Positions 1-64,000 are shown, counted from the stretch's first letter. The stretch is DNA of 64,000 nucleotides from an uncultured delta proteobacterium (GCA_963727625.1 CAVSHR010000005.1:960001-1024000), one strand, 5' to 3'. Program-made: numbers and translations. The notes: generated by a model from the letters alone, not told the origin.

Positions 1-3000
1 GTGCGGGCAAACGAACCGCCAATCCGGGTTCGATTACCGTTTTTGTCATACTCATAAGTCAGATTTCCGAGCACGGTGATCCCATTCTGTTTATAAGTCA
101 TACTCGTCAATCGCGAGGCTCCATCGTAGCCGTATTCTACCAAAACCCCGTTGGGGAGTGTAAGGCTCGTCCGCCGTCCGGCCGCGTCGTAGGTGTAACT
201 CGCTATGGACGAGCCCTGCATGATCTGCGTAAGGCGGTTCACATTATCATAGGAGTAGGTGACGCTCGACTGTCCCGCCACGGTCATGCTGGCCCGCCGT
301 CCTGCGGCATCGTAGGTGTAGCCGACCGATCCCTGCGGCGTGGTCTCGGAGGTCAATCGGTCCAAGCCGTCATACGTCCGGGTAATCATTCCGGCGACGG
401 AGTCGTTTACCTGGAGCAGCCGGTTACCTTTGTCGTAGGTGAAAGTTGTCGTGGACGTGTCTTGATAGGTCACGCCCGTGCGACGATTGAGGGCGTCGTA
501 GGTGTAGATCGTCGCCTGGCTCTTGCGGTCGGTAAACTGCGACACGTTCCCGTTGAGGTCGTACTGATAACCCTCGGTGCGAAGCAAGGGGTCTTTTCGC
601 GTCGCAAGCCGGTCCATGTTGTCGTAGGTATAGATCGTCGGGTTTGAGCGTGCGTCGGTGACACTCAGCAGGTTGCCGTTGGGGTCGTAACTAAAATTCG
701 TCTGCCCATTTATCGGATCGGTAATCTTGGTGAGTTTATTGAGGCCGTCATAGTCAAATATGGAGGCATTACCGCGCGGATCGGCCTGGCTAATGACTCG
801 GCCAGCCGAATCAAGTAGCCCGTTCGTAACGTTGCCCAGGGGATCGGTAACCGACACGACATCTCCCAGGTCGTATCCAAGAGTCGTTGCCTGCCCGAGA
901 GGGTTTTTTACAGTCACGGGCTGGCCGGTCTGATTGTTAACGAAGACCGTTGTTTCGCCGAGCGGGTTGCTCGCGCTAACTAAATTGCCTTCCAAATCAT
1001 AATTTAACGTCGTTGTGTGATTAAGTGGATCGGTGATGCTCGCCAACTGGTTGAAGTGGGGCTCATAGGTGAAAGTCGTCGTCACGGCATCCGGAGTGCC
1101 GTCGAGGCGTGTTACGCTCGTCGTATTCCCCAAAGAATCGTAAGTGTAGGAGGTGGTCCGATTGAGCGCATCGACTTGAGACAAGCGAAAATTGGTTCCG
1201 GACTCAAGGTTGTAAGTGATCGTTTGTTCTTCAGGCAAGCCCAGTGCGCGTGTGTCGGAGACAATCTGCCGGTCTGCATTGAAAGTGACACGTCTTACAT
1301 TGCTGCGCGGATCCGTCACGTCGGTTTGGGTAACGTTGCTTCCGTTCATCGTGTAGTCGAACTGATAGATACCGCCGTCGATCATTGTCTGTCGCGTGAC
1401 TTTCCCGGTAGTGTCATATTCGTTGGTAATGTAAACAGTGCCCCTCGCGTCCTTGACCGTCGTCATTCGGTTGAGCGTGTCGTAGGTGTATTCGTTCGTT
1501 TCGCCGTTGGGATCGGTGACGCGAAATAAACGTCCGCTCGCGTCGTATTCGTAGTCGACGGTCCGGCCGGCATTATCCCGGGCTTGGGTGACTCGATGGC
1601 TTCCGTCGTAGGTAAACTCAATCCAACGACTACCCGGGCTGGTGATCCGAATAATGTCACCGGAGCCGGCCCGTTCAATGGTGGTTACGTTTCCATTGCG
1701 GTCCGCAATGCTGAGAAGCGCCGCCTGGGTTTGGCGTTGCGTCAGTTCACTGTCGGGAAAGTAGTAGCGCATTCCATCCTTGCGCTTCAGTTCCCAAACG
1801 CCGACCCAGCGAATTGTCGATTTGTACCAAATCGACTGAGTCGCATCATGCTCAAACACCGCATCGCCATAACCCGTGCCGGGGGAAATGCGAGTGAAAT
1901 GGAAACCACCTCCGTCCGCCATGATAAGATCCACGTCAGTGTAGAGATGACCGATAATATACATGTCATAAGGGTGGCTCGTGCCGAGCCCAAAGGCGCG
2001 GCTCACCGTGTCACCCGGCCGGTAGGTACGGGTTAAGGTAATTGGCATTACACTGTCGGCAACTTGGAGATCGGTCTTTTTATAGACGAACAGTCCGGTG
2101 GCCGCGTCGACAGGATCACCGACTGCGCAGTTCAAATCAGAAGGGCAGGACGGCGGTCCGCATAGATAGCCGCACCCTCCTTGGTACATGCCGCCGGTAA
2201 ACTCGTAGATCGAAATCCCATCGTCGGGAATGACCTGCTTGCCGTCTTCAAGGACCGTTCCCTGGCCGTACACGTACCAGCCGCGATATTCTTCTGGGTC
2301 GTAATGCCAAAAGGCAAAGCGCGTACCGGGAAGTTGCTTATAGCCATTGGGGTAGTAGATTCGCGCACCGATGCCGCCGGGGTTGCGGATATAAGCGCCG
2401 CCGGGCTGTGCGGTGAAATAGACCGGGACATCCACCGCAGGCAATGGGAATGGGGTACGATCCGTAGGAATCGCTGTGAGGCTCACTTCATTCACCGGCT
2501 TCTGATCACGCCCGATGAGCTCGCCATTGGCCGGGAGACGAAGCTCCAGATCTTTGATCTTCGGCGTTGTAATGATGAACTCGCTGCTTGGCTTCTGGGG
2601 AATCGCCACAGCATGTTCCGTGTCGATCTTTGGCAGCCAGATCGTGAATGGAAGGACCAGCGTCTGCCCGTCTTTGATCTCCAAGCCATATTCGAATAAG
2701 CCATGATCTTCTTCAGAGCGAAGGACGGATGAATTATCGCTCACGCGCCGCCGGCCCTTGTGCCCATCGATAATCAATTCGCCCCAACCGGCACCGATGT
2801 CCGCCAGCAAGAATCTCCCTGTCTCATCGGTCGTTGCGCTCTTTGATTTCCCCCCATATTCGCTCTCGACTTCCATCTCGACGTTTGCCAGCGGCAAGCC
2901 ATGGAGGTCCAAAACCTGACCGGCCAGAGCGGTCACACCGGCTGGAGCTTGCAGCGCCGGCAAATCCTGCCAATCCGAATGCGGCTTGCCGTCCTTGAGT

Positions 3001-4178
3001 TTGCCTTTCCATGCTAAGCCATCGTCGGTGTCTGCATCTGATGAACTCGACGGCTGGATTGAAATCTGGGAAGTGGCTGAAGACGAATTGCTCGAATCCA
3101 ACGGGGAATTTCCGCCTCCGGCTACGGATTTCGTTGAAAAACTAATGCCCGATACTGGCAAAGACAGTCCGTCCCTATCGACCGCACCGTTAACCGATAC
3201 GGTATAAGTCGACCCAAGGAGCAAAGGCGACTCGGGCGTAATAAACGCCAGAGATCCGTTCTCTGCGGGAACCACAGAGATTCTTTCGAGCCCTTTGGGA
3301 CCGCTTAAGGAGACCGTGTTCGGGTTGACTGTTTCCGCACGTAGTGGCTTGGAGAAGCGCAGAGACACCAGGCTCTCTATGTCGACATCGACAGAACGAT
3401 CGAGGGGGATCGAAGCGACTAATGAGGGAGCGTCCGTCGATGACGCTATAAGATCGGCCGGAAATGTCGGTTCGAGCGTAAAACGCTGGGTCGAGGGATC
3501 GTACAACTCGCCGTTATTGAGTGCATTCCCTGCTCCGTCGGCACCGCCCCAAAGCAGGACCCGTCCATCCGAGAGTAAAGTAGCGCTGTGGTCACGCCTC
3601 GGAGTTAACGTGGCGGGTAAAGAGACAGCAGATGGATCGACGGCGTCCCAAAGCTCCGCAGCGTCGAGCGCCTGGCCGTTACTTCCGACTCCTCCTGTGA
3701 TCAAGACGTGACCATCGGAGAGTAAAGTGGCGGTATGATGTGCTCGCGGGGTAACTCCAGCTGATGGCAAGATGGAGAACGTCTGTGTGGCAGGATCGAA
3801 AAGTTCCGCAGTCGAAACGACTTGCTTACCGTTGCCGAGCCCTCCCAGAATGAGAACCAGGCCATCGGGCAACATCGTGGCTGTATGCCAAGCACGGCCT
3901 TGAATCATCGTCGCGGGAAGCGTTGTGAGAGTGTTTGTCGTAGGGTTCCAGATGGACGCCGCCTTCATTCCCCCCGCAGGGCTCTCGCCGCCCAACAAGA
4001 GCAGCGTGCCGTCTGAAAGCTTTGCTGCCGTTTGGCCGGGATTCAGATTGGGCGATGCCGGTAAAGATTGAGAGCTCAGTGATATGGGCAAAACCGCGCT
4101 TGCAACACAGATAGCGCATACCCATATAATCGGTGCCAATTTGCATTGCTTTTTGAAGTTTAAAAACAATTTCTTCAT
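1..4178 (-). CDS. RHS/YD-repeat protein with signal peptide, Kelch-like repeats, Ig-like and carboxypeptidase-regulatory-like domains (3' end outside window)
   Basis: Manual translation from ATG at 4178: MKKLFLNFKK...; repeats RAWHTATMLPDGLVLILGG, RAHHTATLLSDGHVLITGG, RRDHSATLLSDGRVLLWGG; VSLRFSKPL Ig-like segment; GDPVDAATG pre-RHS motif; many YTYD/YEYD..GRL repeats. Absent from the ORF track because no stop lies in the window. Confidence 0.9.
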   Translation of the reverse strand, partial: MKKLFLNFKKQCKLAPIIWVCAICVASAVLPISLSSQSLPASPNLNPGQTAAKLSDGTLLLLGGESPAGGMKAASIWNPTTNTLTTLPATMIQGRAWHTATMLPDGLVLILGGLGNGKQVVSTAELFDPATQTFSILPSAGVTPRAHHTATLLSDGHVLITGGVGSNGQALDAAELWDAVDPSAVSLPATLTPRRDHSATLLSDGRVLLWGGADGAGNALNNGELYDPSTQRFTLEPTFPADLIASSTDAPSLVASIPLDRSVDVDIESLVSLRFSKPLRAETVNPNTVSLSGPKGLERISVVPAENGSLAFITPESPLLLGSTYTVSVNGAVDRDGLSLPVSGISFSTKSVAGGGNSPLDSSNSSSATSQISIQPSSSSDADTDDGLAWKGKLKDGKPHSDWQDLPALQAPAGVTALAGQVLDLHGLPLANVEMEVESEYGGKSKSATTDETGRFLLADIGAGWGELIIDGHKGRRRVSDNSSVLRSEEDHGLFEYGLEIKDGQTLVLPFTIWLPKIDTEHAVAIPQKPSSEFIITTPKIKDLELRLPANGELIGRDQKPVNEVSLTAIPTDRTPFPLPAVDVPVYFTAQPGGAYIRNPGGIGARIYYPNGYKQLPGTRFAFWHYDPEEYRGWYVYGQGTVLEDGKQVIPDDGISIYEFTGGMYQGGCGYLCGPPSCPSDLNCAVGDPVDAATGLFVYKKTDLQVADSVMPITLTRTYRPGDTVSRAFGLGTSHPYDMYIIGHLYTDVDLIMADGGGFHFTRISPGTGYGDAVFEHDATQSIWYKSTIRWVGVWELKRKDGMRYYFPDSELTQRQTQAALLSIADRNGNVTTIERAGSGDIIRITSPGSRWIEFTYDGSHRVTQARDNAGRTVDYEYDASGRLFRVTDPNGETNEYTYDTLNRMTTVKDARGTVYITNEYDTTGKVTRQTMIDGGIYQFDYTMNGSNVTQTDVTDPRSNVRRVTFNADRQIVSDTRALGLPEEQTITYNLESGTNFRLSQVDALNRTTSYTYDSLGNTTSVTRLDGTPDAVTTTFTYEPHFNQLASITDPLNHTTTLNYDLEGNLVSASNPLGETTVFVNNQTGQPVTVKNPLGQATTLGYDLGDVVSVTDPLGNVTNGLLDSAGRVISQADPRGNASIFDYDGLNKLTKITDPINGQTNFSYDPNGNLLSVTDARSNPTIYTYDNMDRLATRKDPLLRTEGYQYDLNGNVSQFTDRKSQATIYTYDALNRRTGVTYQDTSTTTFTYDKGNRLLQVNDSVAGMITRTYDGLDRLTSETTPQGSVGYTYDAAGRRASMTVAGQSSVTYSYDNVNRLTQIMQGSSIASYTYDAAGRRTSLTLPNGVLVEYGYDGASRLTSMTYKQNGITVLGNLTYEYDKNGNRTRIGGSFAR

Positions 4179-4238
4179 TTCAAACCTCGATTGCTTTCAC
4201 AGTCGGCTAACTCTTCCGGCGATCAGTTGTAAATCACA

Positions 4239-7200
4239 TTATGGAACGACAGTACTCCCTCCGGCTTGGGTGCCATCGGAAAACGTCACGACGATGTAAA
4301 AAACCGTGCCGGAATTAAAGTGGGTGTTATTGTAATCGGATCCAAAGACAGAAAAGCTCCCGCCACTTGCCAACGTGAAGTTAACCATACCGAGCGAATC
4401 GTTATAGAACGGGGCATCGAAGTTACTTGCTGCGCCAAGAACCCAAAAGGTGTCCGGTACGGTGTTCCAGTAACCGTACACGCTGTTACGTAGCTCAAGC
4501 GATGTGACAGTTCGTTGCCCGGAACCCGCTGGTGAACTCACCGTAAATGTGCCGTCCAAAGCGCCGTCCGGGTTCAACGCGGCGGGACCTGTATAAGAGT
4601 CACCTTGGCCTACACGGTCACGGATTTTGCCGTTATAGGTGAGTGTTAGAAATGGCCACGAAACCAACCTCAAAGTCACTTGGCCAAGTCCATCGACGCC
4701 GGGATCGACCATCAAGGTATAGGTTCCGTCTGTCGGCAACGGATATCCCCCCAAAGAAAACTGCGCGCTGCAAGACCCTCCCTGCGGCCCTAAGACTGCA
4801 TTTGACGGGCTTAGTATGGTTAGGCTTATCCCACAGGAGAAACCTTGGTCGGGGAATGTCGAGTTAGAGCCTTCTATGTTGATTAATTGTCCGGACGTTG
4901 CGGTAAACGTTAGAAGCGCTCTTTGACCCGGCGTGGTTATATTCACGGTTACGGGCGGGCCGTCCACCGTAATAGCTTCGGTTACGTCCACTACAGTGTA
5001 GAGTGTTGTTGTTACTTGGCCTGTGGAGGGACCCGAACCATCAACCCGTAGCGAGTAGGTTCCAGTTTCAGATAATGTCACGGGTTCGAGAAATTGTTGA
5101 CCGTTGCAAAAGTTGATTGAACCCAACGACGAATTGTCCGGCGCGCGAATGGATACCGACCCCGTGCCGCAGCCAAAAGTAGAGTTCAATGCGTGCAGAC
5201 TGACTATCTGATTTTGAGTGCCGGCAAAGCTGCGAATTATCTTTTGCCCCGGTACGGCTAGGTTAGCGAATACCGGTATGCCGTCGGCGGAAATTGACCC
5301 TTGGTCATCCGGTGGGACATTGTATAATCCAATGGTTGCTCTTCCAGTTCCTCCGCCTTGCGGATCGAGGAGGAGGGTATAGGTTCCCGAAACCGGGAGC
5401 TCTAGTGGTTCAATAAAAATTCCAGTGCCATTGGCCCAGGTTCCGCTAACGAGTGTCTGACCGTCGGGTTTGTAGATATAGACATAAGCCGCTTGGCACC
5501 ACGGACAGGCCATGGGTAAATTTGCGCCTGTAATATTCAAAGAGATCCTTTGCCCGGCTGTGCCGGTGAATGTCCACCAGGGATTCTGTCCGGGTATGGG
5601 CACACTCACTATTATGGGCGAATCCATCGCAATTGTCCCTTTGTCTTCTCCGCTAATATGACTCAAAGTGAGATTTGCCTGCCCGGTGCCGTCGCCGGGA
5701 TTGACCAAAACCGGATCGAACAAAATGGAGTAAGTCCCCGACATGGGAAGAGTTGGGGGCTCAAAATAGTGAGAACTCGAATTTGCCCAACTAGTGGTTA
5801 CCCATGAACTCCCATCTGGGCGGTAAAAGGTAAGAACAACATTTGAGCACCACGGGCAAGGAAAAGGATAGGTAGAGTTTGATACGCCCAAACTGACCCG
5901 GTGTCCCGCTATCCCGTCAAACACGAGCAAACCCTTTTTACCAGAGGTATTGAGGATCACGTTAAGAGGCGTCGCTTCGGCCAGGCGCCCAGTAAATTCG
6001 ATATGAGTGGCGGTTAAAGGCGATGGTGGTATGAAGAAATCTGCGTTACTCGTACCCTTGCCCCAGGCGGTAGTGACAGAAATTTGCCCAGAGCCCGTGC
6101 CGGTCGGAACTGTGGTAGAAAGTGAAGTGGGGCTGGCTGAGCTGATTGAGCCATGACTGATATTAAAGCGCAGATCATTTTTGCTGGGACTGTTATCAAA
6201 ATTATTTCCGGTAACTGTCACAGGCGTACCGACGGCACCAATGACCGGCGAGAATCCCGAAAGCGTAGGTGTCCCGCCCGACGACGAAGTGATAACCGTA
6301 AACAAATCGGCGCTTGTCGATGATCCTGACGGAGTCGTAATGCCGATAGGTCCCGTCGTTGCGCCGGAGGGAACCTCGGCGACAATCTGGGTTGGCGCGG
6401 ACGAGAGCACGGTCGCAGCTATCCCATTAAAGGTTACGCTATTCTGGGCCGGGGTTGCGCTAAAGCCTGTTCCCAAAATGGTGACTGCTGTACCTTCCGC
6501 GCCACTTTTCGGTGCAAATTCAATGAGCGAACCTTGTGAAGACGGGTATCGGGATATTCCAAGAAGATTTCCAACTGCGTCGTACGCATAGGTTGCCGTC
6601 TGCCCCGAGACATCGATAACTGCCTTTAGCCGTGAAAGCGGATCGTAGACATAGACAATCCGCTCTTGGCTCAGGCTAAAGTTGGCCGTTGCTGTAGAAC
6701 CTAAGAGCACCTCGACGCCGCTTTGAGTCTGCGCCAAAAAGCCAGGAGCCGATGTACGAATGTCAAAAATGCCGGTCGGTACATTCGGAATCGAATAGAC
6801 CCCATCTGCCGCCGAGACTCCGGAGCTCTTTACGATCCCTGATTGTAAAGCTTCGACTGTGGCACCCTCAATCGGTGCGCCGCCGCTTGCATTCAATATC
6901 GTTCCAGTGACCCCTCCCAATGGGGTTGTAATATCGAAGGGTGCGCTCGTAATGGTTTGGAAGCCGGAGGATGAAGCTCTGAGCGTATATGTGCCCAATG
7001 CATCGATTCTGAGATCGGAAAACGTCGCAACACCGGCTGATGCATTCTTTGTTTTTGTACCGTAAAGAGCCCCGTAATTTGGGCTGTTAATTTCTACCGT
7101 TATCGGCGAAGCGGAAGAAGTCACTATATTCCCAAAATTATCTTTGAATGCGATTGCGGGTGGCCCGACTATTGTTGCGCCGGCTTGTGAAGTTCCGGGC

Positions 7201-8354
7201 TGGGTTATGATTGATAGAGTCGTCGGATTGCCCGGATCAAACGTAATTGGGCTACTGTCACCGGGGTCTAAAAGGTCGCCGCTAGTTCTTGTAGCGGTTA
7301 ATACAACCCCGCTCTCAGCCTTGGTGTACTGAACAGGGCCGATAAACACTTGATATGAGCCAGCTGGGATTACTCCCGTTAGAGTGCCACTCAGGATCCC
7401 CGTACCTGTTTTAAGGCTAAGACTGACGCCGGTATCACTGCTCACGTTTGTCGGAACGCCACTGACGCTCTGGGACTGTACATGGAAAGAAAGGTCATAC
7501 CCTACAAAAGGATTTAACCCGGAAGTAATGATGGCGAGTTTGCTAACAGGCTCGACTGAATTTACTAAAATACCGGCTGAGGCGACCCAAGCACCGTTGC
7601 TCGCAATTCGAAATTCATAATTTCCAGGTGTCAGGGTATTGTAAATCAAAACATTACATGACCCGGAAGTAATCGGACTGCTCGGTACGACATATTGTGA
7701 ACAATTGAGGTAGCGCCAGTCGACATAGGAAGAGCTTCCAATCGGATATAGATAAAGCTTGTCACCTACGGCAGCGTTGCTCAGTTGATCCCAGGTCACG
7801 GAGACGATGCCGCCGGCGGGTATGACGGCAGGATTTGCGCTGAACGGGATTGGCGCAAGTACATTAACCGTAGTTGTAGACACCCGGCAATTGTTGGTCT
7901 CGTCAGACTCAGAGACTACCCCCGCTGCGTCGGCGCAGGCACCCAAATAGTAAGTTCCAACAGGCAGATTAGATGGAATGGTCACGGCCGTACTCGTATT
8001 GGAGCTCGCGGTTTTTTTGAGTACGTCGACTGACCTGGAGCCGATCAGCGTATCTGAACCCGTGATAGTGGCATCTGTCGACAAGCGAAATTCAGTAGTC
8101 GATGCGCCGGCTGTGTTCGTGCCCGAGTTAAGGGTTGTATCCGTAAGGGAAAAACTTCCTCCGGCAGGGATTGAGGACGGCGGATTACTAAGGATGCTAA
8201 TTTCTAGATCGGGATAAGACGCATGGGCGGCTTCCGCAGTTGACGGTCCCAGCCATAGCGGAAGATTGGGTGTCAGTGAGCAAACGCTCCAGTGGACGAG
8301 TACCAAAAACATCGATATGGTTATCGGCGAGCACTTCACTGAGGAACGAGACAT
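4239..8354 (-). CDS. Large secreted multi-domain protein (CARDB, carboxypeptidase-regulatory-like, short YD repeat, IPT/TIG, PPC-like repeats)
   Basis: 1371-aa ORF; hydrophobic N-terminus; YPDL...VSESDETNNC (CARDB); YVYDPLSRL...YAYDAVGNL; two FSP..G..GT.VT..G..F IPT/TIG units; repeated LP.SGTY.L..DP units. Confidence 0.85.
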   Translation of the reverse strand: MSRSSVKCSPITISMFLVLVHWSVCSLTPNLPLWLGPSTAEAAHASYPDLEISILSNPPSSIPAGGSFSLTDTTLNSGTNTAGASTTEFRLSTDATITGSDTLIGSRSVDVLKKTASSNTSTAVTIPSNLPVGTYYLGACADAAGVVSESDETNNCRVSTTTVNVLAPIPFSANPAVIPAGGIVSVTWDQLSNAAVGDKLYLYPIGSSSYVDWRYLNCSQYVVPSSPITSGSCNVLIYNTLTPGNYEFRIASNGAWVASAGILVNSVEPVSKLAIITSGLNPFVGYDLSFHVQSQSVSGVPTNVSSDTGVSLSLKTGTGILSGTLTGVIPAGSYQVFIGPVQYTKAESGVVLTATRTSGDLLDPGDSSPITFDPGNPTTLSIITQPGTSQAGATIVGPPAIAFKDNFGNIVTSSASPITVEINSPNYGALYGTKTKNASAGVATFSDLRIDALGTYTLRASSSGFQTITSAPFDITTPLGGVTGTILNASGGAPIEGATVEALQSGIVKSSGVSAADGVYSIPNVPTGIFDIRTSAPGFLAQTQSGVEVLLGSTATANFSLSQERIVYVYDPLSRLKAVIDVSGQTATYAYDAVGNLLGISRYPSSQGSLIEFAPKSGAEGTAVTILGTGFSATPAQNSVTFNGIAATVLSSAPTQIVAEVPSGATTGPIGITTPSGSSTSADLFTVITSSSGGTPTLSGFSPVIGAVGTPVTVTGNNFDNSPSKNDLRFNISHGSISSASPTSLSTTVPTGTGSGQISVTTAWGKGTSNADFFIPPSPLTATHIEFTGRLAEATPLNVILNTSGKKGLLVFDGIAGHRVSLGVSNSTYPFPCPWCSNVVLTFYRPDGSSWVTTSWANSSSHYFEPPTLPMSGTYSILFDPVLVNPGDGTGQANLTLSHISGEDKGTIAMDSPIIVSVPIPGQNPWWTFTGTAGQRISLNITGANLPMACPWCQAAYVYIYKPDGQTLVSGTWANGTGIFIEPLELPVSGTYTLLLDPQGGGTGRATIGLYNVPPDDQGSISADGIPVFANLAVPGQKIIRSFAGTQNQIVSLHALNSTFGCGTGSVSIRAPDNSSLGSINFCNGQQFLEPVTLSETGTYSLRVDGSGPSTGQVTTTLYTVVDVTEAITVDGPPVTVNITTPGQRALLTFTATSGQLINIEGSNSTFPDQGFSCGISLTILSPSNAVLGPQGGSCSAQFSLGGYPLPTDGTYTLMVDPGVDGLGQVTLRLVSWPFLTLTYNGKIRDRVGQGDSYTGPAALNPDGALDGTFTVSSPAGSGQRTVTSLELRNSVYGYWNTVPDTFWVLGAASNFDAPFYNDSLGMVNFTLASGGSFSVFGSDYNNTHFNSGTVFYIVVTFSDGTQAGGSTVVP

Positions 8355-8470
8355 AAAGACTCCTCTGGGTGACGTAACACTAAAAGTAGGGGTGCAACAA
8401 TGCTTCTACACCGATAGGCTTACTACGCTCTGTCGGTGCGCCGCGTCCAATATAAAATTCTTATGGATAG

Positions 8471-8485
8471 ATAAGTTTTGCTTAT
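8471..8485. promoter_or_regulatory. Candidate LysR box (T-N11-A)
   Basis: Palindrome ATAAG-TTTTG-CTTAT in the AT-rich spacer between the divergent secreted-protein gene and the LysR gene. Confidence 0.5.
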
Positions 8486-8801
8486 TGGCTAAACGGAGCG
8501 GGTAGTGCGGGAAGATACCGTGTGGCGGGAATTGGGCATAGTGTTTATACGGTAATACGGCGCAAACGAAGTCTGACAACACTCGTTTACCGTCCCGTAA
8601 ACAAAAGTTTACAGCGACCTAATGTAGTGTCTGGTATTATCGCAAAAAGCTGATCGACAATTGCGAAATGAATTTGGACACTTAGATAGACTTGACAGCG
8701 GTCGGAGCGTATTGGCATGTCCTTTGCTGAAGGCTAGATTCCAGTTTGATTTTAATTGAGATGTAGCCAGGTTTTTGTGCGCTTGCGAATAGGAGCGTGG
8801 G

Positions 8802-9767
8802 ATGAATATTGATCGTGTCCGGCTATTCGTTTCCGCAGCACGGCAGCTCAGCGTCACTCGTGCAGCCTGCGAACACAAAATTAGCCAATCTGCGGTGAGC
8901 CAGCACCTCAAAATTTTACAGTACGAACTTGGAAGTATACTCTATAATAGAAATAAAAATGGGCGGTTTGTCTTAACGGACGCTGGCCAAGCTTTTTACG
9001 AAGATGCTGTTTCAGTGCTGTCAAGTGTCGATGAATTAAAGAACAAGCACAAAAAAGACATCTATTCGGTTACCATCGCCGCTAGTGATCGTCCGTCGCG
9101 GTTTCTTTTACCTCGTCTTATGACGGAATTTGTTAAAACACATCCATTGGCTAAGTTGACTTTAATTACTCGAAGTAGCCGTGAAATCGAGAAAATACTT
9201 TTAGAATCTAGGGTGGATCTCGCCCTTTTGACCGATTCAAAACTTCCGCCAGGGATCTTTGTCGCGGAGCCTTATTGCGTTGAAAAGCTCACTGCCTTTG
9301 TTGCAGCCGATCACCCATTAGCTAAAGGGACGGGTCTGCGGGCATCGGAAATTTTTACCAACCCCGTTATCATAAAGGCCACGGGCGACAGGGAGAGCAA
9401 AGTTGAAGCAGAACTGAGGAAGATGGAAAAGGAGGGTGTCAAATTCAAAACTGTAATACGCTGTGAATCTTCGGGTGTATTAAAGGAAATCGTGAAGCAG
9501 ACAATGGGCATAGGCGTTCTGTATTATAGTGCAATTAAGCCAGACATCGATCGAGGGGAGTTCAAGATCATTCAGTTTCCGAAATTCGATATAGCAGGAA
9601 AAGGTTACATCGTTTACCGAAAGGACAAGCCCTTCCCTATGCTTGCGCGAGACTTTCTGTTATTTCTCCGTACCTCGGTTGATAATTCAGAGCCAATCAA
9701 ACCTGTCCCAAAGGGTCCCTTCGCAAATGCACTTATGCATCGTCAGGTGCGTGACTATATGCACTGA
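8802..9767 (+). CDS. LysR-family transcriptional regulator
   Basis: HTH SVTRAACEHKISQSAVSQHLKILQYELG, LTDAG, C-terminal substrate-binding domain. Confidence 0.92.
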   Translation: MNIDRVRLFVSAARQLSVTRAACEHKISQSAVSQHLKILQYELGSILYNRNKNGRFVLTDAGQAFYEDAVSVLSSVDELKNKHKKDIYSVTIAASDRPSRFLLPRLMTEFVKTHPLAKLTLITRSSREIEKILLESRVDLALLTDSKLPPGIFVAEPYCVEKLTAFVAADHPLAKGTGLRASEIFTNPVIIKATGDRESKVEAELRKMEKEGVKFKTVIRCESSGVLKEIVKQTMGIGVLYYSAIKPDIDRGEFKIIQFPKFDIAGKGYIVYRKDKPFPMLARDFLLFLRTSVDNSEPIKPVPKGPFANALMHRQVRDYMH

Positions 9768-9827
9768 TTCGACCTGCGAGCTAGCCGGATTTCGGAGCTA
9801 CAATCAAAAAGAGTGGAAAAAGAAAGT

Positions 9828-10950
9828 TATAAATCGCGGCGGTAAAGTGTACCACTGAACCGGCTTTGACTTGGCAGGCGATGGCGGGTCAAAAGTGTAC
9901 CGGTCCTGCTAAGCTGTCTCGATGTCTATGGATGGCATTGGGAGGCAGGAAGGATGTTCACAGTGGAACTTTATGCAAGGATCAGGCGCGCCGTGATGGT
10001 GGAGGGTCTGAGCCGACGCGAGGCGGCCAAGCAGTTTGGCGTGCATCGCAACACGATCACGAAGATGCTTGAGTTTTCGATACCACCCGGCTACCGGCGG
10101 CGCGAACGGCCAGTTTCGAAGAAGCTCGGTCCGTATCGGGCGCGGATCGATCGCAAGCGAAAGAACAAGGGCTCGAACGACGATTGGACTCATCCCCATG
10201 ACCCCGACGCCAAGATCACCAAGATGAAGGACGGACGCACGCACTTGGCGCACAAGGCCGAGCACGCGGTCGACCTGGAGACCGGCGCGGTAGTGGCCGT
10301 CACCGTGCAAGGCGCCGATCAAGGGGACACCACCACGAGTGTCGAGACGTTGATTGAGGCCGCCGAGCAGATCGAGACGGTCGTCCCTGACAGCGACGGG
10401 CCGAAAGAGGCCGTTGCAGACAAGGGGTACCATAGCAACCAAGCGCTCGTGGACCTCGAAGCGGTGGGCGTGCGCAGCTACATCTCGGAGCCCGATCGGG
10501 GGCGACGACAGTGGAAGGATAACCCCGAGGCGCGCGACGCTGTTTATCGCAACCGTCGTCGGATTGGGGGCGCGCGTGGCAAGCGCCTGATGCGTCAGCG
10601 GGGAGAACTCCTCGAACGACCGTTTGCCCATCTGTACGAAACCGGAGGGATGCGGCGGGTGCGCCTGCGCGGTCATCAGAACATCCTCAAGCGCGTCCTG
10701 CTACATGCTGGGGGGGTAAATCTCGGGTTGTTGATGCGCACGCTGTTCGGTGTGGGCACGCCGCGGGGTCTGCAGGGCCGCGTGGCCGCGTTTTTATTAG
10801 CTCTGTGGTCTTTCGTAAACCCCTCAGAGATATTCTGGGTAAGGCTTACACGCCTTTATCGACTCGCAACCTCGAATGTAGACTTGCACGAGTGCCGCAA
10901 AGAATATCCCATCAGATTCGCTTTATGATCTCTTTTGCCACGGGCTGCTA
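9828..10950 (+). mobile_element. Hybrid IS remnant: IS21-like left end, IS1182/IS5-like right end
   Basis: Imperfect repeats GGCGGTAAAGTGTACC and GGCGGGTCAAAAGTGTACC at about 9838-9901; right end TTTTGCCACGGGCTG-CTAG at about 10933-10951. Confidence 0.65.
9954..10928 (+). CDS. Chimeric transposase (IstA N-terminal HTH fused to IS1182/IS5-type DDE C-terminal part)
   Basis: Residues 1 to about 62 (MFTVELYARIRRAVMVEGLSRREAAKQFGVHRNT) are IstA-like; the remainder has HDPDAKITKMKDGRTHLAHK, ADKGY and R.ELLERPFAHL. Confidence 0.8.
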   Translation: MFTVELYARIRRAVMVEGLSRREAAKQFGVHRNTITKMLEFSIPPGYRRRERPVSKKLGPYRARIDRKRKNKGSNDDWTHPHDPDAKITKMKDGRTHLAHKAEHAVDLETGAVVAVTVQGADQGDTTTSVETLIEAAEQIETVVPDSDGPKEAVADKGYHSNQALVDLEAVGVRSYISEPDRGRRQWKDNPEARDAVYRNRRRIGGARGKRLMRQRGELLERPFAHLYETGGMRRVRLRGHQNILKRVLLHAGGVNLGLLMRTLFGVGTPRGLQGRVAAFLLALWSFVNPSEIFWVRLTRLYRLATSNVDLHECRKEYPIRFAL

Positions 10951-11212
10951 GGGTCGATTTTCTGTTGTCAATCCTCGGGCTGGCAACGTATCCCGGGCAA
11001 GCAGAGTCAGTGTCATCGACAATTTGAATTTTCTCGAGTAAAAAATTCTTAATTTCACGCGTCGCGAGATCCTCTGCCTTTAACATTTTACCCGAGATGA
11101 GAATCGGAAGGATCGACCGCTTTGTCCCTGGCTGACTACCGCCATAATAAAGAATAGTGATCGATTCATTCTTTCCTGCTGCTTCAGTTATGCAATCCCG
11201 GATATTTTTCAT
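10856..11212 (-). pseudogene. WYL-like domain protein truncated by the IS end
   Basis: ITILYYGGSQPGTKRSILP...LKAED...KNFLLEKI resembles a WYL fold; the last ~30 codons read into IS sequence beyond 10951. Confidence 0.5.
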
Positions 11213-11470
11213 TTCGTCGCTTTCCCAAGCAGATTGGAATTAAAAAGCCAAATTTCTTTGGCCTTTATTTTCCGATTTTCTAGCGACTGGTCTCTCGCCA
11301 AAAAAAAGCAGACTTGGCCCGCTTAACTTTGTCGCGCTCATCACGAGCGCTACGTCCGTAACCTATAGAACAACCTGCCTTTAATCGTCGCTCATGATCT
11401 GAGCGATTAGAGTGATCCTCTGAAAACCCAATACTCCACCATTCCAGTACTTCAATCCACTGATATTCCG

Positions 11471-11863
11471 TCACTCCGACTCTTTGGCTTTTTTGTACCG
11501 CGCCTTGGGGACGATCTCGGCCACCGTTCCGCCGGGCGCGCGGAACTTGATGGGAACCACACCGGGGTCGCTGATGATCTCGCAGCCGAAGCGTTGCAGG
11601 TCGGCTGCCGACTTCGTCATGTCGTCGACCTCGATGGCAAAGTGATGGATGCACGGCCCCATACCCGAGGCACGCGATTCGGCCGATTCCTCGCTGTTGT
11701 ATTTGATCAACGCCAGGTCGATGGCGCCGTCAGTCAGGTGGCGCGAGGTATGGTCCCTAACCTGACCGGTTTCGACCTCGACGAATCCGAAACCCTTATG
11801 GTAAAACTCCGTCGCCTTTTCCAGATCGTCGACCTTGAGCGCAATATGAACGATGCGCGACAT
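11471..11863 (-). CDS. VOC/glyoxalase family protein
   Basis: IVHIALKVDDLEKATEFY, IHHFAIEVDD, APGGTVAE. Confidence 0.88.
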   Translation of the reverse strand: MSRIVHIALKVDDLEKATEFYHKGFGFVEVETGQVRDHTSRHLTDGAIDLALIKYNSEESAESRASGMGPCIHHFAIEVDDMTKSAADLQRFGCEIISDPGVVPIKFRAPGGTVAEIVPKARYKKAKESE

Positions 11864-12506
11864 AATCCCTCCCCATCAGCAGACTAGCTTTAACATAGTC
11901 GCGAGAAACGATTCAACTCGGCCGCGCTGGAGCTATCCGCCGCTAACCCAACTTGGCCAATCTATCGGCCGCGGCCGCAAGCGTCTCGTCCTTCTTGCAG
12001 ACCGCGAAGCGCGCGAAATGCTTGCCGAGCTGTTTGTCCGATTTCCGATAGAATGGGCTGGCGGGAATACAGGCGACGCCGACTTGGCTGATCAGCCATC
12101 GGGCGAATTGAAAATCGTCTTGAACATGCGCCGGCGCGGCGCCGCGCCAGTCGATCATAACGAAATAACTGCCGCTCGGTTTGAAAACCTTGAAACCGGC
12201 GTTTCGTAAAATATTCACCATGCGGTCGCGTCTAGCTTGGTAATCGCTCTGCAATTGCTCAAAAAATGAAAATGGCAGCTTCAGCGCCGTAGCGGCGGCG
12301 GGCCTGCAGCGGCGAAGCTACCGCATAGGTAATAAACTGATGCGCCTGGTTGGCTGCGTTCACCAGCGCGGCGGGACCGCCAGCCCAACCGATTTTCCAG
12401 CCGGTGACGCTGAAGGTCTTGCCCAGGGAACTGATCGTCAGCGTGCGATCCGCCATACCGGGCAGCGTAGCCAGGCGCGTGTGGCTCGCATCGTCGTATA
12501 GTATAT

Positions 12507-14344
12507 GATTCTGCTGAAAAACCCGTCAATTTGAATTGCGACCGCCGTTAGCAAACGCTGTCGATCCCCAAATGGTGTTACGACAAAAAAATTTTCACCT
12601 GCAACGCTGCCATAGCCAGTAAAATGAACGGCCCCGAGCCCTTAAGCCGGGCTCAGAACCGGCGTTCTCATCTGGAATGCGAGCAGATTTAGGTATCGTT
12701 TCACATTGCACGCGGCGCCCATGAAATAGTGCGATAGACCGACCCGGCTTAAGCCTCGATATTTCGTCCGTCTCATCGCGTGCCCACGCACCAACTCGCT
12801 GTGAGTCCCTTCGATGCCGTTTCGCGGATGCATGCTCTTTGAGAACCCACTCTGTTTCATTTCTCTGCGCCGCTGCTCCACCAGATCGTGGCGCACCCCG
12901 ACGACTAAAGTTCTCCGGCCGTTCTTGGAATGCGTACACTGCTTTTGTACAGGACAGCTATCGCATTGACTGGCCCACTCGATGCGGTAGTACTCGGTTC
13001 CCTGGTAATTATCTTTGATGCGGCTACATTGACTGCTTAAGTTACCCTGGGGACAAACCGCCTGACGCTTCTCGACATCAACATGGAATGCATCGCTATT
13101 GTACGCTCCCTTGTACGGGTCGGGACGCGTCGGCCCTAATAACTCGATGCCGTTTTGTTCCGCTTGCGTTAAGGTGTGCTCGGTGACGTAACCGGCATCG
13201 CTGTACATCGCCTGGGGTGTAATCTCATGGTGCTGTTGTTCTGTTTTAAGCACCTCGGTTAAGCCGGCCATCTCGTCTTGGGCCGCTTCAGTAGTGAATA
13301 TCTCGGTAATGAAATGCTCGGCGGGCTCGCCTTTTTTCTTGATCGGTTGTTGGGGATCGACCGTCTCAGCCACGTGCACTTTGTAGCCGATCCATTGCTT
13401 AGTCTTCTTATCGGCATAATGGGCATCGGGATCATGGGGGTTCTGTACCGCGCGAGAAGGCCGCTGGGTGGCCAGTTCAAGCTTTCCCTCGACCACTGCG
13501 AACTGCTCGTCAAAGACTCGCCGCAACAGTTTCACCGCCTCACGTTCAGCGAGCTGGGGATTCTCTGTATCGATCCACTCCAGCAGCTCTGTGATGTCCT
13601 GCCCACATTGCCGATGGCGGTTGGCTTGCTCGGTTTTGCTTAACCGCCAATCCAGATGGCTCTCGACATAAAACTCCCACAGTCGGTCCCAAAACTCTGG
13701 GCGCTTTTTCATTCCTGCTTCATATTCCAAATCTTCCAACCCCAAACGCAGCGTCTCCAGCGCGCATTCCATCCAGCTCATCGCTTTGACGTATCCCACG
13801 ATATGGGTGCTATCGAGCCGCTGCTTGCCCTTGCGCTTTACCAACCCCAGCTCGATCAATAAATCCACCACCCCGTCAAAAATCAGCCGCTCGGCTGTTT
13901 TCTCCTCCAACCGATTGCGAAAATAAACCAACACCGTGGCATGAAACCCGCCGTAGTCCAGTTCCAAATCCAGCGCGTACTTCCAACCCAGATGATAGAC
14001 AACATGCTCGCTGGCGCCCCGGTCCGCCACTTTCTCCATAAACTGGAGAAGCGTCACCCCGCAAAGTAGCACCGGATCGATCGGCGGCCGGCCGTTCTCG
14101 GCGCAGTAAAGCGCTTCCAGCTTAGGCGCAAGCTCCAAAAGCTTGGGCCAAATCTTTTCCCGAAACAGCCGGTAGCGGTTGGCCGGACCGAACAGATTTC
14201 CAGCAAGATAGTCGGTGTGATAAAAGCTTCTCTGTGCATCGATCGGTTTCACGCTCATGGAAAAACCTTGAGGCCCACTCCGTCCATTGTCAACATTTAT
14301 TCTATTAATATGACGAAATACCAAGAGGGTTTTTCAGCAGAATC
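12507..14344 (-). mobile_element. IS1182-family insertion sequence, 1838 bp
   Basis: Perfect 18-bp inverted repeats GATTCTGCTGAAAAACCC (12507-12524 and 14327-14344); flanking direct repeat GTATAT (12501-12506, 14345-14350). Confidence 0.95.
12642..14324 (-). CDS. IS1182-family transposase (real start probably MSVKPID near 14258)
   Basis: NGRPPIDP, RLDSTH, PHDPDAHY, WIGYKVH, SDAGY, CPQG...CDSCP..C, RNGIEGT.SEL. Confidence 0.93.
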   Translation of the reverse strand: MVFRHINRINVDNGRSGPQGFSMSVKPIDAQRSFYHTDYLAGNLFGPANRYRLFREKIWPKLLELAPKLEALYCAENGRPPIDPVLLCGVTLLQFMEKVADRGASEHVVYHLGWKYALDLELDYGGFHATVLVYFRNRLEEKTAERLIFDGVVDLLIELGLVKRKGKQRLDSTHIVGYVKAMSWMECALETLRLGLEDLEYEAGMKKRPEFWDRLWEFYVESHLDWRLSKTEQANRHRQCGQDITELLEWIDTENPQLAEREAVKLLRRVFDEQFAVVEGKLELATQRPSRAVQNPHDPDAHYADKKTKQWIGYKVHVAETVDPQQPIKKKGEPAEHFITEIFTTEAAQDEMAGLTEVLKTEQQHHEITPQAMYSDAGYVTEHTLTQAEQNGIELLGPTRPDPYKGAYNSDAFHVDVEKRQAVCPQGNLSSQCSRIKDNYQGTEYYRIEWASQCDSCPVQKQCTHSKNGRRTLVVGVRHDLVEQRRREMKQSGFSKSMHPRNGIEGTHSELVRGHAMRRTKYRGLSRVGLSHYFMGAACNVKRYLNLLAFQMRTPVLSPA

Positions 14345-14773
14345 GTATATGTTCGTAGACCTCATCGGTCACTGCGATGACATCGTGCTTCGCGCAAAGC
14401 TCGGCGATGATTGGTAGTTCCTCACGGGAAAAAACTTTGCCGGTGGGATTGTGCGGCGTGTTGATGAGAATTACGCGGGTGCGACGATTGAAAGCGCGCG
14501 CCAGCTCGTCGGGGTCGAACGTCCACTGATCGCCGCGCAACGGCACATAGCGCGGGACAACGCCGGCCATGAGCAAATTCGGCACGTAGGTGTCGTAGAC
14601 CGGCTCGAAGACGATCGCTTCATCGCCCGGACCGGCGAGCCCAAGAACCGCCGCGAAAACCGCTTCGGTCGCGCCGGCGGTCACCAGCACCTCGGCCGGC
14701 AGAGCCATGCCTAAATTCTAGGCTGGACATTTACACGCTCTTTCAATATCAAAGGCTGGAGGGAGACAAAATC

Positions 14774-16270
14774 ATGGCTCAATCGACTGATTTCAACGTT
14801 GTCGAAGCGACCATCGACGACATCCACAGCGCTTACAAATCGGGCCGGCTCACTTGCCGGAAAGTAGTGCAAATGTATCTCGATCGCATCGAGGCCTTCG
14901 ACAAAAAGGGGCCGGCGATCACTGCGATCATCACCGTCAACCCCGAGGCGCTCCAAGATGCCGATCGTCTCGATGCCGCAGACAAATCGTCCGGACCGGT
15001 CGGACCGCTGCACGGCATCCCGGTGATCGTCAAGGATCAGGCCGATGTCAAAGGCATGCCGACCACGCTGGGTTCGCTGCTGTTTAAAGATTATTTCCCC
15101 GACCGCGACTGCTTTGTGGCGGAAAAATTGCGCAAAGCCGGCGCGATCCTTTTGGGCAAGGCGACCCTCGGCGAGCTAGGCGGCGGCGACACCCATGGTT
15201 CGCTGTTCGGTTCGACGCGCAATCCCTACGACACTGCGCGCACGGTCGGCGGGTCGTCCGGCGGCTCCGCGGCGTCGGTATCGGCGAATTTCTCGACCGT
15301 TGCCGTCGGCCAGGAAGGTTTGGCGTCGATCCGCCGTCCATCGACGTGGAACTGCATCACCGGCATGCGTCCCTCCGCCGGTCTTGTCAGCCGCAGCGGC
15401 GTCTATGGCTGCTGGCCGGAAATTTTCGGCTCTTTGGGCCCGATGGCGCGCACCGTCAAAGATCTATCCACGTTGCTCGATGCCATGGTTGGCTACGACC
15501 CGGAAGACCCGATCACCGCGCGCGGCGTCGGCCAGGTTCCGGATAGTTTCACAAAATTCTTGGACAAAGACGGCCTCAAAGGCGCACGCATCGGGATCCT
15601 GCGCGAGGCCATCGGTCTTAATTCCGAACCCGATTCGGAAGACTTCAAAAAAATTACCGAAGTGTTTGGCCGAGCCGTCGAGGAGCTAAAAAGCGCCGGC
15701 GCCGAAATCGTCGATCCGATCGTGATTCCGAAGATCAAAGAGCTGCTCGCCAAGCGCTCAGGCGGGCCGGGGGATACCGGGCAGTCCTTCAAGAATTATT
15801 TCGGACGCAGCGCCAATCCGCCGTTCAAAACACCGCAGGAAGTCGTCGCCGCGCCCGACTTCGCCAAAGTGGTCAAACATTCCCAGGATCGCTTCAAGAG
15901 AAATCCCGATGCGGCAAAGCACTACGAGAGCCTGCGCGCGCAGGATGAGCTGATGACCAATTTCTTAAAGGTGATGGCCGATCACAGGCTCGACGCCATC
16001 GTGCACAAAGCCGTGGAGCACCAGCCGACGCTCATCAGAGACGGCATCGCTCCGCCCTTCGTCGATCAAAAGGGCGCACCGCACTTAAACACCTTTCTGG
16101 TCTACACGCCGACCATCGTCGTGCCGGCCGGTTTCACCCGCGACAATTTACCGGCGGGAGTTTGCTTCATCGGCCGTCCCTATGACGACGGCCAATTGAT
16201 CAAGTTTGCGTACGCCTACGAACAGGCCACGCATCATCGCCGGCCGCCTGCGAGCACGACGGCGCTGTGA
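14774..16270 (+). CDS. Amidase signature family protein
   Basis: LHGIPVIVKD, GGSSGGS, ASIRRP (Lys-Ser-Ser triad present). Confidence 0.93.
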   Translation: MAQSTDFNVVEATIDDIHSAYKSGRLTCRKVVQMYLDRIEAFDKKGPAITAIITVNPEALQDADRLDAADKSSGPVGPLHGIPVIVKDQADVKGMPTTLGSLLFKDYFPDRDCFVAEKLRKAGAILLGKATLGELGGGDTHGSLFGSTRNPYDTARTVGGSSGGSAASVSANFSTVAVGQEGLASIRRPSTWNCITGMRPSAGLVSRSGVYGCWPEIFGSLGPMARTVKDLSTLLDAMVGYDPEDPITARGVGQVPDSFTKFLDKDGLKGARIGILREAIGLNSEPDSEDFKKITEVFGRAVEELKSAGAEIVDPIVIPKIKELLAKRSGGPGDTGQSFKNYFGRSANPPFKTPQEVVAAPDFAKVVKHSQDRFKRNPDAAKHYESLRAQDELMTNFLKVMADHRLDAIVHKAVEHQPTLIRDGIAPPFVDQKGAPHLNTFLVYTPTIVVPAGFTRDNLPAGVCFIGRPYDDGQLIKFAYAYEQATHHRRPPASTTAL

Positions 16271-16425
16271 GCGCGGCCAGCCAACGGTCGGCGACAAGAT
16301 TAACAGCGATAATTTTCGCTCTGGAGTTTGCCGGAGCGGGAAGTTTTTTTGGCGGCGTGCGAATTTCTCTGGAACTTGAATGAACTAAACCGACAGTGGG
16401 TCCAAACTTTTTGGACGCTGGCAGA

Positions 16426-17067
16426 TTAATGGATCGCTTGCGGGATGTTGAACCTTACATGATAACGGATGCCGATGTGGTCGATGCCTTCGTTTTCGCC
16501 GGGCAGAATACCTTTGTGCGACATATGATCGTAAAACAGCGATAGCCCCTGATTGCCCCGAAAGTAGGTTCCCAACTCGATGTTCAAGCGCGGCAACACG
16601 CGGTAGCCGAAACCGCAATCGCTGTCCTCGCGGCAGCCGACTTTGTCTTTGTGCAGCGGTCCGTTGTGCAGCGCCGCGCTCACGCCTCCCGAGAGAAAAA
16701 GATTTTTGGTTAAATTTCGCGTCAACCGGTCGGTGAGCCGGTTCGATAGACTCAATTCATAGTTCAGGCCGGCGTAAAACGCGCTGGTGTCGCCGTTGAA
16801 GTTTGGCGTCATACCCGCCATCGGCGCGGGTGAGCCGATCCATTTCCAATATTTCCAGTCGGGCGCCTTGAGTTGAATCTCCCAATTCGGATCGACGCCG
16901 CTTTCATGGCGGTCACTGCCCGGACCGCGATCGTGCAGAAACAAACCGAAGACCAGCTTGTGAATTGACGGCAAAGGCGAAGAGTCGGCCCCGCGCGCCC
17001 GCGCCAAAGGCGCGCCCATTACAAACAACAACAGCGAACAGATCACCACGGTTTTTTTCATCGCCAT
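16426..17067 (-). CDS. PagL/LpxR-like outer-membrane acyloxyacyl hydrolase (lipid A deacylase-like)
   Basis: Signal peptide, amphipathic beta strands, C-terminal DHMSH...NEGIDHIG resembling HxS..NxG. Confidence 0.65.
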   Translation of the reverse strand: MAMKKTVVICSLLLFVMGAPLARARGADSSPLPSIHKLVFGLFLHDRGPGSDRHESGVDPNWEIQLKAPDWKYWKWIGSPAPMAGMTPNFNGDTSAFYAGLNYELSLSNRLTDRLTRNLTKNLFLSGGVSAALHNGPLHKDKVGCREDSDCGFGYRVLPRLNIELGTYFRGNQGLSLFYDHMSHKGILPGENEGIDHIGIRYHVRFNIPQAIH

Positions 17068-17345
17068 CTCGTCGATAAATTACTAGAAACTTTATCTGCC
17101 CAAGTCAACGTCGGGCGATTTTTTGCGGGGAATTCAGTTGGCGGAATTTGCACCAAGCCCGGCGCCGGTTTCCCGCCGATCGGCGGTCGGTCATCGCCGG
17201 GATTCGACGGGGAACAAGATCGACCGGCCTCGTCAGCACCCGGTGCACTTTGATCGGGTCAAATTTTTCGAGGCAACCGCAGTGTGCCCATGTGAGGGGG
17301 AGGACTTCAATCCCTGTGATTGCGCTTCACGCTACGAAAAAGGCT

Positions 17346-18419
17346 TCAGAGCGGCGGCGCCTTGACGACAGTCGAGGAATCGATGCTGGCGATCGTCGGC
17401 CGGCCGCACTTGGCCATGGTGATTTCGATTTCTTCGCGCAGGATATGCATCACGCGCGAGACCCCTTGCTCGCCGGCGTACGCTAAACCCCAAAACAGCG
17501 GCCGGCCGATGAAAACCGCTTTCGCTCCCAGCGCGATCGCCTTGACCACGTCGGCGCCGCGCCGGATACCGCCGTCGAGATAAACTTCCAGTTTCCCCGC
17601 GGCGGCGTTCACCGCTTCACTTAGCACTTCGACGGTACCTAGCGTGTTGTCGAGATGTCGGCCGCCATGGTTGGAAACGATCACACCATCGGCACCGACT
17701 TCGGCGCACAGCGCCACGTCTTCGCCGGCCATGATGCCTTTGGCGACCACTGGCAGCCCGCCGATCGATTTGATCCATTCCAGATCTTTCCACGTTGCCG
17801 CCGGATCGCCACCGCCGGGATGGGCGCCACGCGGCGATCGCGGCCGGTCTTTGGAAAAATTGGTGCCGCGCCGATTCTCATATTGGTTGCGAATATTGCG
17901 CTCGCGCTTAGCCGGCCACTGGGAATCCAAGGTCACGCACACCGCTTCGTAACCGTCTCGCTTGGCACGCGCCAGCCACTCTTTGGTCATTTCACGGTCG
18001 CGGAACGGATAAAGCTGCAGCCAGAGCCGCCCGTTCGCTGCCTGGCTCAATTCTGTGAAGTCGGCGCTGGCATTCGCGCTCACGGCAAAAATCGAACCGC
18101 ATGCCGACGCGGCGCGAAAGGTCGCGAACTCACCTTCGGGGTGCGCTTTCTTGTGGCCGCCGCAGGGCGCGATCAAAACCGGGAAATCGACTTTGGCGCC
18201 CAATACCGTAGTCGATAGATCGAGCCCGCTCACATCGCGCAGCACGCGCGGGCGCAGCGCCCAGGAGGCATAGGCACGCCGGTTGCGATCGACGCTGATC
18301 TCATCGGTGGCGCCGCCGGCGATGTAATCGTATTCTTCCTTCGGCAACCGCTCACGGGCGATATCCTCGAAGTCAAAAAGATTGATCGGTTGAGGATTTG
18401 TGGTCATCGATTCCCCCAT
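17346..18419 (-). CDS. FMN-dependent alpha-hydroxy acid oxidase/dehydrogenase
   Basis: YDYIAGGA, WLQLY, SNHGGR.LD, DGGIRRG.DVVKA.ALGA. Confidence 0.95.
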   Translation of the reverse strand: MGESMTTNPQPINLFDFEDIARERLPKEEYDYIAGGATDEISVDRNRRAYASWALRPRVLRDVSGLDLSTTVLGAKVDFPVLIAPCGGHKKAHPEGEFATFRAASACGSIFAVSANASADFTELSQAANGRLWLQLYPFRDREMTKEWLARAKRDGYEAVCVTLDSQWPAKRERNIRNQYENRRGTNFSKDRPRSPRGAHPGGGDPAATWKDLEWIKSIGGLPVVAKGIMAGEDVALCAEVGADGVIVSNHGGRHLDNTLGTVEVLSEAVNAAAGKLEVYLDGGIRRGADVVKAIALGAKAVFIGRPLFWGLAYAGEQGVSRVMHILREEIEITMAKCGRPTIASIDSSTVVKAPPL

Positions 18420-18505
18420 AAAGAATGCTTCGCCACGTTCAAAATCTAAATCCAGCGGATCGTTGTTTCATATCACCCGTTCTTCGCAGATCGCGTGGCG
18501 TTGTG

Positions 18506-19483
18506 TCAACGCCTCGCTGCCTGCTTCCTGACATCGCTAGCGACGGCCGCGCAGCTAGCTGTGCCGCGATCATGAAAACTCTGGCCGGCCACCGGGACGA
18601 ATTCCCATTCGTAGCGATCCGGATGAAGCGTCAGCTTGAGCACACCGTGAGCCACCGTGTTGCGTACTTCACTGTTGGCTTTGACTTTGCCGATCGAGTA
18701 GAGCCGGGCCCCGCCGGTGCCGACGATAAATTGCCGCACGCCGTGCAAGTCGCTTTCGCCCTTCGGATCCTGCGGCGCAAAGCGCTCGTAAATATGATCG
18801 TGCCCGGAGATCAGCAAGCTCACGCCGCGCGCAAAAAGAATTTTGTACAGGGCGTTCATGTAGGCATGGTCACCGTATTTGTTTCCTGAGCTGAAGCGTG
18901 GGTGGTGCCAATAAGCCGCGACGCAATGGGATCGGTTGGCTTGCAAGTCGGCGCGCAGCCAATCCTCCTGCGCGGCTCCCCAGCTCTTGGCGTTGCGGTT
19001 ACTATTGAGGGACACCACATGCCATGCGCCAAGGTCATAGCTATAATAGCCGCGGCCGGCGGGGCCGGCATTGTCGCCGAAATATTTGAAATAGGGCGCG
19101 GCTTGGGGAGACTCATAGTCGTGATTGCCCGGCGCGGGGCGGGTGCGAGATCGATGACGCCCCCAGGTCAGACCGTAGCACTCGACGAATTCTTGCGCCG
19201 TCCCATGCGAGTAAGCGTTATCTCCGGCGGTAAAAACCGTGCCGGGAATCTTGTCAAGCAAGCGCGCGGTAAGCTCGCTTTGGCGCTCGTCGCAGTTGGC
19301 AATATCTGCGGCGCCGACCAACACCGCATCGCCGGATCGGCTCTCGGCAAAAGAAATTGACCGGATATCGCCAACGGATATACACCAAAGGCAAAGAATC
19401 AAAATCTCCGCAAAGCGTCGTTGCATCCTGCTTTTCCGCTGACTCAAGTATCCCGACGGTTCGAAAATTAAGGCATCGCGCAA
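18506..19483 (-). CDS. Secreted metallophosphoesterase (calcineurin-like)
   Basis: GDNAY, PGNHDY, WHHP, SGHDH.YER motifs; start probably MQRRFAE. Confidence 0.9.
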   Translation of the reverse strand: MRDALIFEPSGYLSQRKSRMQRRFAEILILCLWCISVGDIRSISFAESRSGDAVLVGAADIANCDERQSELTARLLDKIPGTVFTAGDNAYSHGTAQEFVECYGLTWGRHRSRTRPAPGNHDYESPQAAPYFKYFGDNAGPAGRGYYSYDLGAWHVVSLNSNRNAKSWGAAQEDWLRADLQANRSHCVAAYWHHPRFSSGNKYGDHAYMNALYKILFARGVSLLISGHDHIYERFAPQDPKGESDLHGVRQFIVGTGGARLYSIGKVKANSEVRNTVAHGVLKLTLHPDRYEWEFVPVAGQSFHDRGTASCAAVASDVRKQAARR

Positions 19484-19608
19484 TCTTATCGTGACCCGCA
19501 GGTGCTCGCTGGCCGCAGCGAGTTGTCGACATGGGTCAAAAGTGACTGGCGGGGCGCGCGCTGGGTTGGGCGTCGAAATCCGATTGTTTTATCTCTCGAT
19601 AGTCAAAG

Positions 19609-20547
19609 CTATTGAGCATAAAGTTTCCTGATATAGCCGATATCGTCGATCTCCTTGACATAATGCAAGTCCCAGAGCGCCAGCGGATTAAAGTCTTTGA
19701 TTTCCGGATCGCGTTTCACGCCGAGGGCGAAGACGTTCTGAATCGCTTCGATCGACGGATACGGAACGCTCTCCAACGACTCCGCCTGGTTGTCGTAAAA
19801 ACAATCCCACTCATCGTCGCTGCGCATCTTGAGCAACTCCGAGCAGTGTTCCTGGACGATTTTCAACGTGTCGGCCTTTTTGGTCTTGAAAAAGTGGATG
19901 CCATCGATCAGCGCCATGATCAGCGACCTGCACTCGTCTTCATGCTTATTCACGTACGTGGTGGTCGTCGTCAGTGTCACGCCTTCGATCATCGCCATGG
20001 GCGGCACTTCGATGATCTTGGCGCCGAATTTGAGCGCGCGCAACCGGTCCACCGCTCGGATGAACGTGGCGTCATATTTGCCGTCGAGCACGCCCTTTGC
20101 ACGTTCGGCTCCCTTCACCGGATCGGTAACCAACTCGACGTCGCGCCCTTCTTCCAAACCATGCAGTCTGAGATAAAGCCAGACATTGAGTCCGGTGTGG
20201 CCGTCGTAGTCGTCCATGGCAACCTTCTTGCCCTTGAGATCGGCAAGTCCATTGATACCCTTGCCACAGACCAGAAAGTTCTCGCGCCAAGAGTTGTTGC
20301 TCTGGCCGATATGCACGTAGGGGTCGCCGTTGAGCGCCTTGCGCGCGTAGAGGTTATGATGGTTGCCCGAGACGATGTCGAGATCGCCCGCCTTCAAGCC
20401 CTCGGCAGCGCGTTTGCGCTGGCCTTCGAGCGAGCCCATTTCCATCGACAACCCGTGTTTCTCGAGAAATCCGCCCTCCTCCATCACTTTCCACAGCGGC
20501 ACGTGACTCGGCGCCCGATAATAAATTTTAATTTTCTTCCCAGCCAT
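19609..20547 (-). CDS. NMT1/SsuA-fold binding protein without signal peptide
   Basis: GFLEKHGL, LADLKGKKVA, GLEEGRDVELV, PYPSIEAIQNV; GGAGG RBS precedes ATG at 20547. Confidence 0.8.
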   Translation of the reverse strand: MAGKKIKIYYRAPSHVPLWKVMEEGGFLEKHGLSMEMGSLEGQRKRAAEGLKAGDLDIVSGNHHNLYARKALNGDPYVHIGQSNNSWRENFLVCGKGINGLADLKGKKVAMDDYDGHTGLNVWLYLRLHGLEEGRDVELVTDPVKGAERAKGVLDGKYDATFIRAVDRLRALKFGAKIIEVPPMAMIEGVTLTTTTTYVNKHEDECRSLIMALIDGIHFFKTKKADTLKIVQEHCSELLKMRSDDEWDCFYDNQAESLESVPYPSIEAIQNVFALGVKRDPEIKDFNPLALWDLHYVKEIDDIGYIRKLYAQ

Positions 20548-20708
20548 GATTCCTCCCGCCTTTTCTACAATTGATCGAACGGTTTGAACGGATGCTATTT
20601 CCCCTTGAGCAGTTTCCAAACATTTTCGCGATATTTGCGATCCCCGGTAGCGATCCAATTTAAATTGGTGCCGTCGAATTCCTTAACACGGCCATGAATT
20701 CGAACCCG

Positions 20709-21443
20709 TTAAACCGGCTCTTCATCGAGGAGCTTGCAGTAGTAACGCCAGTTCGATTGGCTATGCACCGACTTGAAGCTGCCACGAGACTTGCCGGCCA
20801 TGATGTCGATGTCTTCTTGGGGAATCGGCCGGGGCGTGCCGAGCAGATTGGCTTGGTAGTTGATCACCGCCGCGTCGTTGAGTTTGATCGCCGTCAGCGT
20901 CGCTTCTTCGATGTTCACTCCGGAGCTGGTAATGCCGTGACCGCGCATGAGGCAGGCCTGTTTGTCACCCATCGCCCGCGCGAATTCCTCGCCGAGCTGT
21001 TCGCTCGACACCGTGATGCTGCGCGGATAATTCGCCAGGCCATCGACGATGAGGCGCAGGCCGGACGGATCATAGGCGCCATACAGTGGCTGAATGGGTT
21101 TGTCACAGATCGTAAATAGCACCACGGTCAACGGATGAACATGCACGACGCATTCGACATCGGGACGGGTTTTATAGAGCCAAGTATGGATGAAGACTTC
21201 CTGCGGCGTTTCCAGTCCGTCATCACCGGCGACTTTTTTGCCGTTGAAGTCGACGGTGATGATGTCGCGCGCGGCGACGAAGCGCAGACCCGACTCGTCG
21301 GGACCGCGCGCTTTGATCAGCACGCGCTCTTCGCCGGGCACCCGCGCGCTCACGTGGCCGCTCGGTTCTTTAGTTAAGTTTAGTTTACCGAGAATGCGGC
21401 AGGACTGCGCGACCCGCGCGCGCAGCTTGGAGATATCACTCAT
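20709..21443 (-). CDS. Class II aldolase/adducin family protein
   Basis: SGHVSARVPG, EVFIH..Y..RPDV..VVHVHP, LMRGHG. Confidence 0.92.
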   Translation of the reverse strand: MSDISKLRARVAQSCRILGKLNLTKEPSGHVSARVPGEERVLIKARGPDESGLRFVAARDIITVDFNGKKVAGDDGLETPQEVFIHTWLYKTRPDVECVVHVHPLTVVLFTICDKPIQPLYGAYDPSGLRLIVDGLANYPRSITVSSEQLGEEFARAMGDKQACLMRGHGITSSGVNIEEATLTAIKLNDAAVINYQANLLGTPRPIPQEDIDIMAGKSRGSFKSVHSQSNWRYYCKLLDEEPV

Positions 21444-21669
21444 AGGTCTGTATCCTCGATTGCAATGGGTCGCGCCGAAAAGCGGCGACGGCCGAATCAT
21501 ATGCGCGAGCTAGCGCCAAGGCAAGCGGTTAGTTTCGGGCATAGCTCGAAATCGACCCGGCGCCGCCATCGGCACGGTGCGGGATCTTCCTCAAACGTTT
21601 TCGCCGACGCCGGAAGAGTGAGACAAAAACCCTCCGGGCTGAGCCGAAGGGCCGATTCGAGACAAGCGC

Positions 21670-22836
21670 TTATTCGTTGACGGCGCGGGGCGTGCGATCT
21701 TGACCGATTTGTTCGATGGACTCCATGAGATGGGTATCGATGAAAGGGTTCTGATGAGCATCGCGAACGATACCCATCGGATCCTGCCCCTGCTGCACTC
21801 TTTTCATCTCGCGGAACATCACTTCACGCAATAGGAGGACGCCGCGGTCGGAACTCGTCAGTCTTTCGGTTGTGCGGTCACAGATCGGCCCCTGAGTTTC
21901 CCAAGCCATGTGGTCCTGCGCCTGCACCGCGTCCATGCGGAATCTGGTGTAGGGATGCAGCGCATCGGGTGGATTCTTGTAAGGCTTGATGTATTCCACC
22001 GGCGGCTCGTCGTTCTCGACGATCTCGCCGTTTTTGCTCGGAAAGAAACGGACGAAATAGACTTTCGTGTGGGTGTCGTCCATCGGCACCCGGATCTGGC
22101 CGACGTTGCCCTGACGCAAGATGTTCGGGAAGAGGACGGGATGCTCGTCGACCATGCCGTTCTTGTAGGTGCGCCGCTTCATCAGACCGTAAGAAACTTC
22201 ATAGAAGTCGAATTCTTGGACGTCATCGGTCAATCCTCGTGTGCTGTCCTGAATCGGCCGGCCGCGGTTGGCGGTATCCTGATGGAGAATCTGCAAATGC
22301 GCCGGATCCATCGAGTTCTCCATCGCTTGAAACCAGTTACAATCGAGCTGCGGCTGGATGAAAATCTTCCGGCGGCCATCCTTGCGAAACCAAACATCGA
22401 AATTGGTAAACAGTGGCGCCGGCTGCGGGCCCAGATAAGCCCAGTACAAACCCACCAGTTCTTGCACCGGGTACGCTTTCTGCTTCACCGTCAGATGGAA
22501 CTTGCTGCTGCACGGCTCCGCGGGCGTCTCCAAGCAGCTGCCTTGGGTGTCGAAAAGCCAACCGTGATACGGGCAAGCCACGCCGCGCTCTTCGACTCGG
22601 CCGTACGACAGCGACGCGCCGCGGTGCGGACAGCGATCGTTCAGCAAACCGACGTTGCCCTTTTTATCGCGGAACAACACCAGCGTCTCGCCGAGTATAC
22701 GAACCAACTGAGTCGGGTTCTCCTCTGTCAATTCGCTCGCCACGCCCACCGGAAACCAATAACGGCGCAACAATTCGCCCGCCGGGGTTCCTGGACCTAC
22801 ACGTGTGAGCCTGTCATTTTCTTCCCGCGTCAACAT
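21670..22836 (-). CDS. Rieske non-heme iron oxygenase alpha subunit (phthalate 4,5-dioxygenase/LigX-like) #1
   Basis: CPHRGAS...CPYHGW; ENSMDPAH..LH; QD..AWETQG. Confidence 0.93.
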   Translation of the reverse strand: MLTREENDRLTRVGPGTPAGELLRRYWFPVGVASELTEENPTQLVRILGETLVLFRDKKGNVGLLNDRCPHRGASLSYGRVEERGVACPYHGWLFDTQGSCLETPAEPCSSKFHLTVKQKAYPVQELVGLYWAYLGPQPAPLFTNFDVWFRKDGRRKIFIQPQLDCNWFQAMENSMDPAHLQILHQDTANRGRPIQDSTRGLTDDVQEFDFYEVSYGLMKRRTYKNGMVDEHPVLFPNILRQGNVGQIRVPMDDTHTKVYFVRFFPSKNGEIVENDEPPVEYIKPYKNPPDALHPYTRFRMDAVQAQDHMAWETQGPICDRTTERLTSSDRGVLLLREVMFREMKRVQQGQDPMGIVRDAHQNPFIDTHLMESIEQIGQDRTPRAVNE

Positions 22837-23131
22837 GCCGTTCTCCTCCGTCGAAATGGATCGTCAACTTCTTCTTCTGCGATTTCAGTTTTCTTTTTTC
22901 GCAAGCAGTCAGTTTAGAAATACTCCACACCGTGTCGGATCATAGACGAATCCGCCCCCTTCGCGCAAGGCCGGAAGCGAAAAAAGCCGTGTAAATTCAA
23001 TAAGTTATATTATGTATGGAATTTTGATACTTTAACGATCGCAGCTGGCCAGGCGCGGCGGGAATTCTTACCGGAAGAAATGGAATGGATTGTCGCCCGA
23101 CGCCAAAACGCGGGCAGAAGAAAATCGAGGG

Positions 23132-24316
23132 TTACGACGCGGCTCGGTCTCGGCTAGGTTGGCGACTCTCGGCGCTCTTGAGCCCGATTCGTTCGTTGAT
23201 CACGCCGAGATCGATCAGCTGGTTTTTTTCCGGATCGCGGAGGATACCCAAGGGGTCGAGTCCCTGACCCACGCGCTCGATCTGCTCGCGCAGAAGTTTC
23301 CTGAGCTCAATGACCCCTTCGTCACCGACGCCGAGGTGTTCCTGCGCTCGGTCGGTCCGCGCCCCTTGGGTTTCCCATGCCATCGAATCCTGCGCCGGAA
23401 TCATATTCATCTTGTACTCACGCGGACCGCTTTTAAGTTGCACGAAACGCAACGGCACCGGCGCGCTTGCCGGCGATCGTTCGGAGTCCATCGGTAAAAA
23501 ATTCACGCGAAACACCTGGGTATGAAAATCGTCCACCGGCACGCGAATCTGTAAATTATGGCGGTGCCCGCTACCCTCATTAAATGGCGCCACGTGCCGC
23601 AACACAGTCGGGAAAAGCAACGGATGATCGTCCACTGCCGGCGCTCCGCCGGTTGCCAACGGTAAAGTCGTGCGGCGTTTTCTGATGCCGTACTCGAAGC
23701 GGATAAACTCGTGCTTCTCGGCGTAGGTTTTCACTGCCGGCACAAAGCGCTCGGTATCGCCGTGGAGCCAAAAAAGATGCGATGGGTCAACGGAGTTCTC
23801 CATCGGCTGGAGCCAGTTGCAATCGATGATCGATTCTTTGACGATCCAGCGCCGGCCGTGCTCCCAAACCAGCACGTCCCAACGCGGCAGCAACGGCGCG
23901 GGCGCGGGACCGAGATACGCGTAGATAAGCCCGCCCAAATACTCCACCGGATAGGCGACATGCCGGATGCGGTCCTTGAACCGGCCCTCGGGCGGCTCGG
24001 CCGGCTGTTCGAGACACTTGCCCGCTCCATTGAATTTCCAGCCGTGATAGGGGCAGCGAATCCCTTCCTCGTCGACGCGCCCGTAGGCGAGGGAAGCCAT
24101 CCGATGCGGGCAATGCTCGCCGACCAAGCCGTACTTTCCCGTCTTGTCCCGATAGACCACCAGCTCTTCGTTGAGAATCTTCACCGCTTTGACCGGTTTC
24201 TCGTCGGTCAGCTCGGCGGCGGCGGCCACCGGATGCCAGTAACGGCGCAATAGCTCGCCGCACGGCGTGCCGCGGTTCACCTGGGTTAGCAGTTCGTTCT
24301 CTTCTCTTGTGAGCAT
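23132..24316 (-). CDS. Rieske oxygenase alpha subunit #2
   Basis: Start MLTREENELL at 24316; CPHR...CPYHGW; ENSVDPSH..LH; QDSMAWETQG. Confidence 0.93.
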   Translation of the reverse strand: MLTREENELLTQVNRGTPCGELLRRYWHPVAAAAELTDEKPVKAVKILNEELVVYRDKTGKYGLVGEHCPHRMASLAYGRVDEEGIRCPYHGWKFNGAGKCLEQPAEPPEGRFKDRIRHVAYPVEYLGGLIYAYLGPAPAPLLPRWDVLVWEHGRRWIVKESIIDCNWLQPMENSVDPSHLFWLHGDTERFVPAVKTYAEKHEFIRFEYGIRKRRTTLPLATGGAPAVDDHPLLFPTVLRHVAPFNEGSGHRHNLQIRVPVDDFHTQVFRVNFLPMDSERSPASAPVPLRFVQLKSGPREYKMNMIPAQDSMAWETQGARTDRAQEHLGVGDEGVIELRKLLREQIERVGQGLDPLGILRDPEKNQLIDLGVINERIGLKSAESRQPSRDRAAS

Positions 24317-24369
24317 ATTCGATTCACCATTCCGATATTTTACGCCGAGAGCCCGTCGACGCTTGCTAG

Positions 24370-25032
24370 TTATTTCTTGTTCAGCATTTGTTCGTAGCCA
24401 AGCTTTTCCAACATTTCCATACCGGAGTGCCCCTTGCGGATGCCGGCGGCCATTTCTTGTTCCTTGGCATAGACCGCTTCCGCCGCCGTCACGACTTCGT
24501 CTTCCTTTTCTCGTGGAATGATCACCACGCCGCTGCCGTCGGCGATCACCAAATCGCCGGGACGGCACTGCACGCCGGCAAATTGAATTTCTTGATTGAA
24601 AGACTCCTGCACGACCCGCCCGCGCGCGGTCATCGGCACCGCGCCGCGCGCGTAAACCGGAAACTCGAGTTCACGTGCCTCGTCGATGTCGCGGGACGCG
24701 CCGTCGATAACCACGCCGCTCAGGCCTTTCAATTTCGCGGAAAGGGCCAGCAAACCGCCCCAGCAGGAGAACTCCAGCTTGCCGCTGTTGTCGATGACGA
24801 TGATGTCGCCCGGCCGTGCCGCCTCGATCGGCGCCGTGCCAAGATGCTGCGTCGGTTGCTCTAGCCCGGCCGGTTTGATTTTCATTGTCACCGCGCGGCC
24901 GACGATGCGCGGGCAATGCCACTGGGGGCGCACGCCCCAAGTCGCGCCTTTCAAACTCAAGCTATCCAACGCATCCGACACCGCGCAGGTGTCGAGCTTG
25001 GCCAAACGTTCGACGATCACTTCTCTAGCCAT
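24370..25032 (-). CDS. RraA/HMG-CHA aldolase family protein (LigK/GalC-like)
   Basis: VSDALD, GRAVT, WGGLL, VIDGASRD, ADGSGVV. Confidence 0.88.
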   Translation of the reverse strand: MAREVIVERLAKLDTCAVSDALDSLSLKGATWGVRPQWHCPRIVGRAVTMKIKPAGLEQPTQHLGTAPIEAARPGDIIVIDNSGKLEFSCWGGLLALSAKLKGLSGVVIDGASRDIDEARELEFPVYARGAVPMTARGRVVQESFNQEIQFAGVQCRPGDLVIADGSGVVIIPREKEDEVVTAAEAVYAKEQEMAAGIRKGHSGMEMLEKLGYEQMLNKK

Positions 25033-25174
25033 TCAATTTCTTTCCGATAAACACCCTTTTCTCATTGCTCATCGCGCCGGGTGTCGTTCCGAGCAACCCG
25101 CAAAATCGGTTTTTTCCAATTCCATCTTGAATCCGAATCAAAACCCGAGACCCAAGATTCAAGACTTGAAACTC

Positions 25175-26131
25175 TTATATCCAGTACGCGAACCCCATCC
25201 CGCAACCGGTCGCCGCCGGGGAGCGATAAGTGGTGACGTATTCAAAGTACTTGAGCTCGCGCTCCTCCATCGCGCCGGCCATGGCGACCCAATTGAGAAT
25301 CTCCGAGGTGCCGCCCCAGAGTCTCTCGCGGGGCAAGCGAAACAGCAGTTCCGATTTCTTGTTTTTGAGCCCTTCGATGGTCATTTGATCGATTTCCTCG
25401 TCGATCACCACGTGGCTCAACCCGCCGGAAGCCATAAGGGCCACTCGCTTTTCACTATCCCAGGATTCGATCGCCTGGCGCAAGGCAAGGCCGAAGTCAT
25501 AGCAGCGCTTGGGCGTCGGTTGGTTCGGCGGGAAATACGTATTCACCATCACCGGAACCATCGGCATTTTACTGCCCGGCAGCACCCTGCGATAAAGAAA
25601 ACTAAAGGCGTGGCCGACGCCGATTTCAGGTCTAAGCTTGTTGCATCTGGTGATATCGAACTCAGCCGCGCTGAGCGCACGGATCAAATGCTCTGCCAAC
25701 GCCGGATCGGTTTCGTACTCGGGAGCAGTGGCCGCCCAACCGCGTTCTTCAGCGTCCTTCCAACCGGCCGGATTGCGCCCGGTGTGCGTCACCACCGGCA
25801 GCGACTTGCCGTGGTAGATAGCGAACATCGGCATGTTGTCGTCGTGAAACTGCTCATGCTGGTCGTCGCCCAAGACAACCACCACATCGGCCATTGCCTC
25901 CCGCAGTGCATCGCCCAAGTTTTTGACCGCTTTAAGGCAAGCTTCGTCGCGTTCTTGAAATTTTTCCCCTGTGAGTTCCTCTTCCAAGCCCGGCTTCGCC
26001 CGTTTGACCAAGCTCGGGTAATCGAGACGCGGGTCGGTCTGGTCTTTCCTAAGCAGATAATCCCAGTCCTTCGCTCTAATGCTCAATTGCGGGCTATGCG
26101 ACGTCGCCATTCCTAGAACGATCTCAGCCAT
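25175..26131 (-). CDS. LigB-superfamily extradiol ring-cleavage dioxygenase (DesZ/gallate-type-like)
   Basis: SHSP, GDDQHEQF, GHAFSF, ASGGLSH, GTSEILNW. Confidence 0.88.
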   Translation of the reverse strand: MAEIVLGMATSHSPQLSIRAKDWDYLLRKDQTDPRLDYPSLVKRAKPGLEEELTGEKFQERDEACLKAVKNLGDALREAMADVVVVLGDDQHEQFHDDNMPMFAIYHGKSLPVVTHTGRNPAGWKDAEERGWAATAPEYETDPALAEHLIRALSAAEFDITRCNKLRPEIGVGHAFSFLYRRVLPGSKMPMVPVMVNTYFPPNQPTPKRCYDFGLALRQAIESWDSEKRVALMASGGLSHVVIDEEIDQMTIEGLKNKKSELLFRLPRERLWGGTSEILNWVAMAGAMEERELKYFEYVTTYRSPAATGCGMGFAYWI

Positions 26132-26292
26132 GTTTAGACCCTTCCTTCGATCCTCGGATGCACGCCATTGTGGCGAAACGTTAACCGACTCAGAACCTGT
26201 ATAAATAAACTTCGCCCGCTGTCAAGCGACGCAGATTTCTCCGAGCCGACTCACGCACCCCCAAACCGATAAAGCCGGGTGAGTCTTTATTT

Positions 26293-26307
26293 TGGCCGCA
26301 TGCTTGC
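26293..26307 (+). promoter_or_regulatory. Candidate sigma54 -24/-12 promoter
   Basis: TGGCCG-CATGC-TTGC (GG-N10-GC) about 160 bp upstream of the ABC operon. Confidence 0.5.
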
Positions 26308-26468
26308 CTAAGGAATAGATAACGATAAATTTACTTTGATGACAGCCACCGGATTTTCTACGACAGCGAGTCTCCGGGACTGGCTAAAAAGACCGCGATG
26401 GCCCGTATTTCGATTGAATCCAACTCAAGTGGTGGCGGCAATCATTTATTTTGATAAAGGAGGTCATT

Positions 26469-27522
26469 ATGCATAGCAACATGACAGGGCGCGTCATCTC
26501 ATTGGTTTTGTTCGGCGGGCTAACGCTCTACCCGGCCATGGGGTATTCCGCTCCGCTGGACCGGTATATCGAGGGCGCCAAGAAAGAAGCTTCCGTGCGC
26601 GTGGGAATCACCATCCGGCAGAAAGTCCAAGGGCAAGGTCGCCGGACAAAAATATTTAGACGCGTTTGAAAAACGCTACCCGTTCTTGAAAGTCAAATTC
26701 AAAAGAATCGGCGGAGCTCGAGAGCGCAATCGAATCATTTCTGAGATGGCTGGCGGGGTCGTGAATTTTGACGTTGCCACGGTGAGTGAAACCATGATCC
26801 CGACGATCGTGGATGCAAAATTGGTGCAGGTTGTCGATTGGAAAAAACTCGGCGTACCCGAAGCGCTGCGCCATCCGAAAAATATCGGCGTGACCCTGCG
26901 CACCCCGGTATTCGGCATCGCCTACAATCGCGATTTGATCCCGGACAACGTCGCCAAGACCTTCACCTGGGAAACCTGTACCGACCCAAAATGGAAAGGA
27001 AAAGCCGCCACGGACGACCGTCCGCGACACTTGAACGAGCTCTATTACGCCTGGGGTAAAGAAAAAACACTGGATTATGCCAAGCGTTGGGCCGCCAATA
27101 AGCCGGCCATGGAGCCGAGCCGTTCCACCGGAGCGCAAAAACTGGCTTCGGGGGCGTACCATTTGATCTGCGGCATGCCGCGCCGGCAGGTGAAAGACCT
27201 CCAGGTTTACGGCGGCAACAAATCCATCGGCATCGTATACCCGGAACCCGTCCCGGTTGGCATCGGCGATCTCATCTTTGTGACCCAGAAGGCCAAGAAC
27301 CCCAACGCGGCGACGCTGTTCGTGCAATGGACAACCACCCCGGAAGCGCAAAAACTTTTGGATGACGTGGATTTTTCCGGCCACCCCTCGTTCGACGGCA
27401 GCGATGTCAACCAGATCGTCAAAGGCAAGAAAGTCGCGTATGGGACATGGGAGCAGGCCGCTGAGTCCGACAAGGTTCTCGCTGAGATTCTGCAAGCCAT
27501 GGGTTTTCCGGTCGTCCGTTAG
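26469..27522 (+). CDS. ABC transporter substrate-binding protein (Fe3+/thiamine/polyamine type) with a frameshift near 26630
   Basis: Signal peptide and IEGAKKE in one frame; GKVAGQKYLDAFEKRYPFLKV...IAYN...DPKWKGK...AKNPNAA.LF continues in another frame. Confidence 0.8.
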
Positions 27523-27543
27523 GATTCAGCGCCGCTCACAAAC

Positions 27544-29307
27544 ATGGAAGCTGTGGGAGCGTCTCGAACTGTATCCGTGCGACTGGCATGGATGCGCCAA
27601 CGGGTCGCGCCGAATCTATTTTTCGGCGCTGTCGTGCTCGTCTTGCTCTGGTTGATTTTGGTTCCTCTGGGGCAGTTGATTCTCAACAGCTTCCGGACCG
27701 GGCATCCCGCCGTCCCGACACCGTTCACACTGCAAAACTATATCGTCGGCTTCGCCAATCCTCTGACCTATCAGATGATTTGGAATACGCTGTACTTCGC
27801 GACGGCGGGAACCCTGCTCACCGTTTCCATAGCCGTGCTGTTTGCCTGGCTCACAGAACGAACCGACATGCCTTGGCGCAACCTGGCCTGGAGCCTGCTG
27901 TTGGTACCGTTGGCGATGCCGGGATTCTTATTCGCCATGGCCTGGATATTCCTACTGGATAATCGGATCGGCATCGTCAACATTTGGCTGCGCGCGCTCT
28001 TTGCGTCGCTTGGTTGGGACATGGCGACCGGCCCCATTAATATCTACTCGATGGGAGGCATGATTTATCTCGACGGCCTGAGGGGCGTCACCACGGTTTT
28101 TTTGCTGGTCGTCGGCGCCTTCCGGGCCATGGACCCGAATCTCGAAGAGGCGGCGCGCATCGCCGGCGCAAGAGCCTGGACGACCTTTCGTCGCATCACC
28201 ATGCCGACGCTTCTGCCCGCGATCCTCGCCGCCTTCCTGTATTCGTTTATATCCTCCATGGAGTCCTTCGAAGCTCCGCTGCTCGTGGGACTGCCCGGCG
28301 GTATTTATGTCTATAGCACCATGATCTACTTCTCTACCCGGCTCATGCCGAGCTTCGGTCTCGCGGCCGCATTTGCCGTCAGTTACTGCGTTCTCGCCAT
28401 CTTCATGGTGGTCATCTATCAGCGCGTTGCGTTGAGGCAGACCGAGCGATTCGCGACGATCACCGGCAAAGGCTATCGTCCCCGGGTCACTCGTTTGGGC
28501 CGGTTGCGTTGGCCGGCCTTCGGCCTTTTTGCCGGCTATTTTTTTCTCGCGGTGGTGCTACCGCTCTTCATTCTGATCTGGGCGGCGCTATCGCCGAATT
28601 ACAATCAACCCAATTGGGAAGGGCTCAGCGCGCTTAGTTTTGACCATTTCCGCCAGCTGTGGGACGAGCCGGGAATCTGGCAAGCGACGTGGAATACGGT
28701 GGTGATTACGCTCACGACGGCAACGGTCACCGTGCTGCTCTCCTTTTTCGTTTCATGGATCGTGGTTCGAACGCAAATCCGCGGCCGCATGCTGCTAGAC
28801 GGCCTGACCTTCCTCGCTCATTCGGTTCCCGGCATCGTCATCGCGCTCGCCTTTATCTTTGTCTATCTCCAGGAGCCGTTTCGCTCTCTCCATCTTTACG
28901 GCACAGTATGGATTGTCTCCCTCGCGCTGATTACCCAGTATATTGCCTTCACGAGCCGCACCACGAACGCCGCGATCGCCCAAATTCATAAGGAGCTCGA
29001 AGAGGCGGCGCGCATTTCCGGCGTCGGTCGCATCACGACTTTGATTCGTGTCACTCTGCCGTTGGTGCTGCCGGCTTTTGCCGCTGCCTGGATTTGGGTG
29101 GCGGCCCACGCGGTACGATCCTTTTCCGTGCCGGTCATGCTTGCCAGCGAGGGCAACTGGACGCTGTCCGTCATATTGTGGCAAATCTGGGACGATCAAA
29201 ATGCCCTGCCCCTGGCGGCCGCGCTGGGTGTGATTTTTATTCTCAGCGTCGCAGTTTTAACTTTCCTTGGACGCCGTTTAATCGTCAAGGCGTTTTCCGT
29301 AGAGTAA
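27544..29307 (+). CDS. ABC transporter permease (FbpB-like, duplicated domain)
   Basis: Highly hydrophobic; two EAA motifs (LEEAARIAGA, LEEAARISG). Confidence 0.93.
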   Translation: MEAVGASRTVSVRLAWMRQRVAPNLFFGAVVLVLLWLILVPLGQLILNSFRTGHPAVPTPFTLQNYIVGFANPLTYQMIWNTLYFATAGTLLTVSIAVLFAWLTERTDMPWRNLAWSLLLVPLAMPGFLFAMAWIFLLDNRIGIVNIWLRALFASLGWDMATGPINIYSMGGMIYLDGLRGVTTVFLLVVGAFRAMDPNLEEAARIAGARAWTTFRRITMPTLLPAILAAFLYSFISSMESFEAPLLVGLPGGIYVYSTMIYFSTRLMPSFGLAAAFAVSYCVLAIFMVVIYQRVALRQTERFATITGKGYRPRVTRLGRLRWPAFGLFAGYFFLAVVLPLFILIWAALSPNYNQPNWEGLSALSFDHFRQLWDEPGIWQATWNTVVITLTTATVTVLLSFFVSWIVVRTQIRGRMLLDGLTFLAHSVPGIVIALAFIFVYLQEPFRSLHLYGTVWIVSLALITQYIAFTSRTTNAAIAQIHKELEEAARISGVGRITTLIRVTLPLVLPAFAAAWIWVAAHAVRSFSVPVMLASEGNWTLSVILWQIWDDQNALPLAAALGVIFILSVAVLTFLGRRLIVKAFSVE

Positions 29308-29313
29308 ATCACC

Positions 29314-30426
29314 ATGGATCTCAAGGTGACCGACCTTAGAAAGGCTTTTCATGCCCAAGCCGGAGAAGTCCAAGCCGTGCACGGGGTTTCGTTCGATGTT
29401 CCCAGAGGCACTTTTTTCACTTTGCTTGGGCCGAGCGGTAGCGGGAAAACAACCATTTTGCGCTGCATCGGCGGCCTGGAAATGCCGGATAGCGGCGAGA
29501 TTCGTCTGGGCGAAAAAATTTACTATTCCGATCAGCAGCGAATCGGGCTGATGCCCGAGGAGCGCGGCATCGGCATGGTGTTTCAATCCTACGCCATCTG
29601 GCCGCACATGACGGTTTTTAGCAACGTGGCTTTTCCGTTACGCTTCGGGCTAAAGCGCGTGCCCGCCGCCGAAATCACGACCCGGGTCGGACGGGTTCTC
29701 GACCTGGTTCAAATGGAGGGCTTGTCCTCACGCATGGCAACTCAGCTTTCCGGCGGCCAGCAGCAGCGGGTGGCTCTCGCCCGAGCGCTGGTTTCGGAGC
29801 CGGATTTGCTCCTGCTCGACGAACCGTTGTCTAATCTGGACGCCAAACTGCGCGAAGAGATGCGCGTGGAAATTCGCCGGATTCAGAAAACGCTCGGGCT
29901 TACGACGATCTACGTGACGCACGACCAAGCCGAGGCGCTTTCGATGTCCGATCAGATCGCGCTGTTGCGCAGCGGCAATATTGTTCAAGTCGGGGGTCCG
30001 AGAGAGCTGTACGAAAAACCCAACAACATGTTTGCGAGCGGATTCATCGGAACCAGCAACCAGCTTCCCGGAACCGTCGCCGGCCTTGTCTCACCGGGCG
30101 CGATGGGAAGCGTTTTTATTGCGGGAAAACCGCTCGCGTGCATTATCGTTGAGGGGTGCCCTCGACAAGGGCCCGTAATCGTCAGCATACGCCCGGAGGA
30201 CATCGAGGTGAGCGCTAACGGCGCGAACGAACCGGCGACCTGGAAGGGAATCGTGCGGCAGGTGGTTTATTTCGGCGACAGCATGAACTGCGAAATCGAT
30301 TTCGCGGGCACGGTGCTCCGGGCGCGACTGCACCCCTCCACCATCCTCGAGGACGGCCAGGAAGTGACGCTCAACTTCAAGGCCGGACGTTGCGTCGCCT
30401 TTCCCCAAGAATCGGCAAGCCGATAG
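29314..30426 (+). CDS. ABC transporter ATP-binding protein (FbpC/PotA-like)
   Basis: GPSGSGKT, LSGGQQQR, LLLDEP, C-terminal TOBE-like region. Confidence 0.95.
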   Translation: MDLKVTDLRKAFHAQAGEVQAVHGVSFDVPRGTFFTLLGPSGSGKTTILRCIGGLEMPDSGEIRLGEKIYYSDQQRIGLMPEERGIGMVFQSYAIWPHMTVFSNVAFPLRFGLKRVPAAEITTRVGRVLDLVQMEGLSSRMATQLSGGQQQRVALARALVSEPDLLLLDEPLSNLDAKLREEMRVEIRRIQKTLGLTTIYVTHDQAEALSMSDQIALLRSGNIVQVGGPRELYEKPNNMFASGFIGTSNQLPGTVAGLVSPGAMGSVFIAGKPLACIIVEGCPRQGPVIVSIRPEDIEVSANGANEPATWKGIVRQVVYFGDSMNCEIDFAGTVLRARLHPSTILEDGQEVTLNFKAGRCVAFPQESASR

Positions 30427-30456
30427 TTTCAGCGTTGCGCCGACGCCATGGCGGCA

Positions 30457-31482
30457 TTACTTTTTCGGTAACAACACTTCCCTGAGTTTTGCCACCACCG
30501 CCGGTTGTAAGTCGTAGAGACCGCCGAGTTTCTTGGCGATCGTTGGTCCGTTGATGACTTCGATTTCGAGCTTCGACTTCTTGGCTTCCGCCAGAAACTC
30601 CGGATCCTTCATCGTATCCACGAAGGCTTTTTGTAAAAGCTCAAGCCGGTCTTTGGCCATCCCGGGCGGCACTGTATAGGGGAACTGCGCCCCATGGGCG
30701 CTGTCGGCGACGTTGATGAGCTGGCGAGCGAAATCCGTCTTGGCGTAATCGACGGCCAGCGGAACTTTCTTATACTTTGGCTGGGATTGCAGACTCGCCT
30801 GGAGCACCGCGCGGATCTTTCCGCTTTGGTAAGCGTTGCGCCACACCGTTTCCACCGTCTGCCACGAACCGCAATAGCCGTCGACCTCTGCGGACTCCAC
30901 CGCGAGGCGCGCGCCCGCGCCGCCCTTGTAGCCGTCCAGGACATTAATCGGCAAATTGAGGGCGACCTTGAGAAGCTTGGGAATATCCGAGGTGCTGGTG
31001 CCGGGGCCGATGGCCGATATTTTCATCGGCCGCTTCGAGTTGATCCAGTCGTTCATGTTGGCTATGCCGCTTTTTTCATTAAACATGCACACCGTGTCGT
31101 AGGGACTCGGCACGCCGAGGTAGCCAAATTTACGACCATCGAATTTCGTTGCTTGATTGCCCATGACGTTTTGCAGCACCAATGGCGCCGCCCAGGCGCC
31201 GATGGTCAGACCGTCCGGCGCGGCCCGATTGTATAAATGATTTGCGGCGATAATCCCGCCGGCTCCGGTCATATTTTCCACGATGGTCGTCGGATTGCCC
31301 GCCACATGCTTGGAAAAATGGCGCGCGATGGTTCGGGTATAAAGATCGAAGGAGCCTCCGGCCGAATAACCGACGATGAACTTGATCGTTTTATCTTTAA
31401 AAAACTCCTGTGCTCGCGCCTGCGATAGCAAGCCAACGGCAAGTCCGAGCGCGAGCGTCAAAATGAATTTTAATTTTCGCAT
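30457..31482 (-). CDS. Tripartite tricarboxylate transporter substrate-binding protein (TctC/Bug)
   Basis: Signal peptide; IVGYSAGGSFD..R, VENMTGAGG, APDGLTI, GYKGG. Confidence 0.9.
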   Translation of the reverse strand: MRKLKFILTLALGLAVGLLSQARAQEFFKDKTIKFIVGYSAGGSFDLYTRTIARHFSKHVAGNPTTIVENMTGAGGIIAANHLYNRAAPDGLTIGAWAAPLVLQNVMGNQATKFDGRKFGYLGVPSPYDTVCMFNEKSGIANMNDWINSKRPMKISAIGPGTSTSDIPKLLKVALNLPINVLDGYKGGAGARLAVESAEVDGYCGSWQTVETVWRNAYQSGKIRAVLQASLQSQPKYKKVPLAVDYAKTDFARQLINVADSAHGAQFPYTVPPGMAKDRLELLQKAFVDTMKDPEFLAEAKKSKLEIEVINGPTIAKKLGGLYDLQPAVVAKLREVLLPKK

Positions 31483-31528
31483 CCTGTCAACTCCATTTCT
31501 TGCGCGTTTGTGGCTGCTGGCCTGATTT

Positions 31529-32131
31529 TTATCCGCGACCGACAAAAGGATTCGTCTTCTTTTCCGTCCGCTCCAAATACCTCACAAAGGTGTATTTATT
31601 TTCCGCGAGATCGGTGTTGGGCCGGGGAATCTCCCGGTGCAGCAAACTCTCTTCGACCTTGCAAACCAAGAAGGCGAGTTCATTTTGCGACAGCGCCTCG
31701 ATCCCCTTGTTTTTGAAGTCGTTGATTTCGCGGATTGTATGCGCGTTGACGATTCCCGCGCCGTGCGCCATCGCGACCAAATCCGTATTTCCCGCTGTGG
31801 CCGTCGGGTAGCTGATCCGGCTGCCGCTGTAGACGCCGTTGTCAAAGACATAAACGACCAAATTCTTCGGTCGCAAATTGCCCAGCGTCGCGAGATTGAA
31901 GAGCGAGAGCAACACACTGCCGTCGGAATCCAGCGCGATCACTTTGCGGTGCGGCAAAGCCAAGGCCAATCCCGTCGCCACACCGATGGCACAGCCCATC
32001 ATGCCGACCAACAGATTGCCTTCATGCTGCGACAGGTGGGACCACTCGATGCGTTGACCGCTCTGTGAAGTGACGACCAGCTGGTTGGTCATATTCGCCG
32101 CCAGCAACTCGAGGCATTCATGACGGATCAT
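31529..32131 (-). CDS. TPP-binding decarboxylase beta subunit (ComE/phosphonopyruvate decarboxylase-like) #1
   Basis: GMMG.A..A.GLALA, DSDGS.LL...VFDN..Y. Confidence 0.85.
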   Translation of the reverse strand: MIRHECLELLAANMTNQLVVTSQSGQRIEWSHLSQHEGNLLVGMMGCAIGVATGLALALPHRKVIALDSDGSVLLSLFNLATLGNLRPKNLVVYVFDNGVYSGSRISYPTATAGNTDLVAMAHGAGIVNAHTIREINDFKNKGIEALSQNELAFLVCKVEESLLHREIPRPNTDLAENKYTFVRYLERTEKKTNPFVGRG

Positions 32132-32634
32132 ACCGAAAACTCCCCGGCGAAAAGCAGCGCGTAAGGCGCGCGCAAAGCGTTGGCCGCCCGCACCGCGTCT
32201 TGGATTTTGCCTTCGAGGCGCGCGCCGTCTTCGAGCACCCGGTGTTCGATGCCGAGACCGTTCAGCACGGGAATCGTGTGGTTACCGATGGTGGCGTAGA
32301 GAAAACTGTTGCGCTGGTCGGGTACGCCGCCGAGATAACCGATGACGAGAAGAATCGGCACGCCGAGCTGTTTGCCGGTCACCAGCAAACTGTAGCTCGA
32401 CACGTAAATGCCGGTGTTTTCCATGTAAACAGCCGCCTGCTTGCCGCCCAGCGTGGCGCCCGCGGCGATGGTCACGGCTTCTTGCTCGCTGGCGGCGGCG
32501 ATCAGTTCCATGTCGGGATCATCGCGTATAAGCGGCACGATCTGACTCAGCCGGGTTTCCGGCAAGTAAGTCACGAAATTGATCCCGGCGTCTTTCAGAC
32601 CTTGGACCAATCTTTTCGCGAGTTCGTCTTTCAT
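32128..32634 (-). CDS. Decarboxylase alpha subunit (ComD-like PYR domain) #1
   Basis: LKDAGINFVTYLP, SEQEAVTIAAGA.LGGK, YMENTG; 4-bp overlap with the beta gene. Confidence 0.85.
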   Translation of the reverse strand: MKDELAKRLVQGLKDAGINFVTYLPETRLSQIVPLIRDDPDMELIAAASEQEAVTIAAGATLGGKQAAVYMENTGIYVSSYSLLVTGKQLGVPILLVIGYLGGVPDQRNSFLYATIGNHTIPVLNGLGIEHRVLEDGARLEGKIQDAVRAANALRAPYALLFAGEFSV

Positions 32635-32772
32635 GAATAATGAACTGCATTAGCAGAGACAGGAATGACTGGCAACGGGAAAAATACCCAAGGCCCGTTC
32701 CAATCGTTTAATCGCTTCGCTCCATTCGAGTCGTTTCGAAATAAATGCCCATGCCGGAAGCCCGACACTTCA

Positions 32773-35031
32773 TTACTCCGATTGCTCGCGTATCGCCCGC
32801 AGGATCTTCTCCGCCGTAATCGGCAAATCGAAAATCCGCACACCGACGGCGTCCGCTACCGCGTTGGCGATCGCCGCCGCGGTGGGAACGACGGGCGGCT
32901 CGCCGATACTCATGCCGCCGTACGGTCCGTTGCCCACCGGAAATTCCTGAATCACCGTTCTCAGAGTTGGAATATCCCGAATCGAAGGAATCTTATTCTC
33001 GCCGAAATGGGTCGTGATAACCTTGCCGCCGTCGATCACGACGCCTTCCATCATCGCGAAGCCGATGCCCATGACGACTCCGCCGTCGATTTGGCCTTGA
33101 TGCATAAGCGGATTGAGCACCGTTCCCGTGCTGTGCGCACTCGTGAACCGGTTGAGCTTCAACTGACCGGTCTCGACATCCACCTCCACCTCCGCCACCT
33201 GCACGCAAAGCGCCGCTTCCGGGCCGGATTCGAAGTTCTTGTAAAAGCCATGACCGCGAATCGCCTCTCCGTTGGCTTCCACTATCTCGCCGTAGGCTAT
33301 GTTCTTGCCGGCCGGCGTTCGCAGCCGGCCGTCGCCCGTCAATGACAGCAGCTCCTTGGCAATTCCCAATGACCGACCGGCAGCGTCCAGCAATTGCTCT
33401 TTCGCTTGGATTGCCGCCAGCCGTGTGGCGTTGCCGAAAATGCGCGTCCCCCGGCTCGCGCCGATGCCGGTGTCGGGTCCAACCCGGCTCGTATCCAATG
33501 TCTCGATGCGAATCTGCTGCAGCGAAACTTTCAGCTCTTCAGCCGCGACCAGCCGCATCGCCGTGTGCGTGCCCGCGCCCTGATCGAGCATCGCCGTAGA
33601 GACCGAGATGATCCCAGCTCCGTCGATCGTCACGAAGGCGTGGCATTCACCTCCCAACGGCAGCCATTGGGCGATCGCCGCCCCGCGCCCGGTATGTTTT
33701 CGCTTCGGTCGCCGGTAGCCGGAGCGCTCGAGCGCGCCGTCGAGAATTTCGTCGCTCTTGATATGCGGCACCTTGTGGCCGATTGGCGAGACATCGCCGT
33801 CACGCATCAGATTCTTTTTCCGAAACGCGATCGGGTCCATGGCCAATCGGCGCGCGATCAAGTCCATCTGCGACTCATTGGCGAAAAAACCCTGCGGGTC
33901 GCCCGGCGCCCGCATGTGGCCGCAAGGAATCTTGTTGGTGTAGACGATTTTCTCTTCGATATAGACGTTGGGGATATTATACGGCCCGGCGGCTTCTTTC
34001 GGACCGACCAAATAACCCTGGGGCTTGAACGCGCCGTAAGCGCCGCTGTCGAAAACATACTCCATTTGATGGGCCACGAGCCGGCCGTCTTTTTTAACGC
34101 CGCTTTTCACCCGCACGATCGCGGCGTGGCGCGGATTGCCGGCGACAAACTCTTCGGCATAGTCCATCACCATTTTCACCGGCCTGCCGCTCTTGAGCGA
34201 CAGGAGATAACAAATCGGCACGTCCATGAAGTCGCCCTTGCCGCCGAAGCAGCCGCCGATGAAAACCGGCCGGACGATAAAATCTTCGGTGTTTTTTCGG
34301 AATGCCGTGGCCATCTGCTCGCGCAGGGCGAAGGGGACCTTAGAGCAAGCCCAAATGTCGCTGGCGCTGCCGTCGCGCGCCTGCACGACGCAGGCATGCG
34401 GCTCGATGTAAGCTTGATGGACCGGTTGGGTCGTAAACATGTTTTCCACGATCAGATCGGCTTCGCGGAGTCCTGACTCGACATCGCCTTTGCGCCAATG
34501 CATGTTAACGAACACGTTGGTCGGCGCGTCGATCGGATGGAGCAGTCCGCGATAGCTTTGCACCCCGGGATGGAGCTGCGCGGCCGAAGGCTTGACCGCC
34601 TCGAGCGGGTCGAGCAACGCCGGCATTTCCTCATACTCGACCTCGATCAGACCCAGCGCTTCTTCAGCGATCGCCTCGCTCTCCGCCGCCACCGCCGCGA
34701 CTTTTTCGCCGATAAACCGAACCACGCCGTCGGCCAGAATCGGCATGTCGTAGATTTTCCGCCCGATCAAAAGGCCTTTGACGTCTTCTCCGGTCGCAAC
34801 GGCATGCACGCCGGGCAATTCCAGCGCGTGGACCGCGTCGATCTTTTTGATCCGCCCGTAGGAGATCGGACTGCGCAGAACTTTGCACCGGAGCATGCCC
34901 GGCAAGTCGACATCGGCGGCATAGATCGCCCCCCCCGAAACCTTTTCGGGGCCTTCCAGCCGCTGCGTCGGCGTGCCGATGATCTTTCTCGGCGCCGTTT
35001 TAGGGCGCGCCCGGGCGACTTTTTTTTTCAC
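32773..35031 (-). CDS. Xanthine dehydrogenase-family molybdopterin-binding large subunit
   Basis: KVSG.A.YAAD, HQAYIEP, GGCFGGK, MRAPG, GQIDGG, GEPP. Confidence 0.93.
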   Translation of the reverse strand: MKKKVARARPKTAPRKIIGTPTQRLEGPEKVSGGAIYAADVDLPGMLRCKVLRSPISYGRIKKIDAVHALELPGVHAVATGEDVKGLLIGRKIYDMPILADGVVRFIGEKVAAVAAESEAIAEEALGLIEVEYEEMPALLDPLEAVKPSAAQLHPGVQSYRGLLHPIDAPTNVFVNMHWRKGDVESGLREADLIVENMFTTQPVHQAYIEPHACVVQARDGSASDIWACSKVPFALREQMATAFRKNTEDFIVRPVFIGGCFGGKGDFMDVPICYLLSLKSGRPVKMVMDYAEEFVAGNPRHAAIVRVKSGVKKDGRLVAHQMEYVFDSGAYGAFKPQGYLVGPKEAAGPYNIPNVYIEEKIVYTNKIPCGHMRAPGDPQGFFANESQMDLIARRLAMDPIAFRKKNLMRDGDVSPIGHKVPHIKSDEILDGALERSGYRRPKRKHTGRGAAIAQWLPLGGECHAFVTIDGAGIISVSTAMLDQGAGTHTAMRLVAAEELKVSLQQIRIETLDTSRVGPDTGIGASRGTRIFGNATRLAAIQAKEQLLDAAGRSLGIAKELLSLTGDGRLRTPAGKNIAYGEIVEANGEAIRGHGFYKNFESGPEAALCVQVAEVEVDVETGQLKLNRFTSAHSTGTVLNPLMHQGQIDGGVVMGIGFAMMEGVVIDGGKVITTHFGENKIPSIRDIPTLRTVIQEFPVGNGPYGGMSIGEPPVVPTAAAIANAVADAVGVRIFDLPITAEKILRAIREQSE

Positions 35032-35035
35032 TTCA

Positions 35036-35803
35036 CTACTTTCCCGATGAAGGCTTGCCGGCAGCGGCGAAAGCGGCTTGCAAGCACACGCCGTGCAAGT
35101 CGACGGCGGTCAAGCCACAATATTCCAAACTGTAGCCGGGCCGCGCTTGCGCCATGCCGTCTTCCAAGAGTGTTTTAAAGACCAAGCGGCGAAAACTCCC
35201 ATGACCCATCACGCCGGCGTGCTCTTTGAGATCCGCCTCTTCGTGCGTGGAAAAATACACCGCTTGCTCGCGCGTGAGGCCATAATGGGTCGTCAGGGCC
35301 TTGTAGAAATCCGCGGACCAGTAGCCTGTCTGCTCTTCGGTAGCGCCGGCGGCATAGAATTCCGCCATGGTCCCTTCCCACAAAAGCGATCTTTTGAAAT
35401 CGAGCTTGGCGCGAAACTCGGCCAACATCGGCGCCAGAAAAATATCATCCTCGGCGATGCCCAGGGCCTTCGCCGTTTCCACCACCACATGCACATGACC
35501 CGGCGGCTCGGGGTGAATCAGTTCGTCGGCGAGCTTTTCCGCCATGCGCGCCATGAGGTCGCGATGTTTGCGAAAAAACGAAATATGCTTATGGTACGAC
35601 GCCGCCTCCACCGTGTTGATCTCTATGGTATAAGAGCCCCAGTTTTTGAAAAATGTCCGAAGCGCCTCTACCGGCAGCGTGCCGGCTCTCAACTGTTGCA
35701 TGAAGGGTGAATCGGTGACGCGCGCGCGCCATCGCGCGGCGACTTTCCGATAGTGCTCGTCGACGTATTCGCCGGCGCGATCGTTTCCCTTGGTTCCGGT
35801 CAT
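35036..35803 (-). CDS. Heme-oxygenase-like diiron enzyme (PqqC/CADD/TenA superfamily)
   Basis: Helical; DEL...GH, ATEEQ, YFSTHEEAD..H. Confidence 0.75.
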   Translation of the reverse strand: MTGTKGNDRAGEYVDEHYRKVAARWRARVTDSPFMQQLRAGTLPVEALRTFFKNWGSYTIEINTVEAASYHKHISFFRKHRDLMARMAEKLADELIHPEPPGHVHVVVETAKALGIAEDDIFLAPMLAEFRAKLDFKRSLLWEGTMAEFYAAGATEEQTGYWSADFYKALTTHYGLTREQAVYFSTHEEADLKEHAGVMGHGSFRRLVFKTLLEDGMAQARPGYSLEYCGLTAVDLHGVCLQAAFAAAGKPSSGK

Positions 35804-35833
35804 GGATCTCTCCCTTTGCGCTAGATGGTTCGA

Positions 35834-36433
35834 TCAGCCGCGGCCGCGGAAGATCGGTTTGCCTTCGCTTCGCTCGAGATAACGGACAAACTGATACTTG
35901 TTCTCCATCGGATCCAGATCGGTGCGCGTGATCTCCCGGTGGGCGACGCTCTCCTCGACCTTGCAGACGATAAATTTGAGCTGAGCCCCGTTCAGCGCCG
36001 TGTCCAGCTCCCGTTGGAAAGTTTCAAGATCGCGCACGGTCGCGGCCTGCTCGATTCCCGCCCCTCGCGCCATCATCGCTAAATCGGTTTTGCCCGCCGT
36101 CGCCGTCGGTTCGCTGATCCGCGTGCCACTGTACGCCTGGTTGTCGAAAACCAAGACGATCAAGTTTTTTGGATCGAGATTAGCCAGCGTCGCGAGATTG
36201 AACAGCGAGAGCAGCACACTGCCGTCCGATTCCAAGACGATGACCTTGCGCCGGGGCAAGCCAATGGCCAGGCCTATCCCTACGCCGAGCGCCGTTCCCA
36301 TAGTGCCGACCAAGAGATTGCCCGGGTGTTGCGATAAACTCGCCCACTCGATTTTCTGTCCGCTGAGCGAAGTGACGACGAGCTGGTCGGTAATCCGCGG
36401 CGCGAGCCGCGTCAAGCAGTCATAGCGGATCAT
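35834..36433 (-). CDS. ComE-like TPP-binding subunit #2
   Basis: Start MIRYDCL at 36433; GTMG, ESDGS...FDNQAYSGT. Confidence 0.85.
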   Translation of the reverse strand: MIRYDCLTRLAPRITDQLVVTSLSGQKIEWASLSQHPGNLLVGTMGTALGVGIGLAIGLPRRKVIVLESDGSVLLSLFNLATLANLDPKNLIVLVFDNQAYSGTRISEPTATAGKTDLAMMARGAGIEQAATVRDLETFQRELDTALNGAQLKFIVCKVEESVAHREITRTDLDPMENKYQFVRYLERSEGKPIFRGRG

Positions 36434-36936
36434 CGGGTGAAGTCTCCGGTAAACACCAGCGCCACGGGCAGTTTGAGGGCGTGCATGTGGCGCACCGCGT
36501 CCTGGATCTCGGGCTCGAGGCGCTCGCCGCTCTTGATAATCCGAAATTGAATCTGCAAAGCCTCCAACAAAGGCTCGACGTATGTTCCAGACACCGCATA
36601 AACTGAATTGTTCCTTTGATCGGCCATGCTGCCGAGGTAAGCGACCACGAGCAGCAAAGGCACACCGTAGCGCCTGGCGATGGATACTAGCGTGTAGCAC
36701 GAGACGTAGAGCCCGGTGCATTCCATGTAAATCGCAACCTGCTTGCCGGCCAACGCCGCGCCTGCGCCGATCGTGACTGCCTCCGATTCGCTGGCGACGG
36801 GCACCAGTGTAAACGATGGCTCGCTGCGCAAGAGCGGTAAAATCTGGCTGAGCCGGGTCTCCGGCAAATAGGTAACGAGATCGATGCCCGCTTGCTTCAG
36901 GCCACCGACCAATCTTTGAGCCAACTCTGCTTCCAT
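36430..36936 (-). CDS. ComD-like subunit #2
   Basis: TYLPETRL, SESEAV, YMECTG. Confidence 0.85.
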   Translation of the reverse strand: MEAELAQRLVGGLKQAGIDLVTYLPETRLSQILPLLRSEPSFTLVPVASESEAVTIGAGAALAGKQVAIYMECTGLYVSCYTLVSIARRYGVPLLLVVAYLGSMADQRNNSVYAVSGTYVEPLLEALQIQFRIIKSGERLEPEIQDAVRHMHALKLPVALVFTGDFTR

Positions 36937-36993
36937 CGATATCACCCAGGCAACGAAATTATCCGAGCCGTCGATGGCGAAAGGAGCCCATCG

Positions 36994-37983
36994 TCATTTT
37001 ATCCCCAACTCCTGATTCACTTCCCGCTGCAGAGAGAAATCGAAAATTTTGGATGCCGCAGCGGGTTCTTTCAACTTCAATAGTTCGGCATCGGCTTTGA
37101 GAAACTCCTCAATTTCCTTTTGTGAGGGAATTCCATCTGCCGTGAACGCCGGTTTGGCCAGCCGATAAGACTCCAGTGCAACAGCAATGTCGACGTGCTG
37201 ATATTTCGCCAGAACTTCGCTCGTGCCGCGTTCGTTTTCCCAGAAATAACGGTTCGCCTTTGCGCGCGCGCGGAGAATACGCTTCAAAAGGTCTCTGTTC
37301 TCGCGTAGAAATTTCTCGGTCACGGCCGTTCCATTCTGCAGGTTGGAAAGATCGTCCATGGCCGAGCCGAGAATGTTCAGCTTGAATTTATCGCGTGCCA
37401 AGATGACCGTCGGCGGCGAAAGGGCCGCCACGTCGATGACTCCGCTGACCAGGCTTTGCAGCTGCGCCGGGACGTCCCCACCCACCACCACGGTGAGATC
37501 CTTATCCGGATCGACGCCGCCTCTGCGAATCAGACGGGTGGCGGCCGTGTGCTGCGAGCCGCCGAAGGTTGTCGTACCCAGGATCTTGCCCTTCAGCTGG
37601 GAAATCGCAGTTATTTTTTTCCTGGCGACCAGCCAAAACAAGTTGCGCTTCAGACTTACCGTGAGCACCTTGAGGGGGATATCGCTACGCTCCAACGCGC
37701 GAATGACGGTTCCGATCCCGTTGGTGGCCTGCACCTGGCCGCTCAGCGCCGCTGCGATCGCCACGTTGCCGCGGATTTGCACGATATCGGCAACAAGCCC
37801 TTCATCGCGAAAGAAGCCTCGCTCCTTGGCGACGTAAAGGTCGATGGCGGCGATGCTCCGGCTGGGAATCGAGAAAACTATCTTTTCATAGGTTTGGCCC
37901 CAAAGCGGCTGGATCCACAACCAAGAAACCATAAAGGCCGGCACGATACCCCACCGGCTGAAACTGCTGCTCGTTGTTCTCAT
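36994..37983 (-). CDS. NMT1/SsuA-type substrate-binding protein
   Basis: Signal-like N-terminus; VAKERGFFRDEGL, QLKGK.LG, GVDPDKDL. Confidence 0.85.
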   Translation of the reverse strand: MRTTSSSFSRWGIVPAFMVSWLWIQPLWGQTYEKIVFSIPSRSIAAIDLYVAKERGFFRDEGLVADIVQIRGNVAIAAALSGQVQATNGIGTVIRALERSDIPLKVLTVSLKRNLFWLVARKKITAISQLKGKILGTTTFGGSQHTAATRLIRRGGVDPDKDLTVVVGGDVPAQLQSLVSGVIDVAALSPPTVILARDKFKLNILGSAMDDLSNLQNGTAVTEKFLRENRDLLKRILRARAKANRYFWENERGTSEVLAKYQHVDIAVALESYRLAKPAFTADGIPSQKEIEEFLKADAELLKLKEPAAASKIFDFSLQREVNQELGIK

Positions 37984-38164
37984 ATTCGTTCCGTTCTTTG
38001 ATCTTGCCGCTACAGGCGGCACCCAAGGATTCCCGCTTGACGGCGTCACGAACCGGCTAAAAACGGTTCCCATCCAGCGTTTCCGGCTCCGTTGTCCACC
38101 GACGTTTTCCCTAAAATAGTCGTTCGCCCTAAGCACCATTTTCGCCACTTGAGCATCCTTCCGG

Positions 38165-39133
38165 CTATTTCGGGGTTTCGCCCATCTCTTTTAGGACTTC
38201 CCGAGCGATGCTCAAATCAAAAACCTCGCTCAGCGGCACGTCTCTTTCAAGGTTGATATTTAACTTGGTGCTCTGGATCACTTTTTCCAAGATTTTATTC
38301 GACACTATAAGATTTCGGCTAAAGTTGCCCACCGTCGCATCGTAGGCCTGCGCGGCGGCTTTCGGGTTTGTCCGGCCCCACTTTGCGAGGATCTCGATCG
38401 CGCCCTTGCGATCCCCGATAATGAAGCGATTGGCCTTCAGGAGCGCGCGAAGAACTTTTTTAACTTCAGCCCGCTGGTTTTTAAGCTTTTGCTCGTGTAC
38501 TCCGACGCCGTTGACCGGGAAAATTAAAATATCGCGCACGTGGACCAAAGATTTGAAACCCAGGCTTTCCGCTTTGATATCCGCCGGCGGGGAAATGAAA
38601 CAAGCGTCGACCAAACCGGATTGCAATTGCGCGACCCGGCCGGAACTGCTCCCCGCCGCAACGAACTGCACGTCGGTATTCGGATCTAAATTAAAGTGCT
38701 CGGTCGTTAAGCGCGCTAAAATATCGGTAAGCGATCCAAACGAGCTAACCGCTATCTTTTTTCCTCTAAGATCCGAATATTTTTTGATTCTAGGATTAAC
38801 CACGGCAACGTGATTGGGCCTATCGATAAGAATGCCGGCCACTTTGATCGGAAGCCCTCTTAGATTGCCCGTCACGATGGATTGTAAAATCAAGTTGTAG
38901 TCGATGTTGCCGGCGGCGAGAGCGGCGATGGAAACGTTGGCGTTCATCTGAATGAGCTCGGCGTCCAACCCTTCCTCTTTAAAGAATCCTTTGAATTTGG
39001 CCACCCCCCCGCTAAGAAACGACATGTCGGGATTCGATATTGCGATGCGTATTTTCTGTGCTTCGGCGACGCCCAGCGAAAAGACGATTGTCAAAGCCGT
39101 TACAAAGGACGTTAATTTGATTCTCCTCACCAT
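38165..39133 (-). CDS. NMT1/SsuA-type substrate-binding protein
   Basis: Signal peptide ending AEA; KGFFKEEGLDAE, DLRGKKIAVS. Confidence 0.88.
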   Translation of the reverse strand: MVRRIKLTSFVTALTIVFSLGVAEAQKIRIAISNPDMSFLSGGVAKFKGFFKEEGLDAELIQMNANVSIAALAAGNIDYNLILQSIVTGNLRGLPIKVAGILIDRPNHVAVVNPRIKKYSDLRGKKIAVSSFGSLTDILARLTTEHFNLDPNTDVQFVAAGSSSGRVAQLQSGLVDACFISPPADIKAESLGFKSLVHVRDILIFPVNGVGVHEQKLKNQRAEVKKVLRALLKANRFIIGDRKGAIEILAKWGRTNPKAAAQAYDATVGNFSRNLIVSNKILEKVIQSTKLNINLERDVPLSEVFDLSIAREVLKEMGETPK

Positions 39134-39158
39134 TTTTTCTGCGCTCCTTTCTGAAAAG

Positions 39159-39671
39159 TCATTCCGCTTCGGTAAATTCTCCGGTAAATAGCAGCGCGAC
39201 CGGTTGCTTTAAAGCATGCATGGCGCGCATGGCGTTTTTGATTTTGGCCATAATGTTTCGGCCGTCTTTCAAGACGCGATGCTGGATCCCCAAAGCCTCC
39301 AGCTGGGGTATCATGCGCGCGCCGTATTGAGAATAGAGAAACGTGCTTCTTTGATCCTCCAAGCTGCCTATATAACTCACGATCAAGAGCATCGGGACGC
39401 CATAGCGAATGCCGACCGTCAAGAGGCTATAGGCAGAGACAAAAAGGCCCGTGCCTTCCATGTAAACCGCCGCCTGTTTGCCACCAAGGGCAGCCCCTGC
39501 AGCGACTCCCACCGCCTCGGCTTCGCTCGCGACCGGCGCCAACGTGAAAGACTCGTCGGCTGCCATCAGCGGGAGAATCCCGCTCAAGCGGGTCTCGGGA
39601 ACGTACGCGACAAAATTGATGCCTGCGTCCCTTAAGGCTTTGACTAAGCTATCCGCGAGTTGTGGGGTCAT
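39159..39671 (-). CDS. ComD-like subunit #3 (no beta gene directly downstream)
   Basis: YVPETRL, SEAEAV, YMEGTG. Confidence 0.85.
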   Translation of the reverse strand: MTPQLADSLVKALRDAGINFVAYVPETRLSGILPLMAADESFTLAPVASEAEAVGVAAGAALGGKQAAVYMEGTGLFVSAYSLLTVGIRYGVPMLLIVSYIGSLEDQRSTFLYSQYGARMIPQLEALGIQHRVLKDGRNIMAKIKNAMRAMHALKQPVALLFTGEFTEAE

Positions 39672-39811
39672 GCTCCTCTTTTCAGAACTTGGCGTGCTTT
39701 GCGCGTATCGTCGCTTTTCAAAATTCGTAATCCAAGTTTCAACTGCAAATCATATTCCCAGCTAGCTTTTCATTTTCGCCATGAACGGCAGAAACGCCTG
39801 GCTCGGTTTAC

Positions 39812-40411
39812 CTATCCGCGCCCATGAAATATTGACTTGCCTTCAGTCCGTTCCAGGTACCGCGCAAACCGGTACTTCGTTTCCAATAAATCTACATTGC
39901 TCCTGGTGATCTTGCGGTGGCCGACGCTCTCTTCGATCTTGCAGACCACGAAGCGCAGGCCGTTTTCGTTGAGCGCCGCGGTCGCCTCACGCTTGAAGTC
40001 AGCCAGCTCGGACACCGTTACCGAATGCTCGATACCCGATCCTCTGGCCACCGCCGCCAGGTCGGTTTTCCCTGCCGTCGCGCTCGGATAGCTGATTCTC
40101 GTGCCGCTGTAGGCTTGGTTATCGAAAACAAAGACGGCCAGGTTGGACGGATCAAGATTGGCCAGCGTGGGCAAATTGAATAAAGAGAGCAAAACGCTGC
40201 CGTCGGACTCAAAGACAAAAACCTTCCGGTGCGGCAAAGCGAGCGCGAGGCCGATCCCCACGGCGAGCGCATTGCCCATGGAGCCGAGATTCAAATCCGC
40301 CTCCCGCTTGGAGAGATGTCCCCACTCCACCCGCTGCCCGCTCAGCGAGGTAACAACGATCTGGTCGGTCATTTGCGGCGCCAGCCATTCAAAACAATCG
40401 TAACGAATCAT
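39812..40411 (-). CDS. ComE-like TPP-binding subunit #3
   Basis: LGSMG, ESDGS...FDNQAYSGT. Confidence 0.85.
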   Translation of the reverse strand: MIRYDCFEWLAPQMTDQIVVTSLSGQRVEWGHLSKREADLNLGSMGNALAVGIGLALALPHRKVFVFESDGSVLLSLFNLPTLANLDPSNLAVFVFDNQAYSGTRISYPSATAGKTDLAAVARGSGIEHSVTVSELADFKREATAALNENGLRFVVCKIEESVGHRKITRSNVDLLETKYRFARYLERTEGKSIFHGRG

Positions 40412-40914
40412 AGGGTAAAATCCTCCGTGAATAGCAGCGCAAACGGCTGTTTGAGCGCGTTCATCGTGCGCACCGCGTTTTTGATTTTCCGATCGAGGCC
40501 GTCGCCGTTACGGATAACCTGATATTGAACGTCCAGCGCTTCGAGCTGAGGGATCAACTTGATGCCGCGCTGGACATAAAGAAAGCTGTTTCGATGATCT
40601 TCAAAACTGCCGACGTAACTCACCAATAAAAGCATCGGAACGCCGTAGCGCACGCCGACGGTCAGAATATTGTAACAAGACACGTAAACACCGGTTCCCT
40701 CCATGTAGCTCGCGACATTCTTTCCACCCAGCGCGGCTCCCGCGGCGATCGACACACCTTCGGCCTCGCTGCCGACGGGCACCAACTGAAAAGAATGATC
40801 GGCATGCATGACCGGCAAAATTTGACTCAGCCGGGTCTCGGGCAAATAAGTGACAAAATTTACGCCCGCTTCCCGCAACGCGTGCACCAGACCTTGCGCA
40901 AGGGCGTTATCCAT
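40408..40914 (-). CDS. ComD-like subunit #4
   Basis: TYLPETRL, SEAEGV, YMEGTG. Confidence 0.85.
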   Translation of the reverse strand: MDNALAQGLVHALREAGVNFVTYLPETRLSQILPVMHADHSFQLVPVGSEAEGVSIAAGAALGGKNVASYMEGTGVYVSCYNILTVGVRYGVPMLLLVSYVGSFEDHRNSFLYVQRGIKLIPQLEALDVQYQVIRNGDGLDRKIKNAVRTMNALKQPFALLFTEDFTL

Positions 40915-40916
40915 TT

Positions 40917-41921
40917 CTATCTGACCTTTCCTTTATAGAGAGCGTCGATGTAACCGCTGTCGTCGAGCTCCTTGATAAAACGCGCATCGACAAAATCCTG
41001 CGGACGCGCTGCTTTGGCCTTGGGATTGTCATTGGCAATGGCGTCGAGCACGGTCTGAATCCCGGTCAGGGTCGGATACTGTTTGCGCGGATACTTTTGA
41101 TCGGTCGCCGAAAGCTCGTAACTTTTTTCCAGGATGTCCCGGTCTTTTGTCCGCCGCAGATACTTCGCCAGCACCGCCACGCTAGTCTTGCGGTCGGTTT
41201 TCATGAGATGCACCGCCTCGACCTGCGATTTGACATATCGCTTCACCGTGTCCCTGTTGTCCCGGATATAATGGCGCGAGGTGGCGATGCCATTGTGCAG
41301 AAACGGCAAGCCTAGGGCGCCGACATCCGCCAGCTGGTGAAAGCCTTCCCTTTCCGCGACGATACTGGTCGGAGGACTGAGAAGGGTTGCTTGCAATTGC
41401 TTGTTACGAAGAGCGATGAGCCGTTCCGGCGTCCCGCCCACCACGATGTATTTGACGTCCCTCGGCTTCAAGCCGAGTTTCTCCAGGGCGAATTCCGTGG
41501 CCACCAGCGACGCGCCGCGAATCGAGGCGAGCCCGATGATACCGCCTCGGAGCCGCTCCGGCGTTTTAATTTCCGGTTGGCTTAGGAAAATAAAATCCAG
41601 CGTCGCCATGCCGCCGGCCACATAAGCCAGATCCGACCCCCTGAGGCCGCTCTCGATCACCGTCGGGCCCGAAGCCTGAATGAAATCGAGATCGCCCGAC
41701 AGCAAGGCCAGTACGCCGATGGTGCTGCGCGTCCGCACCAGCTCCGCTTCCAATCCGTTTCGAGCAAATATTCCGGCGTCTTTTGCCAACCAGGTTGCCA
41801 GAGAGCCCGGCGCGTCGGAGCTGTAGCCGACCCTGATTTTCTTAGACTGAGCCCATGAGCCGGCGGGACACAAAACGCCGGTTAGGAAGAACAGCGAGAT
41901 CAATACATTGGCTAGGATCAC
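40917..41921 (-). CDS. NMT1/SsuA-type substrate-binding protein
   Basis: Signal peptide; KIRVGY, AKDAGIFARNGL, YPTLTGIQTVL, ELDDSGYI. Confidence 0.88.
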   Translation of the reverse strand: MILANVLISLFFLTGVLCPAGSWAQSKKIRVGYSSDAPGSLATWLAKDAGIFARNGLEAELVRTRSTIGVLALLSGDLDFIQASGPTVIESGLRGSDLAYVAGGMATLDFIFLSQPEIKTPERLRGGIIGLASIRGASLVATEFALEKLGLKPRDVKYIVVGGTPERLIALRNKQLQATLLSPPTSIVAEREGFHQLADVGALGLPFLHNGIATSRHYIRDNRDTVKRYVKSQVEAVHLMKTDRKTSVAVLAKYLRRTKDRDILEKSYELSATDQKYPRKQYPTLTGIQTVLDAIANDNPKAKAARPQDFVDARFIKELDDSGYIDALYKGKVR

Positions 41922-41986
41922 CTGATGAAGCCTCCTTGGTGCTACTGTGGCACTGCTACGGGCAACGCCACCGTTAATAATTTGGG

Positions 41987-43645
41987 CTAATCGTTTTTCT
42001 TGTCTACTTGCTTCTTGAGCTTCTCAAGCTCATCGGCGAGATACTTCTTCTTGAGGTCCATGAATTTAGCTCCCCGAGGCACTTTGATCCCCTTGCGGGC
42101 GCTAAATTCAGCGTTGAGGCTATGATTTCCCGCCACCGCGTTGTCGGCCTGAATGACCGCTTCATTGGGCCACATGCCGAGCGAATAGCCCCACCACGGC
42201 GGGCGCGGATTCAATTTCGGCAACTCAAGCTCCTCCCAGATCTCCCGCGCCCGTTCCATATACGGCCGTTTCGGCAGAGCAACCGGCGGAAATTCCGCCT
42301 TCAAAGTCGCGTCCACCAGCAACGTTGAATCGGTCACGTCATAGTGCTCGCCGTCGGCGACGTAGCGAATCGGATTCCAAGGGAGCGGCCGGTTGGGCAC
42401 AATTCTCATGTCCCGATGGGGCTGGCACCGGTTGGCCATCGCCCATAAGAGCGACTGCGCATCGTGCGGGTCGATGTCTTCGTCGACGCAAACGATGATC
42501 TTGTGAATGACCCGCGACGGCAGCAGCCCTTCGAGCGCGCGCCAGGTGTCATCCGGTTTTTGTTTTTTGAGCTGGATCACCGCTACCTGCCGGTTGAGCA
42601 GGTCTTCGTAAAGCGCGACTCGCCGCGCGTCGACTCCGACATCTTTGATCAAATGATTTAGCGCGAGAGTTTCGTAAGCGGACTGTTTGATCTTGCTCGA
42701 CTCGCTCGGGGTGAGCTGGCTGATCATCGAAACGTAAATGGGATTTTTTCGGTGCGTGATACAAGTCACTTCAAAAACCCCGTTTAAATCCCCTGGATCG
42801 AGATAGCCGTGCGCTTCGCCGAAGGGACCGTCGGGCTCCAAATAGTCCCAAGGAATTTTACCTTCGATGACGATATCCGCGTGGGCCGGGACTTCGAGAT
42901 TCACCGTCTTGCAGCGGACCATTTCCAGAGGACCACGCGCCAAACCGCCAGCCAGCGCAATTTCGTCGACGCCGTAGGGCACCGGCTGAACCGCCGCATA
43001 GGTGATGCAAGGCGGGCCGCCGATGACGATAGCCGCGTCCAGAGGAATGCCTCGTTCGTTGCATTTCTCCCAGTGGATCGCCGTGTGTTTGAGGCTGCCC
43101 CACATGATCCCGGTCTTGAGCGGGCCCTTAATCTGCCCGCGGTAAACTCCCATGTTTCTAACCCCGGTGTCAGGATCTTTGGTGATCCAGCAGCCGGCGG
43201 TCAAATAAGGCGCATTGTCGAAGCCGGGCGTGGAGATGGGAATCGGCAATTTGTATAACCCGCCGGAACGGATCAGCTCGTCGCCTTGATAGACGACTTC
43301 CTGAACCGGCCCTTCTTTGACCAGAATCGGATCGATCGGGCGTTCCAGAGCTTTGGTCCAAATCTCTTCCACCTCTTCTTCTTTGCACATCAGACCGAGC
43401 GCATAGATTCGCTGTGAAGCCGCCAATCCGCCGATTAGCACGGGGATGTCGTATTTTTTGCCCTTGGCGTCGTGGATATCCTCGAAAAAAAATGCTCGCC
43501 GTTGCGCCTCGTCCAGGCCGCGAAATTGCCAGCGCACCAACGGGTGCATCTCGGTGTCTTTGTCGATCGGTCGCGTGACTCGGAAGAGCAAGCCCTCCTG
43601 CTCGAGAGCTTGCAAATATTCACGAAGGTTCTTGTAATAAACCAT
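41987..43645 (-). CDS. UbiD-family (prFMN-dependent) decarboxylase #1
   Basis: NLREYL..LE, RNMGVYR, ADIVIEG, DGPFGEAHGY, VDEDIDP. Confidence 0.92.
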   Translation of the reverse strand: MVYYKNLREYLQALEQEGLLFRVTRPIDKDTEMHPLVRWQFRGLDEAQRRAFFFEDIHDAKGKKYDIPVLIGGLAASQRIYALGLMCKEEEVEEIWTKALERPIDPILVKEGPVQEVVYQGDELIRSGGLYKLPIPISTPGFDNAPYLTAGCWITKDPDTGVRNMGVYRGQIKGPLKTGIMWGSLKHTAIHWEKCNERGIPLDAAIVIGGPPCITYAAVQPVPYGVDEIALAGGLARGPLEMVRCKTVNLEVPAHADIVIEGKIPWDYLEPDGPFGEAHGYLDPGDLNGVFEVTCITHRKNPIYVSMISQLTPSESSKIKQSAYETLALNHLIKDVGVDARRVALYEDLLNRQVAVIQLKKQKPDDTWRALEGLLPSRVIHKIIVCVDEDIDPHDAQSLLWAMANRCQPHRDMRIVPNRPLPWNPIRYVADGEHYDVTDSTLLVDATLKAEFPPVALPKRPYMERAREIWEELELPKLNPRPPWWGYSLGMWPNEAVIQADNAVAGNHSLNAEFSARKGIKVPRGAKFMDLKKKYLADELEKLKKQVDKKND

Positions 43646-43712
43646 TAATAATTTCCCTCGATGTGGCGGTTAAAAATCCGTCCTTAGGGGTTGCGCTCAT
43701 TTTGCACCGTTA

Positions 43713-44603
43713 TTACTGCCCAAGAATCCCCGCGTCCCTCAGCTCGCGCTCCAACTTGGTGATTTCCTCTGTGGGCATCTGCTCGGTCTCCCACTTGGGA
43801 AATCGTTTCACCGCGAAACCGCGCATGCGGAAAACCTCTTGCAACGGCACCCGGCCATATTGACGCAGGCGGGCCGCGACGATCCGCGCCGCTGCATCGA
43901 CACGCTTTTGCGCCTCCACCGCGCGCGCGTAATCTTTGCTGTCCAATGCGTTGAACAGATCTACGCAGAGTTCGGGAACAAAACTGGTCGGCGGATTGAT
44001 CATGCCGGCGACGCCGAACGGCACCAGGCCGAACAAATCCGCGTTGCCGGTGAACACCGAAACATCGGGCAAGAGCCTGACGTACTCGAGCAGCGCGCCC
44101 TGGCCGTAGGCGACCTTGATACCTTTGAGCGCCGGCACCTGCTCTTTCATACGCACGGCCAAGCCCGGCGGAATCGAGATGCCGGAATATTTTGGATTCT
44201 CGTAGATGTAGATCGGCAGCGGCACCGCTTGATGTACGGCTCTGTAGTGGGCGATGATTTCATATTCCGTGTGATCGGAATAATAATACGGCGGCACGAT
44301 TGCCACCGCGTCGGCATTGTGCGCCGCCGCATGCTCCGCCAGCTCCACCGCGCTGCCGGTATCGGCGGTGCCGACGTGGATGATCACGGGCACGCGCGAT
44401 TTGGCCTGATCGAGCGCGATGGCGGCCGCTTGTTTACGCTCTTCGACAGTCATCGCCGGCCCCTGGCCGGTGGAGCCGAGAACGAATAGGCCCTGCACGC
44501 CGGCTTTGATGTGAAAGTCGACGAGTTGGCGCATCATTTGTTCATCGACGCGAACCTTCTCGTCGAACGGCGTAATAACCGGCAACAACACTCCGCGAAT
44601 CAT
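43713..44603 (-). CDS. DHDPS/N-acetylneuraminate lyase-family aldolase
   Basis: ITPFD, GSTGQ, PPYY, YENP, GIK Schiff-base lysine. Confidence 0.9.
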   Translation of the reverse strand: MIRGVLLPVITPFDEKVRVDEQMMRQLVDFHIKAGVQGLFVLGSTGQGPAMTVEERKQAAAIALDQAKSRVPVIIHVGTADTGSAVELAEHAAAHNADAVAIVPPYYYSDHTEYEIIAHYRAVHQAVPLPIYIYENPKYSGISIPPGLAVRMKEQVPALKGIKVAYGQGALLEYVRLLPDVSVFTGNADLFGLVPFGVAGMINPPTSFVPELCVDLFNALDSKDYARAVEAQKRVDAAARIVAARLRQYGRVPLQEVFRMRGFAVKRFPKWETEQMPTEEITKLERELRDAGILGQ

Positions 44604-44740
44604 CTTTGCCTCCCCATCATCGTGCTAATGACTTAGATCCTTCACTTCGTTCAGAATGGCACCCGATCCAAAGGTTACTCCGAAAAGCCAAGCGACGAAG
44701 CATCTACCCTCCTGTTAAATCTTTGGCCAAACTTCACGTC

Positions 44741-45979
44741 CTATTTTGTTTCCTTCACCCGCACGCCAACCTGTGTCTCCAAACGATGGAGTTCGCTCGC
44801 CCGGTTTTTCTCGGCAATCCCTTTGGGCCGGCCGCCGTTCAGCGCCGTCTCGATGGCGTCGAGAACGATCTTACGAAATTTGATGACGCCGCGATCGGAA
44901 ACTCCCAGCTGCTCGCCGCGATCGCCAAGCAAGCCCTGCGTCCCTTGAGTCACCAGATCTTCTTTTCGAACGTTGCCTTTGTAGGGCATGAACTTGCGCT
45001 TGTCGTACGGCATCACGTTCTGCACCGGCGTTTCCTTGGCGCGCAGTGCTTTGAGTTTCTCGAAAAAATTCTCTTCCGGACCCCGGTAATTGTCCGCGGT
45101 AAAAAGCATGAAGTGGTCGTCATCGTTGGGCGTGACAAACATCCAATGTTCGCACTGGGAACCCTCCTTGATCAGCGCCGCCGCGTCGACTTTCGCGTGG
45201 ACGAATTCCGTATCGCCGACCTGAACGATGCTCGGCAGCGCCAGACTCATTTCGTCGACGAACTCCGTGCCCGGTTCGGGACCGGGCTTGGTCATGACTA
45301 CTTTCATGCCGTAATCCATCTCGACGAACTCGAAGTGCGGCATTTCCGCAATACTAAAAAACTGATTGCCCCAGGATTGCCGGCCGTAGCCGGCATTGCG
45401 GTGAAGAATGCAGACATGCGCGGGGTCCGCGGAGTTTTCGAAGAAATTGAACCAGTTGTATTCAGCGTGACGCACGGGCTCGACCTGCCATTGGCCGGTG
45501 CGTTCGACCAGCGGCGCGTAGTTGGGCAGGGTCGGCGGGTCGTCTCTATTCGGCCCCATGTAAGCGAAGACCAAACCACCCAATTCTTTGACGGGATAGG
45601 ACAGGTGCTTCACCTTTTGGCAGAATTTGCTGTCCTTCGGCTCCGCGGGCATTTCCATACATTGGCCGTCAACGTTGAACAGCCAGCCGTGATATGGACA
45701 GCGTAAGCCACCATCTTCGATATCACCGTACTCCAACGACGCACCGCGATGCGGGCAGTGCTCACCGAGCAATCCGAGCTTGCCAAACTCATCGCGGAAT
45801 AAGATCAAATTCTCGCCCAGCACCTTTACCGCTTGCGGAATATCGTAGAGATCTTGCGCCGTACCGACGACGACCCAGTAGCGGCGAAACCATTCGCCGC
45901 AGGGCGTACCCGGCCCGACATGCGGAATATCCGCAAGCGCCACTTTCGTGTTTTTTCTTTTCACAACTATTTTCGCCAC
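44741..45979 (-). CDS. Rieske oxygenase alpha subunit #3
   Basis: Probable GTG start at 45979; CPHRGAS...CPYHGW; ENSADPAH..LH; EDLVTQGTQG. Confidence 0.9.
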   Translation of the reverse strand: MAKIVVKRKNTKVALADIPHVGPGTPCGEWFRRYWVVVGTAQDLYDIPQAVKVLGENLILFRDEFGKLGLLGEHCPHRGASLEYGDIEDGGLRCPYHGWLFNVDGQCMEMPAEPKDSKFCQKVKHLSYPVKELGGLVFAYMGPNRDDPPTLPNYAPLVERTGQWQVEPVRHAEYNWFNFFENSADPAHVCILHRNAGYGRQSWGNQFFSIAEMPHFEFVEMDYGMKVVMTKPGPEPGTEFVDEMSLALPSIVQVGDTEFVHAKVDAAALIKEGSQCEHWMFVTPNDDDHFMLFTADNYRGPEENFFEKLKALRAKETPVQNVMPYDKRKFMPYKGNVRKEDLVTQGTQGLLGDRGEQLGVSDRGVIKFRKIVLDAIETALNGGRPKGIAEKNRASELHRLETQVGVRVKETK

Positions 45980-46012
45980 GGACCTTTTCCTCTCTTGCGC
46001 TCTTCTTACGGC

Positions 46013-46048
46013 TTGAACGATTTGAACGTCTTGAACTACTTGAACCGT
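46013..46048. repeat. Short tandem repeat, 4 x 9 bp (TTGAACnnn)
   Basis: ttgaacgat ttgaacgtc ttgaactac ttgaaccgt in the intergenic spacer. Confidence 0.8.
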
Positions 46049-46056
46049 TTCGTCGG

Positions 46057-47433
46057 TTATTTGAACCCGTATTCCTGCCAGCGGCGCAAAACCGTTTGGC
46101 GCAGGGAGTCGATCGGCTCCGCCACTTCGCCGCGAAAGTTCTCTTTTATCGTCAGATCGAGCATCAGCTTTGACGTCAGCCCGTTCACCGTCGCCGACGG
46201 CTCCAGCGAGCTGGTGATGCTGCGCGGGATGACGAACATGTCGGTCGCCGGCTGGAATCGGGTGGTCAGCGCCCACAGCACCTCGTTGGGATCTTCGAGG
46301 TTGATGTCCTCGTCGACGACGATCACGTGCTTCCATTTGCCGCTGCGGGTGTAAAGCGACGCCGCCAGAACGTTGTTGACGATGCCCGGTCTCATCAAAC
46401 GCTTTTCCAGTTGGAGGATTAAGACAATCGAAACACCCCACGGCGGAGCGTAGGCTTTTTTTATAGCCGGATAGGCCGGTTTTAATTCTTGATAGGCCGC
46501 GACGGCGTAGGTCAGCGCGTCGACGTAGAGATGCTCGTGCGGCGGCTTGCCGAGCCAGATATTGTGATAGATAGGATTTTTGCGGTGAGTGACCGCCTTG
46601 ATCGTCATGATTCTTTCGTTGGGAACCTGCGCCGTGGTGTAGCCGCAGAATTCGCCGAACGGACCCTCGTCGCCGGTTTTCGCCGGAACCGTCAACTCGC
46701 CTTCGAGGACGATCTCGGCGAGCGCCGGAACTTCCAGGTCGATCGTCCGGCATTTCACGACATCGACCGGCGCGCCGGCCAGCCCGCCGGCGATCTCCAG
46801 CTCGTAGACGCCGGCCCGCGGCTCGAACTGGGAAGCGACGTAGACCGCCGGCGGCACGCCGATGCAGACCGCCACTTCGAATTTTTTCTGGCCGCGCTTC
46901 TCGGCGTTCTTGATGAAATCGTGGCCGTCGTGGCCGGGCGTGAAGCGGATGGTCACTTCATTGCTCGACACCAGCATCATCCGGTAGATCGCGAGGTTGT
47001 TGCCGTATTCGGGATCTTTGATGATCACGTGGCCAGCCGTGATGTAGGGCCCGCCATCGCGCGGGTTGTTCGTGCAAATCGGCAGCTTGGTCAAATCGAC
47101 GTCGGCGCCTTCGAAGACCGTTTCTTGGCACGCGCCTTGGGAAACCCGGCGCGGCGCAATCGGATGGCTGGCTCGCTGCACGGTTTCGTCGAAAACGTTT
47201 TCTTGCGACAGGCCAAGCGCCAAGGCCACGCGCCGATCGCTCGCCAATAGTTGACCGACCACCGGAATGTTGTGGCCTTTGATGTTCTCGAACAATAGCG
47301 CCGGACTGTTTGGCCGCTCGTTGTGAATCTTGCAAATCGCGCCGAGCTCATATTTGGGATCGACTTCGATCTTGATTTTTTGGAGCTCGTGCTCTTCTTC
47401 CAAAACCTTGAGAAATTCCCGTAAATCCATCAT
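46057..47433 (-). CDS. UbiD-family decarboxylase #2
   Basis: DLREFL..LE, LLFENIKG, NLAIYR, EGPFGEFCGY, VVDEDI. Confidence 0.93.
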   Translation of the reverse strand: MMDLREFLKVLEEEHELQKIKIEVDPKYELGAICKIHNERPNSPALLFENIKGHNIPVVGQLLASDRRVALALGLSQENVFDETVQRASHPIAPRRVSQGACQETVFEGADVDLTKLPICTNNPRDGGPYITAGHVIIKDPEYGNNLAIYRMMLVSSNEVTIRFTPGHDGHDFIKNAEKRGQKKFEVAVCIGVPPAVYVASQFEPRAGVYELEIAGGLAGAPVDVVKCRTIDLEVPALAEIVLEGELTVPAKTGDEGPFGEFCGYTTAQVPNERIMTIKAVTHRKNPIYHNIWLGKPPHEHLYVDALTYAVAAYQELKPAYPAIKKAYAPPWGVSIVLILQLEKRLMRPGIVNNVLAASLYTRSGKWKHVIVVDEDINLEDPNEVLWALTTRFQPATDMFVIPRSITSSLEPSATVNGLTSKLMLDLTIKENFRGEVAEPIDSLRQTVLRRWQEYGFK

Positions 47434-47499
47434 GCGTAGTTCGCTCCCGTAAGAACATCCACAGCTAACTCCGAATAAGATGCGAGGGCCGAGCGTTAA

Positions 47500-48384
47500 T
47501 TAATTCACCAGCGAGCAGCGCGACTCGAATCCTAACATTCCTTTAGCCTTAGTTATGCTGTAGCCGCTGTGACAACCGTCCAGTCCACCGCGCAGGTCTT
47601 TGACCCCCGGTAAATACCTGGCGATCAATTCTCGCGTCGGCGTGTCCATGATCGTTGTCGATGCGCAGATATTGAAGGGCTCATGGCCTGTGAAATTCGC
47701 TTCAAGCGCCAGCCGGCAGGCGTGCGCGGCGTCGCGCGCATCGATATAGCTCCACAGCGCGCCGTTGCCTCGGATCGCGGGATTTTTCCGCCGTTCCAGC
47801 AGCATCGGCCGATGCGCTTCCGTGTAAACACCGGCAAATCGCAGACTGGCGATTTGCGCGCCGCTTTTCTGCGCCAAGGCGTCACAGAGCTGCTCGCCGA
47901 CGAGCTTGGTCAAGCCGTAAGGGTCTTGCGGCCTTCGCGCATGACCTTCATCGACAGGAAGATAATCGGGCTGCAGTTCGATGGTCGGATAGTAGAAGCC
48001 GTACACCGCCAGGCTCGAACCGCAGACGACCCGCTTGATACCGCAGGCTTGCGCTGCGGCGAGCACGTTGTTGGTGACGGCGACGTTTTGATTGAACCGT
48101 TCGGCATCGCCGGCGATGTCGCTGAACTCCCACTGTTGCTTCGCCGCATTGAAACCGGTTTCCGTATAGTGGAAACGGATGCGGGCGAGATGCACCACCG
48201 CATCGATGTTCTTAAAATGATCGAGCAACGGAGCGAACTTGCCGAGGTCAACGGTGTGCGTCGGGCACAGACATTCCCGCGGTCTAACCGCGTCCAAAGA
48301 CGCTACGGCGTGACCATGCGTAAACAACTCGCGAATCACATACTGACCCAACCGTCCGGAACCGCCGGTGACAACGATCCGCAT
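47500..48384 (-). CDS. NAD-dependent epimerase/dehydratase (extended SDR)
   Basis: TGGSGRLG, YGLTK, YIDARDAA. Confidence 0.92.
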   Translation of the reverse strand: MRIVVTGGSGRLGQYVIRELFTHGHAVASLDAVRPRECLCPTHTVDLGKFAPLLDHFKNIDAVVHLARIRFHYTETGFNAAKQQWEFSDIAGDAERFNQNVAVTNNVLAAAQACGIKRVVCGSSLAVYGFYYPTIELQPDYLPVDEGHARRPQDPYGLTKLVGEQLCDALAQKSGAQIASLRFAGVYTEAHRPMLLERRKNPAIRGNGALWSYIDARDAAHACRLALEANFTGHEPFNICASTTIMDTPTRELIARYLPGVKDLRGGLDGCHSGYSITKAKGMLGFESRCSLVN

Positions 48385-48386
48385 GC

Positions 48387-49364
48387 CTAGCGCCCCAAGC
48401 TTTTAAACCAGCCGCTCTGCTCCAGTTCTTTCAATAGACTGTTATCGAAGAAGTCTCCTGCCTTGGCATCGCGCGCCGCTTTTGTGGGAATCTTCTTGAG
48501 GATCTCATCGATTCCTTCCGCGCGCACGTACGGAATTGGATCGCCGCTGTAACGCACGCCGTAAGTCTGATGAAGCTGGGCCAGCGTCTCGGTATCGGCG
48601 ACTTTGGTGTACTTCGACAGAACTTTCATGCTGAATTCCTTATCGGTGCGCAGCCGATGGAGCCCCCGGGTAAAGCCGCGCAGAAATCGCAGCGCCGTAT
48701 CCCGATTCGATTTGATGAAAGCCTGCGACGTTGAAAGCGGCGTATTGGGAAAAATGATTTTTAGCTGGCCGACATCGACCAGCTCGCGCAGGCCGGCCTT
48801 TGCCGCCTTGAAATTGCTCGGCGGCGAAAGCACTACCGCACTGAACACGCCGGCAACCAGCCCTGCCAGACCCTCGGGCATCCCGCCGGTCTGAACCACA
48901 GTGAGATCGCGGCGCTCCAGCCCCCAGCGCTTCAATGCCGCGTCCAATGCCCAATCGGTCGACCCGCCCAAGCGTGTCACGCCGACCTTTTTTCCTTTGA
49001 GGTCCGCCGCCTGCTTGATCTCCGGCCGCGACATGATCGAAAAAACCAGAGAATTACCGGTGTTGCCGATCAATAGGAGATCGGCGCCGCGCAACGACGC
49101 ATTGATCACCGGAACCGACGGCCCATAGGCAAACGGCACGTCTCCGCTTAGCATCGATTGAATCAAGAGTGAACCACCGCGAATGTAAAGCAACTCCACG
49201 TCGAGTCCTTCGCGTTTGAAATAACCGCCCTCCTTGGCCAACCACAGCGACGACATGGCACCGCTGATCGCGCTGTACGCCACCCGCAACGGCGCCGCAT
49301 CGACGCCACACACCGATAGTGTGAATGCCAGCAGGGTCGCCGCGAATACGCGTGAGAATTTCAT
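48387..49364 (-). CDS. NMT1/SsuA-type substrate-binding protein
   Basis: Signal peptide; AKEGGYFKREGLDVEL, DLKGKKVGVTRLGGSTD. Confidence 0.88.
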   Translation of the reverse strand: MKFSRVFAATLLAFTLSVCGVDAAPLRVAYSAISGAMSSLWLAKEGGYFKREGLDVELLYIRGGSLLIQSMLSGDVPFAYGPSVPVINASLRGADLLLIGNTGNSLVFSIMSRPEIKQAADLKGKKVGVTRLGGSTDWALDAALKRWGLERRDLTVVQTGGMPEGLAGLVAGVFSAVVLSPPSNFKAAKAGLRELVDVGQLKIIFPNTPLSTSQAFIKSNRDTALRFLRGFTRGLHRLRTDKEFSMKVLSKYTKVADTETLAQLHQTYGVRYSGDPIPYVRAEGIDEILKKIPTKAARDAKAGDFFDNSLLKELEQSGWFKSLGR

Positions 49365-49377
49365 GCAACCTTTCAAA

Positions 49378-50589
49378 TCAACTACCTCCTTTGGCTCTGA
49401 TACCCGTGAATGAATCGATTTGAACCGTCTCGTTCGCTTCGCCCCGGGAGGGAATTCCCTTGGGAATCTGACCCTTCTGCACCGAACGGACGGCATTCAG
49501 AATAATCTTCCGAATCAGAATGACCCCCTTGTCGGAAGTCCCAAGTTGCTCGCTGCGCTCGTCAAGCAGCGGTTGTGTTCCCTGGCAGGCAATGTCTTCA
49601 GTGCGCACGTTTCCTCTAAACGGAGAGAATTTGCGTCGATCGTAGGGCTTCTTTTCCGACCTAGCTTCAACTCTGCGGCTTGGCGCCAATTTATCAAAGA
49701 ACTCCGGATCGGAACCGGTATAATGGTTCACGGTGAACAGGCGAAAGCTTTCATCGTCGTCCGGCGTGACAAACATGAAATGAGCGTTGTGCGAGCCCGC
49801 GCTCAACGCCTCGCGCGGCTGCTTGAAATGGGTGAACTCGGTATCGCCGATTTGCAGGATGCTCGGCAGCGCGAAGCTCTTTTCATCGACGTACTCGGTA
49901 TCCGCCGTCGGCCCCGGCTTGCGCGAAATGACTTTCATGCCGTAGGAAGTCTCGACTGCGTCGAAAGCCGGAATGTCTTTAAAATTAAAAAACCAGCTGC
50001 GCCACGTGCCGTCGTTTGGGTCGGCGCGGTGCAAAATCGAAAAGTGCACCGGGTCCGCGCCGTTTTCGATAAAGTTGAACCAGTTGTAATCGTAGGCTCG
50101 CGTCGCTTCCAACGACCTTTGCCCTGCGGTATCGGCCAGGGCTTTATATTGGGGCAATGGCGGCGGATCATCCTGGTCCGGCCCAAGATAGGCGAAGAGC
50201 AGCCCCCCTAACTCTCGAACCGGATAGGATACATGTTGCACCTTTTCAGGAAAACGGCTGTCTTTGGGCTCCGCCGGCATCGCCAAGCATTGGCCGCGCA
50301 CGTTGAATAGCCAACCGTGATAAGGGCAGCGCAAGCCGCCGTCTTCGATGTCGCCATATTCTAATGATGCTCCGCGGTGCGGACAGTGAACGCCCAGCAA
50401 ACCGAGCTTGCCATCGGGGTCGCGAAACAATACGAATTTTTCGCCCAGGACTTTGACGGCCTGGGGTATGTCATAGAGTTCGCGAGTCGTGCCCACGACC
50501 AGCCAGTAGCGGCGAAACCACTCGCCCGCCGGAGTTCCCCGGCTAACGCGGCACAGAACCGCTGGCGAAACTTCGGATGTTCTCTTCAT
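49378..50589 (-). CDS. Rieske oxygenase alpha subunit #4
   Basis: CPHRGAS...CPYHGW; ENGADPVH..LH; close paralog of #3. Confidence 0.92.
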   Translation of the reverse strand: MKRTSEVSPAVLCRVSRGTPAGEWFRRYWLVVGTTRELYDIPQAVKVLGEKFVLFRDPDGKLGLLGVHCPHRGASLEYGDIEDGGLRCPYHGWLFNVRGQCLAMPAEPKDSRFPEKVQHVSYPVRELGGLLFAYLGPDQDDPPPLPQYKALADTAGQRSLEATRAYDYNWFNFIENGADPVHFSILHRADPNDGTWRSWFFNFKDIPAFDAVETSYGMKVISRKPGPTADTEYVDEKSFALPSILQIGDTEFTHFKQPREALSAGSHNAHFMFVTPDDDESFRLFTVNHYTGSDPEFFDKLAPSRRVEARSEKKPYDRRKFSPFRGNVRTEDIACQGTQPLLDERSEQLGTSDKGVILIRKIILNAVRSVQKGQIPKGIPSRGEANETVQIDSFTGIRAKGGS

Positions 50590-50869
50590 ATCATTGTCAT
50601 TTGCAGTTCGCGCAAATATTCCGCCCGTCGTTTCGCAAACCCGATTTTGGCGCGCCAAGAGGCCAAAAACGCGACGTTCGAAATCGGTGTTATTCCTTCG
50701 CCGCCTTTGCGAGTTAGCCGAGGATATTCCGAGCTTTCGTTCGCTAGTCCGCGCTAGCTTATCTTACCGTCGTAAAAATTCCTGGCGACGAGCGGCCATA
50801 TTAATGACGCCCTTGAAGTGATGTCAATCTTAATTTACTTAATGATTAGTTTAGTATTTTTGAACTATT

Positions 50870-51751
50870 TTGATGGAGCTTCGCCAACTCAATAGCGTTT
50901 GCCAGATCGTTCAATGCGGCTCGCTGAAAGAAGCGGCGAAGCGCTGCTTTCTGACTCCTTCCGCCATATCCCAGCAGATCAAGACCCTCGAACAGGAGCT
51001 GGGCTTAAGACTTTTCGAGCTCAAAGGGCGAAAACTGGCGTTAACACCGAAGGGCGAAGTATTTTACTGTGACGCCAAAAAAATTCTTGATTCGGTCCAT
51101 GAGGCTAGCGAGAAAGCAAAAAGCCGGACGGACGATTTTAGCGGGACGATTTCATTAGCGGCCCCGGCGTGCTTGCGATATTTTTATTTGCCGAGCTTTG
51201 CGCGCTTCCGCGCCGCCTATCCTTCCATCAAGCTCACTGTCCTCGCCAGGAGCCATGCGGACGCGATCTCCATGGTCCGTTCCGGCGACGCCGCTCTGGC
51301 GATGGGGCTTTTTCCGCACTCGTTGGTCGACCTCGAAGAAGTTCCTTTGATTACCCCCAAACTGACCCTCGTCATCCCGCGTCAAGGCGTAAGCTTTACA
51401 GCCAAACAAGTAGGATTGAAGGAGTTGTCGCAGCAACCCATGGTATTGCTGCAATCGTTGACCACCACAAGGGCGGTGATAGACGGAGCTTTCCGCAAGA
51501 AAAATCTTGGTCTTCGAACGGAAATGGAAGCGAGCACCTGCGTGGAAGTCAAACGCTACGTCGCCAACGCTGTCGGTTTGGGCATCGTCCACGACATCTG
51601 CATTGAACCTGAAGATAACGGTCGATTTCGAACTATCAACCTTGAAAAACTCATCGCTCACCCGAGAGCGAGACTGATCTACAACCCCGCGAGGTCTCTG
51701 GGTCCAGCGGAAAAAAAGCTTATTGAATTTATTCGCTTCACGGCGCGCTGA
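50870..51751 (+). CDS. LysR-family regulator, divergent from the catabolic operon
   Basis: GSLKEAAKRCFLTPSAISQQIKTLEQELG; AT-rich spacer at about 50820-50870. Confidence 0.93.
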   Translation: MMELRQLNSVCQIVQCGSLKEAAKRCFLTPSAISQQIKTLEQELGLRLFELKGRKLALTPKGEVFYCDAKKILDSVHEASEKAKSRTDDFSGTISLAAPACLRYFYLPSFARFRAAYPSIKLTVLARSHADAISMVRSGDAALAMGLFPHSLVDLEEVPLITPKLTLVIPRQGVSFTAKQVGLKELSQQPMVLLQSLTTTRAVIDGAFRKKNLGLRTEMEASTCVEVKRYVANAVGLGIVHDICIEPEDNGRFRTINLEKLIAHPRARLIYNPARSLGPAEKKLIEFIRFTAR

Positions 51752-52477
51752 CAGCCGCAGCAGACACCTGAAAAACTCCGTGGCAGTGGGACCACAGTCA
51801 CGCGGTCTCGGGTCAGATTTTGAGCCTCGAATCTGCCCAGAGGATTCGGAGACTCGCGGCCTCAGCGTATAATCACCGCTAACACACCGCCATAGCGTTC
51901 GATGCGTGTCCCTCGGTGGCAATTCTTTTGCCAAGCTTGGCAGAGAGCTGGCGTAGCCGATCTCAAAAATCCTTAAAACTTTCTTAAATCCTAGTCGAAG
52001 GCCCTTGCACGATTCTTGCCTAACTATCCTGCCATGGCCAGCTCAAGCACCGGCGCCGACGCTCTGATTGAGATTTTAAACTTGTGCGAACAAGCACTTG
52101 CTGCGTTGGAACCGGACCAGGTTGCAAATCCAAACATCCTCTCGGCGGACAAAACCAGCCATTCCAGACGGTTGCAGCGGACAAAAGTAGGGCGGCGGTT
52201 CGTTCTGATTCGCGGCGGCCTTGGGAAGGAGTCGGGCCGGTCTAATAGCGTCCGAACCGGCGGCTTGAACCCATCCGGCACCCTCCTCACATGACCGCGC
52301 GAAAGCTATAAATCGTCGCGCCCGCGGCAAAACGGCAGGCGCGGGATTTCCGGCTTTACCTCTTTGCAAATCAGTGGGGCTCGATAATATCGGTGCCTAC
52401 CGAGAACTTGCGATGGCAATAAATTTAATTTTGCCGGCTGAGCGTCCTCTCTAGCGTTGTCTAGCCGAGCCGAGTGG

Positions 52478-52915
52478 TCAGGCCTTGAGAATGCTCTGCG
52501 GATATTGATCGTCCGGATCTTCGTTCGGATGCATTTTAGAAGTCGTGCTCTTATCCACAAGCAGTTGGCCGTCTTCGGCGATCCTGACCTCGAAGCGGTC
52601 GAGGGGGCGCGGCGCCGGGCCTTCGAAGTTCATGCCGCTTTCATAGTAACCGCTGCCATGGCAGGGGCATTTGAATTTGTCTTCCACTTGCAGCCAATTG
52701 GGCGTGCAGCCAAATGGGTGCATTTGGCGAAGAGCGCGTGAAAGCCCGCTTCCTCGCGCACTATCCAAACCCGATATTCCTGTTAGAATTTATTGCTCAC
52801 CTCGCCGATGGCGTAATCCGACGGAAAACCCGCTTTAAACGTCAAAGGTGGCTGCAAATGCACGCGGGGAAACGCTGAACGGATAAAGCCGACAAGCGAA
52901 AGAAATGAAAACTCG
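52478..52915 (-). pseudogene. Degenerate cytochrome bc/b6f-type Rieske protein
   Basis: FPRV..PP.TFKAG...NKF*QEYRVWIVR...AKCTHL then frameshift to GCTPNW...FKCPCHGS.Y...GPAPRPL; TAA at 52783-52785; N-terminus missing. Confidence 0.8.
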
Positions 52916-52931
52916 CCGTAACCGACGCGTT

Positions 52932-53645
52932 TTATTTTTTTGCCAGCTCGAAAGTCACTTTGGTTTCCTGGTCCGGTTTGACGGTGACCTTCTGACTCAC
53001 CTTGCCGAGAGTATCGTGCCAAACCGTAAGTGTATAAGTCCCGGGAGGAACGTCGGTGAGCTTAAAGCTGCCGGCGTGATCGGTGACGTTGAAGTAAGGA
53101 TTGGCGGCCGAAAATAGCCAGCCGTTCATCCAATTATGGACATCGCATTTGATGTTGATAATTTCCGGTTTTTCAATCTTTACGTTCAGGGTTTTCTTGA
53201 ACTTCGGTTGGGCGAAGTTGAATGGCGCGTTGATCTTGCTGTAGCTGTGAATATTGTGCAGAATCCCGTCCGGATTGATGACGTCCACCGTAGAGCCCGC
53301 CGGGAAAGCCAATACATGGGGATGATACTCGCAATCGCGCTGATCGAGTTTCACCTCCCCGGGAGTCATCGTCTTACCCTTCTTGATATCCGCGATAAAC
53401 ACCACCGCGTCTTCCACCTTGCCATTGGAGACGATCAAGGACTGATCGGTCTTTGCCACCTTGCCGCAAACCGCGGCATCCTTGGAAACATGAATTTTTT
53501 TCGGCGCCGGCGCTTTGCCCTTAAACATAACGACGCCGTCAATCGTGCCGCCGTGGCTGACGGCCCCGCCGTCGTAGGCAAACACCTTGGCCGCCGGCAA
53601 GACTGACAAAACCAATATCAATACTCCCAAAATACTCTGTATCAT
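52932..53645 (-). CDS. Exported carboxypeptidase-regulatory-like/cupredoxin-like protein
   Basis: Signal peptide; LDQRDCEYHPH, NPDGILHNIH, KCDVHNWM, VPPGTYTLTVWH. Confidence 0.8.
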   Translation of the reverse strand: MIQSILGVLILVLSVLPAAKVFAYDGGAVSHGGTIDGVVMFKGKAPAPKKIHVSKDAAVCGKVAKTDQSLIVSNGKVEDAVVFIADIKKGKTMTPGEVKLDQRDCEYHPHVLAFPAGSTVDVINPDGILHNIHSYSKINAPFNFAQPKFKKTLNVKIEKPEIINIKCDVHNWMNGWLFSAANPYFNVTDHAGSFKLTDVPPGTYTLTVWHDTLGKVSQKVTVKPDQETKVTFELAKK

Positions 53646-53780
53646 CGTTTTTCCCTCTGATTTCCGTCGGTAAGCGTTACAGCACCCGACCCGTCCTTTG
53701 CACATCGCATGGATCGATCTTCTCTGAACCGCGTCGCTAATGGCACATCGCCGATCGACGTCGAGCGAGCAAAAGCTCGC

Positions 53781-54131
53781 TTAATGCTCCGAGCCGCTCC
53801 GCTGCCAGCGGCACAAGCCGGCTCGAATGTAGTTTGGATCTAAGCCGACAACGTCGCAAATATTTTCAAAGGCGTACAGACCGTCGCTGTGCTCATGCAT
53901 GAGCCAAATCTCGGCTTCGCGAAACATCGCCTTGCCGCGCCGGCTTCTCGCCGAGGAAAATTTTTGAAAGCAAGCGATGCCGTCTTCCAGCACCGCGAAC
54001 ATCAGCATGATTTCTGGACTTTTCCAACGGCGCCGCCGCCAACGTTCGAAATACTGCACGGGCGCGAGAACATCCGGTTGAAAAAGCGACATCCAACTTT
54101 GATACTCGCGCGCTGCCTGCTTTTCGCCCAC
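53781..54131 (-). CDS. Conserved hypothetical small protein
   Basis: LMFAVLEDGIACFQK...FREAE.W...FENICDVVGLDPNYIR; GGAGG RBS and sigma54 promoter upstream. Confidence 0.7.
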   Translation of the reverse strand: MGEKQAAREYQSWMSLFQPDVLAPVQYFERWRRRRWKSPEIMLMFAVLEDGIACFQKFSSARSRRGKAMFREAEIWLMHEHSDGLYAFENICDVVGLDPNYIRAGLCRWQRSGSEH

Positions 54132-54225
54132 GCCTTAATGCTCCTCCTCGCAATCTTGCAGTCGCGCTGAGACCCGAGTCGACTGCATCAAACGCCGCGT
54201 TTCGCGTTCTGAAATGTTTTTATTG

Positions 54226-54240
54226 GCAAATCCCGTGCCG
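54226..54240 (-). promoter_or_regulatory. sigma54 -24/-12 promoter
   Basis: Minus strand CGGCAC-GGGAT-TTGC upstream of 54131. Confidence 0.7.
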
Positions 54241-54413
54241 CTTGATCGATTGCAGGTTTTGCTGTGCGATGGGTGGGAAATAGCCGCTGCCGACTCTGCA
54301 ATGCAGCAACCAGATGCCGCCCACTGTGGCTATCTTGCGCGGCGGGTGGGGCAGAATTGCGCGCTGTCCAGCCAAAGCAAGCCCCTGGCATCGGCAGGAT
54401 GATGATGCCCCGA

Positions 54414-54428
54414 TGGCACCGCGCTTGC
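54414..54428 (+). promoter_or_regulatory. sigma54 -24/-12 promoter
   Basis: TGGCAC-CGCGC-TTGC upstream of 54502. Confidence 0.75.
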
Positions 54429-54501
54429 GTCGTTATTTTTAATGAAGAAACCATCGGCCGACTAGTAACGTCGGGCGGTCGGATGGAAGGAGGCGAGTCT
54501 A

Positions 54502-54876
54502 TTGAAACGGACGATTTGGTCAAGTTTGATTCTGGGGCTTTGGTTGATGATCTCGCCGTTTGTGCTGGTCTTGCTTAACCACGGCGCCCTTAAAGTTCTT
54601 TGGGAGGATCTGTTGCTCGGATTCGGCATTGCAACTTTTTCGCTATGCCGACTCCTGGCGCGCGGCGAGGGGGGGAACGTAATTCTGGATTGGCTAATTA
54701 CGGCGCTGGGATTTCTTACTCTGCTCAATCCGTTTTTATACAGCTACTTCAATATGGAGTTGGCGGCGTGGAATAACGTGAGTATCGGCGGCGTGGTTTT
54801 GTTGCTGGCGGTGTTCCAGGATTGGAAAGATTCCCACGGCCGGAGCTGGGCAGAGCATCAGCATCACGCCCATTAA
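54502..54876 (+). CDS. SPW-repeat membrane protein
   Basis: LGLWLMISPFVL, LGFLTLLNPF, AAWNN; four hydrophobic segments; GGAGG RBS. Confidence 0.75.
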   Translation: MKRTIWSSLILGLWLMISPFVLVLLNHGALKVLWEDLLLGFGIATFSLCRLLARGEGGNVILDWLITALGFLTLLNPFLYSYFNMELAAWNNVSIGGVVLLLAVFQDWKDSHGRSWAEHQHHAH

Positions 54877-55050
54877 AGTCCGAGCCTGTGATCTCCGCCA
54901 GCCAAGCCGGCGCAGCAGGTATTGCACCGCGCATGGCTACTTCCTCGGCAAGCCATCGCCGCACGGTGCCGGCGCCACCGCCCCCGCTCTTGGCATCCCC
55001 TTCTTAACGATCCCCGAAGAATGTGTTGAAATGAAACAAGTGAAGCTGGG

Positions 55051-56739
55051 ATGGAGCACGAGGGCAGATCGGTCGCGTTGCATTTAGCGCCCATGACGAA
55101 GCATTGGAAAACGTTCGATCACCGCGAGCGCTCGGCGCCCGCTGCTTATAGCATCGCGCTCGGATGCGTTTTGCTGGCCACGCTGGTCACCCTTGCGATG
55201 CGCCCGACGCTCGAACCCAGTCTTTTTCCACTCTATACCGCCGCGGTGATGATTAGCGCATGGTTCGGCGGGCTCGGCCCAGGGTTGGCAGCGACTGTCG
55301 TCGCGGTCTTCGCCACCGAATGGTTTTTTACCCACGGTGCGGAGCCATTGCGGCCGCTTCATGGTACGGTACGCGTCGCGTTATTCGCCCTGGTCGCGCT
55401 CTTGATCAGCTCGTTAACCGCGGCCCGCAAGCGCGCCGAAGAAGCGCTGCGCCAAGCTCACGCGGAATTAGAGCTTCGGGTCAAGGAGCGTACCGCCGAG
55501 CTGGCCGCGGCTAACGACAGCCTGCGGATAGAGATCGACGAGCGCAAACGCGCCGAGCAGGACAATCGAAAACTGCTTCGCGACCTCGGCGAGCGCGTCA
55601 AGGAACTGACGGCCCTTCACGCCGCGTCCCATTTGCTCCAGGACGAAGAGGAGAAAGCTTCCAATCTTTTGCGCAAGATCGTCGAACTCATTCCCGCCGC
55701 CTGCCAGCAGCCCGATTCGACCGCGGCACGCATCGAGTTTACCGCACGCCAATACCAGACGGCCAATTTTGCCGAGTTTCATTGTCAACAACATTCCGAC
55801 TTCGCCACCAGCGGCGGCAAGCGCGGATTCATCGAGGTGGGCTCCATCGGCGCCGCTTCGGAGGGCGGTGGCCATGTTTTTTCAATCGAAGAAAAGCGCC
55901 TCGTCGAATCGCTCGCCGAGATGCTCCAGTCCTATTTTCAGCGCCGTGAGGCCGCGGATCAAGTGACGCAAGTCTCACGCGAACTGATCGAGAGCAACCG
56001 CGAGCTGTGGCGTCTGCAGAGCGAGATGAAACGGGTCGAACCGCTGGCCGCGCTGGGACGCGTAACCGGGACCATCGCTCATGAGCTCGGCACCCCGTTG
56101 AACTCCGTGCTCGGCTACACCCAATTGCTCGCCCAAGACGACTTGAGCGATAACGGCCGGCGCCGTTTGGAAATCATTCGGCTGCAAGTAGAACGCATGG
56201 TTGAAATTATCAACTCTTATCTTTTCCGCGTGCGCCGTTCCTACCCGAAGCGGCAGCGCGTCGACATCAACGAGTTAATCCAAGAAACCCTCGTCATGTT
56301 CCGGCCGATTCTCCAGCAGCGCGGCGTCACGGTTGAAACCGATTTGGCGTCGAGCTTGCCCACCCCTTTGGGAGACGGACCGTCATTGCAAAGAGTGTTA
56401 GTCAATCTGCTCGATAATTCCGTCGACGCCATGCCGGAAGGCGGCGTGGTGAAGATCCTTACACAAAGCTGGCCCGCTTTGGGATCGAAGCCTTCCGGCG
56501 TCACCATGACCCTTTCGGACACAGGGAGCGGCATCGCCAGCGAAGTGCTGCCGACGGTGTTCGAGATGTTCGTCACGACCAAAGCGCCCGGCAAAGGCAG
56601 CGGTTTGGGCTTGGCGATTTCACAGGAAATCATCAAGGGCCACGGCGGAGATATCCAACTGGTCAGCGAAGTCGCCAAAGGGACGACGGTGACGGTATTT
56701 CTTCCGGCCGATGCTTGCTCGACAACCTTACAAGCTTGA
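55051..56739 (+). CDS. Sensor histidine kinase (DUF4118-like membrane domain)
   Basis: SAWFGGLGPGL, AHELGTPL, NLLDNSVDA, DTGSGI, GSGLGL. Confidence 0.93.
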   Translation: MEHEGRSVALHLAPMTKHWKTFDHRERSAPAAYSIALGCVLLATLVTLAMRPTLEPSLFPLYTAAVMISAWFGGLGPGLAATVVAVFATEWFFTHGAEPLRPLHGTVRVALFALVALLISSLTAARKRAEEALRQAHAELELRVKERTAELAAANDSLRIEIDERKRAEQDNRKLLRDLGERVKELTALHAASHLLQDEEEKASNLLRKIVELIPAACQQPDSTAARIEFTARQYQTANFAEFHCQQHSDFATSGGKRGFIEVGSIGAASEGGGHVFSIEEKRLVESLAEMLQSYFQRREAADQVTQVSRELIESNRELWRLQSEMKRVEPLAALGRVTGTIAHELGTPLNSVLGYTQLLAQDDLSDNGRRRLEIIRLQVERMVEIINSYLFRVRRSYPKRQRVDINELIQETLVMFRPILQQRGVTVETDLASSLPTPLGDGPSLQRVLVNLLDNSVDAMPEGGVVKILTQSWPALGSKPSGVTMTLSDTGSGIASEVLPTVFEMFVTTKAPGKGSGLGLAISQEIIKGHGGDIQLVSEVAKGTTVTVFLPADACSTTLQA

Positions 56740-56745
56740 TGGATC

Positions 56746-58134
56746 ATGAACGCCGAAATTCTTATCGCCGACGATGATGAAATCAGCGGCCAGCTCTTCG
56801 CCGAAGTTTTGGCGGGCGAGGGGTATCGCGTCCGGCAGGTGCGGTCCGGCGGCGACGCTTTGACGGCTCTGGCGCAAAACGGTGCGGATTTACTGATCGT
56901 CGACGTTCGCATGCCCGGAGTGAATGGCCTCGACGTGACTCGCCAGGCGCACCGAGACCATCCGGAATTACCGGTGGTCGTCATGACCGCATTTGGCTCC
57001 ATGGACACCGCAATCCAAGCGATTCACGAGGGTGCTTTCGATTTCATCTCCAAACCAATGAACCTGGAAGAGCTCAAGCGCACCGTCCGCCGTGCGCTGG
57101 CTCAACCCGAGCTGCGAAAACAAACGGCCGGCGAGGCACGCGGCGAAGACGACGGCACGCTCCTCGGCTCGGTGGTCGGCAAAAGCCAACCGATGATGGA
57201 GGTTTACAAAACCATTGCACGCGCAGCGCCGACTCGCAGCACCGTGTTGATCCTCGGCGAGAGCGGCACCGGCAAGGAGCTCATCGCCCGCGCCATTCAC
57301 GAGCACAGCGAACGAGCCGGTCACGCTTTCGTCGCCGTGGATTGCGGCGCCTTGACCGAGACGCTGCTGGCCAGTGAATTATTCGGCCATGTTCGGGGCG
57401 CATTCACCGGCGCCGTCAATGACAAGAAGGGAGTCTTCGAAGCCGCCGATGGCGGCACCTGTTTTCTCGACGAGATCGGCAACATCAGCCTGGAGAACCA
57501 GGCGAAGTTGTTGCGTGTGCTCCAGGAGCACGAAATCAGGCCGGTCGGATCGCAAAAGTCTATCAAGGTCAACATCCGGATCGTCGCCGCGACCAATAAA
57601 AGCTTGGAACATTTGATCCGCGATGGAGACTTCCGGGAGGACTTGTATTACCGCATCAAAGTCGTGACGATTCACCTGCCGCCGCTGCGCGAGCGCACCG
57701 AGGATATCGCGCCGCTGGCGGAATATTTCCGCAAGCGCTACAGCCGGGAAAGCGGGAAACCGGTCACGGTCATCTCGGAACCGGCGATGAGTTTGTTAAT
57801 GAAGTATTCCTGGCCCGGTAACGTAAGGGAATTGGAAAATGTCATCGAACGAGCGGTCGTTTTGTCGAACCAAAGCGCCATCACCGCGGAAGATCTGCCC
57901 CCCGAGATTCGCACGCTTTCGCGGTCTCCGCTCTATGGCGATGGGTCCGGGCGCGAGCCGTTTCTGATTGCCGACACTCCGCCTCTGGAAGAAGTCAAGA
58001 AGCGTTACGTGCTGCGCATCATTGGTCTGTGCGATGGCAATCTTTCGCGCGCGGCAAGGACGCTCAACATCGACCGTCGTTCCCTGTATCGCATGCTGAC
58101 ACGCTACAAGGTCGACACTTCCGACAAAGAGTAA
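56746..58134 (+). CDS. sigma54-dependent response regulator (NtrC/AtoC/ZraR family)
   Basis: Receiver domain, GESGTGKE, GAFTGA, WPGNVREL, Fis-type HTH. Confidence 0.95.
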   Translation: MNAEILIADDDEISGQLFAEVLAGEGYRVRQVRSGGDALTALAQNGADLLIVDVRMPGVNGLDVTRQAHRDHPELPVVVMTAFGSMDTAIQAIHEGAFDFISKPMNLEELKRTVRRALAQPELRKQTAGEARGEDDGTLLGSVVGKSQPMMEVYKTIARAAPTRSTVLILGESGTGKELIARAIHEHSERAGHAFVAVDCGALTETLLASELFGHVRGAFTGAVNDKKGVFEAADGGTCFLDEIGNISLENQAKLLRVLQEHEIRPVGSQKSIKVNIRIVAATNKSLEHLIRDGDFREDLYYRIKVVTIHLPPLRERTEDIAPLAEYFRKRYSRESGKPVTVISEPAMSLLMKYSWPGNVRELENVIERAVVLSNQSAITAEDLPPEIRTLSRSPLYGDGSGREPFLIADTPPLEEVKKRYVLRIIGLCDGNLSRAARTLNIDRRSLYRMLTRYKVDTSDKE

Positions 58135-58201
58135 GAAATTGGCCGCAAACGCTCCCTTTTCGCAATTCTCTGCGCTATAGACACTGCGGCCCGATTTTCG
58201 C

Positions 58202-58216
58202 TGGCACCATTTTTGC
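58202..58216 (+). promoter_or_regulatory. sigma54 -24/-12 promoter
   Basis: TGGCAC-CATTT-TTGC upstream of the ATG at 58243. Confidence 0.7.
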
Positions 58217-58242
58217 CGGTGAAGTCGCCTGGGGGCGCTATC

Positions 58243-58596
58243 ATGCGCATATTGATCGTCGACGACGATAAAATTTTTTGCCAATTCTTGGTGGAGCTCT
58301 TGGAATCTAACGGCTATGATGTCGATTGGACCAACCACGCGCTGCAGGCCTTTAAGTTATCGCAGCGCTGTTATTACGACTTGTTTGTCTTCGACATCTG
58401 CATGCCGGTCATCTTGGGCACTGAACTGGCCGAAGGCCTCAAGGAGCAATGCCCCGGAGCAAACATTATTCTGATTTCTGCTTTTGCCGACAACATGTTA
58501 AACACGGCAGCCAATAAATTGGGTTTGCCCCTCCTGTCCAAACCTTTCACCACTGAAGAGCTGCTCGAATTGGTCGCCAAGACAACCGACCGCTAG
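58243..58596 (+). CDS. Single-domain response regulator
   Basis: MRILIVDDD, FDICMP, ISA, KPF. Confidence 0.9.
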   Translation: MRILIVDDDKIFCQFLVELLESNGYDVDWTNHALQAFKLSQRCYYDLFVFDICMPVILGTELAEGLKEQCPGANIILISAFADNMLNTAANKLGLPLLSKPFTTEELLELVAKTTDR

Positions 58597-59012
58597 CGCA
58601 CGGACGCGGAGGATTGTTGCATTATTCGCGCGGTCTTCATCTACGGTTGCTGTCGAGAACTCGGAATTCCCTGAGGATTGGGGTTGATTGACCCAGCTCC
58701 AGTCCGCCAAGGAATCCATAAATTATTTGAACTGACGAGATAGCACGTTAAAGGATTTGAATCTCCGCAACATAAACTCACCGCAGTAATTTAAACGTCA
58801 AAAGGGAGTTCTTAAAAAGATTTTCGCGCCAGCCGCCGACTGCAACACCATGCCATCGAGCCCCAGGGGCCACACATTTGCGCCACAAACAGCGGGCACA
58901 GGGTCGCGCGAATTGCCGTGCCGCCGGGAACTCGATCGCGCCGCTCACGCATTATCGTCCATAATGTTTGGCATTCTTTTCCCGTCGCGCGCTGCCTTAA
59001 TCTTTGCCTTAC

Positions 59013-59027
59013 TGGCATGGGAGTTGC
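59013..59027 (+). promoter_or_regulatory. sigma54 -24/-12 promoter
   Basis: TGGCAT-GGGAG-TTGC upstream of 59152. Confidence 0.65.
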
Positions 59028-59151
59028 GGCACTCCGCCAGTATGGATCCTCCGCTGGCGCAGACGGAATTTTACCGCGCCATTATCCGGCGGCGACTAAA
59101 CTGCATTCGATTTCGGTGTTTGACCCATGACCAAGTAAAGGAGAACCGACA

Positions 59152-59635
59152 ATGAAAGAAAGCCTAAATGCCAAGACAAAAATAGTCCGAGTGTTATCTC
59201 TCACCGCCGCGTCGCTCGCTCTGTTGCTGGCCCAGCCGCTGCCGCTGTGGGCGCGGACGATGCCGAGCGGTATCGACACGGGGAAGTCGCCGGAGGGAGC
59301 CCGCTTCATGTCCGGCGGTGTCGGTCTCGAAGAACGCCAACAGATGCTCAAGATGGCGCCGGGCTACGATCTCAAGCTGGCGTTTGCCGATCGCCGCGGT
59401 GATTATCTGAGCGACGTCGTGGTTACGGTCGACGACGCGCATGGCAAGCAGGTCTTGAGCACCACGACTGCAGGTCCATGGCTTTATATCAGCCGTCCCC
59501 CCGGGGAAATATGACGTGAAGGCTAACTATGGGAACCGAACCGAGGAAATCAAAGATTTGCGGATTTCCCAAGGCCGTTTGATGACACGGCTCTTACATT
59601 GGGATGGCGCCGCTCAACAGATCAGCCAAAGATAG
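59152..59635 (+). CDS. Exported carboxypeptidase-regulatory-like protein with a frameshift near 59500
   Basis: SGGVGLEER, GDYLSDV.V, AGPWL..PPG, then KYDVKA...LLHWD in a shifted frame ending at TAG 59635. Confidence 0.7.
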
Positions 59636-59691
59636 AACCGGTCCAACGTTTTTGATCGATGTGACGAGAAGCCAACGAACAGGAGGAAATC

Positions 59692-60378
59692 ATGAACACG
59701 AAAACTGAACCTAAAAAAACCGGCGGCATCGAGGCGGCCTTCGATGAGCGCTCCTACCCGACTAAGTCGTTCAACTTAAACGGGCTGCACGGCATCTCCG
59801 ACCGCACGCTCGAGATGCACTTCAAACTCTACGAAGGCTACGTGAAACAGACTAACCATCTGATCGAACGCCTATCGGGCTATTCAAAGAATGGCAGGGT
59901 TGAAGCGGCGGACTTCGACGTCTATTCGGAGCTTACCCGCCGCCTGGGATTCGAATACAACGGCATGATCCTGCATGAATATTATTTCGGCAACCTGAAA
60001 AAATTCGGCTCCAGCGATCCCCATGCCAATTCCGCGTTTTATCAAGCCGCCCAGTCAAGCTTCGGCAATTATCAGAACTGGCAAGCAGATTTCGCCGCTA
60101 AAGGGAAAATGCGCGGCATCGGTTGGGTTATTTGCTTCCAAGATCCTCACCGCGGCCGCCTGAGCAATCACTGGATCACGTCGCACGAAATCGGCAATAT
60201 CGCCGGTTTTACGCCGGTGCTGGTGATGGACGTCTGGGAGCACGCCTATTTGCTGGACTATCAACCGGCTGAGCGGCCCAAATATATCGAAGCCTTTTTC
60301 GCCAACATCAACTGGGAAACCGTCGAACGCCGCTTAAAAGCGCGCCAGAACGCAGCGCCGGAAAGCTCAACCATGTGA
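59692..60378 (+). CDS. sod: Fe/Mn superoxide dismutase family protein
   Basis: MHFKLYEGYV, LHEYYF.NL, DVWEHAY. Confidence 0.92.
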   Translation: MNTKTEPKKTGGIEAAFDERSYPTKSFNLNGLHGISDRTLEMHFKLYEGYVKQTNHLIERLSGYSKNGRVEAADFDVYSELTRRLGFEYNGMILHEYYFGNLKKFGSSDPHANSAFYQAAQSSFGNYQNWQADFAAKGKMRGIGWVICFQDPHRGRLSNHWITSHEIGNIAGFTPVLVMDVWEHAYLLDYQPAERPKYIEAFFANINWETVERRLKARQNAAPESSTM

Positions 60379-60449
60379 GCATGAGCACAGTTGAGTGCGA
60401 ATGTTTTTGCCCTCAAGACGGATCGGATGGAATTGAGGTGGAATGAAAA

Positions 60450-60526
60450 TGGTGGTCGCAGTAGGACTTGAACCTACGACCTCGCGCATGTGAGGCGCGC
60501 GCTCTAACCAACTGAGCTATGCGACC
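60450..60526 (-). tRNA. tRNA-Val(CAC)
   Basis: GGTCGCATAGCTCAGTTGGTTAGAGCGCGCGCCT-CAC-ATGCGCGAGGTCGTAGGTTCAAGTCCTACTGCGACCACCA; full cloverleaf with encoded CCA. Confidence 0.97.
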
Positions 60527-60534
60527 ACTGGGTT

Positions 60535-60563
60535 TTTCTAACACCTTGATCGGAAAGCTTCAA
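60535..60563 (-). promoter_or_regulatory. sigma70-like promoter of the tRNA
   Basis: Minus strand TTGAAG-N17-TAGAAA with extended TG. Confidence 0.45.
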
Positions 60564-60601
60564 GAATCCAAGGCGAATTAGCAGCTTCTCGGTCGGAAGC
60601 G

Positions 60602-60655
60602 TCATCGGCCCGCGCTGAAGTGAGCGGCAACGCCGCCCTAAGCGCGGGCCGATGA
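60602..60655. repeat. GC-rich hairpin with 15-bp perfect arms
   Basis: TCATCGGCCCGCGCT ... AGCGCGGGCCGATGA. Confidence 0.7.
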
Positions 60656-60919
60656 GTTTGCGCACCGCTCTCTTTCGCCGCGCGATCGGCCGCTTCGATA
60701 TCAGTCAGGATAACGGTTTTGCTTTAGATTAAGATCATAGAGTGGAGAGAGCGCTCCCGCCCCGCCGAAAGAAGCTAAAACCCGCTGTGATGATAAATAG
60801 TTTTGATCGAGGTGGCTGACCCGGCTTCCCATTATTAAACGAGCAGGACCAGGCAGCAGGCCGGGAATGAACTTCGCGCAAGGGCTCAATCGCCGGTGAG
60901 ATACGCGCCTCGATAGCCC

Positions 60920-62017
60920 TCATTGACGCGCCAATGACTGGCGCACTGATTCCGCGTCTTCTCGCGCGTCGAAGTGTCCAACCCGCACGCGATAATAAGT
61001 TTGTCCTTTCACCACGGCCTGAACCACGTAGCCATCGTAACCGTTGGCTTTTAACCGCCGCACCAAATTATCGGCAATATTTTTCGCGGGCGACGCGGAA
61101 ATCTGCACCGACCACTTTTTGCTCAAGTCGGTGCTTTCCGCGGAGCGAGCCTTCAAACTTGTTTTCGCCGGCTCCAACGGCGCTTGAGAGCCCGCCTCAT
61201 CCGTCGCGGAAGCGCTCTTCGCGGCGGGCCGCAGCGGGCCATTCGGGGTCGAGGCAGTTCCCTGAACCTCCGGTTTAGCTGGTGTCGGCTCGGCGCTTTG
61301 GTTCGCGAGCCCGCCGGGCGTGTCGATCGAAGCCACATTCTGCGGTTTCAATCCGATCCCAGCCGGAGCCGAGGCGGCGGGCTGCGTGATCGAATTCCGC
61401 GCCAGGGGTTTTTCGCCCGCACCATCCACTCGCGTTTGAATAATTTTGTCGGGGGGGTTACCCGGATAAAAGATGACCACCGCGCCCGCGACAAACATCA
61501 CCGTAAAAGCGCTGCCCTGCATCCGCTTAGAATAAAAACGCCGGCGAGCTTTTGGAAGCTTTTCACGCTCGTGCGCGGGAAATTCCTGTTGATCGGCGTC
61601 AGTTTCCGACTCCTGAGCACCCCGGCGCACGTCGCCCACCCTTGGGACGTTTGGCAGCGACCGGGTTTCGATCAACGCCGCTTCGGTTTGTAGCACCGGG
61701 CGGAATCTTGCGATCAGCTCATCCGCCTTGGACTTGCGTAATTCCGCCGCGCAGGGTTCAAAAGTAAAACCCGTCGGCCGTAGGTGCCGAGATTGAAAAT
61801 CAGTTTCGCTTTCGTGGCGCAGCAAGGCCTCCTGGATATTCGCCGACTCGCCGATCAAAACTTGGCAATTGAAGTTGAAGAGCCCATACACGCCGGACGT
61901 CGGCGGCGCGCAGGCCAGGATCGCCTCGCTGGTGAAACGGTCGCAACGACCTTCCGGATACCAGGACAAGCTCCAGCTCAGCGCCTCCTTGTCAATGTTA
62001 GCAACGCTCGGCTTCAA
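60920..62017 (-). CDS. SPOR-domain protein with N-terminal GIY-YIG-like domain
   Basis: APPTSGVYGL...LIGESANI; hydrophobic segment; Pro/Ala linker; WSVQISA...YYRVRVGHF; last strand EGYRGAYLT lies in a shifted frame ending at 60886. Confidence 0.75.
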   Translation of the reverse strand: MKPSVANIDKEALSWSLSWYPEGRCDRFTSEAILACAPPTSGVYGLFNFNCQVLIGESANIQEALLRHESETDFQSRHLRPTGFTFEPCAAELRKSKADELIARFRPVLQTEAALIETRSLPNVPRVGDVRRGAQESETDADQQEFPAHEREKLPKARRRFYSKRMQGSAFTVMFVAGAVVIFYPGNPPDKIIQTRVDGAGEKPLARNSITQPAASAPAGIGLKPQNVASIDTPGGLANQSAEPTPAKPEVQGTASTPNGPLRPAAKSASATDEAGSQAPLEPAKTSLKARSAESTDLSKKWSVQISASPAKNIADNLVRRLKANGYDGYVVQAVVKGQTYYRVRVGHFDAREDAESVRQSLARQ

Positions 62018-62455
62018 TATCCGCCCCTAAATAAATTTCATGGATAGCTTCTTGGTGTCGGTCCGATGGCAAAACTGATACATCCACAACGCAATTACTC
62101 TAAACGATTCCGGCGGATTTGTCACGACAGAATCAGTCTAGACCAGGCACACACGTGGGTAATTTTTTTAGCGTAATAAAGCGGCCGCCTCATCATGTTT
62201 TGCTTGACTGAGAACAAGCCTGCATATCGCGCATCCAATCGATTTCATTTGCACGCCGAGCGATGAGAGTCGAGCGCGGGAAAAAACAAAGAGAACGCGA
62301 ACCATTTTCTTGGCCCCTGGCGAAGGCTCAATGGAGATCGAGAATGCGCTGGGCTTGGGGTCTGCGCTTCGTCCACGTAGTAGATCCAAAAAAGTGGGTT
62401 GAACGAAAAAGGGTCGAGTCCTCTTTTGTACCGCCGAACCGAAGAGAGCAGTCAT

Positions 62456-62923
62456 TCAGGACGATGATTTCCAAAAATACGCGATGCCGTTGTTCCAGTT
62501 GATGGCGAACGCGAAATCCCAATCTGAATAGAACTCAAAACCTGAGGTCTTGAGCTGTTCTTCGCTGGAGTCGAGCGGAAGAGGACTCGCAAACGAAGGG
62601 TCACGATCGATTCGAATAGTCCAGCGAAAACCGGGTCGCACCCCTGACTCGATAGTAGAACGGTCGCTTGGATCGAAGCGGAAGCTGCCGAAGCACCGGT
62701 TGGTATCAAGGTCGTGCCACTCATGAATCAACGTCGCTGAACGCGGCAGCACAGAGGGCAGCCAGCCGTGGTCGTGTGACCCCCGAGCCTCGCTATACGC
62801 TCGGTAACGGTTCTCCTGAATCTCGCCCTCAGACAGCCAAAAGTAGAACGCTAGCAACGCAGCGCAGGACCCGAGCAACGCCACGCCCAGTACTACACCG
62901 ATCTTTGCCACGCCTAATTTCAC
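62456..62923 (-). CDS. Hypothetical membrane-anchored protein
   Basis: N-terminal hydrophobic stretch; GWLPSVLPRSAT.I.E.HDLDTN. Confidence 0.6.
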   Translation of the reverse strand: MKLGVAKIGVVLGVALLGSCAALLAFYFWLSEGEIQENRYRAYSEARGSHDHGWLPSVLPRSATLIHEWHDLDTNRCFGSFRFDPSDRSTIESGVRPGFRWTIRIDRDPSFASPLPLDSSEEQLKTSGFEFYSDWDFAFAINWNNGIAYFWKSSS

Positions 62924-62958
62924 AAATGCTCATGGGGGAAATAGGTGACCCCAATTTC

Positions 62959-63219
62959 TTACGTCTTATTTCTCTGCTTGATCCGCTGATTTAGCGACTC
63001 CAAGACGCCCGCATCGACGGCGGCGATCACGTCAATCGCCGCGTCCAGTTCTTCTTCCGTCAATCCCGCTTTCCTTGCGTCCGCAAGGCGGCGTTCCACT
63101 CACGGATCGCAGAGCCGCATCATCGCGACGGCGAGGCCCATCAGCATCTTTTCGCGGTCGGTGAGGCATTCGACGGCATGGGCGTCTCGATAGAAAGTTC
63201 GAAAATCCGCTTTTTTCAT
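62959..63219 (-). CDS. AhpD/carboxymuconolactone decarboxylase-like selenoprotein (CxxU), 86 aa
   Basis: MKKADFRTFYRDAHAVECLTDREKMLMGLAVAMMRLCDP-TGA-VERRLADARKAGLTEEELDAAIDVIAAVDAGVLESLNQRIKQRNKT; purine-rich RBS; TGA at 63102-63100; hairpin downstream. Confidence 0.85.
63066..63091 (-). promoter_or_regulatory. SECIS-like stem-loop
   Basis: mRNA CCUUGCG-GA-CGCAAGG (63088-63073) starting 11 nt after the UGA, with a possible CCGC/GCGG lower stem. Confidence 0.7.
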
Positions 63220-63240
63220 TCTCCCTGCTCCTTAAACAAC

Positions 63241-63305
63241 GGGGTACGGCATGCCGTACCCCTTTCTAGCCCGAAACCTCAGCCCTCAGCACTCATAACT
63301 CAGCA
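63241..63305. repeat. 22-bp palindrome plus 4 x 7-bp tandem repeat
   Basis: GGGGTACGGCATGCCGTACCCC; ctcagcc ctcagca ctcataa ctcagca. Confidence 0.7.
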
Positions 63306-63311
63306 CTGACT

Positions 63312-64000
63312 TCACGCCGGTTTCACCCCTGTGATCAGCGCGTAGGAAAAACTTCCCTTGATGTGCGTGTGATCGCCGTGGGAGTGCCAGGTGAAATAGT
63401 TTTTCTTCATCCGTTCCGCGAGCTCGGGCGATTCCTTTTCCAGCTCCAGCGCGGCTTCGAGCCAGTGGCGGCCGGTGGGGATGCCGTCCATCCCCTCCTG
63501 ATTGAACGAGAAGGACAAAACATTGCAGCGCGGCACCCGGTAGCCGGCTTTGGTCAGCAGGCGCTGGATGCTGCTCGCGGTGTGGTAGCGGAAATCGCCG
63601 CCGTGGGTGCGGCGGAAAACTTGATTGATTTTCGTTTCCAGGGCGATGTCGACGGAGTCCTTCGCCTCTTCGATAATCGGATCGACGACCACGAAGCGCC
63701 CGCCGTTCTTGAGCACGCGCAGCACTTCGCCGACCACCCCCGAAGGATTGCCGAAGTGATGCAGGCTAAACGACACAAAGGCGCGGTCGAACGTGTTGGT
63801 CTTGAACGGCAGCTTGTCGGCTTCGCCGGCGCTCTGCTCATAATGCGGTATGGGATCTTTGTGCTGATGGCCGACGTCGAGCATCGCCAGCGCCTGATCG
63901 ACGCCGACGATTTTTCCGTCTTGGAGATGTTTGGACAGCGGCCGAGCGATGCGCCCCGTACCGGTGGCCACGTCGAGCACCAGCTCGCCGCCTTTGAGCG
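63312..64000 (-). CDS. Class I SAM-dependent methyltransferase (UbiE-like), 5' end outside window
   Basis: VLDVATGTG, GVD, LPF...FD, LHHF, RVLKNGGR. Confidence 0.9.
   Translation of the reverse strand, partial: LKGGELVLDVATGTGRIARPLSKHLQDGKIVGVDQALAMLDVGHQHKDPIPHYEQSAGEADKLPFKTNTFDRAFVSFSLHHFGNPSGVVGEVLRVLKNGGRFVVVDPIIEEAKDSVDIALETKINQVFRRTHGGDFRYHTASSIQRLLTKAGYRVPRCNVLSFSFNQEGMDGIPTGRHWLEAALELEKESPELAERMKKNYFTWHSHGDHTHIKGSFSYALITGVKPA

Follow-up and report, generated by a model that had tools for sequence, protein, structure and literature searches.

Gene content of the locus

The window, by which we mean the whole 64,000-nucleotide stretch of uncultured delta proteobacterium DNA that was analysed, carries four alpha and three beta genes at positions 31529-40914, all on the minus strand, and ORF calls together with Pfam matches confirmed this count as given in the original prediction. 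The alpha gene a1 (40408..40914; PYR-domain subunit, 168 aa; PF02776 29.1 bits, TIGR03845 76.5 bits) is partnered with the beta gene b1 (39812..40411; PP-domain subunit, 199 aa; PF02775 54.8 bits, TIGR03846 98.2 bits). Two further pairs are a3 (36430..36945; 171 aa, PF02776 37.3 bits) with b3 (35834..36433; 199 aa, PF02775 57.2 bits) and a4 (32128..32634; 168 aa, PF02776 31.5 bits) with b4 (31529..32131; 200 aa, PF02775 52.2 bits), while a2 (39159..39671; 170 aa, PF02776 33.4 bits) is a spare alpha. The start of b3 at 36433 was set by homology, the mechanical ORF extending to 36721. All four alphas (29.1-37.3 bits) and all three betas (52.2-57.2 bits) lie above the gathering scores of PF02776 (TPP_enzyme_N, 26.8) and PF02775 (TPP_enzyme_C, 21.9), respectively.

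An ATGA stop/start overlap is found at each of the three alpha/beta junctions (a1/b1, a3/b3, and a4/b4), and identity within each subunit type is 51-68%. The dN/dS of b1 is 0.042. Given this level of identity, the ATGA junctions, and the recurrence of the same signature across a clade from 75 loci, the seven-gene pattern is not a product of chance. Judged by their translations, the seven genes are subunits of the split ComDE/RhiEF-type TPP decarboxylase group.

The surrounding cluster

These genes belong to a cluster of 16 genes on one strand, with gaps of at most 140 nt. The original prediction described binding proteins, a di-iron oxidase, and a Mo-hydroxylase interleaved with the subunit genes, and this description held: three NMT1-family binding proteins, a di-iron oxidase-like protein, and a Mo-hydroxylase large subunit are present. 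The first binding-protein gene, annotated as periplasmic, lies 2 nt upstream of a1 (40917..41921, minus strand; PF13379, PF09084); read by eye, its product has a signal-peptide-like N-terminus. The others lie directly 3' of a2 (38165..39133, minus; PF09084 70.5 bits) and upstream of a3 (36994..38148, minus; PF09084 72.6 bits). Calling them sulfonate-type was an over-reading, as they score 39-70 bits on SsuA_fam, whose cut-off is 163.5, and the genome holds about 121 such genes. A further binding protein, of the TctC (tripartite tricarboxylate transporter) type, is encoded 3' of b4 (30457..31545, minus; PF03401 45.3 bits).

The putative di-iron oxidase (35036..35803, minus; 255 aa) is Haem_oxygenas_2/TenA/CADD-like (PF14518 33.4 bits, PF03070 28.7 bits) and in the PDB matches CADD/4-aminobenzoate synthase weakly (E 3e-4). 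The Mo-hydroxylase large subunit of the xanthine oxidase family (32773..35031, minus; 752 aa; PF02738, PF20256, PF01315) has among its best PDB matches 4-hydroxybenzoyl-CoA reductase alpha, quinoline 2-oxidoreductase, 6-hydroxypseudooxynicotine dehydrogenase, and D. gigas aldehyde oxidoreductase, relatives that fit both an aldehyde oxidoreductase and a ring hydroxylase. No Mo small or FAD subunit gene lies beside it. Plus-strand ORFs at 32665-35178 gave no Pfam match and were rejected as genes, being shadows of the Mo-hydroxylase gene.

Upstream of the subunit genes are a UbiD-family (de)carboxylase (41987..43645, minus; PF01977 204.6 bits; TIGR00148 271 bits, over its cut-off), a DHDPS/DapA-family lyase (43713..44603, minus; PF00701 160 bits, with PDB matches), and a Rieske oxygenase that is the first gene of the array (44741..46753, minus); its PF00355 match falls at residues 293-373, and the gene probably starts downstream of the point where the 670-aa ORF opens. 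Elsewhere the window holds an amidase (14774-16270) and an FMN-dependent 2-hydroxyacid dehydrogenase (17346-18419), and its Rieske oxygenases number five. Several families of this neighbourhood have very many members in the 6.6-Mb genome (about 121 NMT1 binding proteins, 40 UbiD, 26 TctC, and 26 Mo subunits), so some adjacency is expected by chance.

Phylogeny and curated-family scores

All seven genes fall in one clade of the tree with support of 0.999, whose members come from Ca. Binatia and a few Chloroflexota MAGs. The best NCBIfam matches of the window genes are ComD, ComE, and Ppd, and close homologues bear the source name 'sulfopyruvate decarboxylase subunit beta'. The window alphas nevertheless reach only 76.5-89.4 bits for ComD (TIGR03845, cut-off 147.95), the window betas only 83.5-103.1 bits for ComE (TIGR03846, cut-off 221.5), and the window genes only 44.7-88.4 bits for phosphonopyruvate decarboxylase (TIGR03297, cut-off 312.5). 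A scan of the whole genome for ComE returned nine split betas, all of them under the cut-off with 83-143 bits, and none of the 95 nearest full-length betas exceeds any NCBIfam cut-off.

The genome carries nine to ten split pairs, and the six pairs outside the window clade have motifs more like those of ComDE. Five of these six other betas outscore every window beta on TIGR03846 (113.5-142.9 bits against 83-104.5); the sixth, C5:841948, scores 98.7 bits. Searches for partner enzymes gave no ComA match (PF02679) in the genome, which is 98% complete, and a best Xsc match of 331.9 bits against a cut-off of 676.4, with neither enzyme among the window ORFs scanned. The best genome match to PEP mutase (TIGR02320) is 143.5 bits against 319.55, and none of its five matches lies in the window.

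The original prediction had proposed a new subfamily, and a monophyletic clade, a conserved signature, and NCBIfam scores that are all far under cut-off bear this out: on sequence criteria, the clade of the window genes is a distinct, unnamed, and uncharacterised subfamily. The sulfopyruvate decarboxylase label attached to its members is probably a mislabel.

Signature motifs and active-site residues

Every motif listed in the original prediction is present in the alpha and beta translations. Where the TPP motif is normally GDG, the betas carry FESDGS, LESDGS, and LDSDGS, together with YSGTRIS (b1 and b3) or YSGSRIS (b4), and a C-terminal GRG ends all three. PETRLS occurs in all four alphas, accompanied by variants of SExE (SEAE in a1 and a2, SESE in a3, SEQE in a4) and of YMExTG (YMEGTG in a1 and a2, YMECTG in a3, YMENTG in a4). 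This signature is conserved in 93/93 betas, each of them with SDG, and in 99/99 alphas from other genomes, at 75 loci that are kin and not independent samples.

Neither REEEG nor MQN occurs in any of the 99 clade alphas, where the canonical status of REEEG, MQNxG, and GDG derives from the original prediction, from RhiE, and from the genome's other pairs, there being no curated definition. The canonical forms TREEEG, MQNxG, and GDG were indeed found in the genome's six other alpha/beta pairs and in RhiE. As a hallmark of the window genes, SDG in place of GDG did not stand, since it also occurs elsewhere: 105 nearby betas include 65 with GDG, 22 with SDG, 8 with TDG, and 6 with ADG, so that Ser, Thr, or Ala replaces the first Gly in 36 of the 105, and the solved AzcC has TDG. 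What is specific to the clade is the combination of SDGS, YSG[ST]x[IM]S, and a C-terminal GRG.

The catalytic Glu (Glu50 in a1 numbering) is invariant in 10/10 alphas of the genome and 12/12 aligned clade alphas, and it aligns to the Glu of the 'RED' motif in RhiE. The Mg-site Asp and Asn are retained as S-D-G ... D-N and are invariant in 14/14 sequences; the loop that follows D-N in the betas is remodelled, being one residue longer and having gained an Arg. Because the first Gly of GDG is replaced, we infer TPP binding from the relatives with Ser, Thr, or Ala at this position and from AzcC.

Structure models and characterised relatives

AF2 models of b1 (pLDDT 86.5) and a2 (pLDDT 81.0) matched RhiEF and AzcBC first in Foldseek searches, with E values of 1e-10 to 1e-13 and probability 1.00, and also many other TPP enzymes. 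The top matches of the b1 model are RhiF and AzcC, and that of the a2 model is AzcBC (9u8q; E 1.6e-13, TM 0.84, rmsd 1.9); AzcBC thus ranks first for the alpha and RhiF for the beta. The closest relatives of known structure are alpha/beta complexes, according to a review (PMC12141560).

RhiEF, the Bacillus subtilis phosphonopyruvate decarboxylase (PDB 9iz3/9iz4), has the same split, with an alpha of about 170-180 aa and a beta of about 186-200 aa, and is the best PDB match by sequence (profile E 1.7e-12 for alpha and 1.5e-9 for beta). Its identity to the window clade is just 17-25%, however, and RhiE/RhiF carry PCS, RED, MQNSG, and GDG...HESTGG where the clade has PETRLS, SExE, YMExTG, and SDG...YSG[ST]RIS. 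The genome that carries the window also has no PEP mutase over the cut-off. ComDE, the methanogen sulfopyruvate decarboxylase, is of the same split alpha/beta TPP type and is the best-scoring curated family for the window alphas, but window scores of 76-103 bits compare with cut-offs of 148 and 221.5, and the genome is without ComA.

AzcB/AzcC from Streptomyces (PDB 9u8q/9u8r/9u8s) is likewise split into alpha and beta and is a TPP-dependent alpha-imino acid decarboxylase according to the PDB title. The TDG of AzcC also lacks the first Gly, and the MENSG of AzcB is close to the clade YMExTG, but the sequence match is just 26-38 bits and the loop after D-N differs. With profile E values of 8.7e-9 for AzcB against 1.7e-12 for RhiE, and of 3.7e-6 for AzcC against 1.5e-9 for RhiF, the window subunits are by sequence no closer to AzcBC than to RhiEF. 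For the beta profile, the next-best PDB family is benzoylformate decarboxylase, in which the loop that follows the Mg-binding Asn gives a Y-x-x-x-R alignment. This enzyme is one chain of 528 aa that includes a middle domain, and its matches are weak (about 31-34 bits).

A catabolic comparison is offered by LumK/LumL of the Nocardioides simplex lumichrome pathway, described as a TPP-dependent quinoxaline-carboxylate decarboxylase whose two small TPP-binding subunits are active in a 1:1 complex (PMC12746152). The same paper gives the lum pathway order as amidases, the two-subunit TPP decarboxylase, a xanthine-oxidase-like enzyme, and a Rieske dioxygenase (PMC12746152). The enzyme families of these next steps also occur around the window genes, a likeness drawn from the description in the paper and not from sequence (PMC12746152). 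LumJ is there a single 140-kDa three-domain protein, whereas in the window a large Mo subunit alone adjoins the pairs (PMC12746152). The amidase, xanthine-oxidase-family, and Rieske context is present in the window and recurs near clade pairs, as a resemblance of context only.

Conservation of context and subunit pairing

The cluster of 16 genes on one strand is found again in other MAGs, in the same order and with the spare alpha. Since the surrounding cluster is conserved across MAGs, a shared pathway for its genes, as the original prediction suggested, is likely. Within 5 kb of clade pairs, a Mo large subunit is encoded at 35/75 loci (11/25 among loci with full flanks), and the identities of these Mo neighbours, 32-83%, place them in at least four classes. 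The order a3-b3-HDO recurs in other loci, and the order a4-b4-TctC is conserved. Orthologues of a4/b4 are the most widespread of the clade, occurring in 6/6 sister-family genomes, in the order M20 peptidase - a4 - b4 - RidA, and in Chloroflexota. The Chloroflexota loci L086, L092, and L096 have an amidase gene immediately 5' of a4/b4; L086 and L096 add an FMN-dependent 2-hydroxyacid dehydrogenase some 6-7 kb upstream of the pair, while L092 has the amidase alone. Rieske orthologues of about 400-424 aa also adjoin a4/b4 in Chloroflexota, and the DHDPS/DapA lyase is a conserved companion of the clade at loci of both Binatia and Chloroflexota. As contexts differ among the Binatia, sister-family, and Chloroflexota members, one substrate shared by the whole clade is unlikely.

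The spare alpha has its own GAGGAG ribosome site, with a start 140 nt past b1. Orthologues of a2 follow b1 in 13 loci, and in six loci of simpler relatives the order is a2 - binding protein - b1-type beta. Its dN/dS of 0.142, compared with 0.10-0.16 for the paired alphas, identifies a2 as a conserved paralogue under purifying selection. Together with the adjacent binding protein (38165..39133), a2 makes up a divergent module of lower GC (0.522) that is 64-65% identical to its counterpart in locus L082, where neighbouring genes are about 90% identical.

Alpha and beta trees agree by orthogroup, and pairing looks fixed accordingly, since in the simpler relatives a b1-type beta is the dedicated partner of the a2 orthologue. 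On both grounds, the combinatorial alpha/beta pairing (12 pairs) envisaged in the original prediction is not favoured. At most, b1 may be the sole beta that plausibly serves two alphas; as the ancestral partner of a2 is a b1-type beta, b1 probably serves both a1 and a2.

Proposed function and alternatives

We favour, with moderate confidence, a reading of the window enzymes as heteromeric TPP decarboxylases that act, in a catabolic pathway, on (hetero)aromatic carboxylates of the 2-oxo or 2-imino kind. The alphas would supply the PYR domain with catalytic Glu50 and the betas the diphosphate/Mg2+ site, S-D-G ... D-N, with active sites placed at the alpha/beta interfaces by analogy with RhiEF. 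The proteins would form three fixed, translationally coupled pairs: a1/b1, a3/b3, and a4/b4. Uptake of an aromatic or N-heteroaromatic acid may rely on the TctC and NMT1 binding proteins encoded nearby; the enzymes would then release CO2 from a carboxylate beside the C=O or ring C=N of this acid, and the resulting aldehyde or decarboxylated heterocycle would be oxidised by the adjacent Mo-hydroxylase. Other steps could fall to the Rieske oxygenases, UbiD decarboxylases, and DHDPS-type lyase.

Two more specific readings divide the same neighbourhood between them. One is that the enzymes are strictly of the LumKL/AzcBC type, acting on N-heteroaromatic 2-carboxylates or cyclic alpha-imino acids, with the Mo-hydroxylase hydroxylating the freed carbon next to nitrogen. 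The lum enzyme set, as published (PMC12746152), has its match in the amidase, Mo large subunit, and five Rieske oxygenases of the window, and the several paralogue classes of Mo subunit close to clade pairs, the RidA (imine/enamine deaminase family) that follows a4/b4 in the sister family, the top rank of AzcBC for the a2 model, and the Ser/Thr at the first Gly that AzcC shares with the clade's part of the tree all point the same way. Yet the AzcBC sequence link is weak and no better than that to RhiEF, the Mo enzyme scores equally against aldehyde oxidoreductases, and an ordinary 2-oxoacid route would suit these neighbours as well, so we entertain this only tentatively; it is a narrower version of the favoured reading. 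In that ordinary route, decarboxylases of aryl-glyoxylates or similar 2-oxoacids would serve a mandelate-like shortening of side chains (amide to 2-hydroxyacid, 2-oxoacid, aldehyde, and acid), with the Mo enzyme as an aldehyde oxidoreductase. This would accommodate the amidase and FMN-dependent 2-hydroxyacid dehydrogenase upstream of a4/b4 in L086 and L096, families that the window holds as well, the presence of the D. gigas enzyme among the Mo subunit's best PDB matches, the rank of benzoylformate decarboxylases next after RhiF for the beta profile (E about 2e-7), and the alignment of the clade Y-S-G-S-R loop to their Y-G-A-L-R. The benzoylformate decarboxylase matches cover the general TPP fold, however, the FMN dehydrogenase of the window lies about 13 kb from the pairs rather than adjacent to them, and no NAD-dependent aldehyde dehydrogenase or racemase was found among the window ORFs scanned; we consider this route possible but somewhat unlikely.

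A TPP reaction other than simple decarboxylation, such as that of a C-C lyase, carboligase, or diketone hydrolase, seems doubtful: the Foldseek neighbours do include benzaldehyde lyases, 2-hydroxyacyl-CoA lyases, and acetolactate synthases, and the loop after D-N is rebuilt, but the lyase matches reflect the general fold at lower rank, and the characterised split members (ComDE, RhiEF, LumKL, and AzcBC) are all decarboxylases. Least credible, and in our estimate highly improbable, are true sulfopyruvate or phosphonopyruvate decarboxylases that serve sulfonate use with SsuA-like binding proteins. The database names of close homologues, the best NCBIfam matches, and the weak SsuA_fam matches would suit such a role, but all of these scores are far under the curated cut-offs, the canonical alpha motifs are replaced in 99/99 clade members, the genome is without ComA and has Xsc and PEP mutase matches only under cut-off, and it encodes as many as nine to ten pairs. 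The window enzymes are thus probably neither sulfopyruvate nor phosphonopyruvate decarboxylases, and the different substrate set put forward in the original prediction is plausible.

Within the favoured reading of (hetero)aromatic acid decarboxylation, a more elaborate combination can be envisaged, in which N-heteroaromatic or cyclic alpha-imino decarboxylases are each served by their own Mo-hydroxylase paralogue and binding protein, with b1 serving a1 and a2 as alternative partners. We regard this combination, taken as a whole, as unlikely. If true, it would amount to a modular scheme of taking up an acid, decarboxylating it, and hydroxylating the freed carbon, by which carboxyl-rich aromatic and heterocyclic organic matter would be broken down in Binatia and some SAR202/Dehalococcoidia, and it would derive two specificities from one cofactor-binding subunit, b1, combined with a1 or a2.

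Implications

Until recently, according to one report (PMC12746152), the synthesis of coenzyme M and of rhizocticin was the only setting in which two-subunit TPP decarboxylases were known. LumKL and AzcBC extend the split scaffold to heterocyclic and imino acids, and the window clade represents a third branch that is well populated, conserved, and rebuilt in its active-site loops. The 'sulfopyruvate decarboxylase' labels on many of its members would wrongly imply sulfonate metabolism in Binatia and Chloroflexota genomes. Three pairs and a spare alpha form a defined target for assays, and the binding proteins could reveal substrates. The clade is embedded in catabolic gene clusters of soil bacteria that are abundant and uncultured, and may yield new TPP chemistry as well as a part of the degradation of recalcitrant organic acids.

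Gene organization

The seven split TPP-enzyme genes at 31529-40914, four alpha (a1-a4, PYR domain) and three beta (b1, b3 and b4, PP domain), lie within a 16-gene minus-strand array that runs from 46753 down to 30457 with intergenic gaps of at most 140 nt. In order, the array encodes a Rieske oxygenase, a DHDPS-family lyase, a UbiD decarboxylase, an NMT1 binding protein, a1, b1, a2, two NMT1 binding proteins, a3, b3, a haem-oxygenase-like (CADD/TenA-like) protein, a Mo-hydroxylase large subunit, a4, b4 and a TctC binding protein. All four alphas match Pfam TPP_enzyme_N and all three betas TPP_enzyme_C above the gathering score, an ATGA overlap is present at each of the three alpha/beta junctions, and every motif listed in the original prediction was found in the translations, confirming the seven genes as described. 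By homology b3 starts at 36433, although the ORF list lets it run on to 36721. Plus-strand ORFs across 32665-35178, none of which matches a Pfam family, are shadows of the Mo-hydroxylase gene. Promoter and terminator scans of 30300-47000 gave counts no higher than those of shuffled controls, and no RNA datasets covering 31529-40914 were listed, with DNA shares of at most 0.18 in soil, salt-marsh and estuary metagenomes.

The window contains four Rieske oxygenase genes (21670-24568, 44741-46753 and 49378-50658), three with LigXa_C and the one at 44741 with a Rieske match only; a fifth, also with LigXa_C, adjoins another alpha/beta pair of the genome (L005:2829-4100). Since the Rieske domain of the 670-aa ORF at 44741-46753 occupies residues 293-373, its real start probably lies about 250-290 codons later. 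An ABC importer on the plus strand (27544-30426), made up of a fused double permease (587 aa) and a TOBE-domain ATPase, abuts the TctC gene; the adjacent ORF at 26656-27495 could not be assigned to any binding-protein family. Elsewhere we identified two DDE transposase genes (9954-10928 and 12642-14324) and, beside them, a 124-aa piece of an aminotransferase (14334-14708); its match is limited to positions 68-191 of the Pfam model, so this is probably a gene cut by the insertion. There is also a 1371-aa protein with CARDB, CarboxypepD_reg, TIG and RHS-repeat domains (4239-8354), as well as a second CarboxypepD_reg protein (52932-53705).

A distinct clade of split TPP enzymes

The best curated NCBIfam models were ComD, ComE, phosphonopyruvate decarboxylase and NF004813, named just "hypothetical protein", and all scores fell far below cut-off: 76.5-89.4 bits for the alphas against 147.95 (ComD), 83.5-103.1 bits for the betas against 221.5 (ComE), and 44.7-88.4 bits against 312.5 on the Ppd model. 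Six further alpha/beta pairs are encoded outside the window in this genome (6.6 Mb in 15 contigs, 98% complete), whose nine split betas all fall short of the ComE cut-off. Relatives of b1 among 1.84 billion cluster representatives numbered 2568 at E <=0.001 and 53 at E <=1e-30; when the 95 closest full-length betas were scanned, none passed any NCBIfam cut-off, the top scorers being three at 166-169 bits on TIGR03846. The nearest PDB entries by sequence are RhiEF (9iz3/9iz4) and 9u8q/r/s, and AF2 models of b1 (pLDDT 86.5) and a2 (pLDDT 81.0) likewise matched the RhiEF and AzcB/AzcC entries first. In a tree of 99 betas, which left out six fragmentary or frameshifted representatives, the window's genes and their relatives form one clade with a support of 0.999. 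These low scores and the single clade support the proposal of a new subfamily.

Longer forms also exist in the wider family (P0232, P0150, P0164, P0213, P0241 and P0267): one is an alpha-beta fusion of 393 aa whose beta part spans residues 200-390, and several others, 373-391 aa long, begin with the beta part and may be beta-alpha fusions. Half-length (N- or C-terminal) or stop-containing matches to a full-length TPP enzyme model elsewhere in the genome (G000:C5:72936-76542, C12:112293-113660, C4:296078-297754 and C12:169873-171420) may come from additional TPP enzyme genes, of a different type, that are split or broken.

Within the genome, PETRLS, SExE, YMExTG and SDGS occur only in the window's genes, and the other six pairs carry [TC]REEEG and MQN[AG]G in the alphas and the canonical GDG in the betas. 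The replacement of GDG, however, is not unique to the clade as had been supposed. Among 105 full-length betas (nine of the genome's own and 96 representatives), the motif reads GDG in 65, SDG in 22, TDG in eight, ADG in six and otherwise in four. Serine is thus a common substitute for the first glycine in this region of the family, and in AzcC the residue is threonine. The clade marker is instead the combination of SDGS, YSG[ST]x[IM]S and a C-terminal GRG. A scan with a clade alignment, using one genome per species, gave 259 encoding stretches, the best 80 of which fall into 75 loci. In these loci all 93 betas of 185-215 aa contain both [DE]SDGS and YSG[ST]x[IM]S and 76 end in GRG, while PE[TS]RLS is present in all 99 alphas of 150-185 aa, YMExTG in 71, and REEEG and MQN in none.

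The catalytic Glu50 and the Mg-site Asp and Asn are invariant in the alignments. The loop following D-N is one residue longer than in the other pairs, has lost Y-E and G-G and has gained an arginine, and the alphas have a new Arg28; by analogy with structures of pyruvate and benzoylformate decarboxylases, these residues would lie in the substrate pocket.

The spare alpha subunit

The original prediction envisaged the additional alpha, a2, as permitting combinatorial pairing among all 12 alpha/beta combinations. The full order a1-b1-a2-SBP-SBP-a3-b3-HDO-Mo-a4-b4-TctC (SBP, NMT1-family binding protein; HDO, the haem-oxygenase-like putative di-iron protein) was seen again in four loci of other genomes (L033, L036, L042 and L082), and 13 loci have an a2 orthologue after b1. 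The a2 gene has a GAGGAG ribosome site of its own, and its dN/dS of 0.142 (67 of 91 pairs, 14 sequences) compares with 0.158 for a1, 0.131 for a3 and 0.101 for a4, values based on non-independent pairs from the first 13 loci taken per group. Together with the next binding-protein gene, a2 has a GC content of 0.522, against 0.57-0.59 around it, and 64-65% identity to L082, compared with about 90% for the other genes. On sequence grounds we conclude that a2 is functional.

Trees argue against indiscriminate alpha/beta mixing, as alpha orthogroups correspond to beta orthogroups, with a1 adjoining a2. Moreover, simpler relatives (L056, L057, L060, L062, L063, L066 and L030) show the order a2-SBP-b1-type beta, the a2 type there having its own beta on the far side of the binding-protein gene. 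Unrestricted pairing is consequently not favoured, and b1 is the most likely partner of a2.

Distribution and genomic neighbourhood

Close homologues, by name and record title, are mostly from Ca. Binatia or "delta proteobacterium" MAGs, with a few from Chloroflexota (SAR202 and Dehalococcoidia among them) that are 62-64% identical. In a class-level sample, 24 of 101 genomes have some beta at E <=1e-15, and clade-level matches (E <=1e-75) are confined to the window's own family (five of six genomes, including the window's) and its sister family (six of six); at E <=1e-55, the window's genome was the only match among 301 in a phylum-wide sample. Among the papers searched, none joined SAR202 with sulfopyruvate decarboxylase, or Binatia/Binatota with sulfopyruvate or phosphonopyruvate, and broad searches on split TPP enzymes found just the RhiEF review and ComDE papers.

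Gene families within 5 kb of clade betas were counted by tblastn with the window genome's proteins, gene calls in related loci resting on a codon-usage script and tblastn labels. NMT1 binding proteins occur in 52 of the 75 loci (15 of the 25 with 5 kb on both sides), Mo-hydroxylase large subunits in 35 (11), UbiD in 23 (9), TctC in 19 (7), DHDPS in 19 (7), Rieske oxygenases in 18 (10) and the di-iron-like protein in 15 (3), counts that overstate independence because the loci are kin. A random stretch of the same size would contain a Mo large subunit by chance in about 5% of cases and an NMT1 gene in about 20%, given 26 and about 121 such genes in the genome. By identity, the neighbouring Mo subunits form several classes (70-83%, 54-55%, 40-48% and 32-36%), which indicates the recruitment of different paralogues. 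The sister family has the arrangement M20 peptidase-a4-b4-RidA, and Chloroflexota have amidase-a4-b4-Rieske-DHDPS-SDR with a Mo subunit on the opposite strand. The contexts of the genome's six other pairs all differ, with no partner in common.

Sister-family genomes of about 4 Mb (L021, L023, L089, L100, L101, L105 and L106) carry a single clade pair, of a4/b4 type, in this compact M20 peptidase/RidA module, which differs from the cluster in the window. In the window's genome, other pairs too have Mo-hydroxylase parts nearby, namely CoxG, FAD and 2Fe-2S subunits at L003:13144-15003 and a large subunit with CoxG at L006:2435-6397. The genome's paralogue families are very large and, by tblastn with the window's proteins, also include 47 Amidohydro_2, 40 UbiD, 26 TctC and 19 class II aldolase genes. 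Mo large subunits are twice as numerous as the CoxM-like (13) or CoxS-like (13) electron-transfer subunits, an imbalance suggesting that the small subunits are shared.

Predicted function

Roles in sulfonate and phosphonate metabolism are unlikely, since ComA has no match in the genome, the best Xsc and PEP mutase matches (331.9 and 143.5 bits) lie below their cut-offs of 676.4 and 319.55, and SsuA_fam scores of the binding proteins are 39-70 bits, with a cut-off of 163.5. The sulfonate-type uptake that had been suggested for these proteins is therefore not supported. PDB relatives of the Mo subunit, the di-iron-like protein and the DHDPS-type lyase do not narrow the substrate; those of the Mo subunit include ring hydroxylases as well as an aldehyde oxidoreductase and would fit a ring-hydroxylating or an aldehyde-oxidising route equally. 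Benzoylformate decarboxylases are the next PDB matches of the beta profile and may point, as a weaker lead, to aryl-glyoxylates.

In lumichrome breakdown, LumK/LumL decarboxylate a quinoxaline carboxylate; amidases precede them in the pathway, and an enzyme resembling xanthine oxidase and a Rieske dioxygenase follow (PMC12746152). AzcB/AzcC (9u8q) is, according to its PDB title alone, a TPP-dependent alpha-imino acid decarboxylase. These two systems show that the split TPP scaffold also acts on substrates other than sulfopyruvate and phosphonopyruvate. We consider it a well-grounded inference that, in this Binatia genome, the clade's genes would encode heteromeric TPP decarboxylases within a catabolic cluster for (hetero)aromatic acids.
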